Origin: an uncultured Gammaproteobacteria bacterium
Lineage (GTDB): Bacteria > Pseudomonadota > Gammaproteobacteria > CAWJPQ01
Length of the DNA stretch: 64,000 nt
Assembly: GCA_963844825.1 (NCBI GenBank)
Contig: CAWJPQ010000002.1
Coordinates: 202,322-266,321 of the forward strand
Direction of reading: 5' to 3'
Of the stretch, positions 1 through 64,000 are shown piece by piece (position 1 is the first letter of the stretch; each line of letters opens with the position of its first letter). The position numbers and the translations under genes were made by a program. The notes below the pieces were generated by a model. It worked only from the letters and a program-made list of their open reading frames with translations, did not search any database and had not been told where the DNA came from.

Positions 1-396
1 CCATGACTCGCCGGTGAGGTCAGTGTGCTCGTCGCGCACCAGCCCGCCGGGATCCCGCTGCTCGCGGCGCACGCGAAAGGCGCCCGGATAGAGAATGACC
101 TCGCGCCAGCCGTCGTAGTAGTCCAGCCCCAGGTGCAGGACCAGCAGGCAGGCCTGGGCGGCCACGGCGACCTGCATCGGCGCACTCACCTCCAGTCCCT
201 GCGCCCCGCTGAAGGACTTGCGATGCACGAACAACGTGGTCAGCTCACGCAGGTGCGCCAGCTGCACGGCGTCCAGGCCTTGCAGGGCCAGGGCCCGGCG
301 CGCCACCCCCTGCCACGCCTCGTGGGGCAGGGGGTGGCGCCGGAGGATGCGCCGGATACGCCAGTGGCGAAGGTATTGTCCCAGGCCGATCGTCAT
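1..396 (-). CDS. mtfA: MtfA-like M90 zinc peptidase (Mlc titration factor A family). Only the N-terminal 132 codons are present; the rest lies beyond the left edge.
   Basis: Own minus-strand translation from ATG 396-394 gives MTIGLGQYLRHWRIRR...LHLGLDYYDGWREVILYPGAFRV...DLTGESW. This is collinear with the LGLEWLDGFHEVLIYPAPF and QSGQSW blocks I recall from E. coli MtfA. It is absent from the ORF track because it runs off the window. Confidence 0.7.
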   Translation of the reverse strand, partial: MTIGLGQYLRHWRIRRILRRHPLPHEAWQGVARRALALQGLDAVQLAHLRELTTLFVHRKSFSGAQGLEVSAPMQVAVAAQACLLVLHLGLDYYDGWREVILYPGAFRVRREQRDPGGLVRDEHTDLTGESW

Positions 397-827
397 ATTC
401 GATTTCCTTCCAACTGTGCACTGATCGCCGGGTGCCCCATGGGGCCCGACCCGCTAACCTCGGGAACGATAACAGGAATTCAGGCAACCCATGCAGGGGC
501 GGGCATTTTTGTATATATTGGGTAATCGCTACAATATGCCCCGTGCAACCCCGTCCGGCCCCACGTCTTTCCTGAGACAGCCCCGGCCGGGGGCGCACGC
601 GCCGCCCCCGCGGTGACGCATTACGTAAATATGTACTGATTGACAGAATCTTGGTCATTCCCAGCTGTCTCAACAGTTCGAGGTACGCCGCGCATACCGG
701 CCCGGCCTGCGCCTGCGCGGCAGGGGCGGATCTCAAGCCGGAAAAATCCGGGGCCATGGAATGATGCGGCAAGCCCCGTTTCGATGGGGTCGTCCCCGGG
801 ACCCTGCACCCACCCTGACAACCCAAT

Positions 828-1499
828 TTGAAAGAGACGCTCGATATGCATGACATTGACAAGGCCTGGAGCACACTGCAGTTCGGCGGCCCCATGGTCT
901 ATCCCCTGTTGATCCTGGCCATCGTCACCCTCGCCATCCTGCTGGACAAGACCTATGTGTACTGGTACTACACCCGCCCGCCCAAGGCCCTGCTGCGCCT
1001 GGCGCAGAATCACGCCTCCGGCTGGGACGCCCTGGAGAGCCAGGTGGCGGCACTCAACCCCCACCACCACTTCGCCCGCTTCCTGGGCGTAATCCTGCAG
1101 CACCGCGACGGACCGGCCTGGTGGACCGAGTCCCGGGCCGGCGACGAGGCCCAGACCATCGAAGGGGCCCTGGGGCGCGGGCTTTGGATCCTCGAGACCA
1201 CCGTGACGGCGGCCCCGCTGCTGGGACTGCTGGGGACCATCTTCGGCATGATGGACGCCTTTCAACTGATCGGCAGCAAGGGACTGGTGGATCCGAAAGG
1301 CGTGACCTCGGGCGTCGCCGAGGCCCTGATCGCCACCGCCCTGGGCCTGCTTATCGCCCTGGTGGCCCTGTTCGGCTTCAATCTATTCTCACGCCTGCAG
1401 TCGCGCACCCTGGACCAGATGGAGCGCATCGGCACCCGCCTGGTGGACCGGGTGCGGCTCAACGGCGCCCCGGACGAGGCCGGCCATGAAGCTGCGTAG
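828..1499 (+). CDS. exbB: MotA/TolQ/ExbB family proton-channel protein (ExbB of a TonB system)
   Basis: 223-aa ORF with the family signature AAPLLGLLGTIFGMMDAF and GVAEALIATALGLLIALVALFGFNLF. It is followed by overlapping exbD and tonB. The start may be TTG 828 or ATG 846. Confidence 0.85.
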   Translation: MKETLDMHDIDKAWSTLQFGGPMVYPLLILAIVTLAILLDKTYVYWYYTRPPKALLRLAQNHASGWDALESQVAALNPHHHFARFLGVILQHRDGPAWWTESRAGDEAQTIEGALGRGLWILETTVTAAPLLGLLGTIFGMMDAFQLIGSKGLVDPKGVTSGVAEALIATALGLLIALVALFGFNLFSRLQSRTLDQMERIGTRLVDRVRLNGAPDEAGHEAA

Positions 1500-1887
1500 A
1501 TCCCGGGAGTATCGTCGCGGGCGCATCGAGATCATCCCCATGATCGACGTGATGTTCTTTCTCCTGGCGACCTTCATGCTCGCCTCCCTGTCCATGCAGA
1601 ACATCCACTCACTGACGGTCGACCTGCCCAAGGGCAAAGCGGCCGCCACCCATCCCCGGGAGCCCGTGACCCTCACCGTCACCCGCAAGGGCGAACTGTA
1701 TCTCAATCACACCCGCGTGACCCTGGACACCCTGACCGCCACCCTCAAACCCATGCTCAAAGACCACGAGGGGGCGGTCATCGTCAATGCCGACCAGGGC
1801 GCCCTTAACGGGACGGTGGTCCAGGCCATGCTCAAGGCCCGTCAGGCCGGCGCGGCCCGCCTGCTGATCGCCGTCAAGCGCCCATGA
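1486..1887 (+). CDS. exbD: ExbD/TolR biopolymer transport protein
   Basis: 133 aa. The N-terminal anchor RRGRIEIIPMIDVMFFLLATFML is typical of ExbD/TolR. It overlaps exbB by 14 nt. Confidence 0.85.
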   Translation: MKLRRSREYRRGRIEIIPMIDVMFFLLATFMLASLSMQNIHSLTVDLPKGKAAATHPREPVTLTVTRKGELYLNHTRVTLDTLTATLKPMLKDHEGAVIVNADQGALNGTVVQAMLKARQAGAARLLIAVKRP

Positions 1888-2828
1888 GCCAGGCGAGCCT
1901 GTGGGGCGCCTTCACCCCGGACGACCCCTCGCGGCGCCTGCCATGGGTATTGCCCGCCGCCGTGCTGCTGGTGCTGCTGGCGTTCCTGGGCATGGGGCAT
2001 GTGATGCAGCGCCCGGCAACGCCTGAGGCGAAGCCCAAACCCATGGAGACGCAGATTTACGAGCTGCCTGACTCGCCCGGCTCGCTGCCCGCCACATCCA
2101 AGGGCCGCAAGCCCTCGTCTCAGGCCGCCAGGCCCTCGGCCAAGACCGGCCAGCCGGGGACCGTCAAGGCCCGACCGACACCCCACCCCGCCACACCGCC
2201 CTCCCCGGCCACCGGCAAGGCCGGCGGCGGCCGTCACCCCCCGGCCAAGGCCGAGCGCTCGCCGGCCGGTCAGCCCACGACGCCCCCGCAGACCAAGGCC
2301 GGCCAGCCGCAACCCGCGGACAACGGCCCGGCCCCCGCCGAATCACCGCCCAAGGCGCCCCCGCAATCACCCCCCAAACTCGACTGGTCGACGCTGCGCG
2401 CCTCGGTCAATTCCGCCGTGGCACAGAGCGCCGCCCGCGCCGACGCCGCTGACCCCCGCCCCGAGAGCGAGCCCGCCGACAGTCAGGCCTCCCTGCCCAA
2501 CGTGCACGACCCCCATACCCTGGTGGCCCGCTACTACATCGCCTCACTGCTGCGAAAGCTGCAGCGGGTCGGCGACATGAATTACCCCACCGACCAGATC
2601 GGCACGCCCATCCTGCGCCTGGTGGTGGGGACCCAGGGCGAGCTGCAACACGTCTCCCTGGTGCAGTCGTCCGGCAACGACACCCTGGACCGCAACGCCG
2701 TGCAGATCGCACGCCAGTCCGCCCCCTTCCCCCCGTTCCCCGACTCCCTCAAACGCAAGACCTCACACATCGTACTCATCTGCCACATGAGCTTCGAAGG
2801 CTACCGGCAGATAAACCCCTCGTTCTGA
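1884..2828 (+). CDS. tonB: TonB family energy transducer
   Basis: 314 aa with an N-terminal TM anchor and a long Pro/Lys/Ala-rich spacer. The C-terminal TonB domain reads YPTDQIGTPILRLVVGTQGELQHVSLVQSSGNDTLDRNAVQIARQSAPFPPFP. ATGA overlap with exbD. Confidence 0.8.
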   Translation: MSQASLWGAFTPDDPSRRLPWVLPAAVLLVLLAFLGMGHVMQRPATPEAKPKPMETQIYELPDSPGSLPATSKGRKPSSQAARPSAKTGQPGTVKARPTPHPATPPSPATGKAGGGRHPPAKAERSPAGQPTTPPQTKAGQPQPADNGPAPAESPPKAPPQSPPKLDWSTLRASVNSAVAQSAARADAADPRPESEPADSQASLPNVHDPHTLVARYYIASLLRKLQRVGDMNYPTDQIGTPILRLVVGTQGELQHVSLVQSSGNDTLDRNAVQIARQSAPFPPFPDSLKRKTSHIVLICHMSFEGYRQINPSF

Positions 2829-2991
2829 GAGTCGCCCATACCCCGGTCTTGACTTGACTCCAGGCAGCCGGCCGGCGACACCTGTCAAATTGGCCGCAAG
2901 GCGGAGGCACCCCCCTTACAGGGCCTTTTTATACATATTTAATACATTTTTATCCAGACCGTCACGCGCGACTCAAGGCTCGCATATTTTC

Positions 2992-3019
2992 TTGACAGTG
3001 TCCCGTATCGTGTAATAAT
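2992..3019 (+). promoter_or_regulatory. Candidate sigma70 promoter of the MCO-cytochrome-nirK operon
   Basis: TTGACA (2992-2997), a 16-nt spacer ending in TGt, then AATAAT (3014-3019, extended -10 type). It lies in an AT-rich intergenic region about 115 nt upstream of the ATG at 3133. Confidence 0.45.
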
Positions 3020-3037
3020 GTATTTCGTATGCATTAT
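3015..3037 (+). promoter_or_regulatory. Inverted repeat ATGTAT-N5-ATGCAT overlapping the -10/+1 region; candidate NsrR (Rrf2-type) operator
   Basis: TAATGTAT ttcgt ATGCATTA at 3016-3036, with 7 of 8 arm positions complementary. The core spacing matches the ATGCAT-N5-ATGCAT layout of the NsrR 11-1-11 consensus. Confidence 0.35.
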
Positions 3038-3132
3038 TGATGAAATCATATTCAGGGAAATTAAGACGCGGATTAAAACGCAGACTGAAGCTTGGCTGCG
3101 CCGCGCCCCACGAACCAACGACAGGAGGGTCC

Positions 3133-4242
3133 ATGATGAGAGCCATTCGGCACACCGGGCGCGAGGCGCCCCTTGCGCGCTACCTCGCAGCGGCCATAGC
3201 GGCCGCCACGATCCTTGCCCTGTGGACGGACAGCTCGGCCTTCGCCGCCAAGCGCGAATTCAGCATGACCATCGAGGAGGTCAAGATCCAGGTCGCACCG
3301 GGCCTGAAATACAATGTCTTCGCCTTCGACGGGCAGGTCCCCGGCCCTCTCATCCACGTCCGACAGGGCGATGACGTCACGGTCCATGTCACCAACAACA
3401 CCTCCCTGCCGCACACCATCCACTGGCACGGTTTTTACCAGACCGACAATTGGCGCAACGACGGCGTACCGGCCATCTCTCAGCCCGGGCCGGGCATTCA
3501 GCCGGGCGACACCTATACCTATCACTGGACGGCCGAGAAACCCGGCACCATGTGGTACCACTGCCACGTCAACACCAACGAGCACGTGGGCATCCGGGGG
3601 ATGTGGGGCCCCATCGTCATCGACCCCAAGGAGCCCTCGGCATTGGAGAAAAAGGTCACCAAGGACGTGATCATGATGCTGAGCGGCTGGGAGTCCAAGT
3701 ACGCCGATACCTACGGAAAAGGCGGCAAGCCCACCGACCCGGACGATTACTTCTCGATCAACGCCAAGTCCTTTCCTACCGATCAACCCATACGGGTGCA
3801 AAAGGGCGATGTGCTGCGCATACGCTTCATCGGCGCGGGTAACAATCTCCATGCCATGCACAGCCACGGTCACGACATGCTGGTCGCCTTCCGGGACGGC
3901 CTGCAGCTGAAAGATCCTTATCCTGTGGACACCCAGCTCGTCTACCCGGGCTCCCACAACGACGTGATCATGTACATGAACAACTCCGGGCGGTTCATCT
4001 TCCATGATCACATAGACACCCACTCCACCAACGGGGGCAAGTACCCGGGAGGCGCCGTGACGATCATCGAGTACACGGACTCCAACCCCAAGGACGACTG
4101 GTATGTATGGAAGAACAAGAAATACGACCCCGACTTCTTTTACACCCAATCCATGAAGAAGGGCTACGGCAAGTTCGATCACGCGGCCTTCAGGGGCACC
4201 CCGCTGACCAGCAGACGCCGCCACCACGGGAGGAGACACTAA
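3133..4242 (+). CDS. Secreted multicopper oxidase (two-cupredoxin type; ncgA-like by synteny)
   Basis: AGGAGGG RBS at 3124-3130 and ATG 3133, followed by a signal peptide. Copper-ligand blocks HTIHWHG, WYHCH, HAMHSHGH and FHDHIDTH are present. Confidence 0.85.
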   Translation: MMRAIRHTGREAPLARYLAAAIAAATILALWTDSSAFAAKREFSMTIEEVKIQVAPGLKYNVFAFDGQVPGPLIHVRQGDDVTVHVTNNTSLPHTIHWHGFYQTDNWRNDGVPAISQPGPGIQPGDTYTYHWTAEKPGTMWYHCHVNTNEHVGIRGMWGPIVIDPKEPSALEKKVTKDVIMMLSGWESKYADTYGKGGKPTDPDDYFSINAKSFPTDQPIRVQKGDVLRIRFIGAGNNLHAMHSHGHDMLVAFRDGLQLKDPYPVDTQLVYPGSHNDVIMYMNNSGRFIFHDHIDTHSTNGGKYPGGAVTIIEYTDSNPKDDWYVWKNKKYDPDFFYTQSMKKGYGKFDHAAFRGTPLTSRRRHHGRRH

Positions 4243-4955
4243 TGAAGACGAAGGCCCTGATACTACTGCTCGGCGCGGCGCTGCTGACCGCATCGGGCGT
4301 TGCCGCGGCCGCCGACGGCAAGGCAATCCTCGAGAAACAGTGCGCCGGCTGCCACAACCTGACGGGCCCGGCCCCCACAACGCTGCAGGGGGTCTGGGAG
4401 CGCAAGGGGCCGGACCTGTTCTACGCCGGGAACAAGTACCGCCACGACTGGATCGTCGAGTGGCTTCAGCACCCCACCCGCATCCGCCCGGCCGGGATGT
4501 ACTACGGCAATCACATCAAGTCCGGGGTCGACGGCAAGGACGTCATTGACAAGCCCACCCTGGTCACGCACCCCACCTTGTCCTCGGGAGACGCAAAGGC
4601 GGTCGCCGACACGCTCATGACCTTCAAGGCCAAGAGTAACCTGATCAAGCCCGGCGAATACAAGCCGGGGACCATGTCCCTGACGTTCGGTGATCTGATG
4701 TTCGACAAATTCAAGGGCTGTATCGCCTGTCACCGCAGTGATCCCGACTACGGCGGACTGTCAGGGCCGGAAGTCTATACGGCGGCGGTTCGCCTGCAAG
4801 ACGACTATATGATCAGCTACATGCGCAACCCCCAGGCGTGGGACCCGCGCAGCTTCATGCCGGCACGGCACCTCAGCGAGCAGGACCTGCAGAAGTTCGT
4901 TCGCTACTTCCACGGCCTGTACGAGGCCGAGTCCAAGGAGACGTCCGATGAGTAG
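4242..4955 (+). CDS. Periplasmic diheme c-type cytochrome (ncgB-like by synteny)
   Basis: TAATG overlap with the MCO stop. Signal peptide MKTKALILLLGAALLTASGVAAA. Two heme-binding motifs, CAGCH and CIACH. 237 aa. Confidence 0.75.
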   Translation: MKTKALILLLGAALLTASGVAAAADGKAILEKQCAGCHNLTGPAPTTLQGVWERKGPDLFYAGNKYRHDWIVEWLQHPTRIRPAGMYYGNHIKSGVDGKDVIDKPTLVTHPTLSSGDAKAVADTLMTFKAKSNLIKPGEYKPGTMSLTFGDLMFDKFKGCIACHRSDPDYGGLSGPEVYTAAVRLQDDYMISYMRNPQAWDPRSFMPARHLSEQDLQKFVRYFHGLYEAESKETSDE

Positions 4956-5331
4956 GACCAACAAGACCCTCTTGATGATCGCGGGCACCGTCGCCCTGAG
5001 CACCGGCATCATGACGAGCGGATACGCCGCCGAGCCGGGTGCGGATCTGTACAAGACCTACTGCTGGCAGTGCCACGGATCCCACGGCAACGGCAAGGGC
5101 ATCAATGCCGGGGACAACATGTCGGTGGGCCCCCGCAATCACACCGACGCCGAATATATGAGCGGGCGCACCGACGCGGAGCTGTTCAAGGCCATCAAGG
5201 ACGGCGGGCCGGCGGTGAACAAGTCCGTGCTCATGCCCCCCTGGGGCGGCGTCCTCACTGACGATGAGATACATGCGCTCGTGCGTCACCTGAGGGTGCT
5301 GTGCAAGTGCAAGTACGGATCCGCCTCATGA
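4948..5331 (+). CDS. Monoheme class I c-type cytochrome (ncgC-like by synteny)
   Basis: 127 aa with a signal peptide, a single CWQCH motif and a distal Met region VLMPPWG. It overlaps the previous gene by 8 nt. Confidence 0.8.
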   Translation: MSRTNKTLLMIAGTVALSTGIMTSGYAAEPGADLYKTYCWQCHGSHGNGKGINAGDNMSVGPRNHTDAEYMSGRTDAELFKAIKDGGPAVNKSVLMPPWGGVLTDDEIHALVRHLRVLCKCKYGSAS

Positions 5332-5417
5332 GGGACCAGGCGGCAACGGAGGCTCACGGAGCGAGCCCGAACCAACCCTTGGCGAACATGCCAATTTACA
5401 GCGAGCGAGGTAGAGAA

Positions 5418-6386
5418 ATGAACGGAAAATTCGGAAAATCGGTGCTGCGCACCGCCACCCTGGGACTGGGGCTCGTGGGCGTGTTGCTCATGGGGACCCA
5501 GAGCGCCATGGCGAAGACGGTGCACGTCACCCTGACGGCCAAGGAGACCACCGTCAAGATCGACAACAAGGGGACCGAATACCCTGCCTGGACCTACGGC
5601 GGTCACATACCGGGACCCGTGGTGCGCGTCCGCCAGGGGGACACGGTGGATTTCAAACTGATCAACCCGTCCACCAACAAAAACTCCCATTCCATCGACT
5701 TTCATGCCGCCCAGGTGGACGTCCTCAAGGAATTCGCACCCATCAAGCCGGGGCACACCAAGCACTTCACGTTCGTCGCCCACTATCCGGGCGCCTTCAT
5801 GTATCACTGCGGGGCCCCCACCATGGCCCAGCACATCGCCCGCGGCATGTATGGGATCATCATTGTCGATCCCAAAAACGGCTACAGCAAGCGATTCCCC
5901 AAACCGGACCGCGAGTATGTCCTGATCGAGGGGCAGTATTTCCCCAATGCCGATGACGCGACAGCCATGATCGAGAACAAGGGCTGGGCGGGCACCCTGA
6001 TCAACGGCAAGATGTTCCACTACGACCCCGTGCACGACCCCAACGCCAGCCTGGCACTGCAGTCCAAGCCCGGCGAGCGGGTCAGGATCTACTTCGTCAA
6101 CGCCAATATCAACATGCCCGTGGCCTTTCACCCCATCGCCGGAATCTGGGAACGGATGTACGTGGACGGCAATCCCCGGAACGTCCTCTACGGTGTACAG
6201 ACCTACAACGTAGCGGTGGCGGAGGCCGACATATTCGATATCGTCTCCCCCAAGGATCACGACACCAACAACGCCATCGTGGATCACACCATGAGCGCGG
6301 CCATGCGCGGTGCGATCACCGTGTTGATGAACACCTCCGACGCCGACCCCAAGCTCGGAAAAGGTGACAATATCCTGTTGCGGTAA
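5418..6386 (+). CDS. nirK: Copper-containing nitrite reductase
   Basis: ATG 5418 is preceded by GAGG (5407-5410), and a signal peptide follows. The type-1/type-2 Cu and catalytic blocks HSIDFH, YHCGAPTMAQHIARGM, FHPIAG and VDHTM match NirK. Confidence 0.85.
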   Translation: MNGKFGKSVLRTATLGLGLVGVLLMGTQSAMAKTVHVTLTAKETTVKIDNKGTEYPAWTYGGHIPGPVVRVRQGDTVDFKLINPSTNKNSHSIDFHAAQVDVLKEFAPIKPGHTKHFTFVAHYPGAFMYHCGAPTMAQHIARGMYGIIIVDPKNGYSKRFPKPDREYVLIEGQYFPNADDATAMIENKGWAGTLINGKMFHYDPVHDPNASLALQSKPGERVRIYFVNANINMPVAFHPIAGIWERMYVDGNPRNVLYGVQTYNVAVAEADIFDIVSPKDHDTNNAIVDHTMSAAMRGAITVLMNTSDADPKLGKGDNILLR

Positions 6387-6420
6387 CAGTGGCGCAGCAC
6401 CCCTTCTGCAGCCACTGAAT

Positions 6421-6527
6421 TGGGGGGACGCCCGTCCCCCGGGGTATGGTGCAAGGGAATTTAGTTCCGCTTTTTGACCACACCCCATAGGCCGCTACCA
6501 GATGATTGGTAGCGGCTTTTTTTCTGC
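6421..6527. repeat. Left copy of a ~105-bp element present in inverted orientation at 10371-10483
   Basis: The reverse complement aligns with 10371-10483 over the whole length, apart from one ~15-nt insertion. Shared parts are the gccgctacc..ggtagcggc hairpin, ggggtgtggtcaaaaa.cggaact and the ggggacg.ccgtcccc hairpin. Confidence 0.8.
6491..6523 (+). terminator. Rho-independent terminator after nirK
   Basis: 10-bp stem gccgctacca / tggtagcggc, 6-nt loop, then a T7 run. Confidence 0.7.
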
Positions 6528-6801
6528 TCAAAACTTCTAAGCAAATGGTTGGCGAAGACCTTAGACGTCCATTTGCGACGCAACGCAGACCCTTGTTATA
6601 TGCGGATCCCGCTGCCCTCAGGGCCAGAAACGCCAAACGCGTCTGGCTCTACAAGGCCACCAGACAGCGCGATAAACATAAAAAACCCGGAAGAATCAGC
6701 ATCGGCATTTCCATCTTTAATTTTTCTCTACTTGAAATGAAATTCATATCGCCTCCACATTTAGGGTATGGCTCGGCGCTATGTTGTTTTGTCATTTCTC
6801 A

Positions 6802-6882
6802 ATCTAACGCTGCGCGTGAGCGGCGAGCGGAGGCGGCGCGAAGCGCCGACGTAGCGAGTCCGACTCCACGCGCTTGTTAGAC
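6802..6882 (-). repeat. attC-like recombination site (81 bp)
   Basis: The minus strand reads GTCTAAC...GTTAGAT, matching RYYYAAC / GTTRRRY. These are the same terminal boxes as classical aadA-type attC. The arms are complementary with a few unpaired bases. Confidence 0.65.
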
Positions 6883-6946
6883 CGCACTTATCCCACGATA
6901 TGGAGCACCGTATTGCGGGTCATTAGTCCTGAGCACAAAGCGATCA

Positions 6947-8130
6947 TTAGTCTCCCCAATTCATCCAATCAATGGCACTCTCACAGAATCCGTCGCGCCA
7001 GATTCGCGTGCGGCCCGGGTTTAGAAATGGTATTCCCTCCAGTACGTCGCGATCTGAAGCTGCCAGAGTCACTATCTGTAGAGGAGTCCTAGGCTGGCGC
7101 CAATAATTCTTATCTCCTCCAGCTTGATAGTCGAGAATTAATTTCCCAAGCGCCTCATAAGCATAGCTGTCGTATGAAGGCATTGAGTACCCGATCATAA
7201 TAATCGCCGAGAACGACTCCATCGTTCTATGCATGTTGCTCCAAAGCTCTCGAATCGGGTCGTGTCCGAGAATCTTGTCGTAAGCCGGAGGTAACAGGAA
7301 AGGGACTTCAGAAAACGAACCTGACCGAAACGGAAAATACTGCCGATGATTTGGAACGCGGAATACGCGCGAGAGCAGTTCATGGCCGTATTCGCCCTTA
7401 ATTGCGCCTCGATTTAGAGGCTCTATAGGCACCCAAGCGTTTTCTCCAAATAATGGGTCCTTATCAGGTACTTCGGCTCCAGTAGACTTGTAGTAAGCTC
7501 GGCTCTCATCGTAGTACTGTCTGTCGTACCAATCGATTGACCCATGAAGCTTTAATACATCAACAAATTCTGCCTTGTGGTCGCGCGGTCGTTTCCCACG
7601 CTTTTCATCATCTAACCACCACTCTGGCGACAACGAATAAGCGATACCAAGTCGGTCCAACGTGTCTTCTATGACCGTGTCGTAGTTAAAAGTTAACACA
7701 AGGTCATAGGGCGTAAGGTCGGCACAAAATCGCTCATAGAGCCCTTTAGCACTTGCTTCTACATCCTTCGAGAGTATTTCTTGAATAATCGGTCTCGCGG
7801 ATGCGATTGTTCGGCTTCCGTGTTCGAAATATCATCTGATCGAATCAATTTGAGAAAGTGCTTTCTATGGCTGTATGCAAGAACGGATTCTAGAGTTACT
7901 TCGCAATTCGGGTAGAGAGCCGTCCACTCAGATATCTCATTTTCTAGTGGCCCGTCCCAGTCGTATGCCCGGAAATGATCGCGCATTCGAGCCCTCACCA
8001 TTTCGAGCAGCTCGATTCCCAATGGGTGGCCGGCGGGTTTCGAAAAACCAGAGCCGAGGATGAATAAACGAAATCTCGGGAGCGAGGCCGCCAGAGAATC
8101 ATCGGTAATTTCGGAAGTGTCAGTGTTCAA
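6947..8130 (-). CDS. SIR2-like (SIR2_2 family) putative NAD+-consuming protein; interrupted by one single-base frameshift near 7832 as sequenced
   Basis: N-terminal ORF 8130-7759 carries the nucleotide-binding loop FILGSGFSKPAGHPLG. C-terminal ORF 7699-6947 carries LTFNYDTVIED and LKLHGSIDWY, the catalytic Asn and His blocks of SIR2_2. My translation shows the C-terminal frame is open back to about 7831. A 1-nt repair gives one product of about 394 aa. Confidence 0.7.
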
Positions 8131-8134
8131 AGCG

Positions 8135-8233
8135 GTCTAACGCCTGAATTCAGCGGCGTTTGAGGCGACGCCTTTTTTTGCGGCAGCAAAAATGGGTGGC
8201 GGGTCAAACGTCCGCTGCAATGATTTGTTAGAG
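8135..8233 (-). repeat. attC-like recombination site (99 bp)
   Basis: The minus strand reads CTCTAAC...GTTAGAC. Arms aacaaatcattgcagcggacgtttga / tcaaacgccgctgaattcaggcgtt pair with single-base bulges. It begins 4 nt after the stop of the 473-aa ORF and ends 4 nt before the SIR2-like ORF start. Confidence 0.65.
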
Positions 8234-8236
8234 CGC

Positions 8237-9658
8237 CTACATCGGGCTCTTGAACTCAGAGTGCACATTCCTAAATCTCGGTTGTTCTTGCTTGGGATTG
8301 TAAGCTCTAGCGTCCTTCTGTTTGATCACCCGACTACCCAAAATATCTCGTGCTTCACCCAAGGACCAAACTGTTGCAAGATCGCTAGTCAGGTTTCGGT
8401 AGGCCGCCCGGAAACCTCGGGGCTGTTGCAAATTGGCAAAAAATTCGGGCAACGGCACTTTCAACCCTAAGTCAGGAGCCGGTGGCAAGCCTCTGAGTGC
8501 GGCATATGAGTTGTAGATTTGCACGAGCTTTGTTATCGGAATTCCTTGACGGGTCTGAACTCCATACTTAACTCGAATGTCATTCGAACCTCGCTGGATA
8601 TCGCGCATTAGCTTTGCCACAGCTTGATTCGCCTGAGCCACGCCAGATTCATCAAACAAGCGCCTTACTTCACGAAGTTGTGCCCTGACTTCGACAATTT
8701 CTGGAGCATCTCGAACTTGGCGAGCAGCCGCCACGATCTGTGCTGGGTCTGAGGTTTGTTTGGCCAGCCACGCGGAAAATACCGGCAACTGGAGGCCAGT
8801 AGTTGCAGCTAAACCAGCATGATGAATTTCGAAAACGTCCGCTGAGACTGAGCTTGAGAACTCGTTGACAATATGACGGGCGTAATCGAAACCGTAATTG
8901 CAGGTTTGGCTTAAGTAGCTTTGCTGATAGGTTTGCCTGATTGGATATAAGAAAGTGTCAGCCTGAAGGTGACGCCCAGCCATGCAGTAGAAAATTGAGC
9001 GATTCGCAAGCCAAACAAGAGATGCAACGAATGCTTTAATTGCAGCCGACGCTTCCCCAGTTGACTCCCCACCGTTATTCCACTTCGCCCCTGGAACCGC
9101 ATAGCCGTTGGTGATCGGCTGGCCGTATCGATCAACCAGCTCAACATCACTACTTGATCTATGACCAGATTCGCCTGCATCTGTAAGCTCGGAAAATATA
9201 GCGGCGGCGATGTTTCCGTACTTTGAAAACTCCTCCGAGTTGTCGGATAAGCTCTTGAGAGTAAGGTGATAGACGCTAGAGTTGATATCCCAAGTACAGA
9301 CAATATGGGTTTGCAGAAGCTCAATAAGATTTCGAAAATCTTGGTTAACAAACTCGCCGCCCTGAATTTTTGGCCTTAACTGACTTGCTTCTCGCCCAGC
9401 CAACTCTTCAAGTTCGGTGAACCTGTATCCATTTTTATCCAGAAAAGTTATCTCAGGGAACGCCGCCTTTCGAGGACCTCGATACGCTTCGATGTAATCA
9501 TCTACAGCTACTAATCTGTCATAGAACAACGTCGCTTGAACGAAGTTTTCGAGTGCGACAATATCAACGTCCACGGAATCATCCGTTTTTGAAAGCGCAT
9601 CGCCCGTCAGCCGCTGCACCGCAGTCAGAGTTGCATTGTCAATTAAGGCATACGTCAA
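8237..9658 (-). CDS. Hypothetical protein, 473 aa (cassette-borne orphan)
   Basis: Long uninterrupted ORF in AT-richer DNA, with a TTG start 8 nt after GAGGAG. I see no P-loop, nuclease, TIR, HEPN or TM motif. It is bounded by attC-like sites. Confidence 0.6.
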   Translation of the reverse strand: MTYALIDNATLTAVQRLTGDALSKTDDSVDVDIVALENFVQATLFYDRLVAVDDYIEAYRGPRKAAFPEITFLDKNGYRFTELEELAGREASQLRPKIQGGEFVNQDFRNLIELLQTHIVCTWDINSSVYHLTLKSLSDNSEEFSKYGNIAAAIFSELTDAGESGHRSSSDVELVDRYGQPITNGYAVPGAKWNNGGESTGEASAAIKAFVASLVWLANRSIFYCMAGRHLQADTFLYPIRQTYQQSYLSQTCNYGFDYARHIVNEFSSSVSADVFEIHHAGLAATTGLQLPVFSAWLAKQTSDPAQIVAAARQVRDAPEIVEVRAQLREVRRLFDESGVAQANQAVAKLMRDIQRGSNDIRVKYGVQTRQGIPITKLVQIYNSYAALRGLPPAPDLGLKVPLPEFFANLQQPRGFRAAYRNLTSDLATVWSLGEARDILGSRVIKQKDARAYNPKQEQPRFRNVHSEFKSPM

Positions 9659-9687
9659 CGTTCACTCCTCGGTGTGGTAGCAGGGCG

Positions 9688-9747
9688 CTCTAACGATGAA
9701 GCTCAGCCGCCGCGCTGTTTGCGGTCGGCTGCAGCGCATTGTTATAT
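9688..9747 (-). repeat. attC-like recombination site (60 bp)
   Basis: The minus strand reads ATATAAC...GTTAGAG, with paired arms aacaatgcgctgcagccgaccgc / gcggcggctgagcttcatcgtt. It sits about 30 nt upstream of the 473-aa ORF and its GAGGAG RBS. Confidence 0.5.
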
Positions 9748-10370
9748 GAGCGGAGCAACCTCGCCGATTTGCGACCGCCTTCCTTCGATACCCTCTTGCC
9801 ACCCATGCGCCTGGTAGCCGCGATCCCCGCAGCGACTACCGTTCCAGCAACGGGTGAGCGAAATGCGGGGCGGCCATCTATCAGTGGCCACGGGCCGTGA
9901 GGATACTGCGGGGGCGAAAGACACCATGTTCCCGCTGCGCATTTTGCCCATCGCAAATCAGCGAAGGTACCGTCGTCTCCGAGCAATGTCGCTGAGCTCA
10001 CCAATTCATTCTCGATGTCATCCGCATATATAACAGTGAGTAGACAGCACATAGCTGTGTTTAAACACAGACCTTTGCGGTATAGCCCCCATGGGTTTCC
10101 CTCCAACCCTTGGAATATACGGAGTAAATGTATATCTAGTGCCGTATATACCGCAGATTACCCCGAGGTAACGGTGCATTCAAGCTACGCGGGCATAGAC
10201 CGCATTATATTCAGGGGGGTTATGGTGCCTTGATTAGGCGAAATGGCTAAGCCGTGGTTGCGTTCGATCTGCGAACCCCGATGTTGATAGGCTGAGGCCA
10301 CAAGGCTGTACTGTGCCTTCGGTCGGGAACGGACTCTTAATGGTTAGACTAAGTCAAAAAATATAGGCAG

Positions 10371-10483
10371 AAAAAAGCCGCTACCGATCATCTGGTAACG
10401 GCCTGTTGTTACGGCCTCGGTGGGGTGTGGTCAAAAAACGGAACTGAATCTCCTTACACTATACCCCCGGGACGCCCGTCCCC
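10371..10483. repeat. Right, inverted copy of the ~105-bp element at 6421-6527
   Basis: See the left copy. A third copy of only the gggacgcccg.tccc hairpin lies at about 10553-10575. Confidence 0.8.
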
Positions 10484-10676
10484 TTTTTTTTAATGCCGGC
10501 ATGCCCGGCCCCCCTCGCCGTCCGGCGCGCGCCCAGCATGGGCATCGCGATTTACCCCAGGGACGCCCGGTCCCTCTGTGCCCGCGTATCGCCCCGCGAC
10601 CGGTATTGGTTTTCAAAGGCGAGCGGCTTGTTTATGCTTGAGCCATCCCACGGGCAACCACAACGGGCGAAGGCGG

Positions 10677-12164
10677 GTGAAAGAGCTTATCCTGGCGATC
10701 GATCAAGGGACCACGGGCACCACCGTGTGCCTGCTGGACGCCGCGGCGAATGTCCTGGCCGCCGTCACTCATGAGCACCCCCAGTATTACCCAAGGCCCG
10801 GCTGGGTCGAGCACGACCCCGAGGCCATATGGCAGACCGTCGTGGGGGGTATCGGTGATGTCCTGGCCAAGGCGAAGATTGCCGGCGAGCGCATTGCCGC
10901 CATCGGCATCACCAATCAGCGTGAGACGGTGGTGCTCTGGGACAGGGACACCCATGCCCCCCTCCACAACGCCATCGTCTGGCAGTGCCGCCGCACCACC
11001 GATTATTGCGAGCAGCTCAAGCAGGACAGCGCCGCCGGTATCATTCAGGAAAGGACCGGTCTGATCATCGACCCGTACTTCTCCGCGTCCAAGTTCCGCT
11101 GGCTGCTGGACAACGTGAAGGGGGCCCGGGCCATGGCGGACCAGGGCCGGTTGCGGGCGGGCACTGTCGATGCCTTCCTGCTGTGGCGGCTGACCGGCGG
11201 GCGCGTGCACAAGACCGACATCTCCAATGCCTCGCGCACCCAGCTCATGAACATCCACTCGGGCGAGTACGACCCGGAGTTGCTGAGCCTCTTCCGGGTG
11301 CCGGCGCACATCCTGCCCGAGATCGCCCTGTCCAATGAGGTCTTCGGCGCCACCCGCGGCGTGCCGGGGCTGCCCGATGGGATCCCTATCGCGGGCATGG
11401 CGGGCGACCAGCAGTCGGCCCTGTTCGGCCAGGCCTGTTTTGACGTGGGGATGTCCAAATGCACCTTCGGCACGGGGTCCTTCATGGTCATGAATACGGG
11501 GCGCGAGACGGTAGCGTCGCAATCCGGCCTGCTCACCACCGTCGCCTGGCACCTGGCGGGCGACAAGGCCCGCACCTACGCCCTGGAGGGAGGCGCCTTC
11601 GTGTGCGGCGCCGCCGTGCAGTGGCTGCGCGATCAGATGCAGTTCATCGAATCGAGTGCCGAGGTGGAGGCACTGGCCGGGCAGGTCACCAGCAGCGAGG
11701 GGGTGTTCCTCATCCCCGCCTTCGTCGGCCTCGGGGCACCCTACTGGAACCCCCATGCCCGCGCCACGCTGCTTGGCATGACCCGCGGCACCACCCGCGC
11801 CCACGTGGCCCGGGCGACCCTGGAGTCCATGGCCCTGCAAAACGCCGACATCCTCATGGCCATGGAAAAGGACCTGGGGTGCCGGACGAAGGCCCTGCGG
11901 GTGGACGGCGGCGCGGTGGAAAACGACCTGCTGATGCAGATGCAGGCCGACTTTCTCGGCGTCCCGGTGCAGCGGCCCAAGCACACCGAGTCCACGGTGC
12001 TGGGGGCCGCCTTCCTGGCCGGCCTGGGCGTCGGCTACTGGCCGGACCTGGCGGCCCTCGAGAAGCTCTGGACCCTGGACCGGGAGTTCACGCCTCGAAT
12101 GAGCGCGGCCGACCGGGACAGCCACCTGGAGCAGTGGCACCGCGCCGTCCAGCGGGTACTCTAA
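10677..12164 (+). CDS. glpK: Glycerol kinase
   Basis: FGGY kinase with N-terminal ILAIDQGTTGTTVCLLD, plus GITNQRETVVLWD and AGMAGDQQSALFGQ. I prefer the GTG start at 10677, which gives about 495 aa. The annotated ORF start at 10578 adds an implausible leader. Confidence 0.9.
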   Translation: MKELILAIDQGTTGTTVCLLDAAANVLAAVTHEHPQYYPRPGWVEHDPEAIWQTVVGGIGDVLAKAKIAGERIAAIGITNQRETVVLWDRDTHAPLHNAIVWQCRRTTDYCEQLKQDSAAGIIQERTGLIIDPYFSASKFRWLLDNVKGARAMADQGRLRAGTVDAFLLWRLTGGRVHKTDISNASRTQLMNIHSGEYDPELLSLFRVPAHILPEIALSNEVFGATRGVPGLPDGIPIAGMAGDQQSALFGQACFDVGMSKCTFGTGSFMVMNTGRETVASQSGLLTTVAWHLAGDKARTYALEGGAFVCGAAVQWLRDQMQFIESSAEVEALAGQVTSSEGVFLIPAFVGLGAPYWNPHARATLLGMTRGTTRAHVARATLESMALQNADILMAMEKDLGCRTKALRVDGGAVENDLLMQMQADFLGVPVQRPKHTESTVLGAAFLAGLGVGYWPDLAALEKLWTLDREFTPRMSAADRDSHLEQWHRAVQRVL

Positions 12165-12169
12165 ACGCC

Positions 12170-12500
12170 CCCGTCCCTTGTGCCGCCCCCTCACCCCGGC
12201 CCCTTTGGGGAGAGGGAGTAAAGAACAGCCCCGCGGGTAACGCCGTCCTGCCCCTTCCCCTCCGAGGGAGGAAAAGGCCGGGATGTAGACAGCAAGAACT
12301 GGCACCGCCGTCTGTTGCCTCTGCCTCCAGCCAAAAAGGGCATAGGAAAAAGAACCGCGCCCCGCGGGTACCGCCGTCCTTCCCCTTCTCCCCCCTTGGG
12401 GGGAGAAGGCCGGGATGAGGGGGGGCAGGAACGGGCACTGCCGCCTGTTGTGTCTTGCCCCCTGCCAAAAGGGAATAGAGGGAAAAGGGAAGCGGCTGGC
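12170..12500. repeat. REP-like extragenic repeats between convergent glpK and the OPT gene
   Basis: One cccctcaccccggcccctttggggagaggg unit is followed by two tandem ~125-bp units. Each tandem unit holds a G/C hairpin such as cttctccccccttggggggagaag. Related units occur at about 24645-24687 and 39868-40000. Confidence 0.7.
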
Positions 12501-12507
12501 CCGGACG

Positions 12508-14483
12508 TTACGCCGCCCGGGCGCCCCGGGTGGCGACCCGGTACAGGGCATAGCACAGCCCGGCCATGACCGCGACGCCGGGCCACTGGCCGAGGGGCTC
12601 GTTGGTGACGGCGGTGATGCCGAGGTGCGCCAACACATTGTGAACGGAAAGCACATCGGGCTCGCCGCTCATCACAATCGGAACCGCCAGCACGATGCCC
12701 AGCAGGGCCTCGCCGGTGATGAGTCCGGCGGCGAACAGCATGCCGGGGCGCAGTCCCGCTTCCGCCTCCTCGGCGCCGCGACGGCGGTGCGCGAAACGCC
12801 GCGCGGCATGAGCAATGAGCCCGCCCGCTAGGATCGTCACCGACAGGTCCAGGGGCAGGTAGATGCCCACGGCCACCGCCAGCACCGGCGCCCGCCACGG
12901 CCAGCCGCGGGTCCTGGCAGGCAGATCCACCAGGATGATGAGCACGCCGATCAACGCCCCGATGGCCACCATGCACCCAGGGCAGCCCGCCGTGGAAGAT
13001 GCCCCGGGCCACCGAGGCCATCAGCGTGGCCTGGGGCGCCGTCAGGGGATGCGGGTGGACCTGGTTCGCCGCGCCGATGCCGTACGCCGCAAGCAGCAGG
13101 TTCAGCACCGGGGCCATGACGAGTACGCCGGACACCACACCCACGGTCTGCATGACCTGCTGCTTCCAGGGCGTGGCCCTCAGCAGGTGGCCGGCCTTGA
13201 GGTCCTGCAGGTTGTCGCCGGCGATGGCGGCGGCGCAGCACACCACCGCGCCCACCATGATGGCGGCGGCGGGTCCCGATGGGGCTGTCGGGGCCCATGA
13301 GCCATAGCAACAGCAGGGCGGTGACCAGAATGGTGGCGATGGTGACCCCGGAGATGGGGTTGTTGGACGAGCCCACCAGCCCCGCCATATAACCGGCCAC
13401 CGACGAGAACAGAAAGGCCGTCACGACCATCATGACCGTCATGGGCAGGCTCACGGTAAGCGTGCCGGTGACCGACTGGTACAACAGGAACAAGGGCACG
13501 ATCAGCACCAGCACCGCCGTCCCCACCCACTTCATGGGCAGATCCTTGTCGGTCTCCGCGACGGCCGCGCTGGCCAGGGTATGCCCGCGGTACTGGTGCA
13601 GGCCGGTTCTGATACCGCTGAAGATGGAACCGCGCATGGCGATCAGGGCCCACAGGCCGCCCACCAGCATGGCTCCGACCCCCAGGTAGCGGATCTGCTG
13701 ATCCCAGACGGCATTGCCGAGGGCCGCCGCCGAGGCGCCGTCAGCGGCGAGCCGCGACAGGTCCGGGTCGCCATCCAGGAACCAGGTGGTGTAGACAGGA
13801 ATCGCCATATACCAAGAAATGACCCCGCCGGCAAACACCAGCGCCGCGATGTTCAGCCCGACGATATAGCCGACGGCGAGCAGGGCCGGTGACAGGGTAG
13901 CTCCCACATAGACCACGGTGCCCTTCCCCGCGTAGCCCGCCCCACTGGCCGTGCCGCTCCACAGGCGCAGCCCCGTCTCGCAGAGCTTGACGGCGGCACC
14001 GCTGAGCGCCGCATAGGCCAGGGCCTTGATGCCGGCGCCACCCTCGCCCGCCTTCAGCACCTCGGCGGTGGCGGCACCCTCCGGAAAGGCCAGCCCCTCT
14101 TCGATGATCAGCGAGCGGCGCAGGGGAATGGTGAACAGCACCCCCAGCACCCCGCCGATGCCGGCGATGGCCAGGACCCAGCCGTAGTCGAAGGTCTGCC
14201 AGAAGCCCAGCAGCACCAGGGCCGGCAGGGTGAACACCACCCCCGCCGCCAGGGCCTCGCCGGCGGAGGCCGCGGTCTGCACCACGTTGTTCTCGAGGAC
14301 GTTCGAGCCGCCCAGCAGGCGCAGAACGGCCATGGAGATCACCGAGGCGGGGATCGACGCCGAGACGGTCATGCCGGCGAACAGGCCCAGGTAGGCATTG
14401 GCCCCCGCCATCACCATGGCGAGCACCACGCCGAGAATTACCGCTTTGACCGAAAGCTGCGGCAGACCAGCTCTGTCGTGCAC
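12508..14483 (-). CDS. OPT family oligopeptide transporter; two frameshifts as sequenced (about 13275 and 12980)
   Basis: Three consecutive ORF pieces (14570-12951, 13258-12191, 12972-12508) each carry a collinear segment of one polytopic OPT protein. Examples are LSVKAVILGVVLAMVMAGANAYLGLFAGMTVSASIPASVISMA, AIAGDNLQDLKAGHLL and GLITGEALLGIVLAVP. The start is probably GTG 14483. Confidence 0.75.
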
Positions 14484-14603
14484 GTCCGTACCCCGCAAGG
14501 CCGCATTGGGCGTTCGTATCGTGTTGCGGCCGCCGTAAGGAATCCAGCCGCGTCGGAAGACGCAGCACAACTGCCCAGTATAGCAGGTGGGGACGCCCGG
14601 ATC

Positions 14604-15617
14604 TCAGAGGGACTTATAACCCTGCAGCATCTTGATGTAGTTGGCTCGCTCGAAGGCGGCGGGGTCCGCCACGTTGCGGTGGCTCATGCGTCCGCGGATG
14701 GCATCCAGCGAGTCCAGCTCCCGGGCGCCAAGCCAGTGTTCGAGGCCGACCAGCATGCGCTTGATGTGCCCGACCCCGTGCCTCAGCAGTGACGAGGTCG
14801 TCATCACCACGTCGGCCCCCGCCAGCAGGCACTTGATGACATCATCGGCGCCCTCGACGCCGGTGCTCGCCGCCAGCGAGGCCTTGACCCGGCCGGACAG
14901 GATCCCGATCCACAGCAGGGGCAGCCGCATCTCGTACGATGTGCTCAGCTCCAGATCCGATACGAGCTCCAGCTGCGCCAGATCGATATCCGGCTCATAG
15001 AACCGGTTGAACAGCACCAGACCGTCGGCGCCGGCCTCGTCGAGCCGGCAGGCCATGTGGCCGATGGCGCTGAAATAGGGCCCGATCTTGACCGCCACCG
15101 GGCAGCTCACCGTCTCCTTCACGCCCTTGACGATGTCGATATAGCGCTGCTCCACGTCCCGCCCCGACAGACTCAGATCGGAGGGGATGAAGTAGACATT
15201 CAGCTCGATGGCGCCGGCGCCGGCCTCCTCGAGCTGGCGCGCATAGTCGATCCAGCCGTGATTCGTAATGCCGTTGAGACTGGCGACCACCGGGATGTCC
15301 ACCGCCTCCACGGCGCGGCGAACCAGGTCCACGTAGCGCTGGGGGTCCATGGCGTAGGTAGCCTGGGCGGGAAAGTAGCTCAAGGCCTCGGGAAAGCTGT
15401 CGGTGCCGGCGGTGGTCAGCTCGTCGATCCGGTCCCGCTCGTGCTCCATCTGCTCCTCGAAGATCGACGGCAGCACCACGGCGCCCACCCCCATATCCTC
15501 CAGGCGCCGGATATTGTCGAGCTCGCCGGTGAGTGGGCCGGCGCCCGCCACCAGCGGATTGGCCAGCTCCAGTCCCAGATAGCGCGTTGTCAGGTCCATA
15601 GGGCCGCTGCTCCTCAC
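14604..15617 (-). CDS. Dihydroorotate dehydrogenase-like flavoprotein (PyrD/PreA-like, no Fe-S domain)
   Basis: 337 aa TIM-barrel flavoenzyme pattern (LELANPLVAGAGPLT..., IELNVYF, GADGLVLFNR, TGVEGADDVIKCLLAGAD). It overlaps the PFOR stop by 4 nt. Confidence 0.75.
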   Translation of the reverse strand: MRSSGPMDLTTRYLGLELANPLVAGAGPLTGELDNIRRLEDMGVGAVVLPSIFEEQMEHERDRIDELTTAGTDSFPEALSYFPAQATYAMDPQRYVDLVRRAVEAVDIPVVASLNGITNHGWIDYARQLEEAGAGAIELNVYFIPSDLSLSGRDVEQRYIDIVKGVKETVSCPVAVKIGPYFSAIGHMACRLDEAGADGLVLFNRFYEPDIDLAQLELVSDLELSTSYEMRLPLLWIGILSGRVKASLAASTGVEGADDVIKCLLAGADVVMTTSSLLRHGVGHIKRMLVGLEHWLGARELDSLDAIRGRMSHRNVADPAAFERANYIKMLQGYKSL

Positions 15618-18600
15618 GAATCGTTGCCGCCACGGTCCGGCCGGCCGGGCGCCGGCCCGCCGTCCAGGCTCGCCAGCTGTTCATAGCTTCGGTACTTGTC
15701 TTTAACCCCCGCCTGGGCCTGGCGCAGCAGTGCCTCGGCGTCGGCCGGCCGGGTGAGGGACAAGGCCCGGTACCGCAGCTCGTTGTAGGCGTAGTCCTTG
15801 AGCGGGATGGTCGGCCGGGGCGAATCCAGCCGGAAGGGGTTCTCACCGATCCCGCGCATGGTCGGGCTGTAGCGAAACAGGGGCCAGTAGCCGCTGGCGG
15901 TGGCCAGGTCCTGCTGCTTCATGCCGTAGCGCAGATCAAAGCCGTGGGCGATGCAATGGCTGTAGGCGAGGATCAGGGAGGGACCCTGATAGGCCTCGGC
16001 CTCGCGGAACGCCTGCAGGGTCTGCTGGGGATTGGCGCCCATGGCGACCTGGGCCACGTAGACGTTGCCGTAGGCGACGGCCTGCAGGGCCAGGTCCTTG
16101 CGCGGCACGCGCTTGCCCGCGGCGGCGAACTTGGCGATCGCCCCCAGGGGCGTTGCCTTGGAGGCCTGGCCGCCGGTGTTCGAATAGACCTCCGTGTCGA
16201 GCACCAGGCAATTGACGTCGCGCCCACTCGCCAGCACGTGGTCGAGACCGCCGTAGCCGATGTCATACGCCCAGCCGTCGCCGCCCACGATCCAGACGCT
16301 GCGCCGCACCAGATGGTCAACCACGGTTAGCAGGTCGCGCGCCGTCTCGTTGCCCTCAGCGAGCTCCAGGAGCCGGGTCTTGAGCTCGGCGACGCGCACC
16401 CGCTGGGCGCGGATCTCGGACTCGCGCACCTGGGGCGCGTTCAGGATGGCGTCCACCCGTTCCCCGCCGAGCTCGGACGACAGGGACTTGAGGCGGGCGG
16501 CGGCCAGGTCCAGGTGCTTGTCGGCCGCCAGGCGAAAGCCCAGGCCGAACTCGGCGTTGTCCTCGAACAGGGAGTTGGACCAGGCCGGGCCGCGCCCCTC
16601 CCGGTCCTTGCTCCAGGGGGTGACGGGCAGGTTGCCGCCATAGATGGACGAGCAGCCCGTGGCGTTAGCCACCATCGCCCGATCGCCGAACAGCTGCGAC
16701 AGCAGCTTCAGGTAAGGCGTCTCGCCGCAGCCGGCGCACGCCCCCGAGAACTCGAACAGCGGCTCGAGGAACTGCACCCCGCGCACGTTCTCGAAGTCGA
16801 CCCGCGCCCGATCGTTGACCGGCAGGCCCTCGAAGAAGGCGATGTTGGCCCGCTCGGCCTCCACGAGCGGGGCCTTGGGTTCGAGATTGATGGCCTTGAC
16901 GCCGGATTCCACGGGACTGTGGGCCGGACAGGCCTCGATGCACAGGCCGCAGCCCGTGCAGTCCTCCACATAGAACTGCAGGCTGAAGTTCACGCCCGGA
17001 TAGCCGCGGGCGTTGATCGGCGCCGATTTGAAGCTTGGCGGCGCCTCTGTCAGCCGCTCCTCGTCGTAATACCGGCCGCGGATGACGCTGTGGGGACACA
17101 CGAAGCTGCACTGCCCGCACTGGATACACAGGTCCGGCCGCCACACGGGGACCTGGTCGGCAACATTGCGCTTTTCCCACATGGCCGTCCCCGAGGGGAA
17201 GGTCCCGTCCTCCGGCATCAGGCTTACCGGAATCCGGTCACCCAGGCCCCGGAACATCTCGGCGGTCACCTGGCGTACGAATTCGGGGGCGCTGTCGGGC
17301 ACCGGGGGTGCACGGTCAAATGTGCTGGTCGCATCAAGCGGCACTGTCACCTCGTGGAGCTGCGACAGGGTCTCGTCCACGGCCTTGAAGTTGCGCCGCA
17401 CCAACTCCTCGCCCTTCCTGCCGTAGGTCTTGCGGATGGACACCTTGATCTGCTCGATGGCCTCGTCCCGGGGCAGGACCCTCGAGATGGCGAAAAAGCA
17501 GGTCTGGAGCACCGTGTTGGTGCGGGTCTTGAGGCCCACCTCCCGCGCCACCCGGGTGGCGTCGATGACGAAGAACTTGAGCCGCTTGTCGATGATCTGC
17601 CGCTGGACCGATCGCGGCAGGTGATCCCAGACCTCATCCGGGCCGTGGGGGCTGTTGAGCAGAAACACCGCGCCGTGGCCGGCCAGTCGCAAAACGTCCA
17701 GGCGCTCGAGAAAATGGAACTGATGACAGCCGACGAAGTTCGCCGACTCGATCAGGTAGGGGGAGCGGATCGGCCGCGGCCCGAAGCGCAGGTGCGACAC
17801 CGTCTGGGCCCCGGACTTGTGGGAATCGTAGACGAAATAGGCCTGGGCATGGAGACCCGGCTGTCCGGCGATGATCTTGGCGCTGTTCTTGTTGGCCCCC
17901 ACAGTGCCGTCGGCGCCCAGGCCGTAGAACACGGCGCGCACGGCGTCGTCCGGTTCGATGCAATAGTCCGGCTCGATCTCCAGGCTGGTATGGGTCACGT
18001 CATCGTTGATGCCCACGGTGAAGCCGTGCCGGGGCTCGGACTTTTTCAGCTCGTCGAACACCGCCTTGGCCATGGCGGGGGTGAAGTCCTTGGACGACAG
18101 CCCGTAGCGGCCCCCGATGATCTTGGGCAGGGTCGCGCGCTGACCCGACGAGAAGGCCCGGGCCAGGCATTCCACCACGTCCAGATACAGGGGCTCGCCC
18201 CCGGCGCCGGGCTCCTTCGTCCGATCGAGGACGGCGACCGCGCGGCAGCTCTGGGGCAGCGCCGCCAGGAAATGGGGCGCCGAGAAGGGGCGATACAGGC
18301 GCACCTGCACCACCCCGACCTTCTCGCCGCCGGCCCGCAGGGCCGCAGCCGTTTCCCGCGCCGTCTCGGCCCCGGAGCCCATCAGCACGACCACCCGCTC
18401 GGCGTCGTCGGGACCGTCGTAGTCGAAGAGCCGATACTGGCGGCCGGTCAGGCCCGCAAAGTCATCCATGGCCGCCTGTACGATGTCCGGCACCGCGGCG
18501 TAGAACCGGTTCACCGCCTCGCGCCCCTGGAAGAAGGTGTCGGGGTTCTGGGCCGTGCCGCGGATGAACGGGTGCTCGGGATTGAGGGCCCGGAGTCGGT

Positions 18601-19216
18601 GCTCGTGCACCCGCGCGTCGTCGATCATCGCCCGGATGTGGGCGTCGCTAACCAGGGTCAGGGTGTTGATCTCGTGGGAGGTGCGGAACCCGTCGAAGAA
18701 ATGGAGAAAGGGCACCCGGGTGCCCAGGGTGGCGGCCTGGGCGATCAGCGCCGAATCGTGGGCCTCCTGCACGGAGGCCGATGCCAGCATGGCGAAGCCG
18801 GTGGTGCGCACGGCCATCACATCGGAGTGATCGCCGAAGATCGACAGGGCCTGGGTGGCGACCGAGCGCGCGGCGACGTGAAAGACGCTGGAGCTGAGCT
18901 CGCCGGCGATCTTGAACATGTTGGGGATCATCAACAGCAGGCCCTGGGAAGCCGTGAAGGTCGTCGTCAGGGCGCCCCCCTGGAGAGACCCATGCACCGC
19001 GCCGGCGGCCCCGCCCTCGCTCTGCATCTCCTGGATGACCGGCACGTTGCCCCAGATGTTGGTGACGCCCGCGACCGTCCACTCGTCGGCGAGCTCGGCC
19101 ATGGGCGAGGCCGGCGTGATAGGATAGATCGCGCAGACCTCGTTGACCCGGTAGGCGATGTGGGCCACGGCCGTGTTGCCGTCCATGGTGGCGACCTGTC
19201 CGTTCATCTCACTCAT
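15614..19216 (-). CDS. nifJ: Pyruvate:ferredoxin (flavodoxin) oxidoreductase, single-polypeptide NifJ/YdbK type
   Basis: About 1200 aa from ATG 19216. It starts MDGNTAVAHIAYRVNEVCAIYPITPASPMAE. It has two ferredoxin-type CxxCxxCxxxCP motifs (CIQCGQCSFVCP, CTGCGLCIEACP) and the TPP region GGDGWAYDIGYGGLDH. Confidence 0.9.
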   Translation of the reverse strand: MSEMNGQVATMDGNTAVAHIAYRVNEVCAIYPITPASPMAELADEWTVAGVTNIWGNVPVIQEMQSEGGAAGAVHGSLQGGALTTTFTASQGLLLMIPNMFKIAGELSSSVFHVAARSVATQALSIFGDHSDVMAVRTTGFAMLASASVQEAHDSALIAQAATLGTRVPFLHFFDGFRTSHEINTLTLVSDAHIRAMIDDARVHEHRLRALNPEHPFIRGTAQNPDTFFQGREAVNRFYAAVPDIVQAAMDDFAGLTGRQYRLFDYDGPDDAERVVVLMGSGAETARETAAALRAGGEKVGVVQVRLYRPFSAPHFLAALPQSCRAVAVLDRTKEPGAGGEPLYLDVVECLARAFSSGQRATLPKIIGGRYGLSSKDFTPAMAKAVFDELKKSEPRHGFTVGINDDVTHTSLEIEPDYCIEPDDAVRAVFYGLGADGTVGANKNSAKIIAGQPGLHAQAYFVYDSHKSGAQTVSHLRFGPRPIRSPYLIESANFVGCHQFHFLERLDVLRLAGHGAVFLLNSPHGPDEVWDHLPRSVQRQIIDKRLKFFVIDATRVAREVGLKTRTNTVLQTCFFAISRVLPRDEAIEQIKVSIRKTYGRKGEELVRRNFKAVDETLSQLHEVTVPLDATSTFDRAPPVPDSAPEFVRQVTAEMFRGLGDRIPVSLMPEDGTFPSGTAMWEKRNVADQVPVWRPDLCIQCGQCSFVCPHSVIRGRYYDEERLTEAPPSFKSAPINARGYPGVNFSLQFYVEDCTGCGLCIEACPAHSPVESGVKAINLEPKAPLVEAERANIAFFEGLPVNDRARVDFENVRGVQFLEPLFEFSGACAGCGETPYLKLLSQLFGDRAMVANATGCSSIYGGNLPVTPWSKDREGRGPAWSNSLFEDNAEFGLGFRLAADKHLDLAAARLKSLSSELGGERVDAILNAPQVRESEIRAQRVRVAELKTRLLELAEGNETARDLLTVVDHLVRRSVWIVGGDGWAYDIGYGGLDHVLASGRDVNCLVLDTEVYSNTGGQASKATPLGAIAKFAAAGKRVPRKDLALQAVAYGNVYVAQVAMGANPQQTLQAFREAEAYQGPSLILAYSHCIAHGFDLRYGMKQQDLATASGYWPLFRYSPTMRGIGENPFRLDSPRPTIPLKDYAYNELRYRALSLTRPADAEALLRQAQAGVKDKYRSYEQLASLDGGPAPGRPDRGGNDS

Positions 19217-20849
19217 CCCCGCCGGGCTCGGCCACCATCTCGATGGCGTGACAGGGACAGGCCTCGAAGCACACCGCGCAGCCTGTGCACTTGTCATAGT
19301 CATAGCGATAGCGCCGGCCGGGCCCGAGCTTGACGATGGCCTCCTCCGGGCAGGCGGCATAGCAGTTGTCGCACTCGAAGCAGTTGCCGCAGGACAGGCA
19401 GCGCCGGGACTCGAAGCGCGCCTCCTGTTCGCTCAGGCCGCCGACAATCTCCTCGAAGCCGCGCAGCCGCTCGGCGACGGACAGGGTCTTCTGCGGGCTG
19501 GACTCGGCATCACTGTAGACGGGCAGACGCATCATGTCGAAGGTCACCAGCGGGTGCTTCTCGTCCCGCTCGAAGGTTTCGCCCCGCAGCCACGCATCGA
19601 TATGCCGCGCCGCCCGTTTGCCGTGCCCCACCGAGGCGGTGACCGAGCGCTCGCCGGACACCAGGTCGCCGCCGGCGAACACGCCGGGGCAACCGGTCAT
19701 CATGTCGGGGCCGACCTTGACCACCCCGTCCGCCCCGATCTCGACGCCCGGCACCTGGTTGAGAAAGGCGCTGTCGGTCTCCTGGCCCACCGCCAACACT
19801 ACCGCGTCGGCGTCGAGGGTCTCGAGCCGGCCCGTCGGCCGGGGCTGTCCGTTCTCGTCGAGCTCCATGGTCTCGACGGTGAGCTGCGACCCGGCGATCC
19901 CGCGGATCGTGCTGAGCCACTTGACCTTCACGCCCTCCTCCCGGGCCTCGTCGATCTCGAAGGCATGGGCCGGCATGTGGGTCCGGTCGCGGCGATAGAC
20001 GATGAGCGCCTCCTCGGCACCCAGGCGCCGAGCCGTGCGGGCCGCATCCATGGCCGTGTCGCCGCCCCCGTAGACCACCACCCGGCGCCCCAGGCGCGGC
20101 GGCTCGCCGCCCGGCACCTCGTGCAGGAGGGACACGGCGTCGAGCACCCGGGCGGCGTCGCGCGCGGGGATATCCACATGCTTGCCCACCCCGGCACCGA
20201 TCGCGACGAACACCGCGTCGAAGCCGCCGGCATCCTTCTCGCCAAGCAGGTCCCGGACCTTGTGGTTGGTGACGATCTTCACGCCCATGGCCTCGATGCG
20301 CCCGATCTCGCGCATCAGGTCCTCCCGCGGCAGCCGGTAGGCCGGAATGCCGAAGTGCATCATGCCGCCGGCCAGCGGTCCCGCGTCGTGGATCTCGACG
20401 GTATGGCCGAGACGGGCCAGGTGATAGGCGGCCGACAGCCCGCTCGGCCCGGCGCCGACCACCAGCACGCGCTTGCCGGTGGGCGCCTTCTCGATCTTCA
20501 GGGGCCAGTCTTCCCGGGCGGCCATGTCCCCCAGAAAGCGCTCGACGGCGTGGATGCCCACCGCCGCGTCGAGTTCACCGCGGTTACAGGCCGTCTCGCA
20601 GGGGTGATAGCAGACCCGACCGTGCACCGCCGGCAGCGGGTTATCGCGCACCAGGGTCTCCCAGGCCCGGCGGTACTTGCCCGCCTGTGCCAGCTCGAGC
20701 CAGGCCTGGATGTTCTCCCCGGCGGGGCAGGCGTTGTTGCAGGGGGGGAGCAGATCCACGTAGACGGGGCGCCTCACGCGCACGGCCCCGGCGCCCTTCT
20801 CCCGGGTCAGGTCAACCACCGGCGTCATGTCCCGGCGCATGGCACACAT
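19209..20849 (-). CDS. GltD-like NAD(P)H-dependent oxidoreductase with a C-terminal 2x[4Fe-4S] ferredoxin domain
   Basis: N-terminal Fe-S Cys region (CNNACPAG...CYHPCETAC), dinucleotide fold VLVVGAGPSGLSAAYHL, and C-terminal CLSCGNCFECDNCYAACP and CTGCAVCFEACP. Confidence 0.8.
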   Translation of the reverse strand: MCAMRRDMTPVVDLTREKGAGAVRVRRPVYVDLLPPCNNACPAGENIQAWLELAQAGKYRRAWETLVRDNPLPAVHGRVCYHPCETACNRGELDAAVGIHAVERFLGDMAAREDWPLKIEKAPTGKRVLVVGAGPSGLSAAYHLARLGHTVEIHDAGPLAGGMMHFGIPAYRLPREDLMREIGRIEAMGVKIVTNHKVRDLLGEKDAGGFDAVFVAIGAGVGKHVDIPARDAARVLDAVSLLHEVPGGEPPRLGRRVVVYGGGDTAMDAARTARRLGAEEALIVYRRDRTHMPAHAFEIDEAREEGVKVKWLSTIRGIAGSQLTVETMELDENGQPRPTGRLETLDADAVVLAVGQETDSAFLNQVPGVEIGADGVVKVGPDMMTGCPGVFAGGDLVSGERSVTASVGHGKRAARHIDAWLRGETFERDEKHPLVTFDMMRLPVYSDAESSPQKTLSVAERLRGFEEIVGGLSEQEARFESRRCLSCGNCFECDNCYAACPEEAIVKLGPGRRYRYDYDKCTGCAVCFEACPCHAIEMVAEPGGDE

Positions 20850-21037
20850 CAGTCCGTCAATCTCCGTGCGGTCGTCACTGTACCCGGTTCCCCGCGCCCC
20901 TTGATTGCGATCACCGGCGGCTGCGCCGATGATGCATCACTGTGAATGGATGCTGCTTCATTGTCGACGGTAGAAGTCAACATAGCGAGTCTTATAATCG
21001 ATTGCAATCCTGCCGCCCCCCTTCGATTTAGCATTTA

Positions 21038-21051
21038 TTGATAAAGATCGA
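21038..21051. promoter_or_regulatory. FNR/CRP-family-like box TTGAT-N4-ATCGA upstream of the gltD-like/nifJ operon
   Basis: TTGATaaagATCGA matches the TTGAT-N4-ATCAA consensus at 9 of 10 positions. It lies about 190 nt upstream of the start at 20849. Confidence 0.25.
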
Positions 21052-21252
21052 AGCAATCGCAGTTACACCGATCGTTGACACACAACCTAACCCACCGCGC
21101 CGCGTCATGGATTGACATGCATCAAAAGACAGCCCCTGCGCACGATTCGTGGGAGGACCTTACTCGCCGTGAGCACCAGGCGTGTGATGTTAAAGGTCAA
21201 TGGAACCGCAACGGCCTATTTGGGAGCGCATTTTTCGCGATCGGATTTTTGC

Positions 21253-21388
21253 ACTCTCGCCAAGGCGCCAAGAACGCCAAGAAATCAATATTTGTGTTCC
21301 TGCAGCCGTACCATTTTGGGCTTTCCTCGCCAACACGCCGGGATGGAAACCCTTCTGTTCCCTTGGCGTGCTTGGTGTCTTGGCGAGA
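21253..21388. repeat. Imperfect 28-bp inverted repeat pair separated by about 80 bp
   Basis: ctctcgccaaggcgccaagaacgccaag pairs with cttggcgtgcttggtgtcttggcgagag, with about 24 of 28 positions complementary. Confidence 0.6.
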
Positions 21389-21544
21389 GCATAGAGATAC
21401 GCCGCCGGTGTTTACCCGCTTCCCCCCAGTTACACGGAAGGCAATAAGGGGTAAGGAAAACAACACCCTCCTGGGGAAGAGGGGATCCATGGAAGCAGGT
21501 CCTTGTATCGATCCCCTCAACCTGTCTTCTACCCTAACCTGTAC

Positions 21545-21640
21545 GCTTTACGTAGGTGGCCCGCGACAGCTCCGGGATCGCCGCCACGTCCCGGGGATCG
21601 GAGCGCACCAGCACGATATCCGACGACTCCGATCAAGGGA
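21545..21640 (-). pseudogene. Remnant (~30 codons) of a second heavy-metal P-type ATPase
   Basis: The minus-strand frame reads SDIVLVRSDPRDVAAIPELSRATYVKR. This is the conserved block that follows the [10 protein letters not shown] hinge of P1B ATPases. There is no ORF context on either side. Confidence 0.55.
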
Positions 21641-21821
21641 TCAGAGTACTTGAAAGCCACTTGATCGACCACCTTGATACGCTTTATCCACCATAAGGGG
21701 GGCATAGGTGCCTGCTGCCTGGGATCCATTCGTGGACTTGGGGCGGAAAGGGCGCTTATCCTTCTTGTATGCGCTAAGCGTCACCGAAAGACATATGCAG
21801 ACGGGAGGTGTGAGGATGTGA

Positions 21822-23667
<1,846 letters not shown>

Positions 23668-23671
<4 letters not shown>

Positions 23672-24045
23672 GATTGCCTCTTGGTCCAACCCGCAGAACG
23701 AGGGTCATGGCGGTGTCGCTTGTTCTGGCAGGACTGAGCCCCTTGCTTGTGGGTTGTGACCGGGCGGGTTCCGGCCATCATATGATGGGGGGCGGCATGA
23801 TGAGTCAAATGCCGCTCGGCAATGGCAATCAGGTTTTGCCGGAACAGCAGTCGGCCGGGGCACGGTTGTTTCGAACTAATTGTGCTCAGTGCCATGCGCT
23901 TCCCGCACTGACAGCGCACACCGCGCAGGACTGGCCTCAGGTCGTGGCCCGGATGAAACAGCATATGGTGACACAGGGCAGGACTGTGCCGGATCGCGAA
24001 CAGCTTGAGAACTTAATAGAGTACCTGCAGCGGCATGCGGGGTGA
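23668..24045 (+). CDS. Small lipoprotein-type c cytochrome with a Met/His-rich segment (copper-resistance associated)
   Basis: Lipobox LLVGC, then [12 protein letters not shown] and a single CAQCH motif. It overlaps the copA stop by 4 nt. The start may be the internal ATG (MAVSLVLAG). Confidence 0.6.
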
Positions 24046-24230
24046 CTGCGGCCAGGGTTTCAAGGAGGTATCCTGCATGAAGCACCAGCAGCTACGCAGG
24101 GTGGAAGACCCATGTGCCATCCCACATTGTTGATGTCAGTGTGTGTCGGCGGTTTTAGGGAATTGACAGCGCAAGCCGCCTTGGCGCGTTTACGCCCTTA
24201 CCGGCCAGTCCTCACAAATGAGGCGTTGAA

Positions 24231-24490
24231 ATGCTTGATGGGGTAATGCTGCTTTGGTTCGCGCTTACTGTGCTGTCTCTGCTGTTTGTAGCGGTTGATA
24301 TTCGCACTACGCCCGAATCCCCGGTCCTCAAATGGGGCTTCGTATTGCTTACCGCATACACAGGGCCATTTGGTGCCTTTCTTTACGTCCTCGGCTGCCG
24401 GGAACCGCTGCCGGGACTGCATGAACGCTATGTTGCAGTGCGCTGGCGGCAGGTCCTCGGCTCGACGATGCATTGTGTGGCGGGCGATGG
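24231..24490 (+). pseudogene. Truncated DUF4396-like membrane protein
   Basis: The first ~85 codons look like a membrane protein (LLWFALTVLSLLFVAVD..., STMHCVAGDG). The ORF then runs into unrelated sequence. Confidence 0.4.
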
Positions 24491-24510
24491 CGTGCAGCTT
24501 CTGGCCGTAG

Positions 24511-24625
24511 TACCTGCTGGGCTACAACCTGTCCGTGGCGGTGGCGGCAGGCTTCGTCGCCCTCGCCGGAGTGACTGCGGAGATCGGGGTCGTGATGGTG
24601 ACATACCTGAATCAGTCCGTACACG
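24511..24625 (+). pseudogene. cusA: Remnant of a CusA-type (HME-RND) efflux pump gene
   Basis: The frame reads YLLGYNLSVAVAAGFVALAGVTAEIGVVMVTYLNQ. This matches the conserved C-terminal TM region of CusA/CzcA (LLGYNLSVA..GFIALAGVAAE.GVVML). It is truncated on both sides. Confidence 0.6.
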
Positions 24626-24783
24626 GGGGCGTTGCATGTCGTATCCCCTTTACCTCGGCTCTCTCCCCAGAGGGGAGAGGGGACACGTAACAGTTGCGCT
24701 ACTCGCAGGGACGAAGAGGAAAAGGGAATTGCCCTCGCCAAAAGGAAGACGGGCATGATGACCGATGCACTGCGGGGATCACA

Positions 24784-26806
24784 TCAGAACAGGCCGAACA
24801 GGCGCTTGCCGGGCTTGGGGTGGCTGTCCAGCAGTTTCACCAGGTCCTTGCGCCCCAGGGCCTCGGCGAGGGAGCGGGCCTGCTCGCGCTTGTCGTTGCG
24901 GATATCCGGATCGGCGCCGGCATCCAGCAGCGCCCGTGCCGCCTCCACGTGACCGGCGGCCACGGCCAGGAGCAGTGCGGTGTTGCCGACCGCATTGCGG
25001 GCATTGATGTCCGCCCTGGCGGCCAGGAGCCGGCGGATGACCTCGGCATGGCCCTGGTCCGCCGCGAGCATCAGGGGGGTGTTGCCGCTGTCGGTGCGCC
25101 GGCCGGCGTTCGCGCCATGGTGGAGCAGCGCCTCCACAACCTGGGCGCTGCCTTGAAAAGCGGCGCGGGCCAGGGGCGTCACTCCGTCCCGGTCGGGGCT
25201 GTCGAGGGCGGCGCCATGGCGAAGGAGCACCGCCACCCGAGCCATGCGGCCGGCGTCGGCGGCGTACCATAGGGGGGTGCGCCCCACCCGGTCCCTGGCA
25301 TTGACCCCGGCGCCGCGCTCGAGCAGGGCCTGCAACAGCCCCGGTGTCCCCCTCTGGGCCGCCCAGACCAGGGGGCTCGCCCCATCGCGGGCGGCGATGC
25401 GGGCATCGGCACCGGCGCCGAGCAGCGCCCGGGCGGCCGCCTCGTGGCCCTCGCGCACACTGATCATCAAAGCCGTCTCCCCGTCGTCGCGGCGGGTGTT
25501 CACCTTCGCCCCGGCCCGCACTAAGGCGCGGATGGTCCCGGCATGGTCGTTTTGCGCGGCCCACATGAGGGGCGTCATGCCGTTGGACTGGCGGGCGTTG
25601 ACCTGGGCGCCCGCCGCCGCCAGCCGGGCCACGATCTTTGCGTAGCCCTGCATCGCCGCGCGGCTCAAGGCGGTATGGCCGTCCGCATCACGGAAGTTCA
25701 CATCGGCGCCGGCGGCGAGCAGGGCCCCCACCGCCTCGGCCTGGCCCCGCCATGCGGCCACCATCAGGGCGGACCAGCCCTTGTAGGCGGCAATGGTCCC
25801 GTCGCCGCCCCGGGCCATGGCCGTGATAGCGCTCAGGGGCACCTTTTTTTCAGTCCCCGCCGGGCGGGCGGCGGGGGCGGCGCCGTGGGCCTTCAATGCG
25901 GCAACCAGCAGAGGCCGGTCCTGGTCCATCGCCACGTCCATGGCGGTCCAGCCCTTCTTATTCTTGATGTCCACAGCGGCGCGGCGCGCCAGCAGGGCCT
26001 GCGCCAGCGCCCGGTTGCCCTTCATGACGGCGATGATCAAAGGGGTGTTGCCGTTGGCGTCCCGGACATCGATGGCGGCCCCGGCCCCGAGCAGGGCGTC
26101 GACAACCGCCTCGTGCTCTTCGTTGACGGCGGTAAGCAGCGCATCATCACCGTAGCGGTCCTTGGCGCGATAGTCGGCCCCGTGGTCCAGCAGCAGCTTG
26201 ACCATCGCTTCGTCAGCCCGGCGGGCAGCCGCCATCAGCGGGGTACGGCCATAACGGTCCGCGGCATTGACCGGGGCATGGCGGGCCAGCAGGCGGCGTA
26301 CCGTGTCGCTGTCGCCCTGCTCCACCGCCCAGCGCAGCTGCGTCTGCAAATCAGGCGCCGCGCCGCGGTCCGACGCGGGCGGCCCATCATCGGCCAGGCG
26401 CTTGAGCTTGGCCCGGGCCATGGAATGGCCGGCGGCGGCGGCGCGCCGGTACCACGCCCGGGCCTGCTCGGCGTCGGCCCGGGTCCCCCAGCCGTGCTCG
26501 TACATCACGCCCAGGTTGTACTCGGCCTTGGCATTGCCTTGGCGGGCCGCCCGCTGCAGCCAGTAAAAGGCCCGCGCATGGTCCTTGGGCACGCCCCGGC
26601 CGGCGCGGTACAGGGCCGCCAGCTGATACTGGGCCTCGGCGTCCCCACGCTCGGCCAGCGGCTTCAATAACCGCGCCGCCCGGTCATAGTCCCTGAGGCG
26701 GGTGGCGGCCTCCACCTGGTCCATCGCCTGGCTGCCGGCATGGGCAACGGGCACCAAGAGTGAGCAGGACAAGGACGGCCAGGAGCAGGGAGGCGGCGGA
26801 TTTCAT
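24784..26806 (-). CDS. Secreted Sel1-repeat plus ankyrin-repeat protein; one frameshift in the signal peptide as sequenced
   Basis: Sel1 repeats (AEAQYQLAALYRAGRGVPKD, AKAEYNLGVMYEHGWG) are followed by more than 12 ankyrin repeats (GRTPLMAAA...LLLDHGAD). ATG 26806 encodes MKSAASLLLAVLVLLTL in a frame offset by one. Removing one base near 26754 restores ...LVPVAHA|GSQA. Confidence 0.8.
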
Positions 26807-26810
26807 GGTC

Positions 26811-28127
26811 TCACGCGGTCCCGAACTTGGTTTCCACTTCAATCCCGATCGCCTTTAAAAACGGCGTCGGCAGGATGCCGCCGGCACACACGATGACCGC
26901 GTCGTTGGCCACCTCCAGATCCTTGCCGTCCTGGGCCAGGACCACCCGGTCCGCACCGACCTCTCGCACCTCGGAGCTCAACAGGACCTGCAGGCGCCCG
27001 GCACGCCGGGCCGCTTCCACCGCCTGGCGGTTCTTCTCCTTGGCGCGGCCGAAGGCGGCGCTGCGATAGGACAGGGTGACATGGGTGCCCGGCTGCTCGG
27101 CGATACTGACCGCCGCCTCCAGGGCGCTGTCGCCGCCGCCCACCACCAGTACGCGCCGATCCCGATACTGGGCGGGATCGATGAGGCGGTACACCACCTT
27201 CGATTGGTCCTCCCCGGGCACGCCCAGGGTCCGGGGCGTGCCGCGGCGGCCGATGGCCAGGAGCACGGCCCGCGCGGTATAGCGCCCGCGGGGGGTGGCG
27301 ACCTCGAAACCGGCATCGGTCCTGGCAATCGATTCGACCCGCTCGTGGTAGTTGATCCGCAGGCCGGTCTGTTGCTCGACGCCCTGCCAGAACGCCAGCA
27401 GGGCCTCCTTGGTGGTCTCGGTCAGCTTCACCTTGCCCACCAGGGGCAGGTGCACCGGCGCGGTCATGACCACTTTGCCCCGCGGGTAGTGGGACACGGT
27501 CCCGCCCAGGGAGTCCTGCTCCAGGGTCACGAAGCTCATTCCGAGTTCCATGGCGGCCAGGGACGCGGCGATGCCGGCGGGTCCGGCACCGACGATCGCC
27601 ACATCCAACACCCCCTCGTCCCGCCGCCCGCCGCCGCTCGCCCGGCGCACCGCCTCCATGGCCTGGCGTCCCTGCTCCACGGCGTTGCGGATCAGTCCCA
27701 TGCCGCCCAGCTCGCCGGCGATGAAGATGCCGGGCACCGAGGTCTCGAAGTTGGGTTTGAGCAGCGGGATATCCACGCCGCGCTTCTCGGTGCCGAAGAC
27801 CAGGGTAATGGCATCCACGGGGCAGGCCGCCCGGCAGGCCCCGTGACCGATGCAGTGGCTGGGATTGATCAAGGCCGCCTTGGTGCCGATCAGCCCCAGG
27901 ACCTTGTCCTCCGGGCAGGCGCTGGCGCACGCCCCGCAGCCGATGCAGCGCATGGGATCGATCAGCGGGTGCAGGGAGACCGGGTCGTTCAAGCCGGCGC
28001 TTTCGGCGGCCTCCTGAAGGGCACGGTTGGCCCGCTGCTTCTTAGACCAGCCCCGGATATAGGCGAGCCAGATCAGCACCAGGACACCGATATAAACAAC
28101 CGTTTGCAGATCCGCGACGTTCATCAT
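26811..28127 (-). CDS. Membrane-anchored 2x[4Fe-4S] ferredoxin domain fused to an FAD/NAD(P)-dependent (thioredoxin-reductase-like) oxidoreductase
   Basis: N-terminal TM helix VVYIGVLVLIWLAYI. Fe-S motifs CIGCGACASACP and CIGHGACRAACP. Two dinucleotide folds, VAIVGAGPAGIAASLAA and VLVVGGGDSALEAA. Confidence 0.75.
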   Translation of the reverse strand: MMNVADLQTVVYIGVLVLIWLAYIRGWSKKQRANRALQEAAESAGLNDPVSLHPLIDPMRCIGCGACASACPEDKVLGLIGTKAALINPSHCIGHGACRAACPVDAITLVFGTEKRGVDIPLLKPNFETSVPGIFIAGELGGMGLIRNAVEQGRQAMEAVRRASGGGRRDEGVLDVAIVGAGPAGIAASLAAMELGMSFVTLEQDSLGGTVSHYPRGKVVMTAPVHLPLVGKVKLTETTKEALLAFWQGVEQQTGLRINYHERVESIARTDAGFEVATPRGRYTARAVLLAIGRRGTPRTLGVPGEDQSKVVYRLIDPAQYRDRRVLVVGGGDSALEAAVSIAEQPGTHVTLSYRSAAFGRAKEKNRQAVEAARRAGRLQVLLSSEVREVGADRVVLAQDGKDLEVANDAVIVCAGGILPTPFLKAIGIEVETKFGTA

Positions 28128-28367
28128 GTCAGGGCCCGACTATAGCCCGGGTCTTTGGCCGACAACGTGAACTCCATCAAACAACTCCTCTCGGTGTTCG
28201 GCTTTAATCTACCCACACCCCCATACCCTCCCCCGCTGCCGTAGATGCCCCCTCATGAAGGCATGCCCCTTGCCGCTAATGAGACAATAGTTTACTAATA
28301 TGGGCAATATTTCCCAAATTTTTAATTTTTTTCTATATAATGGGCCCCTAATCAAAGGTACGCGGGT

Positions 28368-29306
28368 ATGGCAAATCAAATACAAACAACCATCGCCGCC
28401 GCCAACGCCGCCGATCCGGGGGTCGGCGGCAGCACCGCGGCCCCGGCGCCGCCCCCCAGGCGTCGGCCGCTCCGCCACCTGGGCACCCTGCTGTTTTCGG
28501 CCATGGTCCTGACGCTCCTGTGGGCGGGCTGGGAAAATCGCGACTATCACTACCTCACCGCCAAGAACGGCCTGGGCTATGCCCTGGGCATTACCGGCGG
28601 GGTATTGATGCTGGTGCTGCTCCTGTACCCGGCGCGCAAGCGCGTGCGCTTCATGCGCCGCCTGGGGCCGGTGAAGTACTGGTTCAAGAGCCACATGATG
28701 CTGGGCGTGCTCGGCCCCACCTGCATCCTGTATCACGCCGATTTCCACCTGGGGTCGCTGAACAGCAACATCGCCCTGATCTGCATGCTCATGGTGGCCG
28801 GCAGCGGGCTGGTGGGACGCTTCATCTACACCAAGATCCACTACGGCCTGTACGGGGGCCGGGCAACCCTGGAACAGCTGCGCCGGGACAAGGACGAGAC
28901 GGGGGGCCAGTTAGCGACACTGCTGGCCCTGGCCCCCCACCTGGGCGAGCGCCTGCAGGCCTATGAAAACGCCGCCCTGGCGCCCTCCCGGGGCATGATC
29001 CACGGCCTGGTCAAGCGCCTGACCCTCGGCCTGCGCGCCCGCTGGACGCGCTTCACGCTGCTGCGCCGCCTGCGCGGGGCACTGCGCCGCCAGCGGCGCG
29101 ACGCCGGCCTCGACACCGCCACGATGCGCCGTCATTACCGCAGCGCACGCCGTTACCTGGACACCTACCTGGCCACCATCCAGCGCATCACCGTGTTCAG
29201 CTTCTACGACCGGCTGTTCTCCATGTGGCACGTCCTGCACCTGCCCCTGTTCCTGATGATGCTGGTGTCGGGGATCATCCACGTGATTGCGGTGCACATG
29301 TACTGA
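28368..29306 (+). CDS. Polytopic inner-membrane protein with conserved intramembrane His residues (possible b-heme/quinone-side module), first gene of the cytochrome operon
   Basis: 312 aa with several hydrophobic helices carrying His (WFKSHMMLGVLGP, ILYHADFHLGS, MWHVLHLPLFLMMLVSGIIHVIAVH). A perfect TATAAT at 28336-28341 lies 27 nt upstream. The next gene starts 6 nt after the stop. Confidence 0.6.
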   Translation: MANQIQTTIAAANAADPGVGGSTAAPAPPPRRRPLRHLGTLLFSAMVLTLLWAGWENRDYHYLTAKNGLGYALGITGGVLMLVLLLYPARKRVRFMRRLGPVKYWFKSHMMLGVLGPTCILYHADFHLGSLNSNIALICMLMVAGSGLVGRFIYTKIHYGLYGGRATLEQLRRDKDETGGQLATLLALAPHLGERLQAYENAALAPSRGMIHGLVKRLTLGLRARWTRFTLLRRLRGALRRQRRDAGLDTATMRRHYRSARRYLDTYLATIQRITVFSFYDRLFSMWHVLHLPLFLMMLVSGIIHVIAVHMY

Positions 29307-29311
29307 CGGCA

Positions 29312-30880
29312 ATGGGCAGAGCAAGATCAATCTGGCTGATACTGGGGACCGCCCTGATGATATTGAACACACACCCCGCCGCGGCGTTCAGCCTCGAGAC
29401 CCTGATGATGCCCGGCAAGCTCATCCAGGGCCACGCCAAGGTGGAGGCCCAGTGCAAAAAGTGCCACGAGCGGTTCAGCAAGCGCCTGCAGAATCCCCTG
29501 TGCCTGGACTGCCACAAGAAGGTGGCCGCCGATGTGCGCCGCCATCGCGGCTTTCACGGCCGGATCCCCGACATCCAACACACCGAGTGCAAGCGCTGCC
29601 ACACCGAGCACAAGGGGCGCGACGCCGATATCGTGGGACTGGACAAGGAGACCTTTGATCACGGCTCGACGGACTTCGCCCTCAAGGGCGCCCACACAGA
29701 CGTGCCATGCGCCGCCTGCCACAAGCCCGGCCACAAGTACCGGGAGGCCGCCCACCGGTGCAACAGCTGCCACAAGAAGGACGACCCCCACGAGGGGCGC
29801 CTGGGGACGGACTGCGCCAAGTGTCACACGGTTCGGGCATGGCGCAAGGTCGGCTTCGATCATGAAAAGACCGACTTTCCCTTGAAGGGCAAGCACCGCA
29901 AGGTCTCCTGCAAGAGCTGTCACCCCAATCAGCGCTACAAACACGTCCCGACCGATTGCGTCGCCTGCCATAAACTGGAGGACGCCCACGGCGGGCGCTA
30001 CGGCGCCAAGTGCCATACCTGCCACACGGCCAGGGACTGGAAGCACGTGACCTTTGATCACGACCGGGACACCAAGTACAAGCTCAAGGACCGGCACGCC
30101 AAAGTCGCCTGCGACAGCTGCCACAAGGGCCGTCTGTACGAAGACAAGCTGGGCAAAGCGTGTTTCGACTGTCACAGGAACGACGATTATCACAAGGGCC
30201 GCTACGGAAAGAAGTGCCGCACCTGCCACGCGCCCACCCGCTGGTCCAAGGCCCGCTTCGATCATGACCGCCGGACTGATTACCCCCTGCGCGGGCGCCA
30301 CGCGAAGGTGCAATGCCGGTCCTGCCACCGCGGCGACCTCTACAAGGACAAGCTAAAGAGCGAGTGCGTCTCCTGCCACCGCCGCGACGACGTGCATCAC
30401 GGTCAGGAAGGCAAGGTGTGCCGACGCTGCCACACCGAGCAGGGCTGGGGCCACAAGGTGGTGTTCGACCACGACCTGACCCGCTTTCCGCTCATCGGCC
30501 TGCACGCCACGGCGCCGTGCGAGGAGTGCCACCTGTCGTCGGCCTTCAAGGGCGCGCCCCTGGACTGCCACGCCTGCCACCAGGCCGACGACACCCATAA
30601 GGGGCGCCTGGGCCCCGACTGCGGGCGCTGCCACAACCCCAACGGCTGGAACCGGTGGCGCTTCGACCACGACACCCAGACCGATTACAAACTCGACGGC
30701 AAGCACCGCGGCCTGGACTGCAGCGCCTGTCACAAAACGCCGGTCAAGGGCCGCATACGGCTTTCCCGGGAGTGCGTCTCATGCCACCAGCGCGACGATG
30801 TCCATGCCGGGCGTTTCGGCCCGGCCTGTGGCCGCTGTCACGTAACCGATTCTTTCAAGAAGGTAGCATTGAACCATTAA
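29312..30880 (+). CDS. 21-heme c-type cytochrome built from seven triheme c7/c3-like modules
   Basis: Signal peptide after ATG 29312. I count 21 CxxCH motifs. The module FDH..T.F.L.G.H..V.C..CH......C..CH..DD.H.G..G..C..CH recurs. Confidence 0.85.
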   Translation: MGRARSIWLILGTALMILNTHPAAAFSLETLMMPGKLIQGHAKVEAQCKKCHERFSKRLQNPLCLDCHKKVAADVRRHRGFHGRIPDIQHTECKRCHTEHKGRDADIVGLDKETFDHGSTDFALKGAHTDVPCAACHKPGHKYREAAHRCNSCHKKDDPHEGRLGTDCAKCHTVRAWRKVGFDHEKTDFPLKGKHRKVSCKSCHPNQRYKHVPTDCVACHKLEDAHGGRYGAKCHTCHTARDWKHVTFDHDRDTKYKLKDRHAKVACDSCHKGRLYEDKLGKACFDCHRNDDYHKGRYGKKCRTCHAPTRWSKARFDHDRRTDYPLRGRHAKVQCRSCHRGDLYKDKLKSECVSCHRRDDVHHGQEGKVCRRCHTEQGWGHKVVFDHDLTRFPLIGLHATAPCEECHLSSAFKGAPLDCHACHQADDTHKGRLGPDCGRCHNPNGWNRWRFDHDTQTDYKLDGKHRGLDCSACHKTPVKGRIRLSRECVSCHQRDDVHAGRFGPACGRCHVTDSFKKVALNH

Positions 30881-30916
30881 TCAATAGATCAGCAGCGACA
30901 AAAAATAATAACCACA

Positions 30917-32032
30917 ATGAAGACTGACGCATTGATCAATCGGCTCCCGCCGGCGGCGGGCGGCCATGCCCGGCGGCCCCTTGTCCTCAAGGCCGGGGGC
31001 ACGGGAATCGGCACTTGTCTGTTGATCGCCCTGATGCTCCTGGCAGGGGCCTGGGCGAGCACCGGGGCCCAGGCCGCCGTGCCGGGGTTCAGCCGCTTCG
31101 ACCACTTCAGCACCGGCTTTCCCCTGACCGGCTACCACGCCCGGGTGGACTGCGAGCGCTGCCATATCGGCGGCGGGTTCCGCAACACCCCGCGCCAGTG
31201 CGCCGGCTGTCATACCCGGGGCAGCCGCGTCAGCGCCTCGGCCAAGCCCGTCAATCACATACCCTCAACCCAGAATTGCGGCGATTGTCATACCACCAAC
31301 ACCTGGCGCGTCGGCCGACGCATGAGTCACGTGGGCGTGATCGGCACCTGCTCGCGCTGTCACAACGGGGTGGTGGCGGAAGGCAAGCCGCCCGGGCACC
31401 TGCCGAGCACCGATACCTGCGAGCAGTGCCATACCATCGTCAGCTGGTCCAATACCCATTTCGATCACCGCAACGTGGCACCGGGCAGCTGCGTGACCTG
31501 CCATAACGGATCCCGCGCGAAGGGCAAATCGGCCCGCCACATCCAAAGCACCAATACCTGCGACGACTGCCACAACACCCGCCGATGGGCCGTGGGGCGG
31601 GTCAATCACGATGCCGTCCTGGGCACCTGCTACAGCTGCCACAACAACCAGATTGCACGGGGCAAGCCCGGAAATCACCCCGCGAGCTCCAATGACTGTC
31701 AGCAATGCCACAACACCAGCGACTGGGCGGCGGCCGGCTTCGACCACCGGGGCGTGGCGGCGGGCACCTGCGTCAATTGCCACAACGGATCCCGCGCCAC
31801 AGGCAAGTCCGCTTCGCACATCCAGTCCACCGACACCTGCGACGCCTGCCATACCACCCAGCGCTGGCGGCCGGTCAGCCAGGTGAATCACGCCGCGGTG
31901 CTGGGCAGTTGCTACAGCTGCCACAACAATCAGATCGCACGGGGCAAGCCCGGAGATCACCCGCGCACCAGCAATAACTGCCAAGAGTGCCACAGCACGA
32001 ACAGTTGGCATGCGGAAGGAGGCCGCGACTGA
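30917..32032 (+). CDS. 13-heme c-type cytochrome (paralogue of the following giant cytochrome)
   Basis: Signal peptide and 13 CxxCH motifs. The N-terminal FDHFSTGFPLTGYHARVDCERCH block is followed by three four-heme modules of the C..CHNG...GK...H type. Confidence 0.85.
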   Translation: MKTDALINRLPPAAGGHARRPLVLKAGGTGIGTCLLIALMLLAGAWASTGAQAAVPGFSRFDHFSTGFPLTGYHARVDCERCHIGGGFRNTPRQCAGCHTRGSRVSASAKPVNHIPSTQNCGDCHTTNTWRVGRRMSHVGVIGTCSRCHNGVVAEGKPPGHLPSTDTCEQCHTIVSWSNTHFDHRNVAPGSCVTCHNGSRAKGKSARHIQSTNTCDDCHNTRRWAVGRVNHDAVLGTCYSCHNNQIARGKPGNHPASSNDCQQCHNTSDWAAAGFDHRGVAAGTCVNCHNGSRATGKSASHIQSTDTCDACHTTQRWRPVSQVNHAAVLGSCYSCHNNQIARGKPGDHPRTSNNCQECHSTNSWHAEGGRD

Positions 32033-34764
32033 TGAACAACCATAATCCCGGTTTTATTACACACCCGCGCGGCCCGGCCCTTTGGCTGCTCGCCTGCCTG
32101 GCGCTGCTCGCATTGGCCGCAGCCGGTACCGCCCGAGGGGCGGTGACCACCAGCTTCGACCACTTCACCACCGGCTTTCCCCTGACCGGCGCCCATACCC
32201 GCGTGGACTGCGAAAACTGCCACGTGGGCGGCGTATTCAGAAACACCCCGACCCAGTGCGCCGCGTGTCATACGCACGGCGGGCGTATCGGTGCTTCGGC
32301 CAAACCCGTGGATCACATGCCCTCCACCGACGCCTGTGCCTATTGCCACACCACCCGGGCCTGGCGGCCGGTAGCACGGGTGGATCACACCGCGGTCATC
32401 GGGACCTGCGTGCGGTGTCACAACGGCACGCTCGCCCCCGGGAAACCGCCCCATCACATCGCCAGCAACAACAACTGCGATGACTGCCATACCACCAGCA
32501 ACTGGCAGGGGGCGGTCTTCGACCACAGCGGCGTCGCCGCCGGGCACCTGCGCCACCTGTCACAACGGCAGCAAGGCCACCGGCAAGCCGGCGACGCACA
32601 TCAGACCACCAACACCTGCGATGCCTGTCACAGCACCCGCGCTGGAATCCGGTGACCCGGGTGGATCACATGGCGGTGCTGGGCACCTGCTTCAGCTGCC
32701 ACAACACGGTGGCACCGGCAAGCCCGCCAACCACATCGCCAGCGCCAACACCTGCGACGACTGCCACACCACCAACACCTGGCAGGGAGCGGTATTCGAC
32801 CACAGCAACGTGGCGCCGGGCACCTGCGCCACCTGCCACAACGGCACCAAGGCCACCGGCAAGCCGGCGACGCACATCCAGACCACCAACACCTGCGATG
32901 CCTGTCACAGCACCCGCGCTGGAACCCGGCCACCCGGGTGGATCACACCGAGGTGCTGGGTACCTGCTACAGCTGCCACAACAACCGGCGGCACCCGGCA
33001 AGCCCGCCAATCACATCGCCAGCGCCAACACCTGCGACGACTGCCACACCACGACTTCGTGGTCCAATGCGGTCTTCGACCACAGCGGCGTCGCGCCCGG
33101 CACCTGCGCCACCTGCCACAACGGCACCAAGGCCACCGGCAAGCCGGCGGGCCACATCAGCAGCACCAATACCTGCGATGCCTGCCACAGCACCCGCACG
33201 TGGAACCCGACCACCCGGGTCGACCACACCGCGGTGCTCGGCACCTGCTACAGCTGCCACAACAACTCGGTGGCACCGGGCAAACCCGCCAATCACATCG
33301 CCAGCGCCAACACCTGCGATGACTGCCACACCACGACTTCGTGGGCCAATGCGGTCTTCGACCACAGTGGCGTCGCGGCCGGCACCTGCGCTACATGTCA
33401 CAACGGCACCAAGGCCACCGGCAAGCCGGCGGGCCACATCAGCAGCACCAATACCTGCGATGCCTGCCACAGCACCCGCACGTGGAACCCCACCACCCGG
33501 GTCGATCACACCGCGGTGCTCGGCACCTGCTACAGCTGCCACAACAACTCGGTGGCACCGGGCAAACCCGCCAATCACATCGCCAGCGCCAACACCTGCG
33601 ATGACTGCCACACCACGACTTCGTGGGCCAATGCGGTCTTCGACCACAGCGGCGTGGCGGCCGGCACCTGCGCCACCTGTCACAACGGCACCAAGGCCAC
33701 CGGCAAGCCGGCGGGCCACATCAGCAGCACCAATACCTGCGATGCCTGCCACAGCACCCGCACGTGGAACCCCACCACCCGGGTCGATCACACCGCGGTG
33801 CTGGGCACCTGCTACAGCTGCCACAACAACTCGGTGGCACCGGGCAAGCCCGCCAATCACATCGCCAGCGCCAACACCTGCGACGACTGCCACACTACGA
33901 CTTCGTGGTCCAATGCGGTCTTCGACCACAGCGGCGTCGCGGCCGGCACCTGCGCCACCTGCCACAACGGCACCAAGGCCACCGGCAAGCCGGCGACGCC
34001 ACATCAGCAGCACCAACACCTGCGATGCCTGCCACAGCACCCGCACGTGGAATCCCGTGACAAAAGTGGATCACCTGGAAGTGCTCGGCACCTGCTACAG
34101 CTGCCACAACGGCACCGTGGCCACCGGCAAACCAACCAATCATATTGCCAGCAACAACAACTGCGACGACTGCCACACCACCACCACCTGGGCCAATGCG
34201 GTCTTCGACCACAGCGGCGTCGCTGCCGGCACCTGCGCCACCTGCCACAACGGCACCAAGGCCACCGGCAAGCCGGCGGGCCACATCAGCAGCACCAATA
34301 CCTGCGATGCCTGCCACAGCACCCGTACCTGGAACCCGACTACGCGGGTCGATCACACCGCGGTGCTGGGCACCTGCTACAGCTGCCACAACAACTCGGT
34401 GGCACCGGGCAAGCCGGCGAACCACATTGCCAGCAGCAACTCCTGCGGCGACTGCCACAGCACCTCCACCTGGGCGAACGCCTCGTTCAACCACAGCGGT
34501 GTAGCCGCCGGCACCTGTGTGACCTGCCACAACGGCTCCACGGCCACCGGCAAGCCCAACAACCATATATCCACCACCGATACCTGCGACGCCTGCCACA
34601 GCACCCAGACATGGAACCCCGTGGTGCGGGTCGATCACTCGGCGGTGATGGGAACTTGCTACAGCTGCCACAACGGCACCATCGCCCGGGGAAAGCCTCG
34701 CGATCATCCCCGCACCAGTAACGACTGCCAGCGATGCCACAGCACCAGGACATGGGATCGATGA
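32032..34764 (+). CDS. Giant multiheme c-type cytochrome, about 910 aa and about 37 hemes if the frames are joined; about seven single-base frameshifts as sequenced
   Basis: ATG 32032 has a TGATG overlap and a GGAAGGAGG RBS, and a signal peptide follows. Every frame segment continues the same CxxCH module pattern. Indels sit at homopolymers, for example an extra G at 32542-32544, a missing C near 32602 and an extra C near 33998. They sum to -3, so the first and last frames coincide. Confidence 0.8.
32470..34740 (+). repeat. Eight tandem 282-bp coding repeats (94 aa, four hemes each) inside the giant cytochrome gene
   Basis: The unit is TCDDCH-FDH-TCATCHNG-GKPAGH-TCDACH-VDH-TCYSCHNN-GKPANH. 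The copies at about 33040-33900 are nearly identical at DNA level: the ORF track gives near-identical out-of-frame peptides starting at 33341 and 33623, exactly 282 nt apart. Confidence 0.9.
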
Positions 34765-35279
34765 AAGTGACCTACAACAGCACAACGACGAGACCGGCGT
34801 CTCGCCGTCGCCTGCCCTGGTACGGTCTTATTACCGGCCTGCTGCTGATGGCGGCTAATTCCAGCGCCGAGCCGGCGCGCAACCGTATCCTGGATCAGGT
34901 GCATGTGACCGAGCAGGCACACTGCGCCGTCATCGAAGTGGGCTTCACGCTGCCGATTCGCTATGTGCGCCACTTTCCCTATGACGAGGGGAACGAGCTG
35001 CGCATCAAGCTGGATCCCATCTCGGTCAGCGCCCTGGACCGACCCGCCCTGGCCATGCGCGAATCCCTGAGGCCGGCCCGCGGCGGTGACTTACCCCTCT
35101 ATGAAGTGGTCTACGAGGGCGACATGGAGGGGGGGCCCTTTCTGACCCTGGAGTTTCGCCGCGCGGTGGCTTTCACGGTGCGCCAGGGACCGGCATTTCG
35201 CAGCGTGGTGATCACCGTATCCCTCAGCAGGAAATCGCCCGGCCGTACCTGCCCCTTGGAAAAGGCACGGGCGCGGTAA
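34761..35279 (+). CDS. Secreted hypothetical protein (172 aa) of the cytochrome operon
   Basis: ATGA overlap with the cytochrome stop. Signal peptide LPWYGLITGLLLMAANSSA. I recognise no motif. The next gene starts 2 nt after the stop. Confidence 0.6.
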   Translation: MKVTYNSTTTRPASRRRLPWYGLITGLLLMAANSSAEPARNRILDQVHVTEQAHCAVIEVGFTLPIRYVRHFPYDEGNELRIKLDPISVSALDRPALAMRESLRPARGGDLPLYEVVYEGDMEGGPFLTLEFRRAVAFTVRQGPAFRSVVITVSLSRKSPGRTCPLEKARAR

Positions 35280-35280
35280 G

Positions 35281-37471
35281 ATGACACAGGCTATCCCATG
35301 GACCACCTCAATGGGTAAGGACGGGCATTGCCTCGGCGAGGTCGCGGCGCGCACTGCAGGCGATTGGCGGCGGATACCGGCCGGACGCTGGCTGCGCTGT
35401 CTCGGTGACAAAGTGCTCCTGCTGCTGTGCCTGGCAAGCTGCGCCGCTAGCGCCCATCTGCTCATCGTCGATGCCAAGGCCGACGAGGTGAAGGGCAGAC
35501 GGTCCACGCTCAACGCCGGGCTCTACGCCATCAACCTGGAGTCGTCCCTAACCCCGCCGGCGGTCGACAAGATTCCCGCCAACAAGCTGCTGCGCCGGTA
35601 CCGGCTCTACACGCAACTGTACAAAAAGGACGGCCGGGTCTGGCACCGCCTGCGCCTGGGATTTTTCGACACGCGCGCCGCGGCCAAGCAGGTACAAGCG
35701 GCCCTGCGGTCCCCCTACCCCCGCTCGTGGGTCACCAAGGTCAGCGCCGCCGAGCACGATGCCTCGGCGGCCACGGCCATTGCCCTGCCCGGCGCTGGTG
35801 CGGCGCCGGCGCCTCAGCCGGTCAAAGTCGCCGCGGCGGGCCGGTCCCAGCAACGACAGTGCGCGCCTGGCCTCCTTGATGGAGCGCGCGCGCCGGGCCA
35901 TGGCCGAAGGCAATTACGACTTTGCCGTCAAGGCCTACACGGAGGTGCTGCAGTATCCCCACAACCAGTACAGCCAGGCGGCCCAGGAGTTTCTCGGGCT
36001 CGCCCGCGAGCGCAGGGGTCAGGTGGCCCATGCCAAGGCCGAGTACGAAACGTACCTCAAGCTCTATCCCAAGGGCGAAGGGGCGGACCGGGTGCGCCAG
36101 CGCCTGGCGGGGCTGCTCACCGCCCGCAAGCCGCCCCCGAAGAAGCTGCGCCGGGCGGCGCCGACGGCGCATGAGGCCCCCGTGTGGGACACCTTCGGCA
36201 GCTTTTCCCAATACTACCGCCGGGATGTCAGCGATGCGGGCAATACGGGCCAGCAGGTCAATCTGTCCATGCTGTCGTCCTATCTGGACGTGATGACCCG
36301 CCGGACAGGCTCCGAGGTGGAGGTGCGCACGCGCTTTACCGGCGGCTATGACTGGGATTTCCTGGATTCGCGCTTCAATCAGACCCGTATCACCTCTCTT
36401 TACGCTGCCATGAGCGACCGACGCCTGGGGATCGGCGGCCGCCTGGGTCGCCAGTCCCTGAGCACGGGCGGTGTGCTGGGGCGCTTCGACGGGCTGTCGC
36501 TGGGCTACCAGCTGACCCCGCGGCTGAAACTCAACGCCGTGGCCGGATTCCCAGTGGAGATCAACACCCTGGAACAGATCTCCACCGGCAAACGGTTTTA
36601 CGGCGCCAGCGTCGATGTCGGGACCTTCGCTAACGGGGTCAACGTCAATACCTACTTCATCCAGCAAACGGCCCACGGGATACTCGACCGGCGTGCGGTG
36701 GGCAGCGAGCTGCGCTACTCCAAGGCAAACCGCTCCCTGTTCGCCCTGGTGGATTACGATATTTACTTCAACACCCTGAATACGTTGTTCGCCTTCGGCA
36801 ATTGGATATTCGCCGACGACACCAGCGTCAATGTTACCATTGACCTGCGCAAGAGCCCGGTTCTGACCACCAGCAATGCCCTGCAGGGTCAGACCGTGGC
36901 ATCAGTCAACGATCTTCTGAGCCAGTTCAGCGAGCGGCAGATCAAGCAGCTCGCCAAGGACCGCACCGCCGACAGCCGAACCTTCACCGTCGGCGTGACC
37001 CGGCCAATCAACCGCATGCTCCAGGTTAGCGGAAACGTGACCATGACCCACCTGAGCGGCACGCCCGCCTCCGGCGGCGTCGCCGCCATCGATGGGACCG
37101 GTAACGACGTCTACTACACCATGCAGCTCATCGGCAGCAGCCTGATCAAAAAGGGCGACCTGGCGATCATCGGCCTGAACTACGCCGACGCCAGCACCGC
37201 CAAGACCGCGAGCGTGACGTTGAACACCCGCTACCCGGTGAATCACACCTGGCGCATCAATCCGCGTTTCAGGGTGGACCTGCGCCGCTTCACCCGGGAC
37301 AACAGCCACGAACTGCTCCTCGCCCCGTCGCTGCGGATCAACTATCGTATCCTCCGGGTGGGCCAGATCGAGCTCGAAGGGGGCGGCCTGTGGTCGACCC
37401 TGCATGTGACCGGCGATACGCAAAATACCACCGGGTACTACATCAATGCCGGGTATCGGTTGGACTTTTGA
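35281..37471 (+). CDS. Outer-membrane beta-barrel protein with N-terminal SPOR-like and TPR modules; one frameshift near 35840 as sequenced
   Basis: ORF 35281-36174 is meaningful only up to ...APAPQPVKVAAAG. It includes the SPOR-like block YAINLESS...VWHRLRLGFFDTRAAAKQVQAAL. ORF 35759-37471 is meaningful from ...SNDSARLASLMERARRAMAEGNYDFAVKAY, which is TPR. About 430 aa of alternating beta-strand-like sequence follow, ending YYINAGYRLDF (OMP C-terminal aromatic signature). Confidence 0.7.
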
Positions 37472-37820
37472 TCGACGGCGGACGCGGCCGCAGCGGGAGA
37501 TTGGCGTCAGTCATCGGCCAGGCCTGAATTCGCCGCCGCCAAGCGGAAGAAGTTGTTAATATAAAAAAATCCTCAAGCATCGCCCGCTGACACAATCAGC
37601 GGCAGGTGTTATAGTCGCAGGCGATGTCTGTTCGAGTTAGACGTCCCGGCGACAGGTAAGCAGTTCACCATCTTTCCGCTTCCCCATTAAGCATGTTCAG
37701 TACCTGTCGGCTTGGTCTCAGATGTATGGTTTCTGATCGGCCACACCGACAGGCGATACCCGCGCACAACGCGTGACCAGAGCATTTCCCAATGCGCAAT
37801 CATGACAAGGAGGCCACGTC

Positions 37821-38030
37821 ATGAATACCCCGTCTGCATCCGACCCGCGTCAAGACACACCAACGGCGCATGCCCATCATGAACTCGTCTGCCCCCGCTG
37901 CAAGGGATCCGTGGTTCGCACACGCCGCCGGGTCATCGACCGGCTCATCAGCCTGGCTGTCCCCGTTTGCCGTTACCGGTGTACCGCAATACGCTGCCAA
38001 TGGGAAGGCAATCTGCGCCAAAGACGCTAA
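37821..38030 (+). CDS. Small zinc-ribbon-like protein (69 aa)
   Basis: CPRC...17 aa spacer...RYRCTAIRC gives four Cys in a ribbon arrangement. AGGAGG-like RBS (caaggaggcc) upstream. Confidence 0.45.
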   Translation: MNTPSASDPRQDTPTAHAHHELVCPRCKGSVVRTRRRVIDRLISLAVPVCRYRCTAIRCQWEGNLRQRR

Positions 38031-38087
38031 AAACGGAACAGATCCATTTCTTGGACATGCGTCTCCAGGCGCACGACTTTCAAAGCG

Positions 38088-38570
38088 TCAATACCGGCCG
38101 CCGACCTTGGAGACGTAGTTAACCAGTTCCCGGCTTTCATGATTCATGCGCATCAGGTTCGCGTGGGTGATGCGGAACAGGGCCCGCATGACCTTGTAGA
38201 CGATGCGCGGATGGGGCGCCAGCAGCGCTTCGAAATCGTCGGGCTCCAGGGTGTATACCGTGGCGTTGCCCACCGCGCGCAGGGTTGCCTTGCGCGGGGC
38301 GTGGTCAACAAAGGCCCGAGTGCCTGCGCACTCGCCCTGGGTCATGGTATAGACCTGGACTTCCTTGCCCGCCACGAAGTTGGAAACAGCGAGCCTGCCG
38401 TCGATGAGGACAAAGAGGGTGTCGTCTTCCTGTCCCTCGCTGACCAGCAACTCCCCGTCTGACAGGCGCATCACGCCCATAATGCCGGCCAGGACCCGGC
38501 ATTCATCCTCTGCAAGCTCTTCGCCTATGCAGGAGTTGCAGATCGATTTGTAATCCAGTGTGTCATTCAT
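38088..38570 (-). CDS. Cyclic-nucleotide-binding domain protein (stand-alone cNMP domain)
   Basis: 160 aa. GELLVSEGQEDDTLFVLIDGRLAV...GECAGTRAFVDHAPRKATLRAV fits the cNMP-binding beta-roll pattern. There is no DNA-binding HTH. Confidence 0.7.
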   Translation of the reverse strand: MNDTLDYKSICNSCIGEELAEDECRVLAGIMGVMRLSDGELLVSEGQEDDTLFVLIDGRLAVSNFVAGKEVQVYTMTQGECAGTRAFVDHAPRKATLRAVGNATVYTLEPDDFEALLAPHPRIVYKVMRALFRITHANLMRMNHESRELVNYVSKVGGRY

Positions 38571-39196
38571 ACTTTGAGCCTTGATCCTTGGAAATCCGTG
38601 AAACAGGGGTCACCCGCAGCGATGCAAATGTCGTTCCCTCTCATATGGGGCCGAAACGCCACGAAAACCAGGCCAGGCCAAGTATTCCGCACCCGTTTGG
38701 CACGGGCCGCACCAAAGAAGGGCCGTGGAGGAAGTCGTGCAGAGTTAGATCCATTGCTTGAGCCCGGAGCCATCGGGTCGGACCTGACCAACCGCCTGAT
38801 CCAATGGTAATTTCCTGAAAATAAGCCTGTCGCTGAAGGCTTAGACGGCCCTTTTCCGGGGTGATTTGGTGCAATGCGCAGGACGCGGCGACTGCCCTGC
38901 GGCTAGGGCAGCTACTGCCCGGCGGTAGGATGACACGACACTGTCTTTCCCCGCACTGCTGTTGCTTCACTGCTTAAAGGTGGCATTTAGCCCAGAAAAA
39001 AACCCGTTTAAGCTTGATATGGGCCCCCTTTATGGCGCCATCGGCTTGGATTTCATTGGGTTAGCTGGGTCCGACCCCGGCGTGCTGCCGGGGTGAGGAC
39101 TTTCTCGGCCAGGCCGATGGCGCCCGTCTCGGCATTGGGCGGCATATTCACCAGGCTTTGCCCCGGCCAAGGCCCGCGTCGGGATAACCGGAGGCG

Positions 39197-39616
39197 CTAC
39201 TGTTTGCCGGCGTCGACGGTAGCGACCCAGGAGCCGGGGGCATTGAAGCCGGTTGTATTACCCTTCAGGCCGTTGCCGCCTTTGGTGTACTGACCCTTGT
39301 AGTGCTGGACCTTCCCGGTATTCTTGCCCGCCAGATGGCGCACCAGAACGATCTCGCCCCCTTTGGTGATATGGCCGTCTATCTTGTTGGTCTTGCCGGA
39401 GACATTGGGGTTGCCGGACGAGTCGTGGGCATCCCAGTTGGAGATACCGGTCACTTTGCCGTCGTCGGAAATGTTGACATGCCAGGTGGCCTTGATCTCC
39501 GTCAGCCAAGGGGCCGGCCAATAGGTCAGTTTCCAAGTCTCTTCCCGTCCGAACGCCTGATAACTCGCCGAGGCCAAAACCACCCCGACTAAAACCGCCT
39601 TGGTCCACTGCCGCAT
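39197..39616 (-). CDS. Secreted hypothetical protein (139 aa)
   Basis: Signal peptide MRQWTKAVLVGVVLASASYQAFG and a Gly/Lys/Thr-rich mature part. I recognise no motif. Confidence 0.55.
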   Translation of the reverse strand: MRQWTKAVLVGVVLASASYQAFGREETWKLTYWPAPWLTEIKATWHVNISDDGKVTGISNWDAHDSSGNPNVSGKTNKIDGHITKGGEIVLVRHLAGKNTGKVQHYKGQYTKGGNGLKGNTTGFNAPGSWVATVDAGKQ

Positions 39617-40027
39617 CAGTCTTTCCTCCTATCGCTTGGTTTTACCGAAAATACGCCTTTGTCAGGGGCAGGTTTTACCACAAATCGGCGGCCGAGGAAA
39701 AACGGGCCCGGCCAAGGCCGCTTGCCGGCGCGCCCTATCGCACAATCGAGCAGGCGATCGGCGCAAACGGCATATCAGGCTTCAAGGGGTGACCCCGCGG
39801 TCTTGGACAATGAGGACACGGCTGTCGACATACGGCGGCGGGGAATGGGTACCCGCCGGCGGGTGCCGCATTCCTTCTCCCCCTTGGGGGATTTATGCCC
39901 TTTAGGGTAGAAGGTTAGGATGAGGGGGCGAATGGATTGGCTGCAGACCCATCAACCCCCTCACCCCGCCCCTCTCTCCAAAGGGGAGAGGGGGCTAAAG
40001 CCGCCTGAGCGGCATAACCCTTCCGGA

Positions 40028-40462
40028 TCACACCCGGCTCTGCACCCACGCCACAATGTCCCCCTCCCCCATGGCGCCCGCCTGGCGGGCCACCTCTCGA
40101 CCGCCCTGGAACAGGGCCATGGTGGGGATGCTGCGAATGGCCATTTGGGCGCCGAGCCCCTGCTGCGCCTCGGTATCGACCTTGGCCAGGCGCACCCGCG
40201 GCTCGAGCCGGCCCGCGGCCTTGGCGAAGTGGGGCGCCATCGTCCTGCAGGGACCGCACCAGGGGGCCCAAAAGTCCACCAGCACCGGGATATCGCTGCG
40301 GGTGATGTGCTGCTGGAAGTTGGCCGCGGTCAGCGTCAGGGGCTCGGCCGTGAACAGGGCCTGGTGGCACTTGCCGCACTTGGGCCTTTCGCCGAGGCGC
40401 GCGGCGGGGATGCGGTTGACCGCATCACAGTGCGGGCAGACGATGTGCAGTGATTCGCTCAT
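40028..40462 (-). CDS. trxC: Thioredoxin 2 (zinc-finger thioredoxin)
   Basis: N-terminal CPHC...CGKC zinc finger plus the FWAPWCGPC active site. 144 aa. Confidence 0.9.
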   Translation of the reverse strand: MSESLHIVCPHCDAVNRIPAARLGERPKCGKCHQALFTAEPLTLTAANFQQHITRSDIPVLVDFWAPWCGPCRTMAPHFAKAAGRLEPRVRLAKVDTEAQQGLGAQMAIRSIPTMALFQGGREVARQAGAMGEGDIVAWVQSRV

Positions 40463-40557
40463 GGTCCTCTCTTTGCATCAATTGCAGCGGCCGCTGAAAT
40501 GACGGCGCAACGGAAAAGCGACGGCCGAACGCCGGCGCGATGAAAGGGGCACGTTCC

Positions 40558-40875
40558 TCACTCATCCAGGCGCTCCAGCCGTGCACGCAGGGCCTCGATC
40601 TCCTCGAGCAGGTCCAGTGCCAGGGCCGCCCCCGCCCAGTTGACGCCCAGGTCACGGCGCAGCTGCACCGCGCGGCGCACCCGGCGCACGCTGGTCCCCC
40701 GGAACCGCCAGTGGACGCGGGTGCGCCCGACGGGTTCGATGATCCCCTCCTCCACCAGTTCAAACACCTGTTCGGCGGGCAGGCGCGAGACCCGGCACAG
40801 CTGCACCAGGGTCAGCTCCACCTCCTCTTCGACCACCTCGCCCGACAGCAGGGGCGGTTGTTCGTTGTCGGTCAT
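40558..40875 (-). CDS. cbpM: Chaperone modulator CbpM (MerR-like)
   Basis: 105 aa immediately downstream of cbpA. LTLVQLCRVSRLPAEQVFELVEEGIIEPVG and LRRDLGVNWAGAALALDLLEEIEALR fit CbpM. Confidence 0.7.
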   Translation of the reverse strand: MTDNEQPPLLSGEVVEEEVELTLVQLCRVSRLPAEQVFELVEEGIIEPVGRTRVHWRFRGTSVRRVRRAVQLRRDLGVNWAGAALALDLLEEIEALRARLERLDE

Positions 40876-40878
40876 CGT

Positions 40879-41826
40879 TCAGACTCCCAGGCGTGCGCGC
40901 GGATTGAAATTGAGCGTACGGGCCATCTCCCGATAGGCCTCCTTGGCGGCCTCGCTGTCCGCCGCCGGCAAGGCGATGCTCAGCACCACGTAAAGATCAC
41001 CGGGCTGATCGCCGGGGATGCCGCGCCCCTTCAGGCGCAGCTTGCGGCCCGCGGCCGAGCCGGGCGGCACCTTCAGGTCCACCGCGCCGGTGGGGGTCGG
41101 CGCCTTCACGGTGGCGCCCAAGGCGGCCTCCCAGGGCGCGACGGGCAGATCCAGGTACACGTCCCGGCCCTCGACCTTGTACAAGGGGTGGGGGCGAAAC
41201 GCCACCTCCAGATAGAGATCGCCCGCCCCTCCCTTGCCGAGACCGGAGCCGCCCTGACCCGCCAGCCGGATGTGCTGGCCCTGACGCACGCCCTTGGGGA
41301 TGCGCACATTCAGGGTGCGCTCCTTGAGATGGGGCCGGCCGTCGGCGCCCAGCTCGCTGTGGCGCAGGGTCAGGGTGCGGGTGGCGCCATGGTAGGCATC
41401 GTCCACGTCGATGAGCACCTTGGCATGAGTGTCCTCGCCCCGGGCGTGGACCCCGGCACGTGCGCGCGCGCCCTGGGCGAAGCCCGCCTGGCCGAACAGG
41501 GACTCGAAGAAATCGCTGAAGCCGAAGGCGTCGGCTTCGGTGTAGCCGCCGCCGTGGAACTCGAACCCCTGATCCCAGCCGGGCGGCGGGCGAAAGTCCT
41601 GACCCGCCTTCCAGTCGGCGCCCAGCTGATCATAAGCGGCGCGCTTTTCCGGGTCCTTGAGCACTTCATAAGCCTCGCCGAGCTCCTTGAAGCGCGCCTC
41701 GGCCTCGGGCTCCTTGCTGACGTCGGGGTGAAACTTGCGCGCCAGCTTGCGGTAGGCCCGCTTGATCTCGTCCTGGGTGGCGTCGCGGGCGACGCCCATG
41801 ATTTGATAATAGTCTTTGTATTCCAC
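40879..41826 (-). CDS. cbpA: Curved-DNA-binding protein CbpA (DnaJ homologue lacking the zinc finger)
   Basis: J domain [33 protein letters not shown] and DnaJ C-terminal domains. 315 aa, with no CxxCxGxG repeats. Confidence 0.85.
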
Positions 41827-42382
41827 TTTCCGCTATTCGACCTTGAGGGTGCGTCGTCTGGTCCTGTGCGCCTTGGACAGCATCAGCGCCGGGACCCCAT
41901 CCTAACGGGAGTGAGGAGGCAGGCGGCCTCCTGCCCCTTACCGATTTCTGGTGCCTGCACCTGATTTACCTGTTCATCAGCCATGACGTCCACTTCCAGT
42001 TACCTATGCTGAGCCGGGACCGGGACTTTGGCCCATCTATATGGAAACACCTAACAAAAATCAAGCCCGCCCCCCTTACCGGCCGTCCGCTCATGATGTA
42101 TGCATGGAAATTATACATTGGCGGACGGCCGGGGAATTGACCGGCATCAAAGTGTGCCGCCTCAAATACCCCGAAACCGGTTCATGCATAAGACGACGAT
42201 CATGGACGCGGACCCCGCGGCCGCCCAGACGGCGGGAGACAGGCGTCACACAATCTGAAAAGACCGCACAGTATCCGCCCTATTCGCGGCATATTTCTCA
42301 GTTTCCCAAGTGTAAGGCGGATATATTCCGTCCTGCCCAGGCAAGAGCCCCCGGTCATTCCCCAAGGTTGAGGTGAACATCA

Positions 42383-43588
42383 ATGATGGAGCTACGCGAA
42401 AGACTCCCGGTACTGGACACGCTGCTCGGTGAATCCGATCTTCGCGGCGCATTGCGCCGCGGCATCATCAATCTATCCGATCGGCATCCGCGCACCTGGA
42501 TGGCGTTCACCGTCATGGTCGCCGGCGCCGGGTACGCCTTGGTCCTGCTGTTCCCCTATTTTCTTGTTTCAACAGGCAGACTCGTATACCCGGTGCTGAT
42601 GTCCGGCCAAGTGCCCCAGGACTGGCCGCTGTTCGTCTCCCAGGTCTGCTCGCTGTTGATCAGCGCCGCCTTTACCTATACCCTGCTTACCATGCGCTTT
42701 GCGCCCCCCGGCCGGGTGCTGACCAGTGCAGAGGCGCCCCTCCTGTTCGGGCTGGTAGAGCGCCTTCGCCAGGCCTGGGGCAACCCGCGCATCCATCAGC
42801 TGATACTGGACGATGGAGACGATGTGCGCATCGTGAAGATACCGCGCACCGGCCTTCCCTTCTTCAGCACCACCGCGCTGGTTATCGGCCTGCCACTTCT
42901 GAAGACCCTGTCGGCGCGCCATCTGCGGGTGCTCCTGGCGCGGCGCATCGGCGAGCTGTCCCTACGGCACAACCTTGTCGGCACACGACTGTGCCTGCTC
43001 AATGGCATATGGCTGCAGTACGGCGAGCACCGCGGGAAAGGCCCGCTGCCCGCCAGGATGATCGGGCACTTCTTCGCCCTCTACGCGCCCCTGTACAGCA
43101 CACTGACACTTGGAATCCGCCGCAGGGAGGAGATGAACGCCGACCGCCATGTTCTCGACATCATCAACGACCAGGATATCGTGGAGGCCATTTCACTTCA
43201 CGCGGTAAGCCAAGACTTTCTCGCGACCACATACTGGCCGACCATTGGACGTATGGCCAATAATGAAGGCGGCCCGGCCGTCCTGCCCTACGAGCAGATG
43301 ACGACAGTCATGCGCAAGAGCATGAGCACCGAGCCCCCGGATGCCGTGATACACCGGCTCTTTCTGTTCAGTGAAGATGACCCGTACAGCGACATCCCCG
43401 TACTCAGGGACCGCCTGGACAATCTCGGCTACAGCGCTCCCATTCCGGTAGGGTCGCTGCACGAAACGGCCGAAAAGCTCGTGCGAAGCGAGTCACTCGC
43501 CGGCATCGTCGAGGCCTTTCACGAAAGGTGGATCAACAGGTCCGTCGCTGCGGGACTCGGGGAGACGTCAAATGGTCGACGCACTTGA
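42383..43588 (+). CDS. Hypothetical membrane protein (401 aa)
   Basis: Long ORF with two or three N-terminal TM helices. The layout is loosely M48-peptidase-like, but no HExxH motif is visible. Confidence 0.5.
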   Translation: MMELRERLPVLDTLLGESDLRGALRRGIINLSDRHPRTWMAFTVMVAGAGYALVLLFPYFLVSTGRLVYPVLMSGQVPQDWPLFVSQVCSLLISAAFTYTLLTMRFAPPGRVLTSAEAPLLFGLVERLRQAWGNPRIHQLILDDGDDVRIVKIPRTGLPFFSTTALVIGLPLLKTLSARHLRVLLARRIGELSLRHNLVGTRLCLLNGIWLQYGEHRGKGPLPARMIGHFFALYAPLYSTLTLGIRRREEMNADRHVLDIINDQDIVEAISLHAVSQDFLATTYWPTIGRMANNEGGPAVLPYEQMTTVMRKSMSTEPPDAVIHRLFLFSEDDPYSDIPVLRDRLDNLGYSAPIPVGSLHETAEKLVRSESLAGIVEAFHERWINRSVAAGLGETSNGRRT

Positions 43589-43634
43589 AAGTCACACAGC
43601 ACCAGCACTGAACTTCCACAATGACCGCCGCCCG

Positions 43635-44129
43635 TCACGGCAGGACGTCCCATCGGCGAATGACCGCCGCCTGGCCGCGATGGCGGCATTCGCCGTCGAT
43701 AAGGTTCCACAAGGTGGCCCCGCGAATCATGAACCGGCGGCCGGTTTTAGAAATGCGCACCCCGGAGTAATTGTCTGTATACCCCTCACTGCTCACCCGG
43801 GCCAGGAGGCGGTTCCGGTCCTCTTGATCTTCAGGCTCCGCGGATAACCGCGAGGGCAGTGCCGTGAATTCATGCCAGTCCATCTCGAACAGGTCCAGGG
43901 CCAGGCGGTTGCCGTAGGTAAAGACCGGGTCTCCGTGGGCGCTGTGGGAGACCACCGCGAACGGCGCCTCGTACAGCGCCCGCACCGCCGCCGCGGTATC
44001 GAGCACCGGCGCCACCAGGTCCTGGCCCGCCCAATGACGGTAACTGGCGCGCAGCAGGGCGGTATGGGTGAACAGGAACGGTGAGTCGAGATCCGGCATA
44101 GGGGCACCACCCTTGACAGGACCAACCAT
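43635..44129 (-). CDS. MEKHLA domain protein
   Basis: LLRASYRHWAGQDLV...AVVSHSAHGDPVFTYGNRLALDLFEMDWHEFTALPSRLSAEP...GYTDNYSGVRISKTGRRFMIRGATLWNL matches the MEKHLA (PAS-like) family pattern. Confidence 0.75.
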   Translation of the reverse strand: MVGPVKGGAPMPDLDSPFLFTHTALLRASYRHWAGQDLVAPVLDTAAAVRALYEAPFAVVSHSAHGDPVFTYGNRLALDLFEMDWHEFTALPSRLSAEPEDQEDRNRLLARVSSEGYTDNYSGVRISKTGRRFMIRGATLWNLIDGECRHRGQAAVIRRWDVLP

Positions 44130-44365
44130 ATGGTCGGTGAGCGAGGCACCACTGCCTTAGTGCATCCCCGCATAAACCCTTTATACACCAATATGCCCGA
44201 GGAAAAAAAGAGGCGGGTGTCCTGTCAATCCCCTCCGGTTGACCATCAGCCCCTTGATTTTCCGGCCATTGACCGCAGGACGGCTGACGATCACGCCCCG
44301 GCGAAAATCACAGAACGCCTATGGAGTATGCGCTTGTTAGTTGTTGCCCACCCGGGGGACGCGCG

Positions 44366-45196
44366 CTAGCGAAACGGCTTGATCAGTTCGCGGACGATAT
44401 CGTATGCCGCGTCGCTGGCAGGGGCAAAACCCGTATAGTTATCGTCGAGGGCATGGATGACGGCCAGGTGTTTCGGATCCCGGCTGTTCAGATTCAGAAA
44501 CAGCGCCTTGAGCCTGTCATACATCTGCGGCGACACGCGCTTGCTGACGGCAACATTGTAGGGCGGGAACGCGGGCGAGGCATAGAGAATGCGTATGCCC
44601 TTGCCCTCCCACATATACGCCATGGTGTCCTTGACGATGCCGGCGTCGAAGTCGCCATGGAGAACCGCGCGCACGATGTTGTCATAGTGGCCAATGAACT
44701 TATAACTCTTGAACTCATCCAGTCTGATGCCCGCATTGACCACGGTCGCTCGCTGCAGCAATGCCGCCCGGTCGCCGAACGCAAAGGTCTTTCCCTTCAG
44801 ATCCGCGACAGATTTGATGGGGCTGTTGTCCTTGACCACGATCATCAGTTGGAACGAGCCCCTGCCGTCCGTTACGGTCTTCGCCAACAGGCGGGCACCG
44901 CCTTGCGCATGGGCCCTGATATACGCGACGGGGGTGAGATAGGCCAGGTCGACGGCCCCGGTGGAGATATCCTGAATGGCCTTATCCATATTGGGGTCCA
45001 GCCTGAGCGTCACGGGCCGACCGACCCCCGCACTCAGATACTTGATTAAGGGGTGCAACCGCGAGTACATCACGGCGGGGATATCCATGGCCACGGATCC
45101 GAAGAACAACTCGGCCTTGTTCCCTGCCGCTCCAAGCGCCGGCCAGAGCATCATCAGCGCCACGACGATACGGGCCCATGGGCTCGCTCTTTTCAT
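44366..45196 (-). CDS. PhnD-like periplasmic substrate-binding protein (phosphate/phosphonate ABC-type SBP fold)
   Basis: Signal peptide from ATG 45196. FGSVAMDIPAVMYSRLHPLIKYLSAGVGRPVTLRL...GAVDLAYLTPVAYI is typical of the PhnD family. No ABC permease or ATPase is adjacent. Confidence 0.6.
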   Translation of the reverse strand: MKRASPWARIVVALMMLWPALGAAGNKAELFFGSVAMDIPAVMYSRLHPLIKYLSAGVGRPVTLRLDPNMDKAIQDISTGAVDLAYLTPVAYIRAHAQGGARLLAKTVTDGRGSFQLMIVVKDNSPIKSVADLKGKTFAFGDRAALLQRATVVNAGIRLDEFKSYKFIGHYDNIVRAVLHGDFDAGIVKDTMAYMWEGKGIRILYASPAFPPYNVAVSKRVSPQMYDRLKALFLNLNSRDPKHLAVIHALDDNYTGFAPASDAAYDIVRELIKPFR

Positions 45197-45224
45197 TCCG
45201 CCGGGACGACCGTATGCCAACGCC

Positions 45225-46534
45225 CTAGGCCGGGACCGTGGCACGGCTTGCGTAATGGGTTACGCGGTTGCGCCCCTCGCCTTTGCTTTGATACAGCGCG
45301 ATGTCGGCATAGCGGTAGAAATCCTTCACCGCACTTGTTGCGCAACTGTCGGGAATAGTCGCCGCGCCGATACTGATGGATACATTGACCGTGTCGCTGC
45401 AAAGGTTGAACTCGGCCTCCGACAACGGCCAGGCGCAGCTTTTCCGCGAGACTGATCGCCTCGTCCCTGGTTTGTATTCTTGCACAACGCCACAAACTCC
45501 TCTCCGCCCAGACGGCATAAGGTGTCGGAGACGCGCATCACGCCTTTCAAGCGGCCCGCGACTTCCTCGAGCACTCTGTCACCTGCGTGGTGTCCATAGG
45601 TATCGTTGACCTTCTTAAAGTAATCGATGTCGATGAGCAGCAGGCTGGTTGGGTTGCCGTGGCGCACGGACGCAGCCATCTCCGCCTCCACCATGGACTC
45701 AAAGAACCGGCGGTTGTACAGGCCGGTCAGCGGATCGGTAATCGACAAATGCTTGAGTTCCTCATTGAGTCTCTGCAGTTCGTCGGATTGTTGCGTCAAC
45801 ATCCGGTTTTTCAGCTGCAGCTGCTTGTCGGCACTGACCACCCTTTTGCGCAGCCGGCCGTTGGCGTCATTCAGCTGTCTTCCGAGGGTGTTGAACTGGC
45901 GCGCCAAGTCGCCGAACTCATCATTGGAGATCACCGGCAACTCACCAACGGTCTCCCCGCTTGTAATGAAGCCTTTGCCCAGGGCCTCCGACATGACCCG
46001 CACCGGCCTGATGATAAGATACGACAAGGCCATGAACTCGCAGACGGCGATCATCAGGATAATCGAGGCTTCGCGCTCCATCAGGTGCAGTTTCTGAGAT
46101 GCAAGCCGCTTCAGGGTGGTGGCCGGGCTGATGCCGGTGGTCAGATGCCCGACAATATCGTTGTCCACGATGATGTCTTTGTGAAAAGCCAGAAGGTGGG
46201 GGTCGCCCGCCTGTTTAAGGGTGCCGGCTGCGGCCATCGTGCTCCCCTTGGCATTGACGACTTTGGCATAGGCGACGATCTGGGAACTGGTCATCTGGTC
46301 GAGGAGCAGCTGGATAGTATGGTAGTCATAACCGACCACGCTGTAGGCCAATGACTTGGCCATGAATTCGGTGATCTCGGATCCGTGCTTGTGGATTTCC
46401 TTCACGGCATCCCGCTCTTCCTGTTCCATTGCCAGCCAGGCACTGATAGTCAAGGCGCTGAGCAACACCGTGACGAGTATCAGGACCACTTTCTGCCGGA
46501 TACCAAACTGGAATATCTGATTCTTTGAGTGCAT
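45225..46534 (-). CDS. Membrane sensor diguanylate cyclase (periplasmic domain-HAMP-GGDEF); two frameshifts in the GGDEF domain as sequenced
   Basis: A TM helix, a periplasmic region, a second TM and a HAMP domain are followed by LTGLYNRRFF...RLGGEEF. The remainder of the domain continues in two other frames (IQTRDEAISLAEKLRLAV, then VSISIGAATIP...ADIALYQSKGEGRNRV). Confidence 0.7.
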
Positions 46535-47267
46535 GGCCGCGGGCGATGTTATCCATATGATTCCCTCTTTGCACGCACGGCTAGCGCAGCCAGTGGGGGC
46601 ACCCACAGGAATATATGATTTTTGTCCCTATTATAGCGGTATGCGGGCCCATTTCTTGAGAGGCGGCGCCGAGCGGTTACCTCGATGACGCGGCGGAGGC
46701 CTTGGAATCGGATCGATCAACAAGACCTGGACCTTCCGGTGGACGGGGCCGATGGCCGCGCCATGCGGCTCCGTGACCGAAACGAGGCAAACAACCCCGC
46801 GCCCACCTCAAGTTGAGGACGGCGCCCCGACGCAGCGCGTCTCTGAACGGCGTTCCCCGGATTGGCAGCATCCGCCTGGCTTAAACGAGGGACAACAGCG
46901 GACGAGCCTTCCAAAACCGTTGACACAACTGGCGCGCCCGAGGCGATAAAACTGGGCACTGGACGGACCGTTTTTTCCTCGCTTGAGGGGCAGAAAACCA
47001 CGAATATCCGTAATCACACAACAACCTTGCGCAGCGTGAAGATTAATTAATCGCACGGGCCCCTTGTGCTAGGTCATTCTCAATAAACATGTATCTCGTA
47101 TGTTTCTTTTATTCATCACATTCGGCGATCTCTCTCGCCAAAGGAATTAAAAAGGCGTACAGTTGGTGAGGACATTCGGGATTTCTCAAGACATAACGCC
47201 GTCGAAACTCTCGCGTTACGCATTATCCGAGTGCCATTCGCTTAATCAACGACAGGAGAGAGAAGCC

Positions 47268-47420
47268 ATGAAAGATTCTCAAGCCAGTTCGCGCCACTGG
47301 AACGACAACCCCGTAAAGCAAGCTGGTCAGATCGACAGTGATCTGCAAGGCTGGATGGCCTTCCTGCTGATAGTAGTGCTGGGTGCAGTAGTGATACTTT
47401 GGGGCTTGGCTCATTCCTGA
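47268..47420 (+). CDS. Small membrane protein (50 aa), hypothetical
   Basis: ATG 47268 lies 7 nt after GGAGAGAGAAG. There is a C-terminal TM helix WMAFLLIVVLGAVVILWGL. Confidence 0.3.
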   Translation: MKDSQASSRHWNDNPVKQAGQIDSDLQGWMAFLLIVVLGAVVILWGLAHS

Positions 47421-47829
47421 ATAGGGTTTCCCTGCGCACGTTGGGATTGACCCGTGCACCAGGATTGGGATGGATGCCTGGTGATGGCCGGTTTCGATCC
47501 CTCACCGACAGGCTGCTCGCGACCCGAAGCAGGCGTTTATGCCACAGGCGCCCTCTAGTGATCGTTGATATCAAGGGCGGCCAGGTTATTGACACCACTG
47601 TCCGGGTATCGGTATCTCATGGAAGGCTGTCGGTGGGGGGTCGTTTCCGAGGACGACGCTTTGAGAGGCACAGAACAGTTGACTTGCGGCCCTGCCAATT
47701 GAACAGGCGGAACAGGGAACCCTTCTGCCCGTTGGTGCCACAAAACGCCTGCAGCAGAAGTGCACCGGCCGCAGTACTATAAAGCAGTACTATTTTTAGA
47801 AACCACCCAGGTACAGGGTGCCTCAGGAT

Positions 47830-48222
47830 TCAGTGTCCTGCGCCAACCACGCTGGAGATGTTGATCGTGGACGCCTGCGCACTGGCACTCCACAGCAGGG
47901 CGTTGATGCTGGCGGTCACGTATGCCTGAACGCCGGAATTCGCACCCGACTGATCGTTGGCGCCCTTATGGTTGCTGCCGTCAGTTGAGTGGTCGCCATT
48001 CCATTGGTGGGAACCGACCTGTATACTACCCGCGTCATCGCCGCCGTTACCCATTTCACTGATCAGGCTGCTGTTGCCAGTGATGGTGCTGATGTTGTTA
48101 CCGTTACCGGTAATGCCGTTAAGGGCGCTGTCACCAAGGCTTTGTTTTGCAGCGTAGACCGGGGCAACCATCAGCACGGCCAGAGCACCGGAAACGCCAA
48201 TCTTCCAGATCGCATTCATCAT
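47830..48222 (-). CDS. Secreted Gly/Asn/Ser-rich hypothetical protein (130 aa)
   Basis: Signal peptide MMNAIWKIGVSGALAVLMVAPVYA. The mature part is low-complexity (NGITGNGNNISTITGNSS, GDHSTDGSNHKGANDQSGANSG). It lies in an AT-richer patch. Confidence 0.55.
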   Translation of the reverse strand: MMNAIWKIGVSGALAVLMVAPVYAAKQSLGDSALNGITGNGNNISTITGNSSLISEMGNGGDDAGSIQVGSHQWNGDHSTDGSNHKGANDQSGANSGVQAYVTASINALLWSASAQASTINISSVVGAGH

Positions 48223-48770
48223 TATTTCCGTTCACATATTGCAGAGTCGATTTGTTTCCCAGAAAACCTTTAGCTAACAAATGGTTACTTTACCAGTATG
48301 CATCTATTCCTATTGAGGCAGACCGGTCCGTGTATCCAGAACTGTATCGACGGGTTTGAGCGGAACTGAAGCGTCGGCCACCAGCAAAAAAGATGTAGAG
48401 GATATTTCACATTTAGGAAGGCAAAGCTCGAATGGCCGCCTCTGGATGGAAAATGGCCATGCTATAAGATAAGATTTCCTGTCTATTCAATATTAGCCGT
48501 ATTAGCCGTGGGTATATACCAAATGAAATTGGCTATAACGATTGGCTTTGTAATATTTTTATTCATTGCCATAGGTTTTGTCCGCTACCTGATAAAGCTA
48601 AACCGTCGGGCGAAGAAGGAGCAAAGCGCTGTCGATCCGGCCAAGCTGCGCAAGTGGGACGACGATTGAGACGACCCTGACGTCAATTCTTCCAACCAAT
48701 CAGGCTGATTCCCATATCTCTCCACGCCCCTACGTCTGGCGCGGACCCGCACGCCTTCAGCCGACTTAAC

Positions 48771-50042
48771 CTACGCCGTCGCGCCGCTCGTCGCCCGAAT
48801 GACTCGGCCTACCGTCAAGCCCTGCACAAGGATCGAGAACACGACTACGAAGTAGGTCAGGGTCAGCACCAGACTGCGCGAGTGGTTGGCCGGCACCGAT
48901 AGCGCCATGGCCACAGAAATGCCTCCGCGCAATCCACCCCAGACGAGGACCGGTATCGCCCCTTTCGACTGCGCCGTCACCCGGCTGAGTAGTCCGATGA
49001 TTCCCGCGACACTCAACCCGCGCGCCGACAACACGATCGGTATCGCCAGGATCCCGGCCACCAGCCATCTACGTTCGATTGGCAGCACCAGAAGCTCCAG
49101 GCCGATCAATAGAAAGAGAATCACGTTGACAAGCTCGTCGACAATTTCCCAGAAGGCATCGACCTGCTCGCGCGTCTTCTGCGTCATGGCAAACGCCCTC
49201 CCCCGATTGCCCACCAACAGCCCCGCTACTACGACGGCGATCGGCGCGGATAGATCCCAGGCATCCGCCAAGGCATAGATCCCCATGGCCAGGGAAAGCG
49301 TGAGCAGCACCTCGACTTGGTAGTTGTCGACGCGCTTGAGCATCAGATAGGTAACGATTCCCGCCGCCAGCCCCACCACCAGGGCTCCGCCCACTTCCCG
49401 AAGCAACAGCATTCCCACCGCGCCCACCTCGATGGATGGGGGCGCCGCGGTTCCGCTGCCAGGCGCTCCACTCAAGCCAGCGAGCTGCAGCAAAACCAGA
49501 AACACCACAACACCCAATCCGTCATTGAACAACGACTCACCGGCCATTTGGACCTCCAGCTGGCGGGGCGCACCGACGGACTTCATGATTGCCATCACCG
49601 CGATGGGGTCTGTCGGCGAGATCAGAGCACCGAATAACAGCGCGTGCAGGAATGGAATTTTCAGTTCCAGCCACCCGAGCACAAGCCACGTTAACGCGCC
49701 CACCATACAGGTGGAGACGAGCGTGCCGAAAATAGCGAGCAATGAAATGGTCAGCCATTCCCGGCCGAGATCCTCAAGCTTCACATGTATCGCGCCGGCG
49801 AACAGCAGGAAGGCAAGCATGCCATGCAGTACCACTTGGTTGAAGTCGATCCGCGAGACCAATGTCGCTGCCTGTTCACGGAACCCCCCGGCGTAGGGAC
49901 CGATAAGGACCAGCGTAAGCGACCCGACCAGGGCCACCAGCATGACGCCGACAGTTGTCGGCAGCTTGATATAACGGTAATTAATATAGCTCGAGACCCC
50001 TGCGAGCGAGATCAGGATGCTGATCAGGGAAAAGAAGCTCAT
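48771..50042 (-). CDS. CPA1-family Na+/H+ (cation:proton) antiporter, NhaP type
   Basis: About 423 aa from ATG 50042 with 11-13 TM helices. ALLFGALISPTDPIAVMAI and GESLFNDGLGVVVF are the Na+/H+ exchanger signature blocks. Confidence 0.8.
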   Translation of the reverse strand: MSFFSLISILISLAGVSSYINYRYIKLPTTVGVMLVALVGSLTLVLIGPYAGGFREQAATLVSRIDFNQVVLHGMLAFLLFAGAIHVKLEDLGREWLTISLLAIFGTLVSTCMVGALTWLVLGWLELKIPFLHALLFGALISPTDPIAVMAIMKSVGAPRQLEVQMAGESLFNDGLGVVVFLVLLQLAGLSGAPGSGTAAPPSIEVGAVGMLLLREVGGALVVGLAAGIVTYLMLKRVDNYQVEVLLTLSLAMGIYALADAWDLSAPIAVVVAGLLVGNRGRAFAMTQKTREQVDAFWEIVDELVNVILFLLIGLELLVLPIERRWLVAGILAIPIVLSARGLSVAGIIGLLSRVTAQSKGAIPVLVWGGLRGGISVAMALSVPANHSRSLVLTLTYFVVVFSILVQGLTVGRVIRATSGATA

Positions 50043-50413
50043 CTCCCCTCCGGGAACTGTGCCGCGACCGTGATCGCAGGTGTTCACGATTCGCTTGCTG
50101 TTAAGGCCTAGGAAATCCAAAGGTTCACAACCGCCCATGCTTTATCCTTCTACGATTCCTATAACATTAGTTCCGGTACCCGTTCCGTATTTCCGGAAAG
50201 TCCTGCCATTGCCTGGCAATAGGCTGCTTACGTTCGATGCGCTTATCGCGCCAATGGCACTGCTTGGTATAGGCAGCACGTGGCTAAAGGACCGGCAATC
50301 GGTAAATGCTGATCTGGGATAAAAGAACACTATCCTGTTCATTGTTCATCATCGTGTCTAACGCCGTCGGGGCGTACCTCTTTTCTTGACCCCGCACGCG
50401 CAGCTCCTTATGA

Positions 50414-51322
50414 TCAATTTTGCGCGCCCACCAGCGCCTCAAAGCCAGCGATTACATCGAATAGTTCCTCGTCTATGTCACTCTGGCGCATACGGTGGAA
50501 TGTGCCGTTAAGCCCCTCCAGAAGTTCATCGATATTCTTGTCGGCACGTTGCATCGCTGCGAGACGGCTGGCGTTCTCGCTGGCAAGGGATTCGGCGCAG
50601 GCCCGGAACAGGGATACGAAAAGATATTCACGGATCAGTGCCTGCAAGGTGGCGGTGCCGCCACCCATCACCTCGGGCAGGTTTGCCGTCGGCCAGGGGC
50701 GTTCGGCCACCGTGCGACGCCAGCTTTCGTCCAAGGGTAACAATCGCTGACTGACGGGCGTATAACCTGCTTGGGAGATGGGGCGATTGTAAAAGAGGTA
50801 GAGTTCGGTGATATCACCCTGGCTGCGGTGCATCTCGCTTTCCACAAGAATCTGCCCGACCAGCGGGATGATGGCCTTGACGGAGTTGGGCACGTTAAAG
50901 AGTCCCATCAACGCCGACCCGGCATTCGCCAACTGCGCGTCTTGCAGATATGCGTGAACACGCTCTCCGACGGCCCAGACCCGGAATTCGCCCGGCAAGG
51001 CTGAGAGCGTCATGAGGGCATATTGACCCACCACATCATTAAACTGACCCACCAATCCCTGGTCTGAACCAAACACCACGGCCCCAACCCTACCCGCCTC
51101 CATCCGTCTGCTCGCGCCCGGCGTCGATGCTATCGAACCTATTTCCCTGAAACACAGACTCAAGCCCAGCTCCACCGTGCGATAGTAGTCGCCCAGGGCA
51201 TGCACCGATTGCTCATATTGACTGATACTGGACGCGGCCAGGGCTTTCATGGTGCGCACGACAGATTGGAGATCGCCGGCGCTGGAGATCTTGCGGCGCA
51301 GGCTCGCTGCGGTGTCGCTCAT
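50414..51322 (-). CDS. atpG: N-type ATPase gamma subunit
   Basis: 302 aa and the last gene of the atpDCQRBEFAG cluster. Gamma-like termini ([25 protein letters not shown] ... [12 protein letters not shown]). It overlaps atpA by 4 nt. Confidence 0.8.
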
Positions 51323-52884
51323 GACAGCGCCCTGAGTGCCGCCTTGGACCTGGCCTCTGATTGGAAAGGAGCCAGCGCCAATCGAGCGATGTCGATGATA
51401 GTGTCACGATCCTCATCGCTCAATTTTTGGGGGCCATCCAATCGCGCGCTTAGCTCCTCCGGGATCTCCTCCGCCGCCTTGCGCACGGCCTGCTCGGCAT
51501 CCGTCATCCACTCCAGCGGCACGCCGTCAAACAGTTCCCCGGTCAACGCCAGCAGGATGGTGATCTGGGCCGCCACAGACACCGGGGCGAATTCCGGCTG
51601 CTTGAGACAGGCCCGGATGCGTCGTCCATGCTCGATAATCTTGCGGGTATCCTCATCCAGGCGGGCGCCGAACCGCGCAAAGCTTTCGAGTTCCTCGAAC
51701 TGCGCGTAGCCGAGCTTGAGGTCGCCCGCCACCGCGCGGTAGACCGCCCGCTGCGCCTTTCCGCCGACGCGCGAAACGGATTTTCCAACATCGACAGCAG
51801 GCAGCACCCCCAAATCGAACAGTGATGGCGAGAGATATATCTGCCCGTCGGTGATGGAAATCAGATTGGTCGGGATGTAGGCGGAAATATCCTGCGCCTC
51901 CGTCTCGATGATGGGCAGCGCGGTAAGCGAACCACCGCCCCGCCCCGCGCGTAGATGCGTCGCCCGTTCCAGCAGTCGCGAATGTATATAAAAAATATCA
52001 CCGGGGAAGGCTTCGCGTCCGGGTGGCCGGCGCAGCAGCAGGGACAGCTCGCGATAGGCCCGGGCGTGATGGGTAAGATCGTCATAAACGATGAGCACGT
52101 CGCAACCCCGTTCCATAAAATGTTCAGCGATACTCGTGGCGGCGTACGGCGCGATGTAGGCAAGGCCCGGTGCTTCGTTGCCCTCGGTCACGACGGCGAC
52201 CGTGTAATCCATCGCCCGCTTCTCCCGCAAAATAGACACGGCCTTCGCAACGGCGGACGCGCGCTGACCGATGGCGCAATAGACGCACAGAACATCCTTA
52301 CCGCGCTGATTGAGAATGGTGTCGATCGCCATGGCGCTTTTTCCCGTCTGCCGGTCACCCAGAATCAACTCACGCTGTCCGCGTCCGATGGGGATAAGTG
52401 CATCGACCACCTTGAGACCTGTCTGCAGAGGCACACGCACGGGCGCCCGGTCCATGATCGGCGGCGCGGGACGCTCGATGGGCAGGCTCGCGCTGGCATG
52501 CACCGGCCCATGACCATCAAGCGGCCGACCGAGCGGGTCAATCACGCGGCCCAGCAGACCGTCGCCCACTGCTACATCCATCACCCGGCCCGTGCGTTTA
52601 ACTTCGTCGCCAGCGCGCAGATGCCAGTATTCGCCCAGCAGTACCACGCCGACCTCTTCCTCATCCACGTTGAACGCGATGCCGAACACGCCGCCGGGAC
52701 ATTTCACCAGCTCATCCACACCCACGCCAGGAAGTCCGGAGATCCGGGCGATGCCCGTGGACACGCTGGTGATCGTGCCTACCTCCTGCATGGCCAGCCG
52801 CGCCTTGAAGCTTTCGCGCGCCTGGCTCAGGCCAGTAAACGCCCCGTCAAAGGCACTTCGCAATGAATCAGGGGGCGCGTTCAT
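51319..52884 (-). CDS. atpA: N-type ATPase alpha subunit
   Basis: 521 aa. Walker A GDRQTGKS and typical alpha blocks ([19 protein letters not shown]). Confidence 0.9.
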
Positions 52885-53707
52885 TCCGGCTTCTCGCGCG
52901 CGGCAGTTTGCGCACCGGAGTTCGGCTCAAGCTCGGTTTTGGCTCGCGGGCTGGACGGCTCCAGCAACTCGCCAACCCTCTTCTCCAGTGACCCGAGGTA
53001 ATCTTCGATGCTCCAGGCGATCTTGCGTCCCTTGGCGCTGAGTTCGATGCCACTGATCACGTCCGGTACGGTGTCGAACCGGACCGGGATTCCGACGAAA
53101 AGGCAGCATTGAGCGCGGTTTGAATTGCCGCGCGTTGCTCGGCAGGCAGTTCGAAGGCGCTGCGCACGAGCACAGGCTCGCATATTGTTTCAATGGCCTT
53201 GGCGAGATCTTCCTTCTCATCATCGTCAAGCGCTCGTAGGCGGCGCGCAAAGACTTCGGTTATGCGCGCTTCCAGACTTATCCCCGCCAGGTCGGTTAGT
53301 GTCTTGTTCGCAATGGCAAACACTTCCTCCCGGGTACGGCGGGCGATTTCGGCATTCAGGTGTTGTTGTTCTCGCTGCAAGGCGCCTTGCCTTTCGGTAC
53401 GCAGGGCCTCAGAATCCTGACGCGCTTGATCCAGCAATCGCTCACGTTCACCTGTTGCCTCGTCCGTTGCCTGCCTCAAAAGAGCGGTGCGCTGCTCGTC
53501 GAACGTCTCATTCCTATGCTGGAACTCATCGCGCTCCTTTTGGGCTTCGGCCTTTTTTGCCTCGGCGTCCGCGAGCGTCGCCGCGATCTCCTGCTCCCGC
53601 GCGTCAATGGCCCTGAGGATAGGCTTGTAGAGAAATCGTTTCAGCAGCCACACCAGGATCAGGAAATTGACCACCTGCGCAGCGACGGTGAACCAGTCGA
53701 TCAGCAT
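52881..53707 (-). CDS. atpF: N-type ATPase b subunit; one frameshift near 53095 as sequenced
   Basis: N-terminal anchor [30 protein letters not shown] plus a long charged coiled coil. The C-terminal ~70 codons ([32 protein letters not shown]...) continue in the ORF 53183-52881 frame. The 827-nt length fits a 1-nt deletion. Confidence 0.75.
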
Positions 53708-53711
53708 GAGA

Positions 53712-53992
53712 TTATTTTCCGGCGGTTTGCGCGATCACGTTGTTCCAAAAAGGATTGGCAAAGATCAGGATCATCGTGACCACGAAGCAGTAAATCGCCG
53801 TGGACTCGATCATCGCCAACCCCACGAACAGGGTCCTGGTAATGGTGGCGGACGCATCGGGTTGCTGGGCCAGTGACGTCAGCGCGGTTGAGACCGCCTT
53901 GCCCTCGCCCAGTGCCGGGGCCATGGTGCCGAAGGCGGTGGTAATCCGGCGGTGACAATGGATGCCACCGCTATGATCGTCATGTTATCCAT
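53712..53992 (-). CDS. atpE: N-type ATPase c subunit with Na+-type ligand set; one frameshift near 53942 as sequenced
   Basis: ATG 53992 lies after GAAGGAG. MDNMTIIAVASIVTAGL is in one frame, and after a missing base the rest reads ...GTMAPALGEGKAVSTALTSLAQQPDA...FVGLAMIESTAIYCFVV. The Q and E-S-T..Y positions match Na+-binding c rings. Confidence 0.8.
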
Positions 53993-54023
53993 GGTGTCTC
54001 CTTCTTTTGTTGTCGTGCATTCT

Positions 54024-54713
54024 TCACTGTTTTTCCTCAGGTCTTGGCGTGCGCACTCGCGTGGCCGCCGCGATGTATACCGCAGCCAGAATAAAGAATA
54101 TATAGGCCTGCACCATGCCTGTAAGAAGACCGAGCGCGGTCATGATGATCGGGAAGATCAGGGGCGTGATGCTGAGCAGAATAGCGATGATCATAGATCC
54201 GCTCATCATATTTCCGAACAGGCGCACGGCCATGGCCAGCGTGCGCGAAAGTTCACTGATGATGTTAAACGGCAACATGAAAAATGTCGGCTTCACATAC
54301 GACTTGAGGTAGCCCCCAACACCCTGCTCTCCGATACCGAACAGCGGCACGGCCACAAATACACACAGGGCCAGCCCCGCCGTGGTTGACAGCGAACCGG
54401 TCGGCGGCTGATAGCCGGGCAAAATGGTGCACAGGGCGGCCATGGCGAGAAACAGCAAGAGCGTAGCCAGAAAGCTCAGATATTTTCTCGGCTGACTCAG
54501 GCCGACGTCTTCAATCTGTTGCATGATGGCGATGACGATGATTTCCAGAAGATTTTGCCAGCGGGCCCGTTTCAGACCGATGGAAAGTTTTCGCGTAATG
54601 AGCTTCGCGCCCACGGCCAGCACTAACATAACCCCCCAAGTGAAGACAATGGTGGCGTTAAGCTTGATAAAACCATATTGCCAGAAGATGATCTCGTCGG
54701 GACTAAGGTGCAT
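54024..54713 (-). CDS. atpB: N-type ATPase a subunit
   Basis: About 229 aa from ATG 54713. It is polytopic and carries the conserved stator arginine block LAMAVRLFGNMMSGSMI. Confidence 0.85.
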   Translation of the reverse strand: MHLSPDEIIFWQYGFIKLNATIVFTWGVMLVLAVGAKLITRKLSIGLKRARWQNLLEIIVIAIMQQIEDVGLSQPRKYLSFLATLLLFLAMAALCTILPGYQPPTGSLSTTAGLALCVFVAVPLFGIGEQGVGGYLKSYVKPTFFMLPFNIISELSRTLAMAVRLFGNMMSGSMIIAILLSITPLIFPIIMTALGLLTGMVQAYIFFILAAVYIAAATRVRTPRPEEKQ

Positions 54714-55017
54714 GACCGGACTCCTTCGCTGGCGAGTCGTAGTGTTCGAGCGGCGGGCCGGCAATTCGGGTCACGATGAAACGCGCAATGGTAAATCCGA
54801 GCAGACAAGCCAGCAGCGACTGCCAATGACCATCTGAAACAATATAAAACCCAGAGACGACTACGACGGTCCGCAACAGCAAGCTACCCAGGAATAAAAG
54901 TGCCGGTCGTTTCGACGATACACCCCTGCGCACCGTCCACCACAGGCCACCAAAGAACACTGCGCCGAGCACCAGTCCCGCACCCAATGCCAGCGCCAGT
55001 GTCACCCATTCATTCAT
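54703..55017 (-). CDS. atpR: AtpR, N-ATPase-specific small membrane protein
   Basis: About 104 aa with three hydrophobic helices and a membrane-embedded Arg (GGLWWTVRRG). Its position between atpQ and atpB is diagnostic of N-ATPase operons. Confidence 0.65.
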   Translation of the reverse strand: MNEWVTLALALGAGLVLGAVFFGGLWWTVRRGVSSKRPALLFLGSLLLRTVVVVSGFYIVSDGHWQSLLACLLGFTIARFIVTRIAGPPLEHYDSPAKESGHAP

Positions 55018-55340
55018 CCTTATCCTCCTGTTCTTCCCGCATGGCCCTGTCTTCCCGGGTGACCCAATGCCATGCATTCAAACAGCCGATCGTCAGCCCG
55101 GCCACCAGCAGCACCAGTGTCCAGGAACGTCCGCCAGGATAATTATGGTCCAACCATAGCCCGAGCGCCGCGCCTAACAGCGTCGGTATAGCCACGGACC
55201 AGCCGATAATCCCCATCATGCCGAGGCCAAACCAGACACCCGGCGCGGGGTTGCGCTGCGCCTTAAGCTTGCGCTTAGCCTTCGCGCCGACCTCCTCGCT
55301 CAGCGTTCCCTTCGTCTTCACGGGCTTGGTTTGGGGTTCG

Positions 55341-55348
<8 letters not shown>
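55010..55348 (-). CDS. atpQ: AtpQ (AtpI/AtpZ-like), N-ATPase-specific small membrane protein
   Basis: 112 aa with a basic N-terminus and two TM helices (VWFGLGMMGIIGWSVAIPTLLGAALGLWLD, WTLVLLVAGLTIGCLNAW). It follows atpC. Confidence 0.65.
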
Positions 55349-57270
<1,922 letters not shown>

Positions 57271-57285
57271 TCATGTGCGTTTTCG

Positions 57286-58995
57286 CTAAGGATTTGGTTC
57301 TTTCGGCTGTTTCTTGGCGAGGGTTACGGAAGCACCCGGCAATAGATTCTCCCCTTCCTTTAGCGGTTGTGCCTGCCGTGCCTGTTCCTCGATAACGGTG
57401 GCCTCGCTATATAAGCCGGCTTCCGCTTTCGTGGACACCACCTCCAGTTCTTCATGCCGCCCTTCAGCGGAGACCCGTTTCCCCTGCGCAGCAGCGCGCC
57501 CCTCTGCCGGCTTCCCCTCGAACATGGTGACGGGGATACCCTGCGGGAAAACGATCTCCCTGGCCTCGTCAGGCATCGAGATGTCATGTTCCTGAAAGGC
57601 ACGTTTCACCAGCCGGATCACAGAAGACCGCACTTTCAACCAACTGTGTTCGCGGCCGTTAATCCAAAAGTAGACGCGCAGGTTGACGGTAGACGTCCCC
57701 AGACTGTCCGCCAACACTGCGGGCTCGGGATCGTTCAGAACCGCCGGATGATCCACCAAGACCCCTCGTGCAATCTCCTGAGCCTCGTTGATGGCATCAT
57801 CGTAGCCGATTCCGACAACAAAGTCCTCGCGCCGGTTGGCATTGGTAGTAAAGTTGCTGAGGGTGCTCTTGTAAACGCTGGCATTCGGGATCTGCACGAG
57901 ATTTCCCGCGAGGGTCATCAAGATCGTGGTGCGCATGTTCAACTGCTGCACGTAGCCGGTCACGCCGGCAATCTCGGCCAAGTCACCGGTCTCAAACGGT
58001 GGCTGCATGCTGAGAAAGATGCTGGCCAGGAAATTCTCGGTGATGTCCCGAAATGCGATACCAATGATCAGACCGACCAGACCGGTTCCGCCGACCAGCG
58101 TCAAAGCCAGTTGCGTCAGGCCGGAGACTCTCAGAATGAGATAGACGCCACAGATGACAACGAGTCCGCCCGCCGCACGCGCAATCACATTTTGCAGGAG
58201 TTTGGTCCGAATCCGCCGGCGCAGCATCGATTGGAGGCTGCGAATTGTCAGCAGGGCACTCCCAACCGACAGCGCCAGAATGAGCAGTGCAAAAACAAGG
58301 AAGGGCAGCGCGCGGATGAAGTCGCGCCATAATAGCCTTACGCCGCTCCACGCTTGGCGGAAATCCCATACAGACTGCTGGGTCACCTGCATCCGGTTGG
58401 CCACGGCGACAACATCCTGCGTGTTGTGCGCTAGATCGCCAGCCCATTTCTTCAGCTCATCGGACTCCACCTTGCCATTGAGAAAGACGACGCCTTCTTC
58501 GACCCGGACTTGTGGGTCGGTGAACCAGTCGGTGGCATCCAGAACACGCTGAAGTCGCTTGCGGATCTCTTCGTCGTGTGCGAGCGGTTTTACGTCCACC
58601 TTTGCGGGTGCCAAGGAGCGATCTTCTTTGGCGGGTGCGGGTAGCTTCCGCGCTTCGCCGGCCTTTCCGACGGGTTCCTTCGCCATGACCGTCAATGGCA
58701 GAAAACAGCACACAGAACCGAGCAACACTGCTTTCAGAAACAGGTTATGACCACTACGAGCCAATGGTTGCGCGGGAACACGCTCGCTCGGAACCGCTGG
58801 ATCGCGGTTCGTGCTTCGGTACTTGCCCACCGCACTCTCAAGGTAAGCGCCGAACCCGAACCGCATTGCAGACAACCGCTGACCGGTGAATTCTGCCTCG
58901 CCACAAAAGAGCTGCGTCTTCCCGCCTTGCAATGTAACGCTCACGCCCCAATTCTCCAAATGGGTTTTCCTCTCCATTTCACGGTCGGGCTTCAT
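57286..58995 (-). CDS. MscS-family mechanosensitive channel with an N-terminal periplasmic BON-like domain
   Basis: BON-like block DWFTDPQVRVEEGVVFLNGKVESDE. TM helices are followed by the MscS core GLIIGIAFRDITENFLASIFLSMQPPFETGDLAEIAGVTGYVQQLNMRTTIL. The true start is probably internal (signal-like LFLKAVLLGSVCCFLPLTVMA). Confidence 0.75.
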   Translation of the reverse strand: MKPDREMERKTHLENWGVSVTLQGGKTQLFCGEAEFTGQRLSAMRFGFGAYLESAVGKYRSTNRDPAVPSERVPAQPLARSGHNLFLKAVLLGSVCCFLPLTVMAKEPVGKAGEARKLPAPAKEDRSLAPAKVDVKPLAHDEEIRKRLQRVLDATDWFTDPQVRVEEGVVFLNGKVESDELKKWAGDLAHNTQDVVAVANRMQVTQQSVWDFRQAWSGVRLLWRDFIRALPFLVFALLILALSVGSALLTIRSLQSMLRRRIRTKLLQNVIARAAGGLVVICGVYLILRVSGLTQLALTLVGGTGLVGLIIGIAFRDITENFLASIFLSMQPPFETGDLAEIAGVTGYVQQLNMRTTILMTLAGNLVQIPNASVYKSTLSNFTTNANRREDFVVGIGYDDAINEAQEIARGVLVDHPAVLNDPEPAVLADSLGTSTVNLRVYFWINGREHSWLKVRSSVIRLVKRAFQEHDISMPDEAREIVFPQGIPVTMFEGKPAEGRAAAQGKRVSAEGRHEELEVVSTKAEAGLYSEATVIEEQARQAQPLKEGENLLPGASVTLAKKQPKEPNP

Positions 58996-58999
58996 AACG

Positions 59000-60348
59000 C
59001 TACCCCCTCTCTTCTCCAGCGTTCACAGCAAGCTGGGCCTCGAGCGCTGCGCGCACATCCATGAGCCGCTTTGCAATCCGCTCGCGTTCATGTTTGGATT
59101 CGATGGTGCGCCCGGCCAGCTCTGCAAGCCACTGCACCTGGTCACGGATCGCCCGCCGCCGGCGTGGGCGATCCGTGAGATCGATCAGCGTCTCGAGGGC
59201 GCTGAGCATGCGCGCCATGATAGCGACATTGCCTCCGGCGCTGCCCCTGATCTGGTCGAAGGCCTCAGACAGCAGACCTTCAAATGTCGGGGCTATCGTG
59301 ATTACGCGCAGTTCGTCCCCCTCGTAGCGTTGCAATGCAGGGAATTTCCGGGGCGCCAGCTGCGCCAGAATCGCCGTCAGGTAATCAATGCACATCACCG
59401 CTGTCGAGGTGTCGTTGATACCGGGCGAAATTGCCTTCAAGGCCATATCCACGAGCTGCCGGATGCCGAAAGCAGGGTCCTGTTCGACTGTGCGATAGCG
59501 GCCAACGCTATAAGCGCCATTCATGTCGTCGATCGTCTCTTGATCCGGCGGCTCTTCCAGAGCAAGCGAGGCCAATGCGGTATTTTGGACAACGAACGTG
59601 CCGATGCCGCGCTCCATGCGTACCACGGTCTTCCTGTCCCGCGCCAGGCGCAGCAGCGCTTCATTATCCACGCTTTGAATGTAGCCGTTCAGCCTCTGCT
59701 GGCACTGGATACCAGCTCATCTCTTCCACAGACTTAAGCACCTGATCCTGGTCCTCATCTTCATCTGGCCCGTGCCCCAGTCTTTCCGGAAACAGTCGCT
59801 CAATGGACTCCGATGGTATCCTGAGCTATCGAGGCGATGATGCTGGACGCCTGGATCGACGAGGCGATGTGATGAATAAAGAAAACCAGGACGCCGATGC
59901 CGCCGAGCGCCTGCACAAACGCAAAGAACGACGCCAGGCTCGGCACGAACTCCACATCGCCGCTGCGGACGGTGCGCAAAACGATCAGGCAATAGGCGAA
60001 AATGGCGGAGAAAATCCCGAGCGTGACCTGCGTGACGCGGCTGCTCATGAAGGTCCTCAGAATGCGCGAGGTGTTTTGGCTAGAAGCCAGAGCCAACGCA
60101 ACCAAGGTCATGGAGAAGGTAATGCCCATAATGGACATCATCGAACCTGCTAGGGTCGACAGCATCGCCCGCGCCCCATCCGCTCCCACCCCAAACAGCC
60201 GTGGCCATTGGCTCAGCCATCGGTCGCTCCCAGCGGAGTCTACTTCTACCATCACGGCTGCGAAGGCCATGTTGGCCATGACGATCAGCGACGGCACAAA
60301 CCAAAAGCTCGACTGCAGATTGCTCCAAAGTTGTCTGAACTTATACAT
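59000..60348 (-). CDS. DUF2254 family membrane protein; frameshift(s) around 59700-59800 as sequenced
   Basis: The N-terminal piece (60348-59800) has the four-TM DUF2254 pattern (FWFVPSLIVM..., MSIMGITFSMTLVALALASSQ). The C-terminal soluble piece is 59671-59000. The combined length of about 450 codons fits the family. Confidence 0.65.
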
Positions 60349-60562
60349 GGGTCAAGCTCCCAATGCGATGGCGAGAGAGCGCACGAAGCTAATCTCCCCA
60401 ATCAAGGGTCTGTCCGCAGCCCCTCCAGTGATAAACAATATCACTGAAAGGCGCCAATCAGCCCAAAATATATGCCGCCCGCTTGCTTTGTTTCATTACA
60501 CTTAGGCATTGCTGCAGTCCAAACCCGACTTGCGCGCAACGACTTCTGCAGTGGCGCAGCGG

Positions 60563-62939
60563 TCATTCGCTTGACCCCTTCCATCGCCAATTTCGAATCT
60601 CCGGCAGGTCCTGGCCGTGCTTGTCGATGTATTGCTTGTGCTCGATGAGCTTGTCCTTGAGCTGCTGTTTCAGGTAGATGCCCTGGTCACCGGTCTTCGG
60701 CAGGCGGTCGATGGCGTCCATTACCAGGTGGAAGCGATCCAGATCGTTGAGCACCGTCATGTCAAAGGGCGTGGTGATGGTGCCCTCCTCCTTGTAGCCG
60801 CGGACGTGGATGTTATGGTGGTTGGTGCGGCGGTAGGTCAGCCGGTGGATCAACCACGGATAGGCATGGTAGGCGAAGATCACCGGCTTGTCCCGGGTGA
60901 ACAGTTCGTCGAAATCCATGTCGCTCAAGCCGTGCGGGTGTTCGCTCGGTGGCTGTAGCTTCATGAGGTCCACCACGTTGACCACCCGGATCTTCAGCTC
61001 GGGCAGGTGCTCGCGCAGAATGGAGACGGCGGCGAGGGTCTCCAGCGTGGGCACGTCGCCACAGCAGGCCATGACCACATCGGGCGCGCCGCCCTGATCG
61101 TTACTGGCCCACTGCCAGATGCCGATGCCCTCGCTGCAGTGCTTGACGGCGGCGTCCATGGTCAACCATTGGGGCGCCGGGTGTTTTCCCGCGACCACCA
61201 CGTTGACGTAATGGCGGCTGCGAAGACAGTGGTCCATCACCGACAGCAGGCAGTTGGCATCCGGCGGAAAGTACACCCGCACCACCTCGGCCTTCTTGTT
61301 GACGACATGGTCAATGAATCCGGGATCCTGGTGGGTAAAGCCGTTGTGATCCTGACGCCAGACATGGGAGGTCAGCAGGTAGTTCAGCGAGGCGATCTTG
61401 CGCCGCCACGGCAGGTGGGCGGTGACCTTCAGCCACTTGGCGTGCTGATTGAACATCGAATCGATGATGTGGATGAACGCCTCATAGCAATTGAAGACCC
61501 CATGGCGTCCGGTGAGCAGGTAGCCTTCCAGCCAGCCCTCGCATTGGTGCTCGCTGAGCATCTCCATCACGCGCCCGCTGGGCGCGAGCCATTCGTCATT
61601 TGCCACGGTTGCGGCGTCCCACTGGCGCTGGGTCACTTGAAACAGCGCCTCCAGGCCGTTGGAGAGCGTCTCGTCCGGACCGAAGACCCGGAAATTGCGC
61701 TGTTCGCCGTTAAGCTTCATCACATCGCGCAGGAAACGTCCCGAGCACATGGGTATCGCCGATGCCGGGCGTCCCCGGCACCGGCACGTCGGCCGCATAA
61801 TCGCGGAAATCGGGCATGCGCAGATCGCGCAGCAGCATACCGCCGTTGGCATGGGGGTTCGCCCCCATGCGGCGTTGGCCCTCGGGGGCCAGTTCGGCCA
61901 GTTCTGGTTTCAGGCGTCCCTGCGCATCGAAGAGTTCCTCCGGCCGGTAGCTCCTCAGCCAGTCTTCCAACAGCTTGAGGTGTTCGGGATGGGTGGCCGG
62001 GTCGGAGAGCGGCACCTGGTGCGCACGGAAGGTGCCTTCGATCTGCAGACCGTCGACCACCTTGGGTCCGGTCCAACCCTTGGGTGAGGCAAGGACGATC
62101 ATCGGCCAGCGCGGCCGCGTGGTGTCATTGTTGTGGCGGGCATTGCTCTGGATTTGGTGAATGTCCTCGATGGCCTTTTCCAAGGTAGCCGGCCATGAGT
62201 TGATGCATCGCCTCCGGCTCGTGACCTTCGACGAAGTACGGCGTCCAGCCGCAGCCACGGATAAATTGCTCCAACTCCTCACGCTCGATGCGGGCCGAGA
62301 CGGTGGGGTTGCTGATCTTGTAGCCGTTTAGGTGCAGGATCGGCAGTACCGCGCCGTCGGTGATCGGGTTGAGAAATCTTGTTCGACTGCCATGCCGTCG
62401 CCAAGGGGCCCGTCTCCGCTTCACCATCGCCGACGACGCAGGCGACGATCAGCTCTGGGATTATCGAACACCGCCCCGAACGAATGGCTGAGCGAATAGC
62501 CTAGCTCGCCACCCTCGTGGATCGAGCCGGGACATTCCGGCGAGGCGTGGCTGGGAATACCGCCGGGAAATGAAAACTGCTTGAAAAGCTTCTGCAGTCC
62601 CGCCTCATCCTGGCTGATATTCGGATAGATCTCACTGTAGGTGCCCTCGAGGTAAGTATTGCCCACCACGGCCGGGCCGCCATGCCCGGGACCTGACACA
62701 TAAATCATGTTAAGGTCATATTTCTTGATGACCCGGTTCAAGTGCACGTAAATGAAGTTCTGTCCGGGGGTCGTGCCCCAGTGTCCCAGCAGCATATGCT
62801 TCACGTCCGCCAGCGTCAGCGGTCGCCTCAGCAGTGGATTGTCGTACAGATAAATCTGGCCGACCGACAGATAGTTCGCGGCGCGCCAGTAGGCATCCAT
62901 CTTGTACAGCAGTTCCGGCGAGAGCGTATTGGTGTTCAT
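60563..62939 (-). CDS. xfp: Phosphoketolase (xylulose-5-P/fructose-6-P); about four frameshifts as sequenced
   Basis: [37 protein letters not shown]...[11 protein letters not shown]...EGGELGYSL. Collinear segments sit in four ORF pieces (62939-62421, 62427-62125, 62282-61710, 61852-60563). One example is an extra C in a CC run near 62458. The total of about 792 codons fits the family. Confidence 0.85.
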
Positions 62940-63097
62940 GGGCTAAATCTCACGAATTGAGCCGAGGTTGAGGAAATCGGGAATGACCCTGATTGGTGGC
63001 TCGACCGATACATAATAGACATCGAGTGCACCCCCCTGTCCCGGAGGGAGCGGGAAGTAATCATGCCCGCACTAACTATGCTGTTCCCCTGTATTGG

Positions 63098-63247
63098 CTA
63101 CACGACCCGACGGCCTTGGATGATACGAACCACAATCACCACGACGGCGATGACCAAAAGAATATGAATGAATCCACCCATGGTGTACGAGGTGACTAAG
63201 CCAAGCAGCCATAGAACAATCAGAATGATTGCAAGAGTCATGAGCAT
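63098..63247 (-). CDS. lmo0937-family small membrane protein (49 aa)
   Basis: ATG 63247 lies after GAGGAGGATGG. MLMTLAIILIVLWLLGLVTSYTMGGFIHILLVIAVVVIVVRIIQGRR matches the family pattern. Confidence 0.55.
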   Translation of the reverse strand: MLMTLAIILIVLWLLGLVTSYTMGGFIHILLVIAVVVIVVRIIQGRRVV

Positions 63248-63490
63248 TTTTCCATCCTCCTCTGTTATAACCAGTACAAGACCCGAACCGCAGAGACCGC
63301 TACCGGTTACTCCCACCTGAGGTCAGCAACATCGACCGCTCCGTATTCCGTGGCATCGAACCCCACGAATAGGCTCAATTAGACCACGCCTTGGAGCCTA
63401 TCATCATTGATCTCAGTCAATTCCCATCAAGGGTCATCGACTAGCGGGTACCATGCCGAAATCTCACTCGGACTGGCTAGGGTACGGATT

Positions 63491-64000
63491 TCAGAACGAG
63501 CGCTCCCAGCGCAAGCCGAGGAAATCGGGCCCAATGACCGGCGCCAGGTGGATCGCGTGTTCCGGCGTAACCGTGAGCAAGCCCACGCCATAGGACAGTA
63601 GCGTACTGGCGATGATATCGCGCCAGTGATGCTTGCCTTCGTCGACTCGAACGTACCCGACGTAGGCGGCCCCCAGATATGCGGGGAGGCCCCACTTCCA
63701 GCCATAGCGCTCGCCCAGGAACACCGCGCCGGACATCACGAATGCCTCATGTCCGGAGGGAAAACTATAAGGATCGCCGTTGGGCCGCTTACCCAGGCCG
63801 GTTTGGTTGAATGCGAGTTTCAGGGCCGACGTAACCACCAGGCTCACCCCGGCGTTGCGCAGCCATTGCTTCTCGCCCTGGGTATCGCCCGAGAAATAGG
63901 CGACTGCGAGGCCGGTTACCGGAATAACGCCGGTCAGAACGTCAGCCGTCAATAAATCGGGGTCATTGCCTGCCGCGGCGGTGGCCGGGCACAGGCTCAA
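63491..64000 (-). CDS. PAP2-family phosphatase, C-terminal 169 codons (N-terminus beyond the right edge)
   Basis: PAP2 motifs KRPNGDPYSFPSGH and RVDEGKHHWRD (KxxxxxxRP / PSGH / R...H...D). Confidence 0.7.
   Translation of the reverse strand: MSLCPATAAAGNDPDLLTADVLTGVIPVTGLAVAYFSGDTQGEKQWLRNAGVSLVVTSALKLAFNQTGLGKRPNGDPYSFPSGHEAFVMSGAVFLGERYGWKWGLPAYLGAAYVGYVRVDEGKHHWRDIIASTLLSYGVGLLTVTPEHAIHLAPVIGPDFLGLRWERSF

What the first reader, a model, noticed from the sequence alone, without database searches (positions are those of the whole stretch)
6421..10483. Integrase-less integron-type cassette array inserted between nirK and glpK
A ~4 kb stretch is visibly AT-richer than its flanks. It contains three imperfect palindromes of 60-99 bp with RYYYAAC...GTTRRRY-type ends on the minus strand: GTCTAAC...GTTAGAT, CTCTAAC...GTTAGAC and ATATAAC...GTTAGAG. 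Their arms pair with single-base bulges, which is the architecture of integron attC sites. Each site lies directly after one minus-strand ORF and a few nt before the next start. This is the one-promoterless-ORF-per-cassette layout. No intI, attI or transposase is present, so this would be a CALIN-type array. Recent work reports integron cassettes as reservoirs of anti-phage defence genes, which fits the SIR2-like cassette here.
Basis: partly seen in the sequence, partly recalled or inferred. Interest (0 to 1): 0.7.

Follow-up and report, generated by a model that had tools for sequence, protein, structure and literature searches.

The report
Integron cassette array inside transposon-like insert
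A 4-kb piece of foreign DNA between a nitrite-reductase-like gene and glpK is a short stack of integron gene cassettes with no integrase, and it lies between long inverted repeats and a 15-base duplication of the upstream gene's terminator, so the whole stack probably arrived as one transposon-like unit.

Summary
Window 6441-10467 has 50% G+C against 63% around it. It carries three attC sites on the minus strand (6802-6882, 8135-8233, 9688-9747). A covariance model built only from Vibrio vulnificus superintegron attC sites ranks these three first in the whole 64-kb window (E 1e-4 to 0.015; next hit 0.71). The first box of each attC complements the first bases of its own cassette. The 473-aa cassette recurs with the same boundary (G|TTAGAGC) and different neighbours in other arrays, including the V. 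vulnificus superintegron. No integrase or transposase gene was found in the window, so this fits the CALIN definition.

The array is bounded by imperfect terminal inverted repeats of about 90 and 105 bp, each with an inward-facing terminator. These are flanked by a 15-bp direct repeat, which is the stem-loop of the nirK-like gene's terminator. The SIR2-like gene is broken by a 1-nt deletion, and the last attC is only a remnant.

Best reading: cassettes assembled in another genome's integron, then moved as a non-autonomous, inverted-repeat-bounded element, now inert and decaying. No second copy of the repeats was found, so mobility is inferred. CALINs are ordinary; the carrier is a new variant.

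The parts
6425..6439 (+). Left copy of the 15-bp direct repeat GGGACGCCCGTCCCC. It is the stem-loop of the nirK-like gene's terminator, separated here from its T-tract.
   Evidence: It is identical 15/15 to 10469-10483. Only these two exact copies exist in the 64 kb (0.64 matches at up to 2 mismatches expected by chance).
6441..6530 (+). Left terminal inverted repeat (IR-L). It holds a 46-nt hairpin (6441-6486) and an intrinsic terminator that faces into the element (stem 6489-6518 plus T-run).
   Evidence: pairs I1, I2; E 1e-8 and 1e-9 within the window.
6531..6594 (-). Tail between IR-L and the attC remnant. It has a small hairpin (6541-6576) and no gene.
   Evidence: (pair I11).
6578..6601 (-). 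Remnant (5' half) of a fourth attC. Its R'' box ATATAAC lies at 6595-6601, one mismatch from the ATCTAAC expected from the cassette start TTAGAT. The 3' arm is missing.
   Evidence: E 8.4, not significant alone; family D6, 83% identical to the R'' side of attC 9688-9747; reading.
6602..6807 (-). Last cassette (d). It holds a 48-aa ORF (6649-6795) preceded by GGAGG, with no family match.
6802..6882 (-). attC-a (81 nt; R'' GTCTAAC, R' GTTAGAT). It belongs to the SIR2-like cassette.
   Evidence: 24.5 bits, E 1.1e-4, best hit in the window. Its L box is imperfect (2 mismatches in the descriptor).
6808..8140 (-). Cassette a (1333 bp). It carries a SIR2-like gene (6947-8130) disrupted by a 1-nt deletion near 7831.
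   Evidence: Pfam SIR2_2; PADLOC SIR2 profiles; intact 394-aa homologues at 92% and 88% identity; frame analysis.
8135..8233 (-). attC-b (99 nt; R'' CTCTAAC, R' GTTAGAC). It belongs to the 473-aa cassette and has the canonical 5-nt spacer, 3 bp, bulge, 6 bp, bulge layout.
   Evidence: E 2.1e-3; zero mismatches; homologous attC after the same gene in L005 and L055-L057.
8141..9693 (-). Cassette b (1553 bp). It holds a 473-aa ORF (8237-9658, TTG start after GAGGAG) from a widespread family of unknown function.
   Evidence: 198 homologues; no Pfam, PADLOC, NCBIfam or PDB match; the same cassette boundary in other arrays.
9688..9747 (-). attC-c (60 nt; R'' ATATAAC, R' GTTAGAG), with canonical layout.
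   Evidence: E 0.015; zero mismatches.
9694..10033 (-). Cassette c (340 bp, 59% G+C). It has no convincing ORF and begins TTATAT, which complements its own R'' box.
   Evidence: (pair I5).
10028..10034 (-). First recombination junction, GTTATAT. This is the upstream edge of the array; whether it is attI-derived or a secondary site is undetermined.
   Evidence: pair I5: 10021-10038 mirrors 9737-9754; reading.
10035..10362 (-). Leader of about 330 bp (49% G+C) with no gene. It contains a perfect TATAAT about 165 nt upstream of the array with a weak -35, which is only a candidate promoter.
10363..10467 (-). Right terminal inverted repeat (IR-R). It has the same hairpin and an inward-facing terminator (10404-10375, minus strand), plus about 15 extra nt relative to IR-L.
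10469..10491 (+). Right copy of the 15-bp repeat followed by T8. Together they form the native intrinsic terminator of the nirK-like gene.
   Evidence: Relatives have a G-rich hairpin plus T-run 20-45 nt after the stop codon.
10553..10575 (+). Third, imperfect copy (TACCCCAGGGACGCCCGGTCCCT). It matches the last 6 nt of IR-R plus the repeated hairpin at 20 of 23 positions. Unexplained.
   Evidence: families D1, D2.

Best explanation
Window 6441-10467 is a 4,027-bp foreign insertion. Its cargo is a small integrase-less integron cassette array (CALIN) read on the minus strand: a 340-bp cassette with no gene, a 473-aa unknown-function cassette, a SIR2-like cassette, and a last small cassette whose attC is only half present.

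Shown: three attC sites are present, the cassette boundaries are correct, and one cassette is shared with bona fide integron arrays elsewhere.

Inferred step 1: the cassettes were built and stacked elsewhere by an integron integrase through attC x attI (or attC x secondary-site) recombination at G|TT.

Inferred step 2: the stack, with about 330 bp of upstream leader, then moved as one non-autonomous unit. The unit is bounded by imperfect terminal inverted repeats of about 90 and 105 bp. A transposase supplied in trans cut on either side of the stem-loop of the nirK-like gene's terminator and duplicated its 15 bp. Each inverted repeat carries an intrinsic terminator that faces inwards. The left one now does the job of the split host terminator and shields the cargo from read-through.

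Current state: the array cannot be shuffled or moved by anything encoded in the 64-kb window. It is decaying, with a frameshift in the SIR2-like gene and a truncated last attC.
For: attC sites: an independent covariance model ranks them 1-3 in the window. A structural descriptor gives 2 hits against 0.07 expected.

Cassette logic: the junction/R'' pairs are GTTATAT/ATATAAC, GTTAGAG/CTCTAAC and GTTAGAC/GTCTAAC. The same chain rule holds in array L001.

Shared cassette: DNA homology to other loci is confined to 8132-9709, which is exactly one cassette plus its attC. The boundary G|TTAGAGC is the same in Ca. Tenderia (L001-L004), L005, L055-L057 and the V. vulnificus superintegron (L006-L009), with different neighbours each time.

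No recombinase: no integrase or transposase domain in the ORFs scanned.

Boundaries: inverted repeats of 51 nt at 86% and 34 nt at 94% (E 1e-8 and 1e-9). They coincide with the G+C drop. The 15/15 direct repeat lies immediately outside them.

Target site: removing the element and one repeat copy restores hairpin plus T8 37 nt after the stop codon. Relatives have the same architecture after their nirK homologues.

Precedent: MITE- or IMU-flanked integrons that transpose with a target duplication when a transposase is given in trans (PMC3575428). 38% of CALINs have a neighbouring IS (PMC4889954).
Against: Only one copy of the inverted repeats is known. There is none elsewhere in the window or in PLSDB plasmids. 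Exact scans of species-representative genomes (24-mer), viral contigs and metagenomes (20-mer) gave nothing or only chance hits. These exact scans would miss diverged copies.

No cognate transposase or autonomous relative was identified, and the ends match no family I could test.

A 15-bp duplication is unusual. The known family with 15-17-bp repeats (ISTde1 group) has TGT ends, which this element lacks.

No empty site in a relative could be obtained. The closest nirK loci are only 76-79% identical and lack glpK.

The repeated hairpin is nearly palindromic, and a similar hairpin with the same 6-nt prefix lies 91 bp downstream (10553-10575). Some role of a host repeat cannot be excluded.
Confidence: 0.72

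Rival explanations
1. Composite capture. Two separate copies of a small MITE-like repeat inserted into a chromosomal integron array in another genome, one inside the last attC and one upstream of cassette c. Their outer ends then mobilised the intervening piece, as in MITE-integron-MITE and IMU structures.
For: A precedent exists (PMC3575428, PMC3934969). The last attC is truncated close to IR-L. The leader next to IR-R matches nothing.
Against: Each terminal unit has no inverted repeat of its own at its inner end, so neither looks like a complete MITE. No solitary copies were found anywhere.
Confidence: 0.2
2. Integrase-only origin. Cassettes were inserted one after another by an integron integrase at a secondary (attG-type) site, either in the chromosome or in a small inverted-repeat element that was already there. 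No transposition of the array took place.
For: IntI can insert cassettes outside att sites (10.1101/2022.09.11.507474). Cury et al. list secondary-site integration as one origin of CALINs (PMC4889954). The array starts at a simple GTT junction with no recognisable attI.
Against: IntI recombination makes neither inverted repeats nor a 15-bp duplication. The array's immediate flanks (6531-6594 and 10035-10362) are foreign AT-richer DNA inside the repeats, not host sequence. The last attC should be complete after such insertions, but it is not. The variant 'cassettes entered a resident inverted-repeat element' is not excluded.
Confidence: 0.15
3. In-situ relic. A resident sedentary chromosomal integron at this locus lost its intI and attI by deletion.
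For: Loss of intI is a proposed origin of CALINs, and pseudogenes lie near 5% of them (PMC4889954). This array is visibly decaying.
Against: Only about 330 bp lie upstream of the first cassette, with no recombinase similarity. The block is bounded by inverted repeats plus a direct repeat and splits a terminator whose intact form is conserved in relatives. The attC sites are heterogeneous in length and sequence (60, 81 and 99 nt), unlike the uniform sites of sedentary arrays such as the V. vulnificus one.
Confidence: 0.07
4. The palindromes are ordinary transcription terminators or REP-like repeats inside a conserved operon.
For: They fold stably. One contains a terminator-like sub-hairpin with a T-run on the plus strand.
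Against: The covariance model and descriptor results are strand-specific. The R''/R' cassette logic holds. Gene neighbours differ in every locus examined, so there is no operon.
Confidence: 0.02

Closest known systems
CALIN (cluster of attC sites lacking integron-integrase), as defined by IntegronFinder (Cury et al. 2016, PMC4889954)
   Same: It has at least two attC sites close together and no integron integrase within 4 kb. It is small (three or four sites, like the 83% of CALINs with fewer than six). Its cassettes are of unknown function and are not resistance genes. The host is inferred to be a gammaproteobacterium.
   Different: The array is enclosed by terminal inverted repeats and a target duplication. 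That gives a specific route of arrival, whereas the origin of most CALINs is unknown or attributed to IS-mediated rearrangement.
MITE-integron-MITE structures of Acinetobacter (439-bp MITE) and the IMU-flanked integron of Enterobacter cloacae (288-bp IMU) (reviewed in PMC3575428; PMC3934969)
   Same: These are non-autonomous repeat-bounded units carrying a cassette array, with a target-site duplication and no transposase inside. Mobility depends on a transposase supplied in trans.
   Different: Those carry class 1 integrons with intI1 (complete or defective) between two full copies of a repeat that also occurs alone. Here there is no intI. The ends are single imperfect repeats of 90-105 bp rather than whole MITEs. 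The duplication is 15 bp and lies in a terminator hairpin. No other copy of the repeat is known.
Mobile insertion cassettes (MICs, e.g. MIC231) and other passenger-carrying non-autonomous transposons (named in PMC2266710; details from my own knowledge)
   Same: The layout is inverted repeats, passenger genes, inverted repeats, with no transposase and a target duplication. From my own knowledge, IS231 relatives prefer GGG-N-CCC type targets, which resembles the G-run/C-run hairpin hit here.
   Different: IS4-family ends start 5'-CA or 5'-CT and duplicate about 10 bp (PMC2266710). This element starts GGGGTAT and duplicates 15 bp. No cognate IS is known.
ISTde1 subgroup of the IS1202 family (10.1101/2022.12.17.520857)
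   Same: It makes 15-17-bp direct target repeats and occurs in gamma- and beta-proteobacteria, among other groups. The paper names passenger-carrying IS in the family's other two subgroups.
   Different: Its inverted repeats are short and begin 5'-TGT-3'. This element has no TGT at either tip and encodes no transposase.
Sedentary chromosomal integron of Vibrio vulnificus
   Same: It carries a 65%-identical copy of the 473-aa cassette with the same G|TTAGAGC start and CTCTAAC R'' box. It shares the attC architecture.
   Different: It has long arrays of near-identical attC sites of about 127 nt. From my own knowledge it also has a resident IntI, though none lies in the stretches fetched here. 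The window has three heterogeneous sites and no integrase.

Membership tests
Integron cassette array / CALIN | Two or more attC sites detected by a covariance model, spaced less than 4 kb apart | tested here: met
   Model R1 was built from V. vulnificus attC sites only. Its hits at 6802-6882, 8135-8233 and 9688-9747 (E 1.1e-4, 2.1e-3, 0.015) are the top three of the window. IntegronFinder's own model could not be run.
Integron cassette array / CALIN | attC architecture: R''(..AAC) and R'(GTT..) boxes, L boxes, and extrahelical bases that make the fold strand-specific | tested here: met
   A zero-mismatch fit to R''-5 nt-3 bp-bulge-6 bp-bulge ... 6 bp-3 bp-6 nt-R' is found for attC-b and attC-c, on the minus strand only, against 0.07 expected. 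attC-a fits with 2 mismatches in its L box.
Integron cassette array / CALIN | Cassette boundaries at G|TT, with each attC's R'' box complementary to the first bases of its own cassette (a trace of a circular intermediate) | tested here: met
   Three of three complete cassettes obey the rule; the fourth has one mismatch. The rule also holds in comparison array L001.
Integron cassette array / CALIN | Cassettes are independent mobile units: the same cassette occurs elsewhere with other neighbours | tested here: met
   The 473-aa cassette occurs in at least five other array types, including the V. vulnificus superintegron. Homology stops at the cassette edges. The SIR2-like gene starts at G|TTAGGCCGCCTTGAAC in L074.
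Integron cassette array / CALIN | No integron integrase within 4 kb | tested here: met
   The neighbours are Cu-oxidase, cytochrome c and FGGY kinase genes. There is no recombinase signal in the 64 kb.
Integron cassette array / CALIN | attC sites are recombined by an integron integrase | not testable with these tools
   This needs an excision or integration assay with an IntI.
Complete integron | An intI gene with an adjacent attI site and Pc promoter | tested here: not met
   No intI was found. The 330-bp leader has no recognisable attI. There is only a weak promoter-like site with a perfect TATAAT.
MITE/IMU-flanked integron (composite element) | Two copies of a repeat that also exists as solitary copies, flanking the integron | tested here: not met
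   No further copy was found in the window, species-representative genomes, plasmids or metagenomes. The collection scans were exact-match only, so diverged copies could be missed.
MITE/IMU-flanked integron (composite element) | A target-site duplication flanking the whole unit | tested here: met
   A 15/15-bp direct repeat lies immediately outside the inverted repeats. The reconstructed empty site is a canonical terminator.
Non-autonomous DDE transposon / mobile insertion cassette | Terminal inverted repeats, no transposase gene, and passenger genes | tested here: met
Non-autonomous DDE transposon / mobile insertion cassette | An autonomous relative with the same ends and a transposase | tested here: inconclusive
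   None was found. However, the searches were exact-word scans or limited collections, and the source genome beyond the window is not available.
IS1202 family, ISTde1 subgroup | 15-17-bp target repeats together with inverted repeats that begin 5'-TGT-3' | tested here: not met
   The repeat length fits at 15 bp, but both tips read (C/G)GGGGTAT with no TGT. The criterion is from 10.1101/2022.12.17.520857.
SIR2-type anti-phage effector | An intact SIR2 NADase domain protein, usually with a sensor domain or partner gene | tested here: not met
   The SIR2_2 domain is present (PADLOC SIR2 profiles at E 3.5e-12), but the reading frame is broken by a 1-nt deletion. No partner gene lies in the cassette. 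No specific known system is matched strongly.

The most novel reading that the evidence does not exclude
The inverted repeats define a previously undescribed non-autonomous transposable element. It inserts across intrinsic-terminator stem-loops, duplicates 15 bp, brings its own replacement terminators, and ferries whole integron cassette arrays between genomes. This would be a transposition route by which CALINs reach genomes that have no integron integrase.
Probability: 0.3. Interest if true: 0.65.

Novelty: new variant of a known kind. Interest (0 to 1): 0.45.

Why it matters
About half of all CALINs lie in genomes without an integron integrase, and their origin is an open question (PMC4889954). 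A cassette array with transposon-type ends and a clean target duplication is a concrete example of one route: wholesale transposition of a piece of an array. This sits alongside the integrase-driven secondary-site route. It would also mean that cassette-borne functions, including candidate phage-defence genes, can spread without any integron machinery.

Apart from that, this is a small, decaying CALIN of an ordinary kind. Its one gene with a recognisable defence-type domain is inactivated.

Tried and rejected
1. Rfam scan of 6000-11000: only a chance miRNA hit at E 0.68.
2. Exact look-up of the 473-aa protein: not on record.
3. BLAST of the whole element and of IR-L against plasmids: nothing, or 22-26-nt chance matches.
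4. Inverted-repeat word scans. Species-representative genomes gave 0 hits and viral contigs 0. Metagenomes gave 15 hits, of which 13 are one unrelated conserved locus and 2 are isolated. This equals chance, with no further similarity to the repeat.
5. Empty-site search through 44 loci encoding nirK relatives: none has glpK downstream and identity is at most about 80%, so no empty site was found. Only the terminator architecture could be compared.
6. A naive palindrome/energy scan for attC was too permissive in this G+C-rich genome. It was replaced by a strict descriptor and a covariance model.
7. A mixed-source 'core' attC alignment (A2) had inconsistent geometry and was dropped in favour of the V. 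vulnificus-only alignment A3.
8. AlphaFold2 of the 473-aa protein gave pLDDT 53, so no fold search was run. A PDB profile search found nothing.
9. Family assignment of the ends was considered and rejected for three groups: Tn3 family (GGGG start, but a 5-bp duplication is not present), IS4 family (CA/CT ends, about 10 bp), and ISTde1 (TGT ends).
10. The 138-aa ORF spanning the first junction has no homologue and no codon-position signal, so it was rejected as a gene.
11. The model is not very sensitive. R1 finds only some attC sites in the comparison arrays.

Full report
THE REGION

Window 6441-10467 (4,027 bp) has 50.4% G+C, against 63% for the rest of the window. To its left lies a two-domain multicopper-oxidase gene of the NirK type (about 5418-6386). 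It has Pfam Cu-oxidase domains, and its closest relatives are in uncultured Gammaproteobacteria/Chromatiaceae and Nitrotoga. To its right lies glpK, with FGGY N- and C-terminal domains. All ORFs of any length inside the block are on the minus strand.

ARE THE PALINDROMES attC SITES?

I tested them in three independent ways.

1. Covariance model. I aligned 18 attC sites from Vibrio vulnificus superintegron stretches that had been fetched for another reason (alignment A3). I gave the alignment the R-box, 3-bp, 6-bp and inner-stem pairs and built model R1. Run over all 64 kb, both strands, with filters off, its three best hits are exactly the three sites. All are on the minus strand, at 24.5, 20.1 and 17.3 bits (E 1.1e-4, 2.1e-3, 0.015). 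The next hit is at E 0.71. The training sites share no sequence ancestry with the window.

2. Structural descriptor. I used a strand-specific pattern of the canonical layout: R'' ..AAC, 5-nt spacer, 3 bp, one bulged base, 6 bp ... 6 bp, 3 bp, 6-nt spacer, GTT.. R'. With zero mismatches it finds only 8135-8233 and 9688-9747, both on the minus strand. Thirty dinucleotide shuffles give a mean of 0.07 hits. The same descriptor, at up to one mismatch, recovers the V. vulnificus sites as a positive control. The site at 6802-6882 has an imperfect L box (2 mismatches), so it rests on the covariance model and on the third test.

3. Cassette logic. In an array, the R'' box of each attC should complement the first bases of its own cassette. 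Read on the minus strand, this holds:
- Junction GTTATAT at 10034-10028, then attC-c with R'' ATATAAC.
- attC-c ends GTTAGAG, and attC-b has R'' CTCTAAC.
- attC-b ends GTTAGAC, and attC-a has R'' GTCTAAC.
- attC-a ends GTTAGAT, and the next R''-like box (6601-6595) is ATATAAC, one mismatch from the expected ATCTAAC.
The last site has only its 5' arm (the model finds it at E 8.4, not significant). The same chain rule holds in comparison array L001.

ARE THE CASSETTES MOBILE UNITS OR AN OPERON?

The 473-aa protein has 198 homologues at E <= 0.001. I fetched the genomic contexts.
- Ca. Tenderia electrophaga (87% identity): the gene follows four small same-strand ORFs and is followed by IS genes.
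- L005 (89%): it is followed by a TIR-domain gene.
- L054 (91%): it is followed by an AbiJ-like gene.
- L055/L056 (86%): it is followed by a pentapeptide-repeat gene.
- V. vulnificus (65%): it sits in the superintegron between attC sites of about 127 nt.

Aligning the flanks shows that similarity begins exactly at G|TTAGAGC upstream. It ends in an attC with R'' CTCTAAC downstream. Upstream of the G, every locus differs. BLASTN of the whole element against all fetched loci matches only 8132-9709, which is one cassette plus its attC. L055 also holds three further copies of the attC-b type, so this cassette probably comes from a chromosomal array with that attC family.

The SIR2-like protein has intact 394-aa homologues (92% and 88% identity). 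In L074 its gene begins at G|TTAGGCCGCCTTGAAC, after an attC-like site. In L075 it lies, without attC, in a defence island of a conjugative element.

NO INTEGRASE OR TRANSPOSASE IN THE WINDOW

Pfam scans of the plausible genes found no recombinase or transposase domain. That query worked as a probe, since it detected tyrosine recombinases in unrelated loci at E 1e-12 to 1e-14. Its best hit in the window was E 0.87. By the IntegronFinder definition (at least two attC sites and no integron integrase within 4 kb; PMC4889954), this is a CALIN.

The block is bracketed by terminal inverted repeats. One pair is 6437-6487 against 10421-10471 (51 nt, 86% complementary). The other is 6489-6522 against 10371-10404 (34 nt, 94%). 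The within-window BLAST E-values are 1e-8 and 1e-9. In a global alignment, IR-L is about 90 nt (6441-6530). IR-R is about 105 nt (10363-10467) and has roughly 15 extra nt.

Each end contains a 46-nt hairpin (GGGGTATGGT...ACCACACCCC), followed by a strong hairpin with a T-run. That second hairpin is an intrinsic terminator pointing into the element: plus strand at 6489-6518 and minus strand at 10404-10375.

Immediately outside the repeats is a perfect 15-bp direct repeat, GGGACGCCCGTCCCC (6425-6439 and 10469-10483). The right copy is followed by T8 and scores as a terminator. The left copy has lost its T-tract.

Deleting the element and one repeat copy gives ...GAATTGGGGGGACGCCCGTCCCCTTTTTTTT..., a canonical terminator 37 nt after the nirK-like stop codon. 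In relatives, the homologous gene is followed by just such a G-run hairpin plus T-run, 20-45 nt after the stop. The simplest reading is an insertion that cut on both sides of the terminator stem-loop and duplicated it.

WHAT KIND OF CARRIER?

I could not place the ends in a family.
- They start GGGGTAT, like the Tn3 family, but there is no 5-bp duplication.
- IS4-family ends start CA or CT and duplicate about 10 bp (PMC2266710).
- The ISTde1 group makes 15-17-bp repeats but has TGT tips (10.1101/2022.12.17.520857).

No second copy of the repeats was found. I checked the window, one genome per species, plasmids, viral contigs and metagenomes. The metagenome hits are one unrelated conserved locus plus two isolated matches, which is the number expected by chance. 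No empty site could be retrieved. Transposition is therefore inferred from anatomy alone.

The closest precedents are the MITE-integron-MITE and IMU-integron-IMU structures. These carry class 1 integrons, show target duplications, and in one case were shown to move when a transposase was supplied in trans (PMC3575428, PMC3934969). Here the cargo has no integrase and each end is a single imperfect repeat, not a whole MITE. Mobile insertion cassettes are the nearest formal analogue.

CONTENT AND STATE OF THE CARGO

- Cassette c (340 bp, 59% G+C) has no codon-position signal. Its only long ORF runs across the junction and has no homologue.
- Cassette b encodes the 473-aa protein. It has no Pfam, NCBIfam, PADLOC or PDB match, and the AlphaFold2 model is poor.
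Compared with the intact homologue (TCA GAT GAN TAT TTC), one base is missing near 7831. The gene is therefore split into 123-aa and 250-aa ORFs. The site is not a homopolymer run, but a sequencing error cannot be excluded.
- Cassette d has a 48-aa ORF with a GGAGG site.
- The leader of about 330 bp has only a weak promoter-like site with a perfect TATAAT. Expression of the array is therefore unproven.

HOW IT MOST LIKELY WORKS

Shown: there are three attC sites, four cassettes (one with a decayed attC), no local recombinase, inverted-repeat ends, a 15-bp repeat and a split host terminator.

Inferred:
- The cassettes were stacked by an integron integrase in another genome.
- A segment of that array, or cassettes that entered a small inverted-repeat element, was transposed in trans into the terminator.
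- The IR-L terminator now ends nirK transcription.
- The array is a passive remnant that only an integrase or transposase encoded elsewhere could reactivate.

RIVALS

The rivals are composite capture by two MITEs, integrase-only insertion at a secondary site (10.1101/2022.09.11.507474), and in-situ loss of intI. Each is weighed in its own section. The first is a close variant of the best explanation. The other two do not account for the inverted repeats plus the 15-bp repeat.

NOVELTY AND SCORE

CALINs are common (279 in the 2016 survey) and 38% lie near an IS (PMC4889954). Cassettes with defence-type genes are now well documented (10.1101/2024.07.02.601686). The array itself is therefore an ordinary new member of a known kind. 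An integrase-less array carried as cargo of a terminator-targeting unit with long inverted repeats and a 15-bp duplication is, as far as I could find, a new variant. It rests on a single copy. I score interest at 0.45.

Noticed in passing
window 8237-9658 (minus); L076-L078 8001-9419; L079/L080 8001-9419: The 473-aa cassette protein belongs to a widespread family of about 472 aa with no Pfam, NCBIfam, PADLOC or PDB match. Outside cassette arrays it occurs as a lone opposite-strand gene between the tail-sheath and tail-fibre-assembly genes of E. coli P2-like prophages. PMC13586616 names the Z/fun locus and the tail genes as P2 defence hotspots; that this inter-gene position is the Z/fun locus is from my own knowledge. 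It also occurs in a Pectobacterium island with HEPN-Toprim, CcdAB, TacA and SMC-like genes. It is a good candidate for an undescribed single-gene anti-phage function.
   Followed up: partly
window 8135-6947 and L005 5064-6131: The cassette after the 473-aa cassette encodes an NADase-type domain twice: SIR2-like here and TIR-domain in L005. In other arrays the neighbour is unrelated (AbiJ-like, pentapeptide, IS genes or small ORFs), and each gene has its own attC. This is probably enrichment of defence genes in cassettes, not a two-gene system.
   Followed up: partly
window 10553-10575: TACCCCAGGGACGCCCGGTCCCT repeats the last 6 nt of IR-R plus the duplicated terminator hairpin at 20 of 23 positions. 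It lies 91 bp downstream of the right junction, upstream of glpK. It could be a remnant of another end or a host hairpin family. It is unexplained.
   Followed up: no
L059, L060, L062-L067, L069-L073 (around the matches listed): Thirteen metagenome contigs share one conserved stretch of about 140 nt that begins TGTGGGCGGTAGAGTAATTATCACCCCTGATGAG. It happens to contain the 20-mer used to scan for the inverted repeat. It is unrelated to the element, and Rfam has no match at gathering threshold.
   Followed up: partly
window 30917-34721 (plus): Two large multihaem cytochrome genes (Cytochrome_C7; the first also has an MtrC/MtrF-like domain). Together with the 87% match of the cassette protein to Ca. 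Tenderia electrophaga, this hints at an electroactive gammaproteobacterial host. The organism was not identified.
   Followed up: no
window 21000-22300 and 47000-49000: Local G+C dips (0.57 and 0.53) contain ORFs that have no Pfam match. They could be other foreign or non-coding stretches.
   Followed up: no
window 10405-10420 (within IR-R): The roughly 15 extra nt of IR-R relative to IR-L look like a local tandem duplication (AGGCCGTAAC-AAC-AGGCCGTTAC) of the first arm of the terminator hairpin.
   Followed up: no
L054 1-103: A run of GGGACA hexamer repeats lies directly upstream of the closest (91%) homologue of the 473-aa gene, where the other arrays have an attC.
   Followed up: no

Follow-up and report, generated by a model that had tools for sequence, protein, structure and literature searches.

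A PCC3-type multiheme cytochrome cluster of an uncultured gammaproteobacterium and its conserved Fe-S flavoprotein neighbour

The PCC3 gene clusters were first described from genomes by He et al. 2017 (PMC5566968), who gave the motifs WX3HX13H and SGXXG for the inner-membrane proteins (IMPs) of PCC3 and PCC4 and reported medians of 21 and 34 hemes for the PCC3 cytochromes. Their components, which would connect the inner membrane with the cell surface by way of giant heme proteins, were still called 'functionally unverified' as of 2025-2026 (PMC12442390, PMC13386937). The Slit_1446-1449 genes encode, in this order, an IMP, a periplasmic cytochrome, an extracellular cytochrome and a porin, and the PCC3 of the Riftia symbiont combines 7 repeats of 66 aa with a cytochrome of 39 hemes. 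A first-pass annotation of the DNA analysed here had tied such clusters to the Gallionellaceae; however, Alpha-, Beta- and Gammaproteobacteria were also listed in the original description (He et al. 2017, PMC5566968).

In the window, that is, the whole 64-kb stretch of DNA analysed, six genes at positions 28368-37471 of the + strand encode an IMP, 21-heme, 13-heme and 37-heme cytochromes, a small secreted protein and a barrel protein (Table 1). All six reading frames were found where the first-pass annotation had placed them, with the junctions it had described (stop 29306/start 29312, TGATG at 32032, ATGA at 34761, stop 35279/start 35281), and its total of about 71 hemes agrees with the 71 counted as CXXCH motifs across the three cytochromes (21 + 13 + 37) after frame stitching of the 37-heme gene. 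N-terminal hydrophobic, signal-like segments were likewise recovered on all five non-membrane products. The genes abut or overlap and no terminator-like site was found on the + strand inside the cluster, which makes it a candidate operon; the proposed limit of six genes did not hold, since the conserved unit also takes in the divergent flavoprotein and Sel1/ankyrin genes.

Table 1. Features of the cluster and its upstream neighbours (positions in the window)
Feature	Position	Strand	Remarks
Sel1 + ankyrin repeats protein	24784..26806	-	~673 aa; ~15 ankyrin repeats
Membrane-anchored Fe-S flavoprotein	26811..28127	-	divergent from IMP gene; N-terminal TM helix
Candidate divergent promoter region	28128..28367	.	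palindrome + conserved block
PCC3-type IMP	28368..29306	+	312 aa; ~5 TM helices + ~120-aa cytoplasmic helical domain
Secreted 21-heme cytochrome c	29312..30880	+	522 aa; 21 CXXCH; seven c7-like triheme modules
Secreted 13-heme cytochrome c	30917..32032	+	371 aa; 13 CXXCH; 1 + 3x4 hemes
37-heme cytochrome c	32032..34764	+	909 aa after repair; 1 + 9x4 hemes
Small secreted protein	34761..35279	+	172 aa; conserved family without database model
SPOR-TPR-barrel outer-membrane protein	35281..37471	+	stitched 729 aa; C-terminus YRLDF

The comparison with PCC3 is close at every point. The IMP carries two WX3HX13H motifs (residues 105 and 287) and one SGXXG (residue 146), and it agrees in motifs, size and number of TM helices with the PCC3 IMPs of He et al. 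2017; the 21 and 37 hemes of the cytochromes match the published medians; the seven repeats of about 66 aa and the 37 hemes resemble the Riftia-symbiont arrangement; and the gene order is identical to that of Slit_1446-1449. The architecture described in the first reading, with an IMP, a periplasm-length multiheme cytochrome, very large repeat cytochromes and an outer-membrane barrel, was thus borne out, as was the suggested resemblance to PCC3, all testable features of which are present. Since every defining feature tested was found, the cluster is, by its sequence, a typical new member of this known, genomically predicted kind. The idea of a new system had to be given up, given that at least 525 species representatives, from several phyla, carry related clusters.

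The presence of His in the TM helices of the IMP was confirmed, and H109, H123, H158, H288, H291, H305 and H310 are invariant among 50 homologues, in which no conserved Cys was found. The AlphaFold2 (AF2) model has a pLDDT of 86. The family comprises 3263 clusters at 50% identity, yet Pfam and NCBIfam models gave no match even at E<=10, no PDB fold match was obtained at E<0.7, and no relationship to ferric-reductase/NOX, cytochrome b561 or solved structures was detected by sequence or fold. As such relatives were not detected, it is the His motifs that point to heme-b binding, and they make the IMP a candidate di-heme-b transmembrane electron carrier.

The modules of the 21-heme cytochrome are about 66 aa each and match Pfam Cytochrome_C7 (1.4e-23), and its orthologue keeps this exact heme number in 35 of 41 related loci; it is a candidate for the periplasm-spanning wire. 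The 13-heme and 37-heme cytochromes are paralogues built of four-heme modules of 93-94 aa, which are encoded by a 282-bp tandem repeat (8.2 copies). The three cytochromes have 24.6-28.5 aa per heme, with a His surplus that suffices for bis-His ligation of each heme, and the 37-heme protein (about 25 aa/heme) is rich in Thr, Ser, Ala and Gly. It had been claimed that no component looks like MtrA, which proved too strong: the two repeat cytochromes show sub-threshold but significant similarity to TIGR03508, the DmsE/MtrA decaheme family (1.1e-17 and, for the 13-heme protein, 2.5e-12, both below cut-off), and they also match PDB 6R2Q chain A (5.5e-4 for the 13-heme protein), which is MtrA of the MtrCAB complex. 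Both carry ordinary Sec signal peptides, and inspection of their N-termini revealed no lipobox.

At the outer membrane, the barrel that had been called a porin is indeed predicted, but within a more elaborate protein that consists of a signal peptide, a SPOR peptidoglycan-binding domain (1.7e-6), a TPR domain like that of BamD/YbgF (TPR matches; BamD-like 1e-8, below cut-off) and a beta-barrel with an internal helical insert. AlphaFold2, supplied with 50 homologues, placed 22 beta-strands after five TPR-like helices with high confidence (mean pLDDT 90.7), in line with the OMP-type barrel first proposed from the YRLDF terminus. The predicted barrel has fewer strands than that of MtrB, which has 26, and its helical insert might plug the lumen. 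The homologue P0243 (731 aa, 94% identical) is full length and intact, and AMIN replaces SPOR in some other homologues. The small secreted protein, which gave no Pfam or NCBIfam match, was found free-standing or fused in 67 of 84 related loci compared, and an alignment of 49 free-standing copies shows the motifs FxFPVRYxxHFP and YEGDxxGGPYLTL. Some genomes encode it fused, as the N-terminal part of the barrel protein; with hhalign, it aligned to residues 4-150 of one such barrel protein (805 aa, from the Solemya symbiont) with a probability of 98.8% and an E-value of 1.2e-16, a Rosetta-stone fusion that counts in favour of the model given below. An AMIN identity was considered for the small protein and discarded, as it was not AMIN-like on comparison.

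Upstream, the flavoprotein begins with a hydrophobic segment (residues 1-28) followed by basic residues, and further contains a ferredoxin domain of the 2x[4Fe-4S] type (CxxCxxCxxxCP + CxxHxxCxxxCP) as well as an FAD/NAD(P)H domain like that of thioredoxin reductase. It matches Pfam Pyr_redox_3 (9.5e-42), Fer4 families and, below cut-off, NCBIfam YpdA (1.6e-46), and its nearest PDB sequences are YpdA/Bdr and TrxR-type ferredoxin-NADP reductases. Across 34 flavoprotein sequences, almost all retain the Fe-S motifs (with the His of the second), GAGPAG and VVGGGDSALEAA. The neighbouring protein matches Pfam Ank_2 (7e-104) and Sel1 (4.5e-20); its relatives start with a classical signal peptide (MKSAASLLLAVLVLLPLVPFAHA/GSQ), which the ATG at 26806 also encodes up to a frame slip, so that a periplasmic location is inferred. 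Between the flavoprotein and IMP genes lie the palindrome GGGCAATATTTCCC (28302-28315) and the block CAACGTGAACTCCATCAAACAAC (28163-28185), which is conserved in an alignment with three relatives and resembles a CRP/FNR site. Of 32 loci, 13 have a palindrome of the GGGA-W6-TCCC type between these two genes; the background frequency of such palindromes is 0.043 per kb.

Forty-one related loci, found in Gammaproteobacteria, Nitrospirota, Thermodesulfobacteriota and other groups, keep the gene order IMP, 21-heme cytochrome, repeat cytochrome(s), small protein and barrel. The flavoprotein and ankyrin genes accompany it in 35 of these, or 35 of the 37 that could be assessed: four of the remaining six have too little upstream DNA to judge, and the pair is missing from L015 and L069 despite adequate flank. 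With 57-77% identity across the related loci, the flavoprotein is the best-conserved protein of the set, and a homologue of the Sel1/ankyrin protein is present in most loci (36-63% identity). In three loci, both genes precede the IMP gene on its own strand and are co-directional with it. The conserved unit, as judged from these gene neighbourhoods, is thus one of eight genes rather than six. Neither the 120 best flavoprotein homologues nor the long IMP homologues included a flavoprotein-IMP fusion; it is from gene neighbourhood that the coupling of the two proteins is suggested. A comparable arrangement is known from PCC4, where an Fe-S protein gene immediately precedes the gene of the analogous IMP and was once annotated with it as a single gene (PMC5566968).

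The reading that we consider reasonably probable is that of a PCC3-type trans-envelope heme wire formed by the eight-gene unit, in which electrons would leave the NAD(P)H flavoprotein and reach the cell surface by way of the putative di-heme IMP. The flavoprotein, facing the cytoplasm and held by one TM anchor, would trade electrons with NAD(P)H by way of its FAD and its two predicted Fe-S clusters and pass them on to the IMP, whose invariant His pairs in TM3 and TM5 (each HX13H) may bind two b-hemes, one close to either face of the membrane. Charge would then cross the periplasm along the 21-heme chain, which the MtrA-like 13- and 37-heme cytochromes may extend into the 22-strand barrel, or through it, and probably past the surface. 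The SPOR domain would pin the barrel to peptidoglycan, the TPR domain and the small secreted protein could form a periplasmic docking or assembly platform, and the Sel1/ankyrin protein could act as a periplasmic scaffold or chaperone. Outward flow, which would dispose of cytoplasmic reducing power onto extracellular acceptors, is favoured because it runs downhill from NAD(P)H and along the membrane potential.

The original PCC3 model (He et al. 2017) has electrons flowing inward, with Fe(II), minerals or a cathode as the donor to a surface cytochrome, the 21-heme wire as the link to an IMP that reduces the quinone pool, and the flavoprotein unrelated or peripheral. The first PCC3 clusters came from Fe(II) oxidisers, Sideroxydans and Leptothrix often carry them, the IMP of one copy was upregulated in iron-oxidising Sideroxydans CL21 cells, and a flavoprotein homologue is annotated in a Candidatus Tenderia MAG, from a cathode-oxidising lineage. 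However, both PCC3 clusters of Sideroxydans ES-1 are downregulated on Fe(II) relative to thiosulfate (PMC8788666), a result that also bears on the putative role in metal, mineral or electrode chemistry suggested in the first reading, and most carriers found are not known Fe oxidisers. Moreover, a quinone-only route leaves the near-universal, highly conserved NAD(P)H-type flavoprotein beside the IMP gene unexplained, and electrons sent inward as far as NAD(P)+ would have to go uphill and against the membrane potential, as established bioenergetics holds; we therefore regard inward flow as unlikely. Many hosts of related loci are sulfur-oxidising autotrophs, for which shedding NAD(P)H electrons would be of no obvious use, and this counts against the outward model.

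Two further proposals concern the barrel and the state of the genes. The barrel and the small protein could instead be an export or assembly machine, like an usher or PelB/BcsC, which would move or polymerise the repeat cytochromes and form no static sheath. Exopolysaccharide exporters share the succession of TPR and C-terminal barrel, conservation within the barrel family is highest in a motif (KSPxLTTSNA) that adjoins the helical insert, and the repeat cytochromes need some export route, given their Sec signal peptides without a lipobox. Foldseek returned generic OMP barrels only, with FimD/PapC usher pores on top and PelBC and AlgE also listed, but the TM-scores were low (<=0.4) and ordinary porins scored nearly equally. 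The barrels of PelB, BcsC and AlgE have 16-18 strands and those of ushers 24, against the 22 predicted here, and the conserved neighbourhood is devoid of chaperone-usher or glycosyltransferase genes, which renders such a machine improbable. Decay of the cluster in this organism, with nine frameshifts as real mutations and a non-functional system, is more doubtful still. It would account for the concentration of 9 of at least 11 frameshifts of the window in the cluster, six of them within 450 bp: seven single-base indels in the 37-heme gene (near 32545, 32602, 32643, 32717, 32920, 32987 and 33997), a 1-nt deletion in the barrel gene near 35857, and a 1-nt shift between 26772 and 26800, in the signal-peptide region of the Sel1/ankyrin gene. 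Nevertheless, the 37-heme product, read by stitching eight in-frame pieces from three frames, keeps each CXXCH motif and distal His, the restored frames contain no in-frame stops, and the indels, visible in the module DNA alignment, sum to zero modulo 3. Near-identical 282-bp repeats are an expected failure site for consensus polishing, and the short-read contigs of a relative at 95-96% identity end exactly in the repeats, at 31469 and 34377. Since an OPT transporter gene unrelated to the cluster has two similar shifts, and the barrel gene of that relative, like its ankyrin gene, is intact, the frameshifts are most likely assembly errors, and the system is therefore probably intact in the organism.

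What is new for the family is the neighbourhood itself: the PCC3 cluster nearly always adjoins a gene for a membrane-anchored, NAD(P)H-type Fe-S flavoprotein (35/37 assessable related loci).

The reading frames place six genes on the forward strand exactly where the first-pass annotation had put them, with the abutting or overlapping junctions that it described, and the three cytochromes among them carry 71 CXXCH motifs in all (21, 13 and 37), the last count being reached only once a broken frame is joined. The proposed six-gene unit was confirmed as far as these genes are concerned; however, two upstream divergent genes that are conserved with the cluster, encoding a flavoprotein and a Sel1/ankyrin protein, had been missed. 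In a three-frame reading, the 37-heme gene is not one open frame, since its heme-rich frame jumps seven times (near 32545, 32602, 32643, 32717, 32920, 32987 and 33997), and joining the eight in-frame pieces yields a protein of 909 aa with 37 CXXCH. The barrel gene is split by a 1-nt deletion near 35857, the joined product having 729 aa and ending in YRLDF. Single-base frameshifts number at least 11 across the window. The 37-heme gene has seven of them, the barrel gene one and the ankyrin gene another, which falls in the signal peptide; two more break an OPT-family transporter gene unrelated to the cluster, whose conserved GDNLQDLKAG lies in a third frame. Because the transporter gene is broken too, indel errors of the assembly also occur outside the cytochrome cluster. 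We attribute the frameshifts to errors of the consensus, which cluster where polishing fails on near-identical repeats, since an NCBI/ENA contig carries proteins identical to the window's inner-membrane protein (IMP), flavoprotein and truncated barrel ORF (P0121, P0245 and P0244, respectively), a relative assembled from short reads and 95-96% identical at the DNA level has intact barrel (731 aa) and ankyrin genes, the contigs of this relative stop at window positions 31469 and 34377, flanking the repeats, and the repaired 37-heme protein retains all heme motifs and distal His. That the frameshifts are real and the cluster genes pseudogenised is therefore very improbable.

Features of the window discussed in the text, in order of position
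Feature	Position	Strand or location	Remarks
ExbB/ExbD/TonB-like trio	819-2828		precedes copper-protein-like genes
Two copper-protein-like genes	3019-6386	+	flank di-heme and mono-heme c-type cytochrome genes
Low-GC island	6500-10100	-	three ORFs
Apparent N-terminal part of SIR2-like protein	7759-8130		within the island
OPT-family transporter gene	12508-14603	-	
Pyruvate:ferredoxin oxidoreductase and GltD-like gene pair	15614-20936	-	
Mono-heme class I cytochrome c	23668-24045	+	small; just beyond ankyrin gene
Sel1 + ankyrin repeat protein	24784-26806	-, divergent to IMP gene	signal peptide in relatives
Flavoprotein, 438 aa	26811-28127	-, divergent to IMP gene	TM helix, ferredoxin domain, thioredoxin-reductase-like FAD/NAD(P)H domain
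Conserved block CAACGTGAACTCCATCAAACAAC	28163-28185	divergent promoter region, flavoprotein/IMP	resembles CRP/FNR site
Palindrome GGGCAATATTTCCC	28302-28315	divergent promoter region, flavoprotein/IMP	candidate operator
Six-gene cluster	28368-37471	+	
IMP (gene 1)	28368-29306	+	
21-heme cytochrome	29312-30880	+	21 CXXCH
13-heme cytochrome	30917-32032	+	13 CXXCH
37-heme cytochrome	32032-34764	+	37 CXXCH after joining of frames
Small secreted protein (gene 5)		+	
Barrel protein (gene 6)		+	
Cyclic-nucleotide-binding-domain protein	38088-38570	-	CRP/FNR-type regulator candidate; just downstream of barrel gene

The cluster is a porin-cytochrome cluster of the PCC3 type, with no difference in kind, as assigned by its features and gene order against the published description. 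The examples given for this type are Slit_1446-1449 of Sideroxydans lithotrophicus ES-1, Leptothrix cholodnii SP-6 and the Riftia endosymbiont, and Amphritea is also named (He et al. 2017, Front Microbiol 8:1584; PMC5566968). The same four core parts stand in the same order in the window, namely IMP, periplasmic cytochrome, extracellular cytochrome and porin, as Slit_1446-1449 are labelled. The resemblance to PCC3 that had been suggested from the sequence was thus borne out in each feature tested, that is, motifs, heme counts, barrel and gene order.

According to the published description, the IMP of PCC3 is about 300 aa long, crosses the membrane with five TM helices and carries WX3HX13H in TM3 and TM5 and SGXXG in TM4 (PMC5566968). 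The window's IMP has 312 aa and both WX3HX13H motifs (WFKSH-X13-H at residue 105 and WHVLH-X13-H at 287) as well as SGXXG (SGLVG at 146), and the helix layout of its AF2 model (pLDDT 86; features of the AF2 models were taken from summary output) fits this motif placement. In the model, TM4 and TM5 are separated by a helical domain of about 120 aa on the cytoplasmic side. Seven His are invariant among 50 homologues, as are the PCC3 motif residues, and no Cys is conserved. At 50% identity, the family falls into 3,263 clusters. The IMP matched none of the Pfam and NCBIfam models, even at E<=10, and against solved folds Foldseek gave a best E of 0.7, with cytochrome b561 at E 1.7 and a TM-score of 0.19, so that a ferric-reductase, cytochrome b561 or Ni-hydrogenase cytochrome b fold was rejected. 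Homologues of 450-690 aa also occur (P0373, P0377, P0368 and P0188), with long N-terminal extensions containing TPR repeats or, in one case, a SPOR-like segment; overall, the extensions of the long homologues are TPR, SPOR or unassigned, and none of them is a flavoprotein. Additionally, the IMP-only homologues P0150, P0194, P0400, P0179, P0184 and P0515 are publicly named 'pyridine nucleotide-disulfide oxidoreductase' or 'transcriptional regulator'. These names are evidently propagated misannotations, the former of which may have been borrowed from the neighbouring flavoprotein gene.

Regarding the cytochromes, the periplasmic member of PCC3 has about 21 hemes (21-27) and is built of repeats, and the extracellular repeat cytochrome has 10-85 hemes (median 34), few residues per heme and a composition rich in Thr, Ser, Ala and Gly (PMC5566968). 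In agreement with the module structure claimed at first reading, the window's 21-heme protein consists of seven triheme modules, c7-like and each about 66 aa long, and the other two cytochromes are built of four-heme modules of 93-94 aa, encoded by a 282-bp tandem repeat, in the arrangements 1+3x4 (13 hemes) and 1+9x4 (37 hemes). The larger one, whose predicted site is extracellular, carries its 37 hemes at 24.6 aa per heme with a T+S+A+G fraction of 0.43, and is accompanied by its 13-heme paralogue; across the three cytochromes, there are 24.6-28.5 residues per heme and enough additional His for bis-His ligation throughout. The first and last modules of the 13- and 37-heme proteins are nearly alike, and all that distinguishes the two is how many internal four-heme modules of 94 aa they have (three and nine). 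The size of the repeat cytochromes ranges from 8 to 74 hemes across relatives, and, judging from these repeats, the length of the wire seems to evolve via repeat expansion and contraction. Paired repeat cytochromes recur in other loci, for example with 24+70 and 12+50 hemes, and PCC3 clusters with a second repeat cytochrome are already in the literature. The 21-heme protein matches Pfam Cytochrome_C7, and a sequence search of the PDB gave no significant match for it. The repeat cytochromes match the Cytochrome_C7, Paired_CXXCH and MtrC/MtrF domain models of Pfam, with sub-threshold matches to the TIGR04257 nanowire_3heme model.

The outer-membrane barrel claimed in the first-pass annotation was supported by an AF2 model based on 50 homologues (pLDDT 90.7), in which five helices lead into a barrel of 22 strands that contains a helical insert, and Foldseek returned outer-membrane barrels only, with the FimD/PapC ushers on top and TM-scores of at most 0.4. 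The protein begins with a signal peptide, followed by SPOR (1.7e-6) and a BamD/YbgF-like TPR segment, and its C-terminal residue is Phe; a Pfam scan of both halves of the gene found SPOR and TPR families only. In some homologues an AMIN domain stands where SPOR is otherwise found, and peptidoglycan anchoring was therefore taken as the conserved property. The small secreted protein belongs to no database family and was rejected as an AMIN domain (hhalign against an AMIN-bearing homologue, E 0.75). Its homologue in a Solemya symbiont forms residues 4-150 of a barrel protein of 805 aa (hhalign 98.8%), and this fusion indicates that the small protein and the barrel are most likely one working unit. 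An orphan barrel of 971 aa with the fused small-protein domain was observed at 9353-12268 of CP070738.1 (L057), and the 9 kb upstream of it contain neither a cytochrome gene nor an IMP gene.

More than 1,700 homologues of the barrel protein were found, and a scan of one genome per species identified at least 525 carrier species, a lower bound set by the two peptide patterns used, with identities of no more than 54%. Carriers include Thiohalobacter, Thiogranum, Sedimenticola, Chromatiaceae, Ectothiorhodospiraceae and Amphritea, as well as MAGs of Nitrospirota, Thermodesulfobacteriota, Myxococcales, Binatia and Nitrospinaceae and a Solemya symbiont. The MAGs with barrel homologues include one of Amphritea, at 38% identity, and some assigned to Sedimenticola and to Sedimenticolaceae, the family to which the Riftia symbiont belongs; the Solemya symbiont has such a homologue as well. 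In the 41 loci with an IMP, the gene order is constant (IMP, 21-heme cytochrome, one or two repeat cytochromes, barrel); the cytochrome after the IMP has exactly 21 hemes in 35 of them, and in 38 the small protein comes before the barrel, either free or as part of the same protein.

The cluster shares with MtrCAB, MtoAB and PioAB the common logic of a multiheme cytochrome and an outer-membrane barrel. It had been stated that none of its components looks like MtrA, MtrB or Cyc2, which holds for MtrB and Cyc2 but not entirely for MtrA. Unlike porins of the MtrB/PioB family, the barrel has 22 predicted strands together with SPOR and TPR, with no Pfam match to that family and no MtrB chain among the best 50 Foldseek matches, and it lacks CXXCH, whereas Cyc2 has a single N-terminal heme motif fused to the barrel. 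The repeat cytochromes do show a weak likeness to DmsE/MtrA: they match TIGR03508 with E-values down to 1.1e-17, at scores of 46.8-64.4 bits against a cut-off of 192, and one of them matches PDB 6R2Q chain A, which we take to be MtrA, at 5.5e-4. This likeness lies at the level of modules, and the two proteins, with 13 and 37 hemes, are not DmsE/MtrA decahemes. Furthermore, the cluster's cytochromes have 13-37 hemes as opposed to 10 in the Mtr system, an MtrC-type lipoprotein cytochrome is missing, and a dedicated IMP stands in the place of CymA.

Tandem arrays of c7-like triheme modules (Pfam Cytochrome_C7) are also known from the c7-polymer cytochromes of Geobacter, the GSU1996-type dodecaheme 'nanowire' proteins; however, the 21-heme protein has seven modules rather than four and a fixed operon context with IMP and barrel. 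NOX/FRE proteins and MsrQ with the flavin reductase Fre are alike on paper, in that a cytoplasmic NAD(P)H flavoprotein feeds a membrane protein in which two HX13H His pairs on two helices hold two stacked b-hemes. The IMP shares only this spacing, neither PF01794 nor any other Pfam model (E<=10) nor the six-helix FRD fold being matched, and the flavoprotein is TrxR-like, of the YpdA type with Fe-S, in contrast to the FNR-like dehydrogenase domain of NOX. The IMPs of PCC4 carry the same motifs, with no overall sequence homology to those of PCC3, and in subgroup II the gene immediately upstream of the IMP gene encodes an Fe-S protein (PMC5566968); unlike the cluster, PCC4 lacks a giant repeat cytochrome, and its periplasmic cytochromes are three small ones. 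Therefore, since every tested PCC3 feature is present and the cluster stands outside the MtrAB, Cyc2, ferric-reductase and TPR-exporter groups, it is of a known kind, and the suggestion that its mechanism would be new, rather than just uncharacterised, was not upheld. It may nevertheless work, by analogy, like the MtrAB and ferric-reductase families outside which it stands.

The two divergent genes form a pair present in 35 of the 41 loci, and in four of the six exceptions the upstream DNA is too short to judge. The pair is truly absent nearby in two loci, L015 and L069, and in three loci it shares the strand of the IMP gene and lies upstream of it. In L015, ccmF/G/H/I-like maturation genes (283-4757) are found directly upstream of the IMP gene, at the pair's usual place. 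Conservation within the set is highest for the flavoprotein (57-77% identity). Basic residues follow its N-terminal TM helix, the ferredoxin domain carries CxxCxxCxxxCP and a conserved CxxHxxCxxxCP, and GAGPAG and VVGGGDSALEAA are conserved in the FAD/NAD(P)H domain. Its coupling to the IMP is inferred from gene neighbourhood only: fusion of the two as Rosetta-stone evidence was sought among the best 120 flavoprotein homologues, all of about 436 aa, and occurred in none. A DsbD/CcdA-like thiol route for cytochrome maturation formed by both proteins was disfavoured, because the IMP has no conserved Cys and the flavoprotein no conserved CxxC outside its Fe-S motifs. In the intergenic region between the flavoprotein and IMP genes, the GGGA-W6-TCCC palindrome was found in 13 of 32 loci, where fewer than one would be expected (background 0.043 per kb), and GTGA-N6-TCAC boxes in nine of 32, in several cases 19 nt from the palindrome. 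A promoter and terminator scan gave a single promoter-like site, 3' of the cluster, with counts not above those of shuffled sequence, and tRNA and Rfam scans of the window gave no match. The regulator candidate downstream of the barrel gene has a counterpart in the same position in L086, the 95%-identical relative, and is absent from more distant loci, and the mono-heme cytochrome beyond the ankyrin gene matches Pfam Cytochrome_CBB3 (2.7e-6). A term search of He et al. 2017 found no mention of the SPOR/AMIN and TPR domains, the small protein or the flavoprotein and ankyrin pair, and the PCC3 and multiheme-cytochrome literature searched yielded no multiheme conduit with an ankyrin, SPOR, TPR or thioredoxin-reductase partner.

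These parts suggest a path across the envelope. On the cytoplasmic face, the flavoprotein would move electrons between NAD(P)H and its own Fe-S clusters, and the IMP, with two b-hemes putatively bound via H109/H291 and H123/H305, would carry them across the membrane. The 21-heme protein would span the periplasm, and the MtrA-like repeat cytochromes would fill the barrel and reach beyond it, while SPOR, the TPR domain and the small protein would fix and dock the outer end and the ankyrin/Sel1 protein could serve as scaffold or chaperone for the long cytochromes. A rival explanation is that the barrel module serves secretion or assembly. PelB, BcsC, PgaA and AlgK/AlgE likewise combine periplasmic TPR with a C-terminal barrel, and PelBC and AlgE are among the Foldseek matches; however, such exporters have 16-18 strands and accompanying polysaccharide synthase genes, whereas the cluster's barrel has 22 strands, low TM-scores and SPOR or AMIN, and its neighbours are cytochromes, the flavoprotein and the ankyrin protein, with no polysaccharide synthesis genes nearby.

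For the trans-envelope wire, we favour outward electron flow for thermodynamic reasons. The published model, in which electrons run inward from Fe(II) to quinone, is weakened by the taxonomy of the carriers and by the fact that both PCC3 clusters of ES-1 are down on Fe(II) (PMC8788666). A tentative reading, which we consider rather doubtful than probable, is that PCC3 is a quinone-independent conduit from the NAD(P)H/ferredoxin pool to the surface and not a quinone-linked iron oxidase, in which a 'split NOX', made of the flavoprotein and a di-heme IMP of novel fold, feeds a wire of more than 70 hemes. The flavoprotein half would join a ferredoxin domain and a TrxR-like domain of the ferredoxin-NADP-reductase type in one membrane-anchored protein.

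Elsewhere in the window, the low-GC island (0.52 versus about 0.65 around it) encodes a SIR2-like protein (PADLOC SIR2 3e-7), whose N-terminal part appears to be split off, and a 473-aa protein without family, and may be a defence island. The copper-protein-like genes were judged by eye to be multicopper oxidase or NirK-like. The pyruvate:ferredoxin oxidoreductase (about 1,200 aa) lies beside a GltD-like Fe-S flavoprotein, both judged by eye from translations, and this gene pair would suggest a ferredoxin-based, low-potential host metabolism.

The window itself holds nothing new in kind, its value being a family-wide parts list and the NAD(P)H-coupling hypothesis. PCC3 is among the largest predicted bacterial electron conduits, and its carriers include animal symbionts and iron oxidisers. 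The parts added to it are a dedicated Fe-S flavoprotein of the NAD(P)H type, an ankyrin/Sel1 protein of the periplasm, a small secreted protein, in some cases fused to the barrel, the peptidoglycan-binding and TPR domains of the barrel protein and a conserved operator-like palindrome, and a concrete hypothesis is gained for the inner-membrane end of the wire. If true, the 'split NOX' would represent a widespread, unrecognised route of electron disposal or exchange in sulfur oxidisers, symbionts, Nitrospirota and Desulfobacterota, and NAD(P)H coupling would change the reading of PCC3 genes in metagenomes, where they are now scored as iron-oxidation markers.
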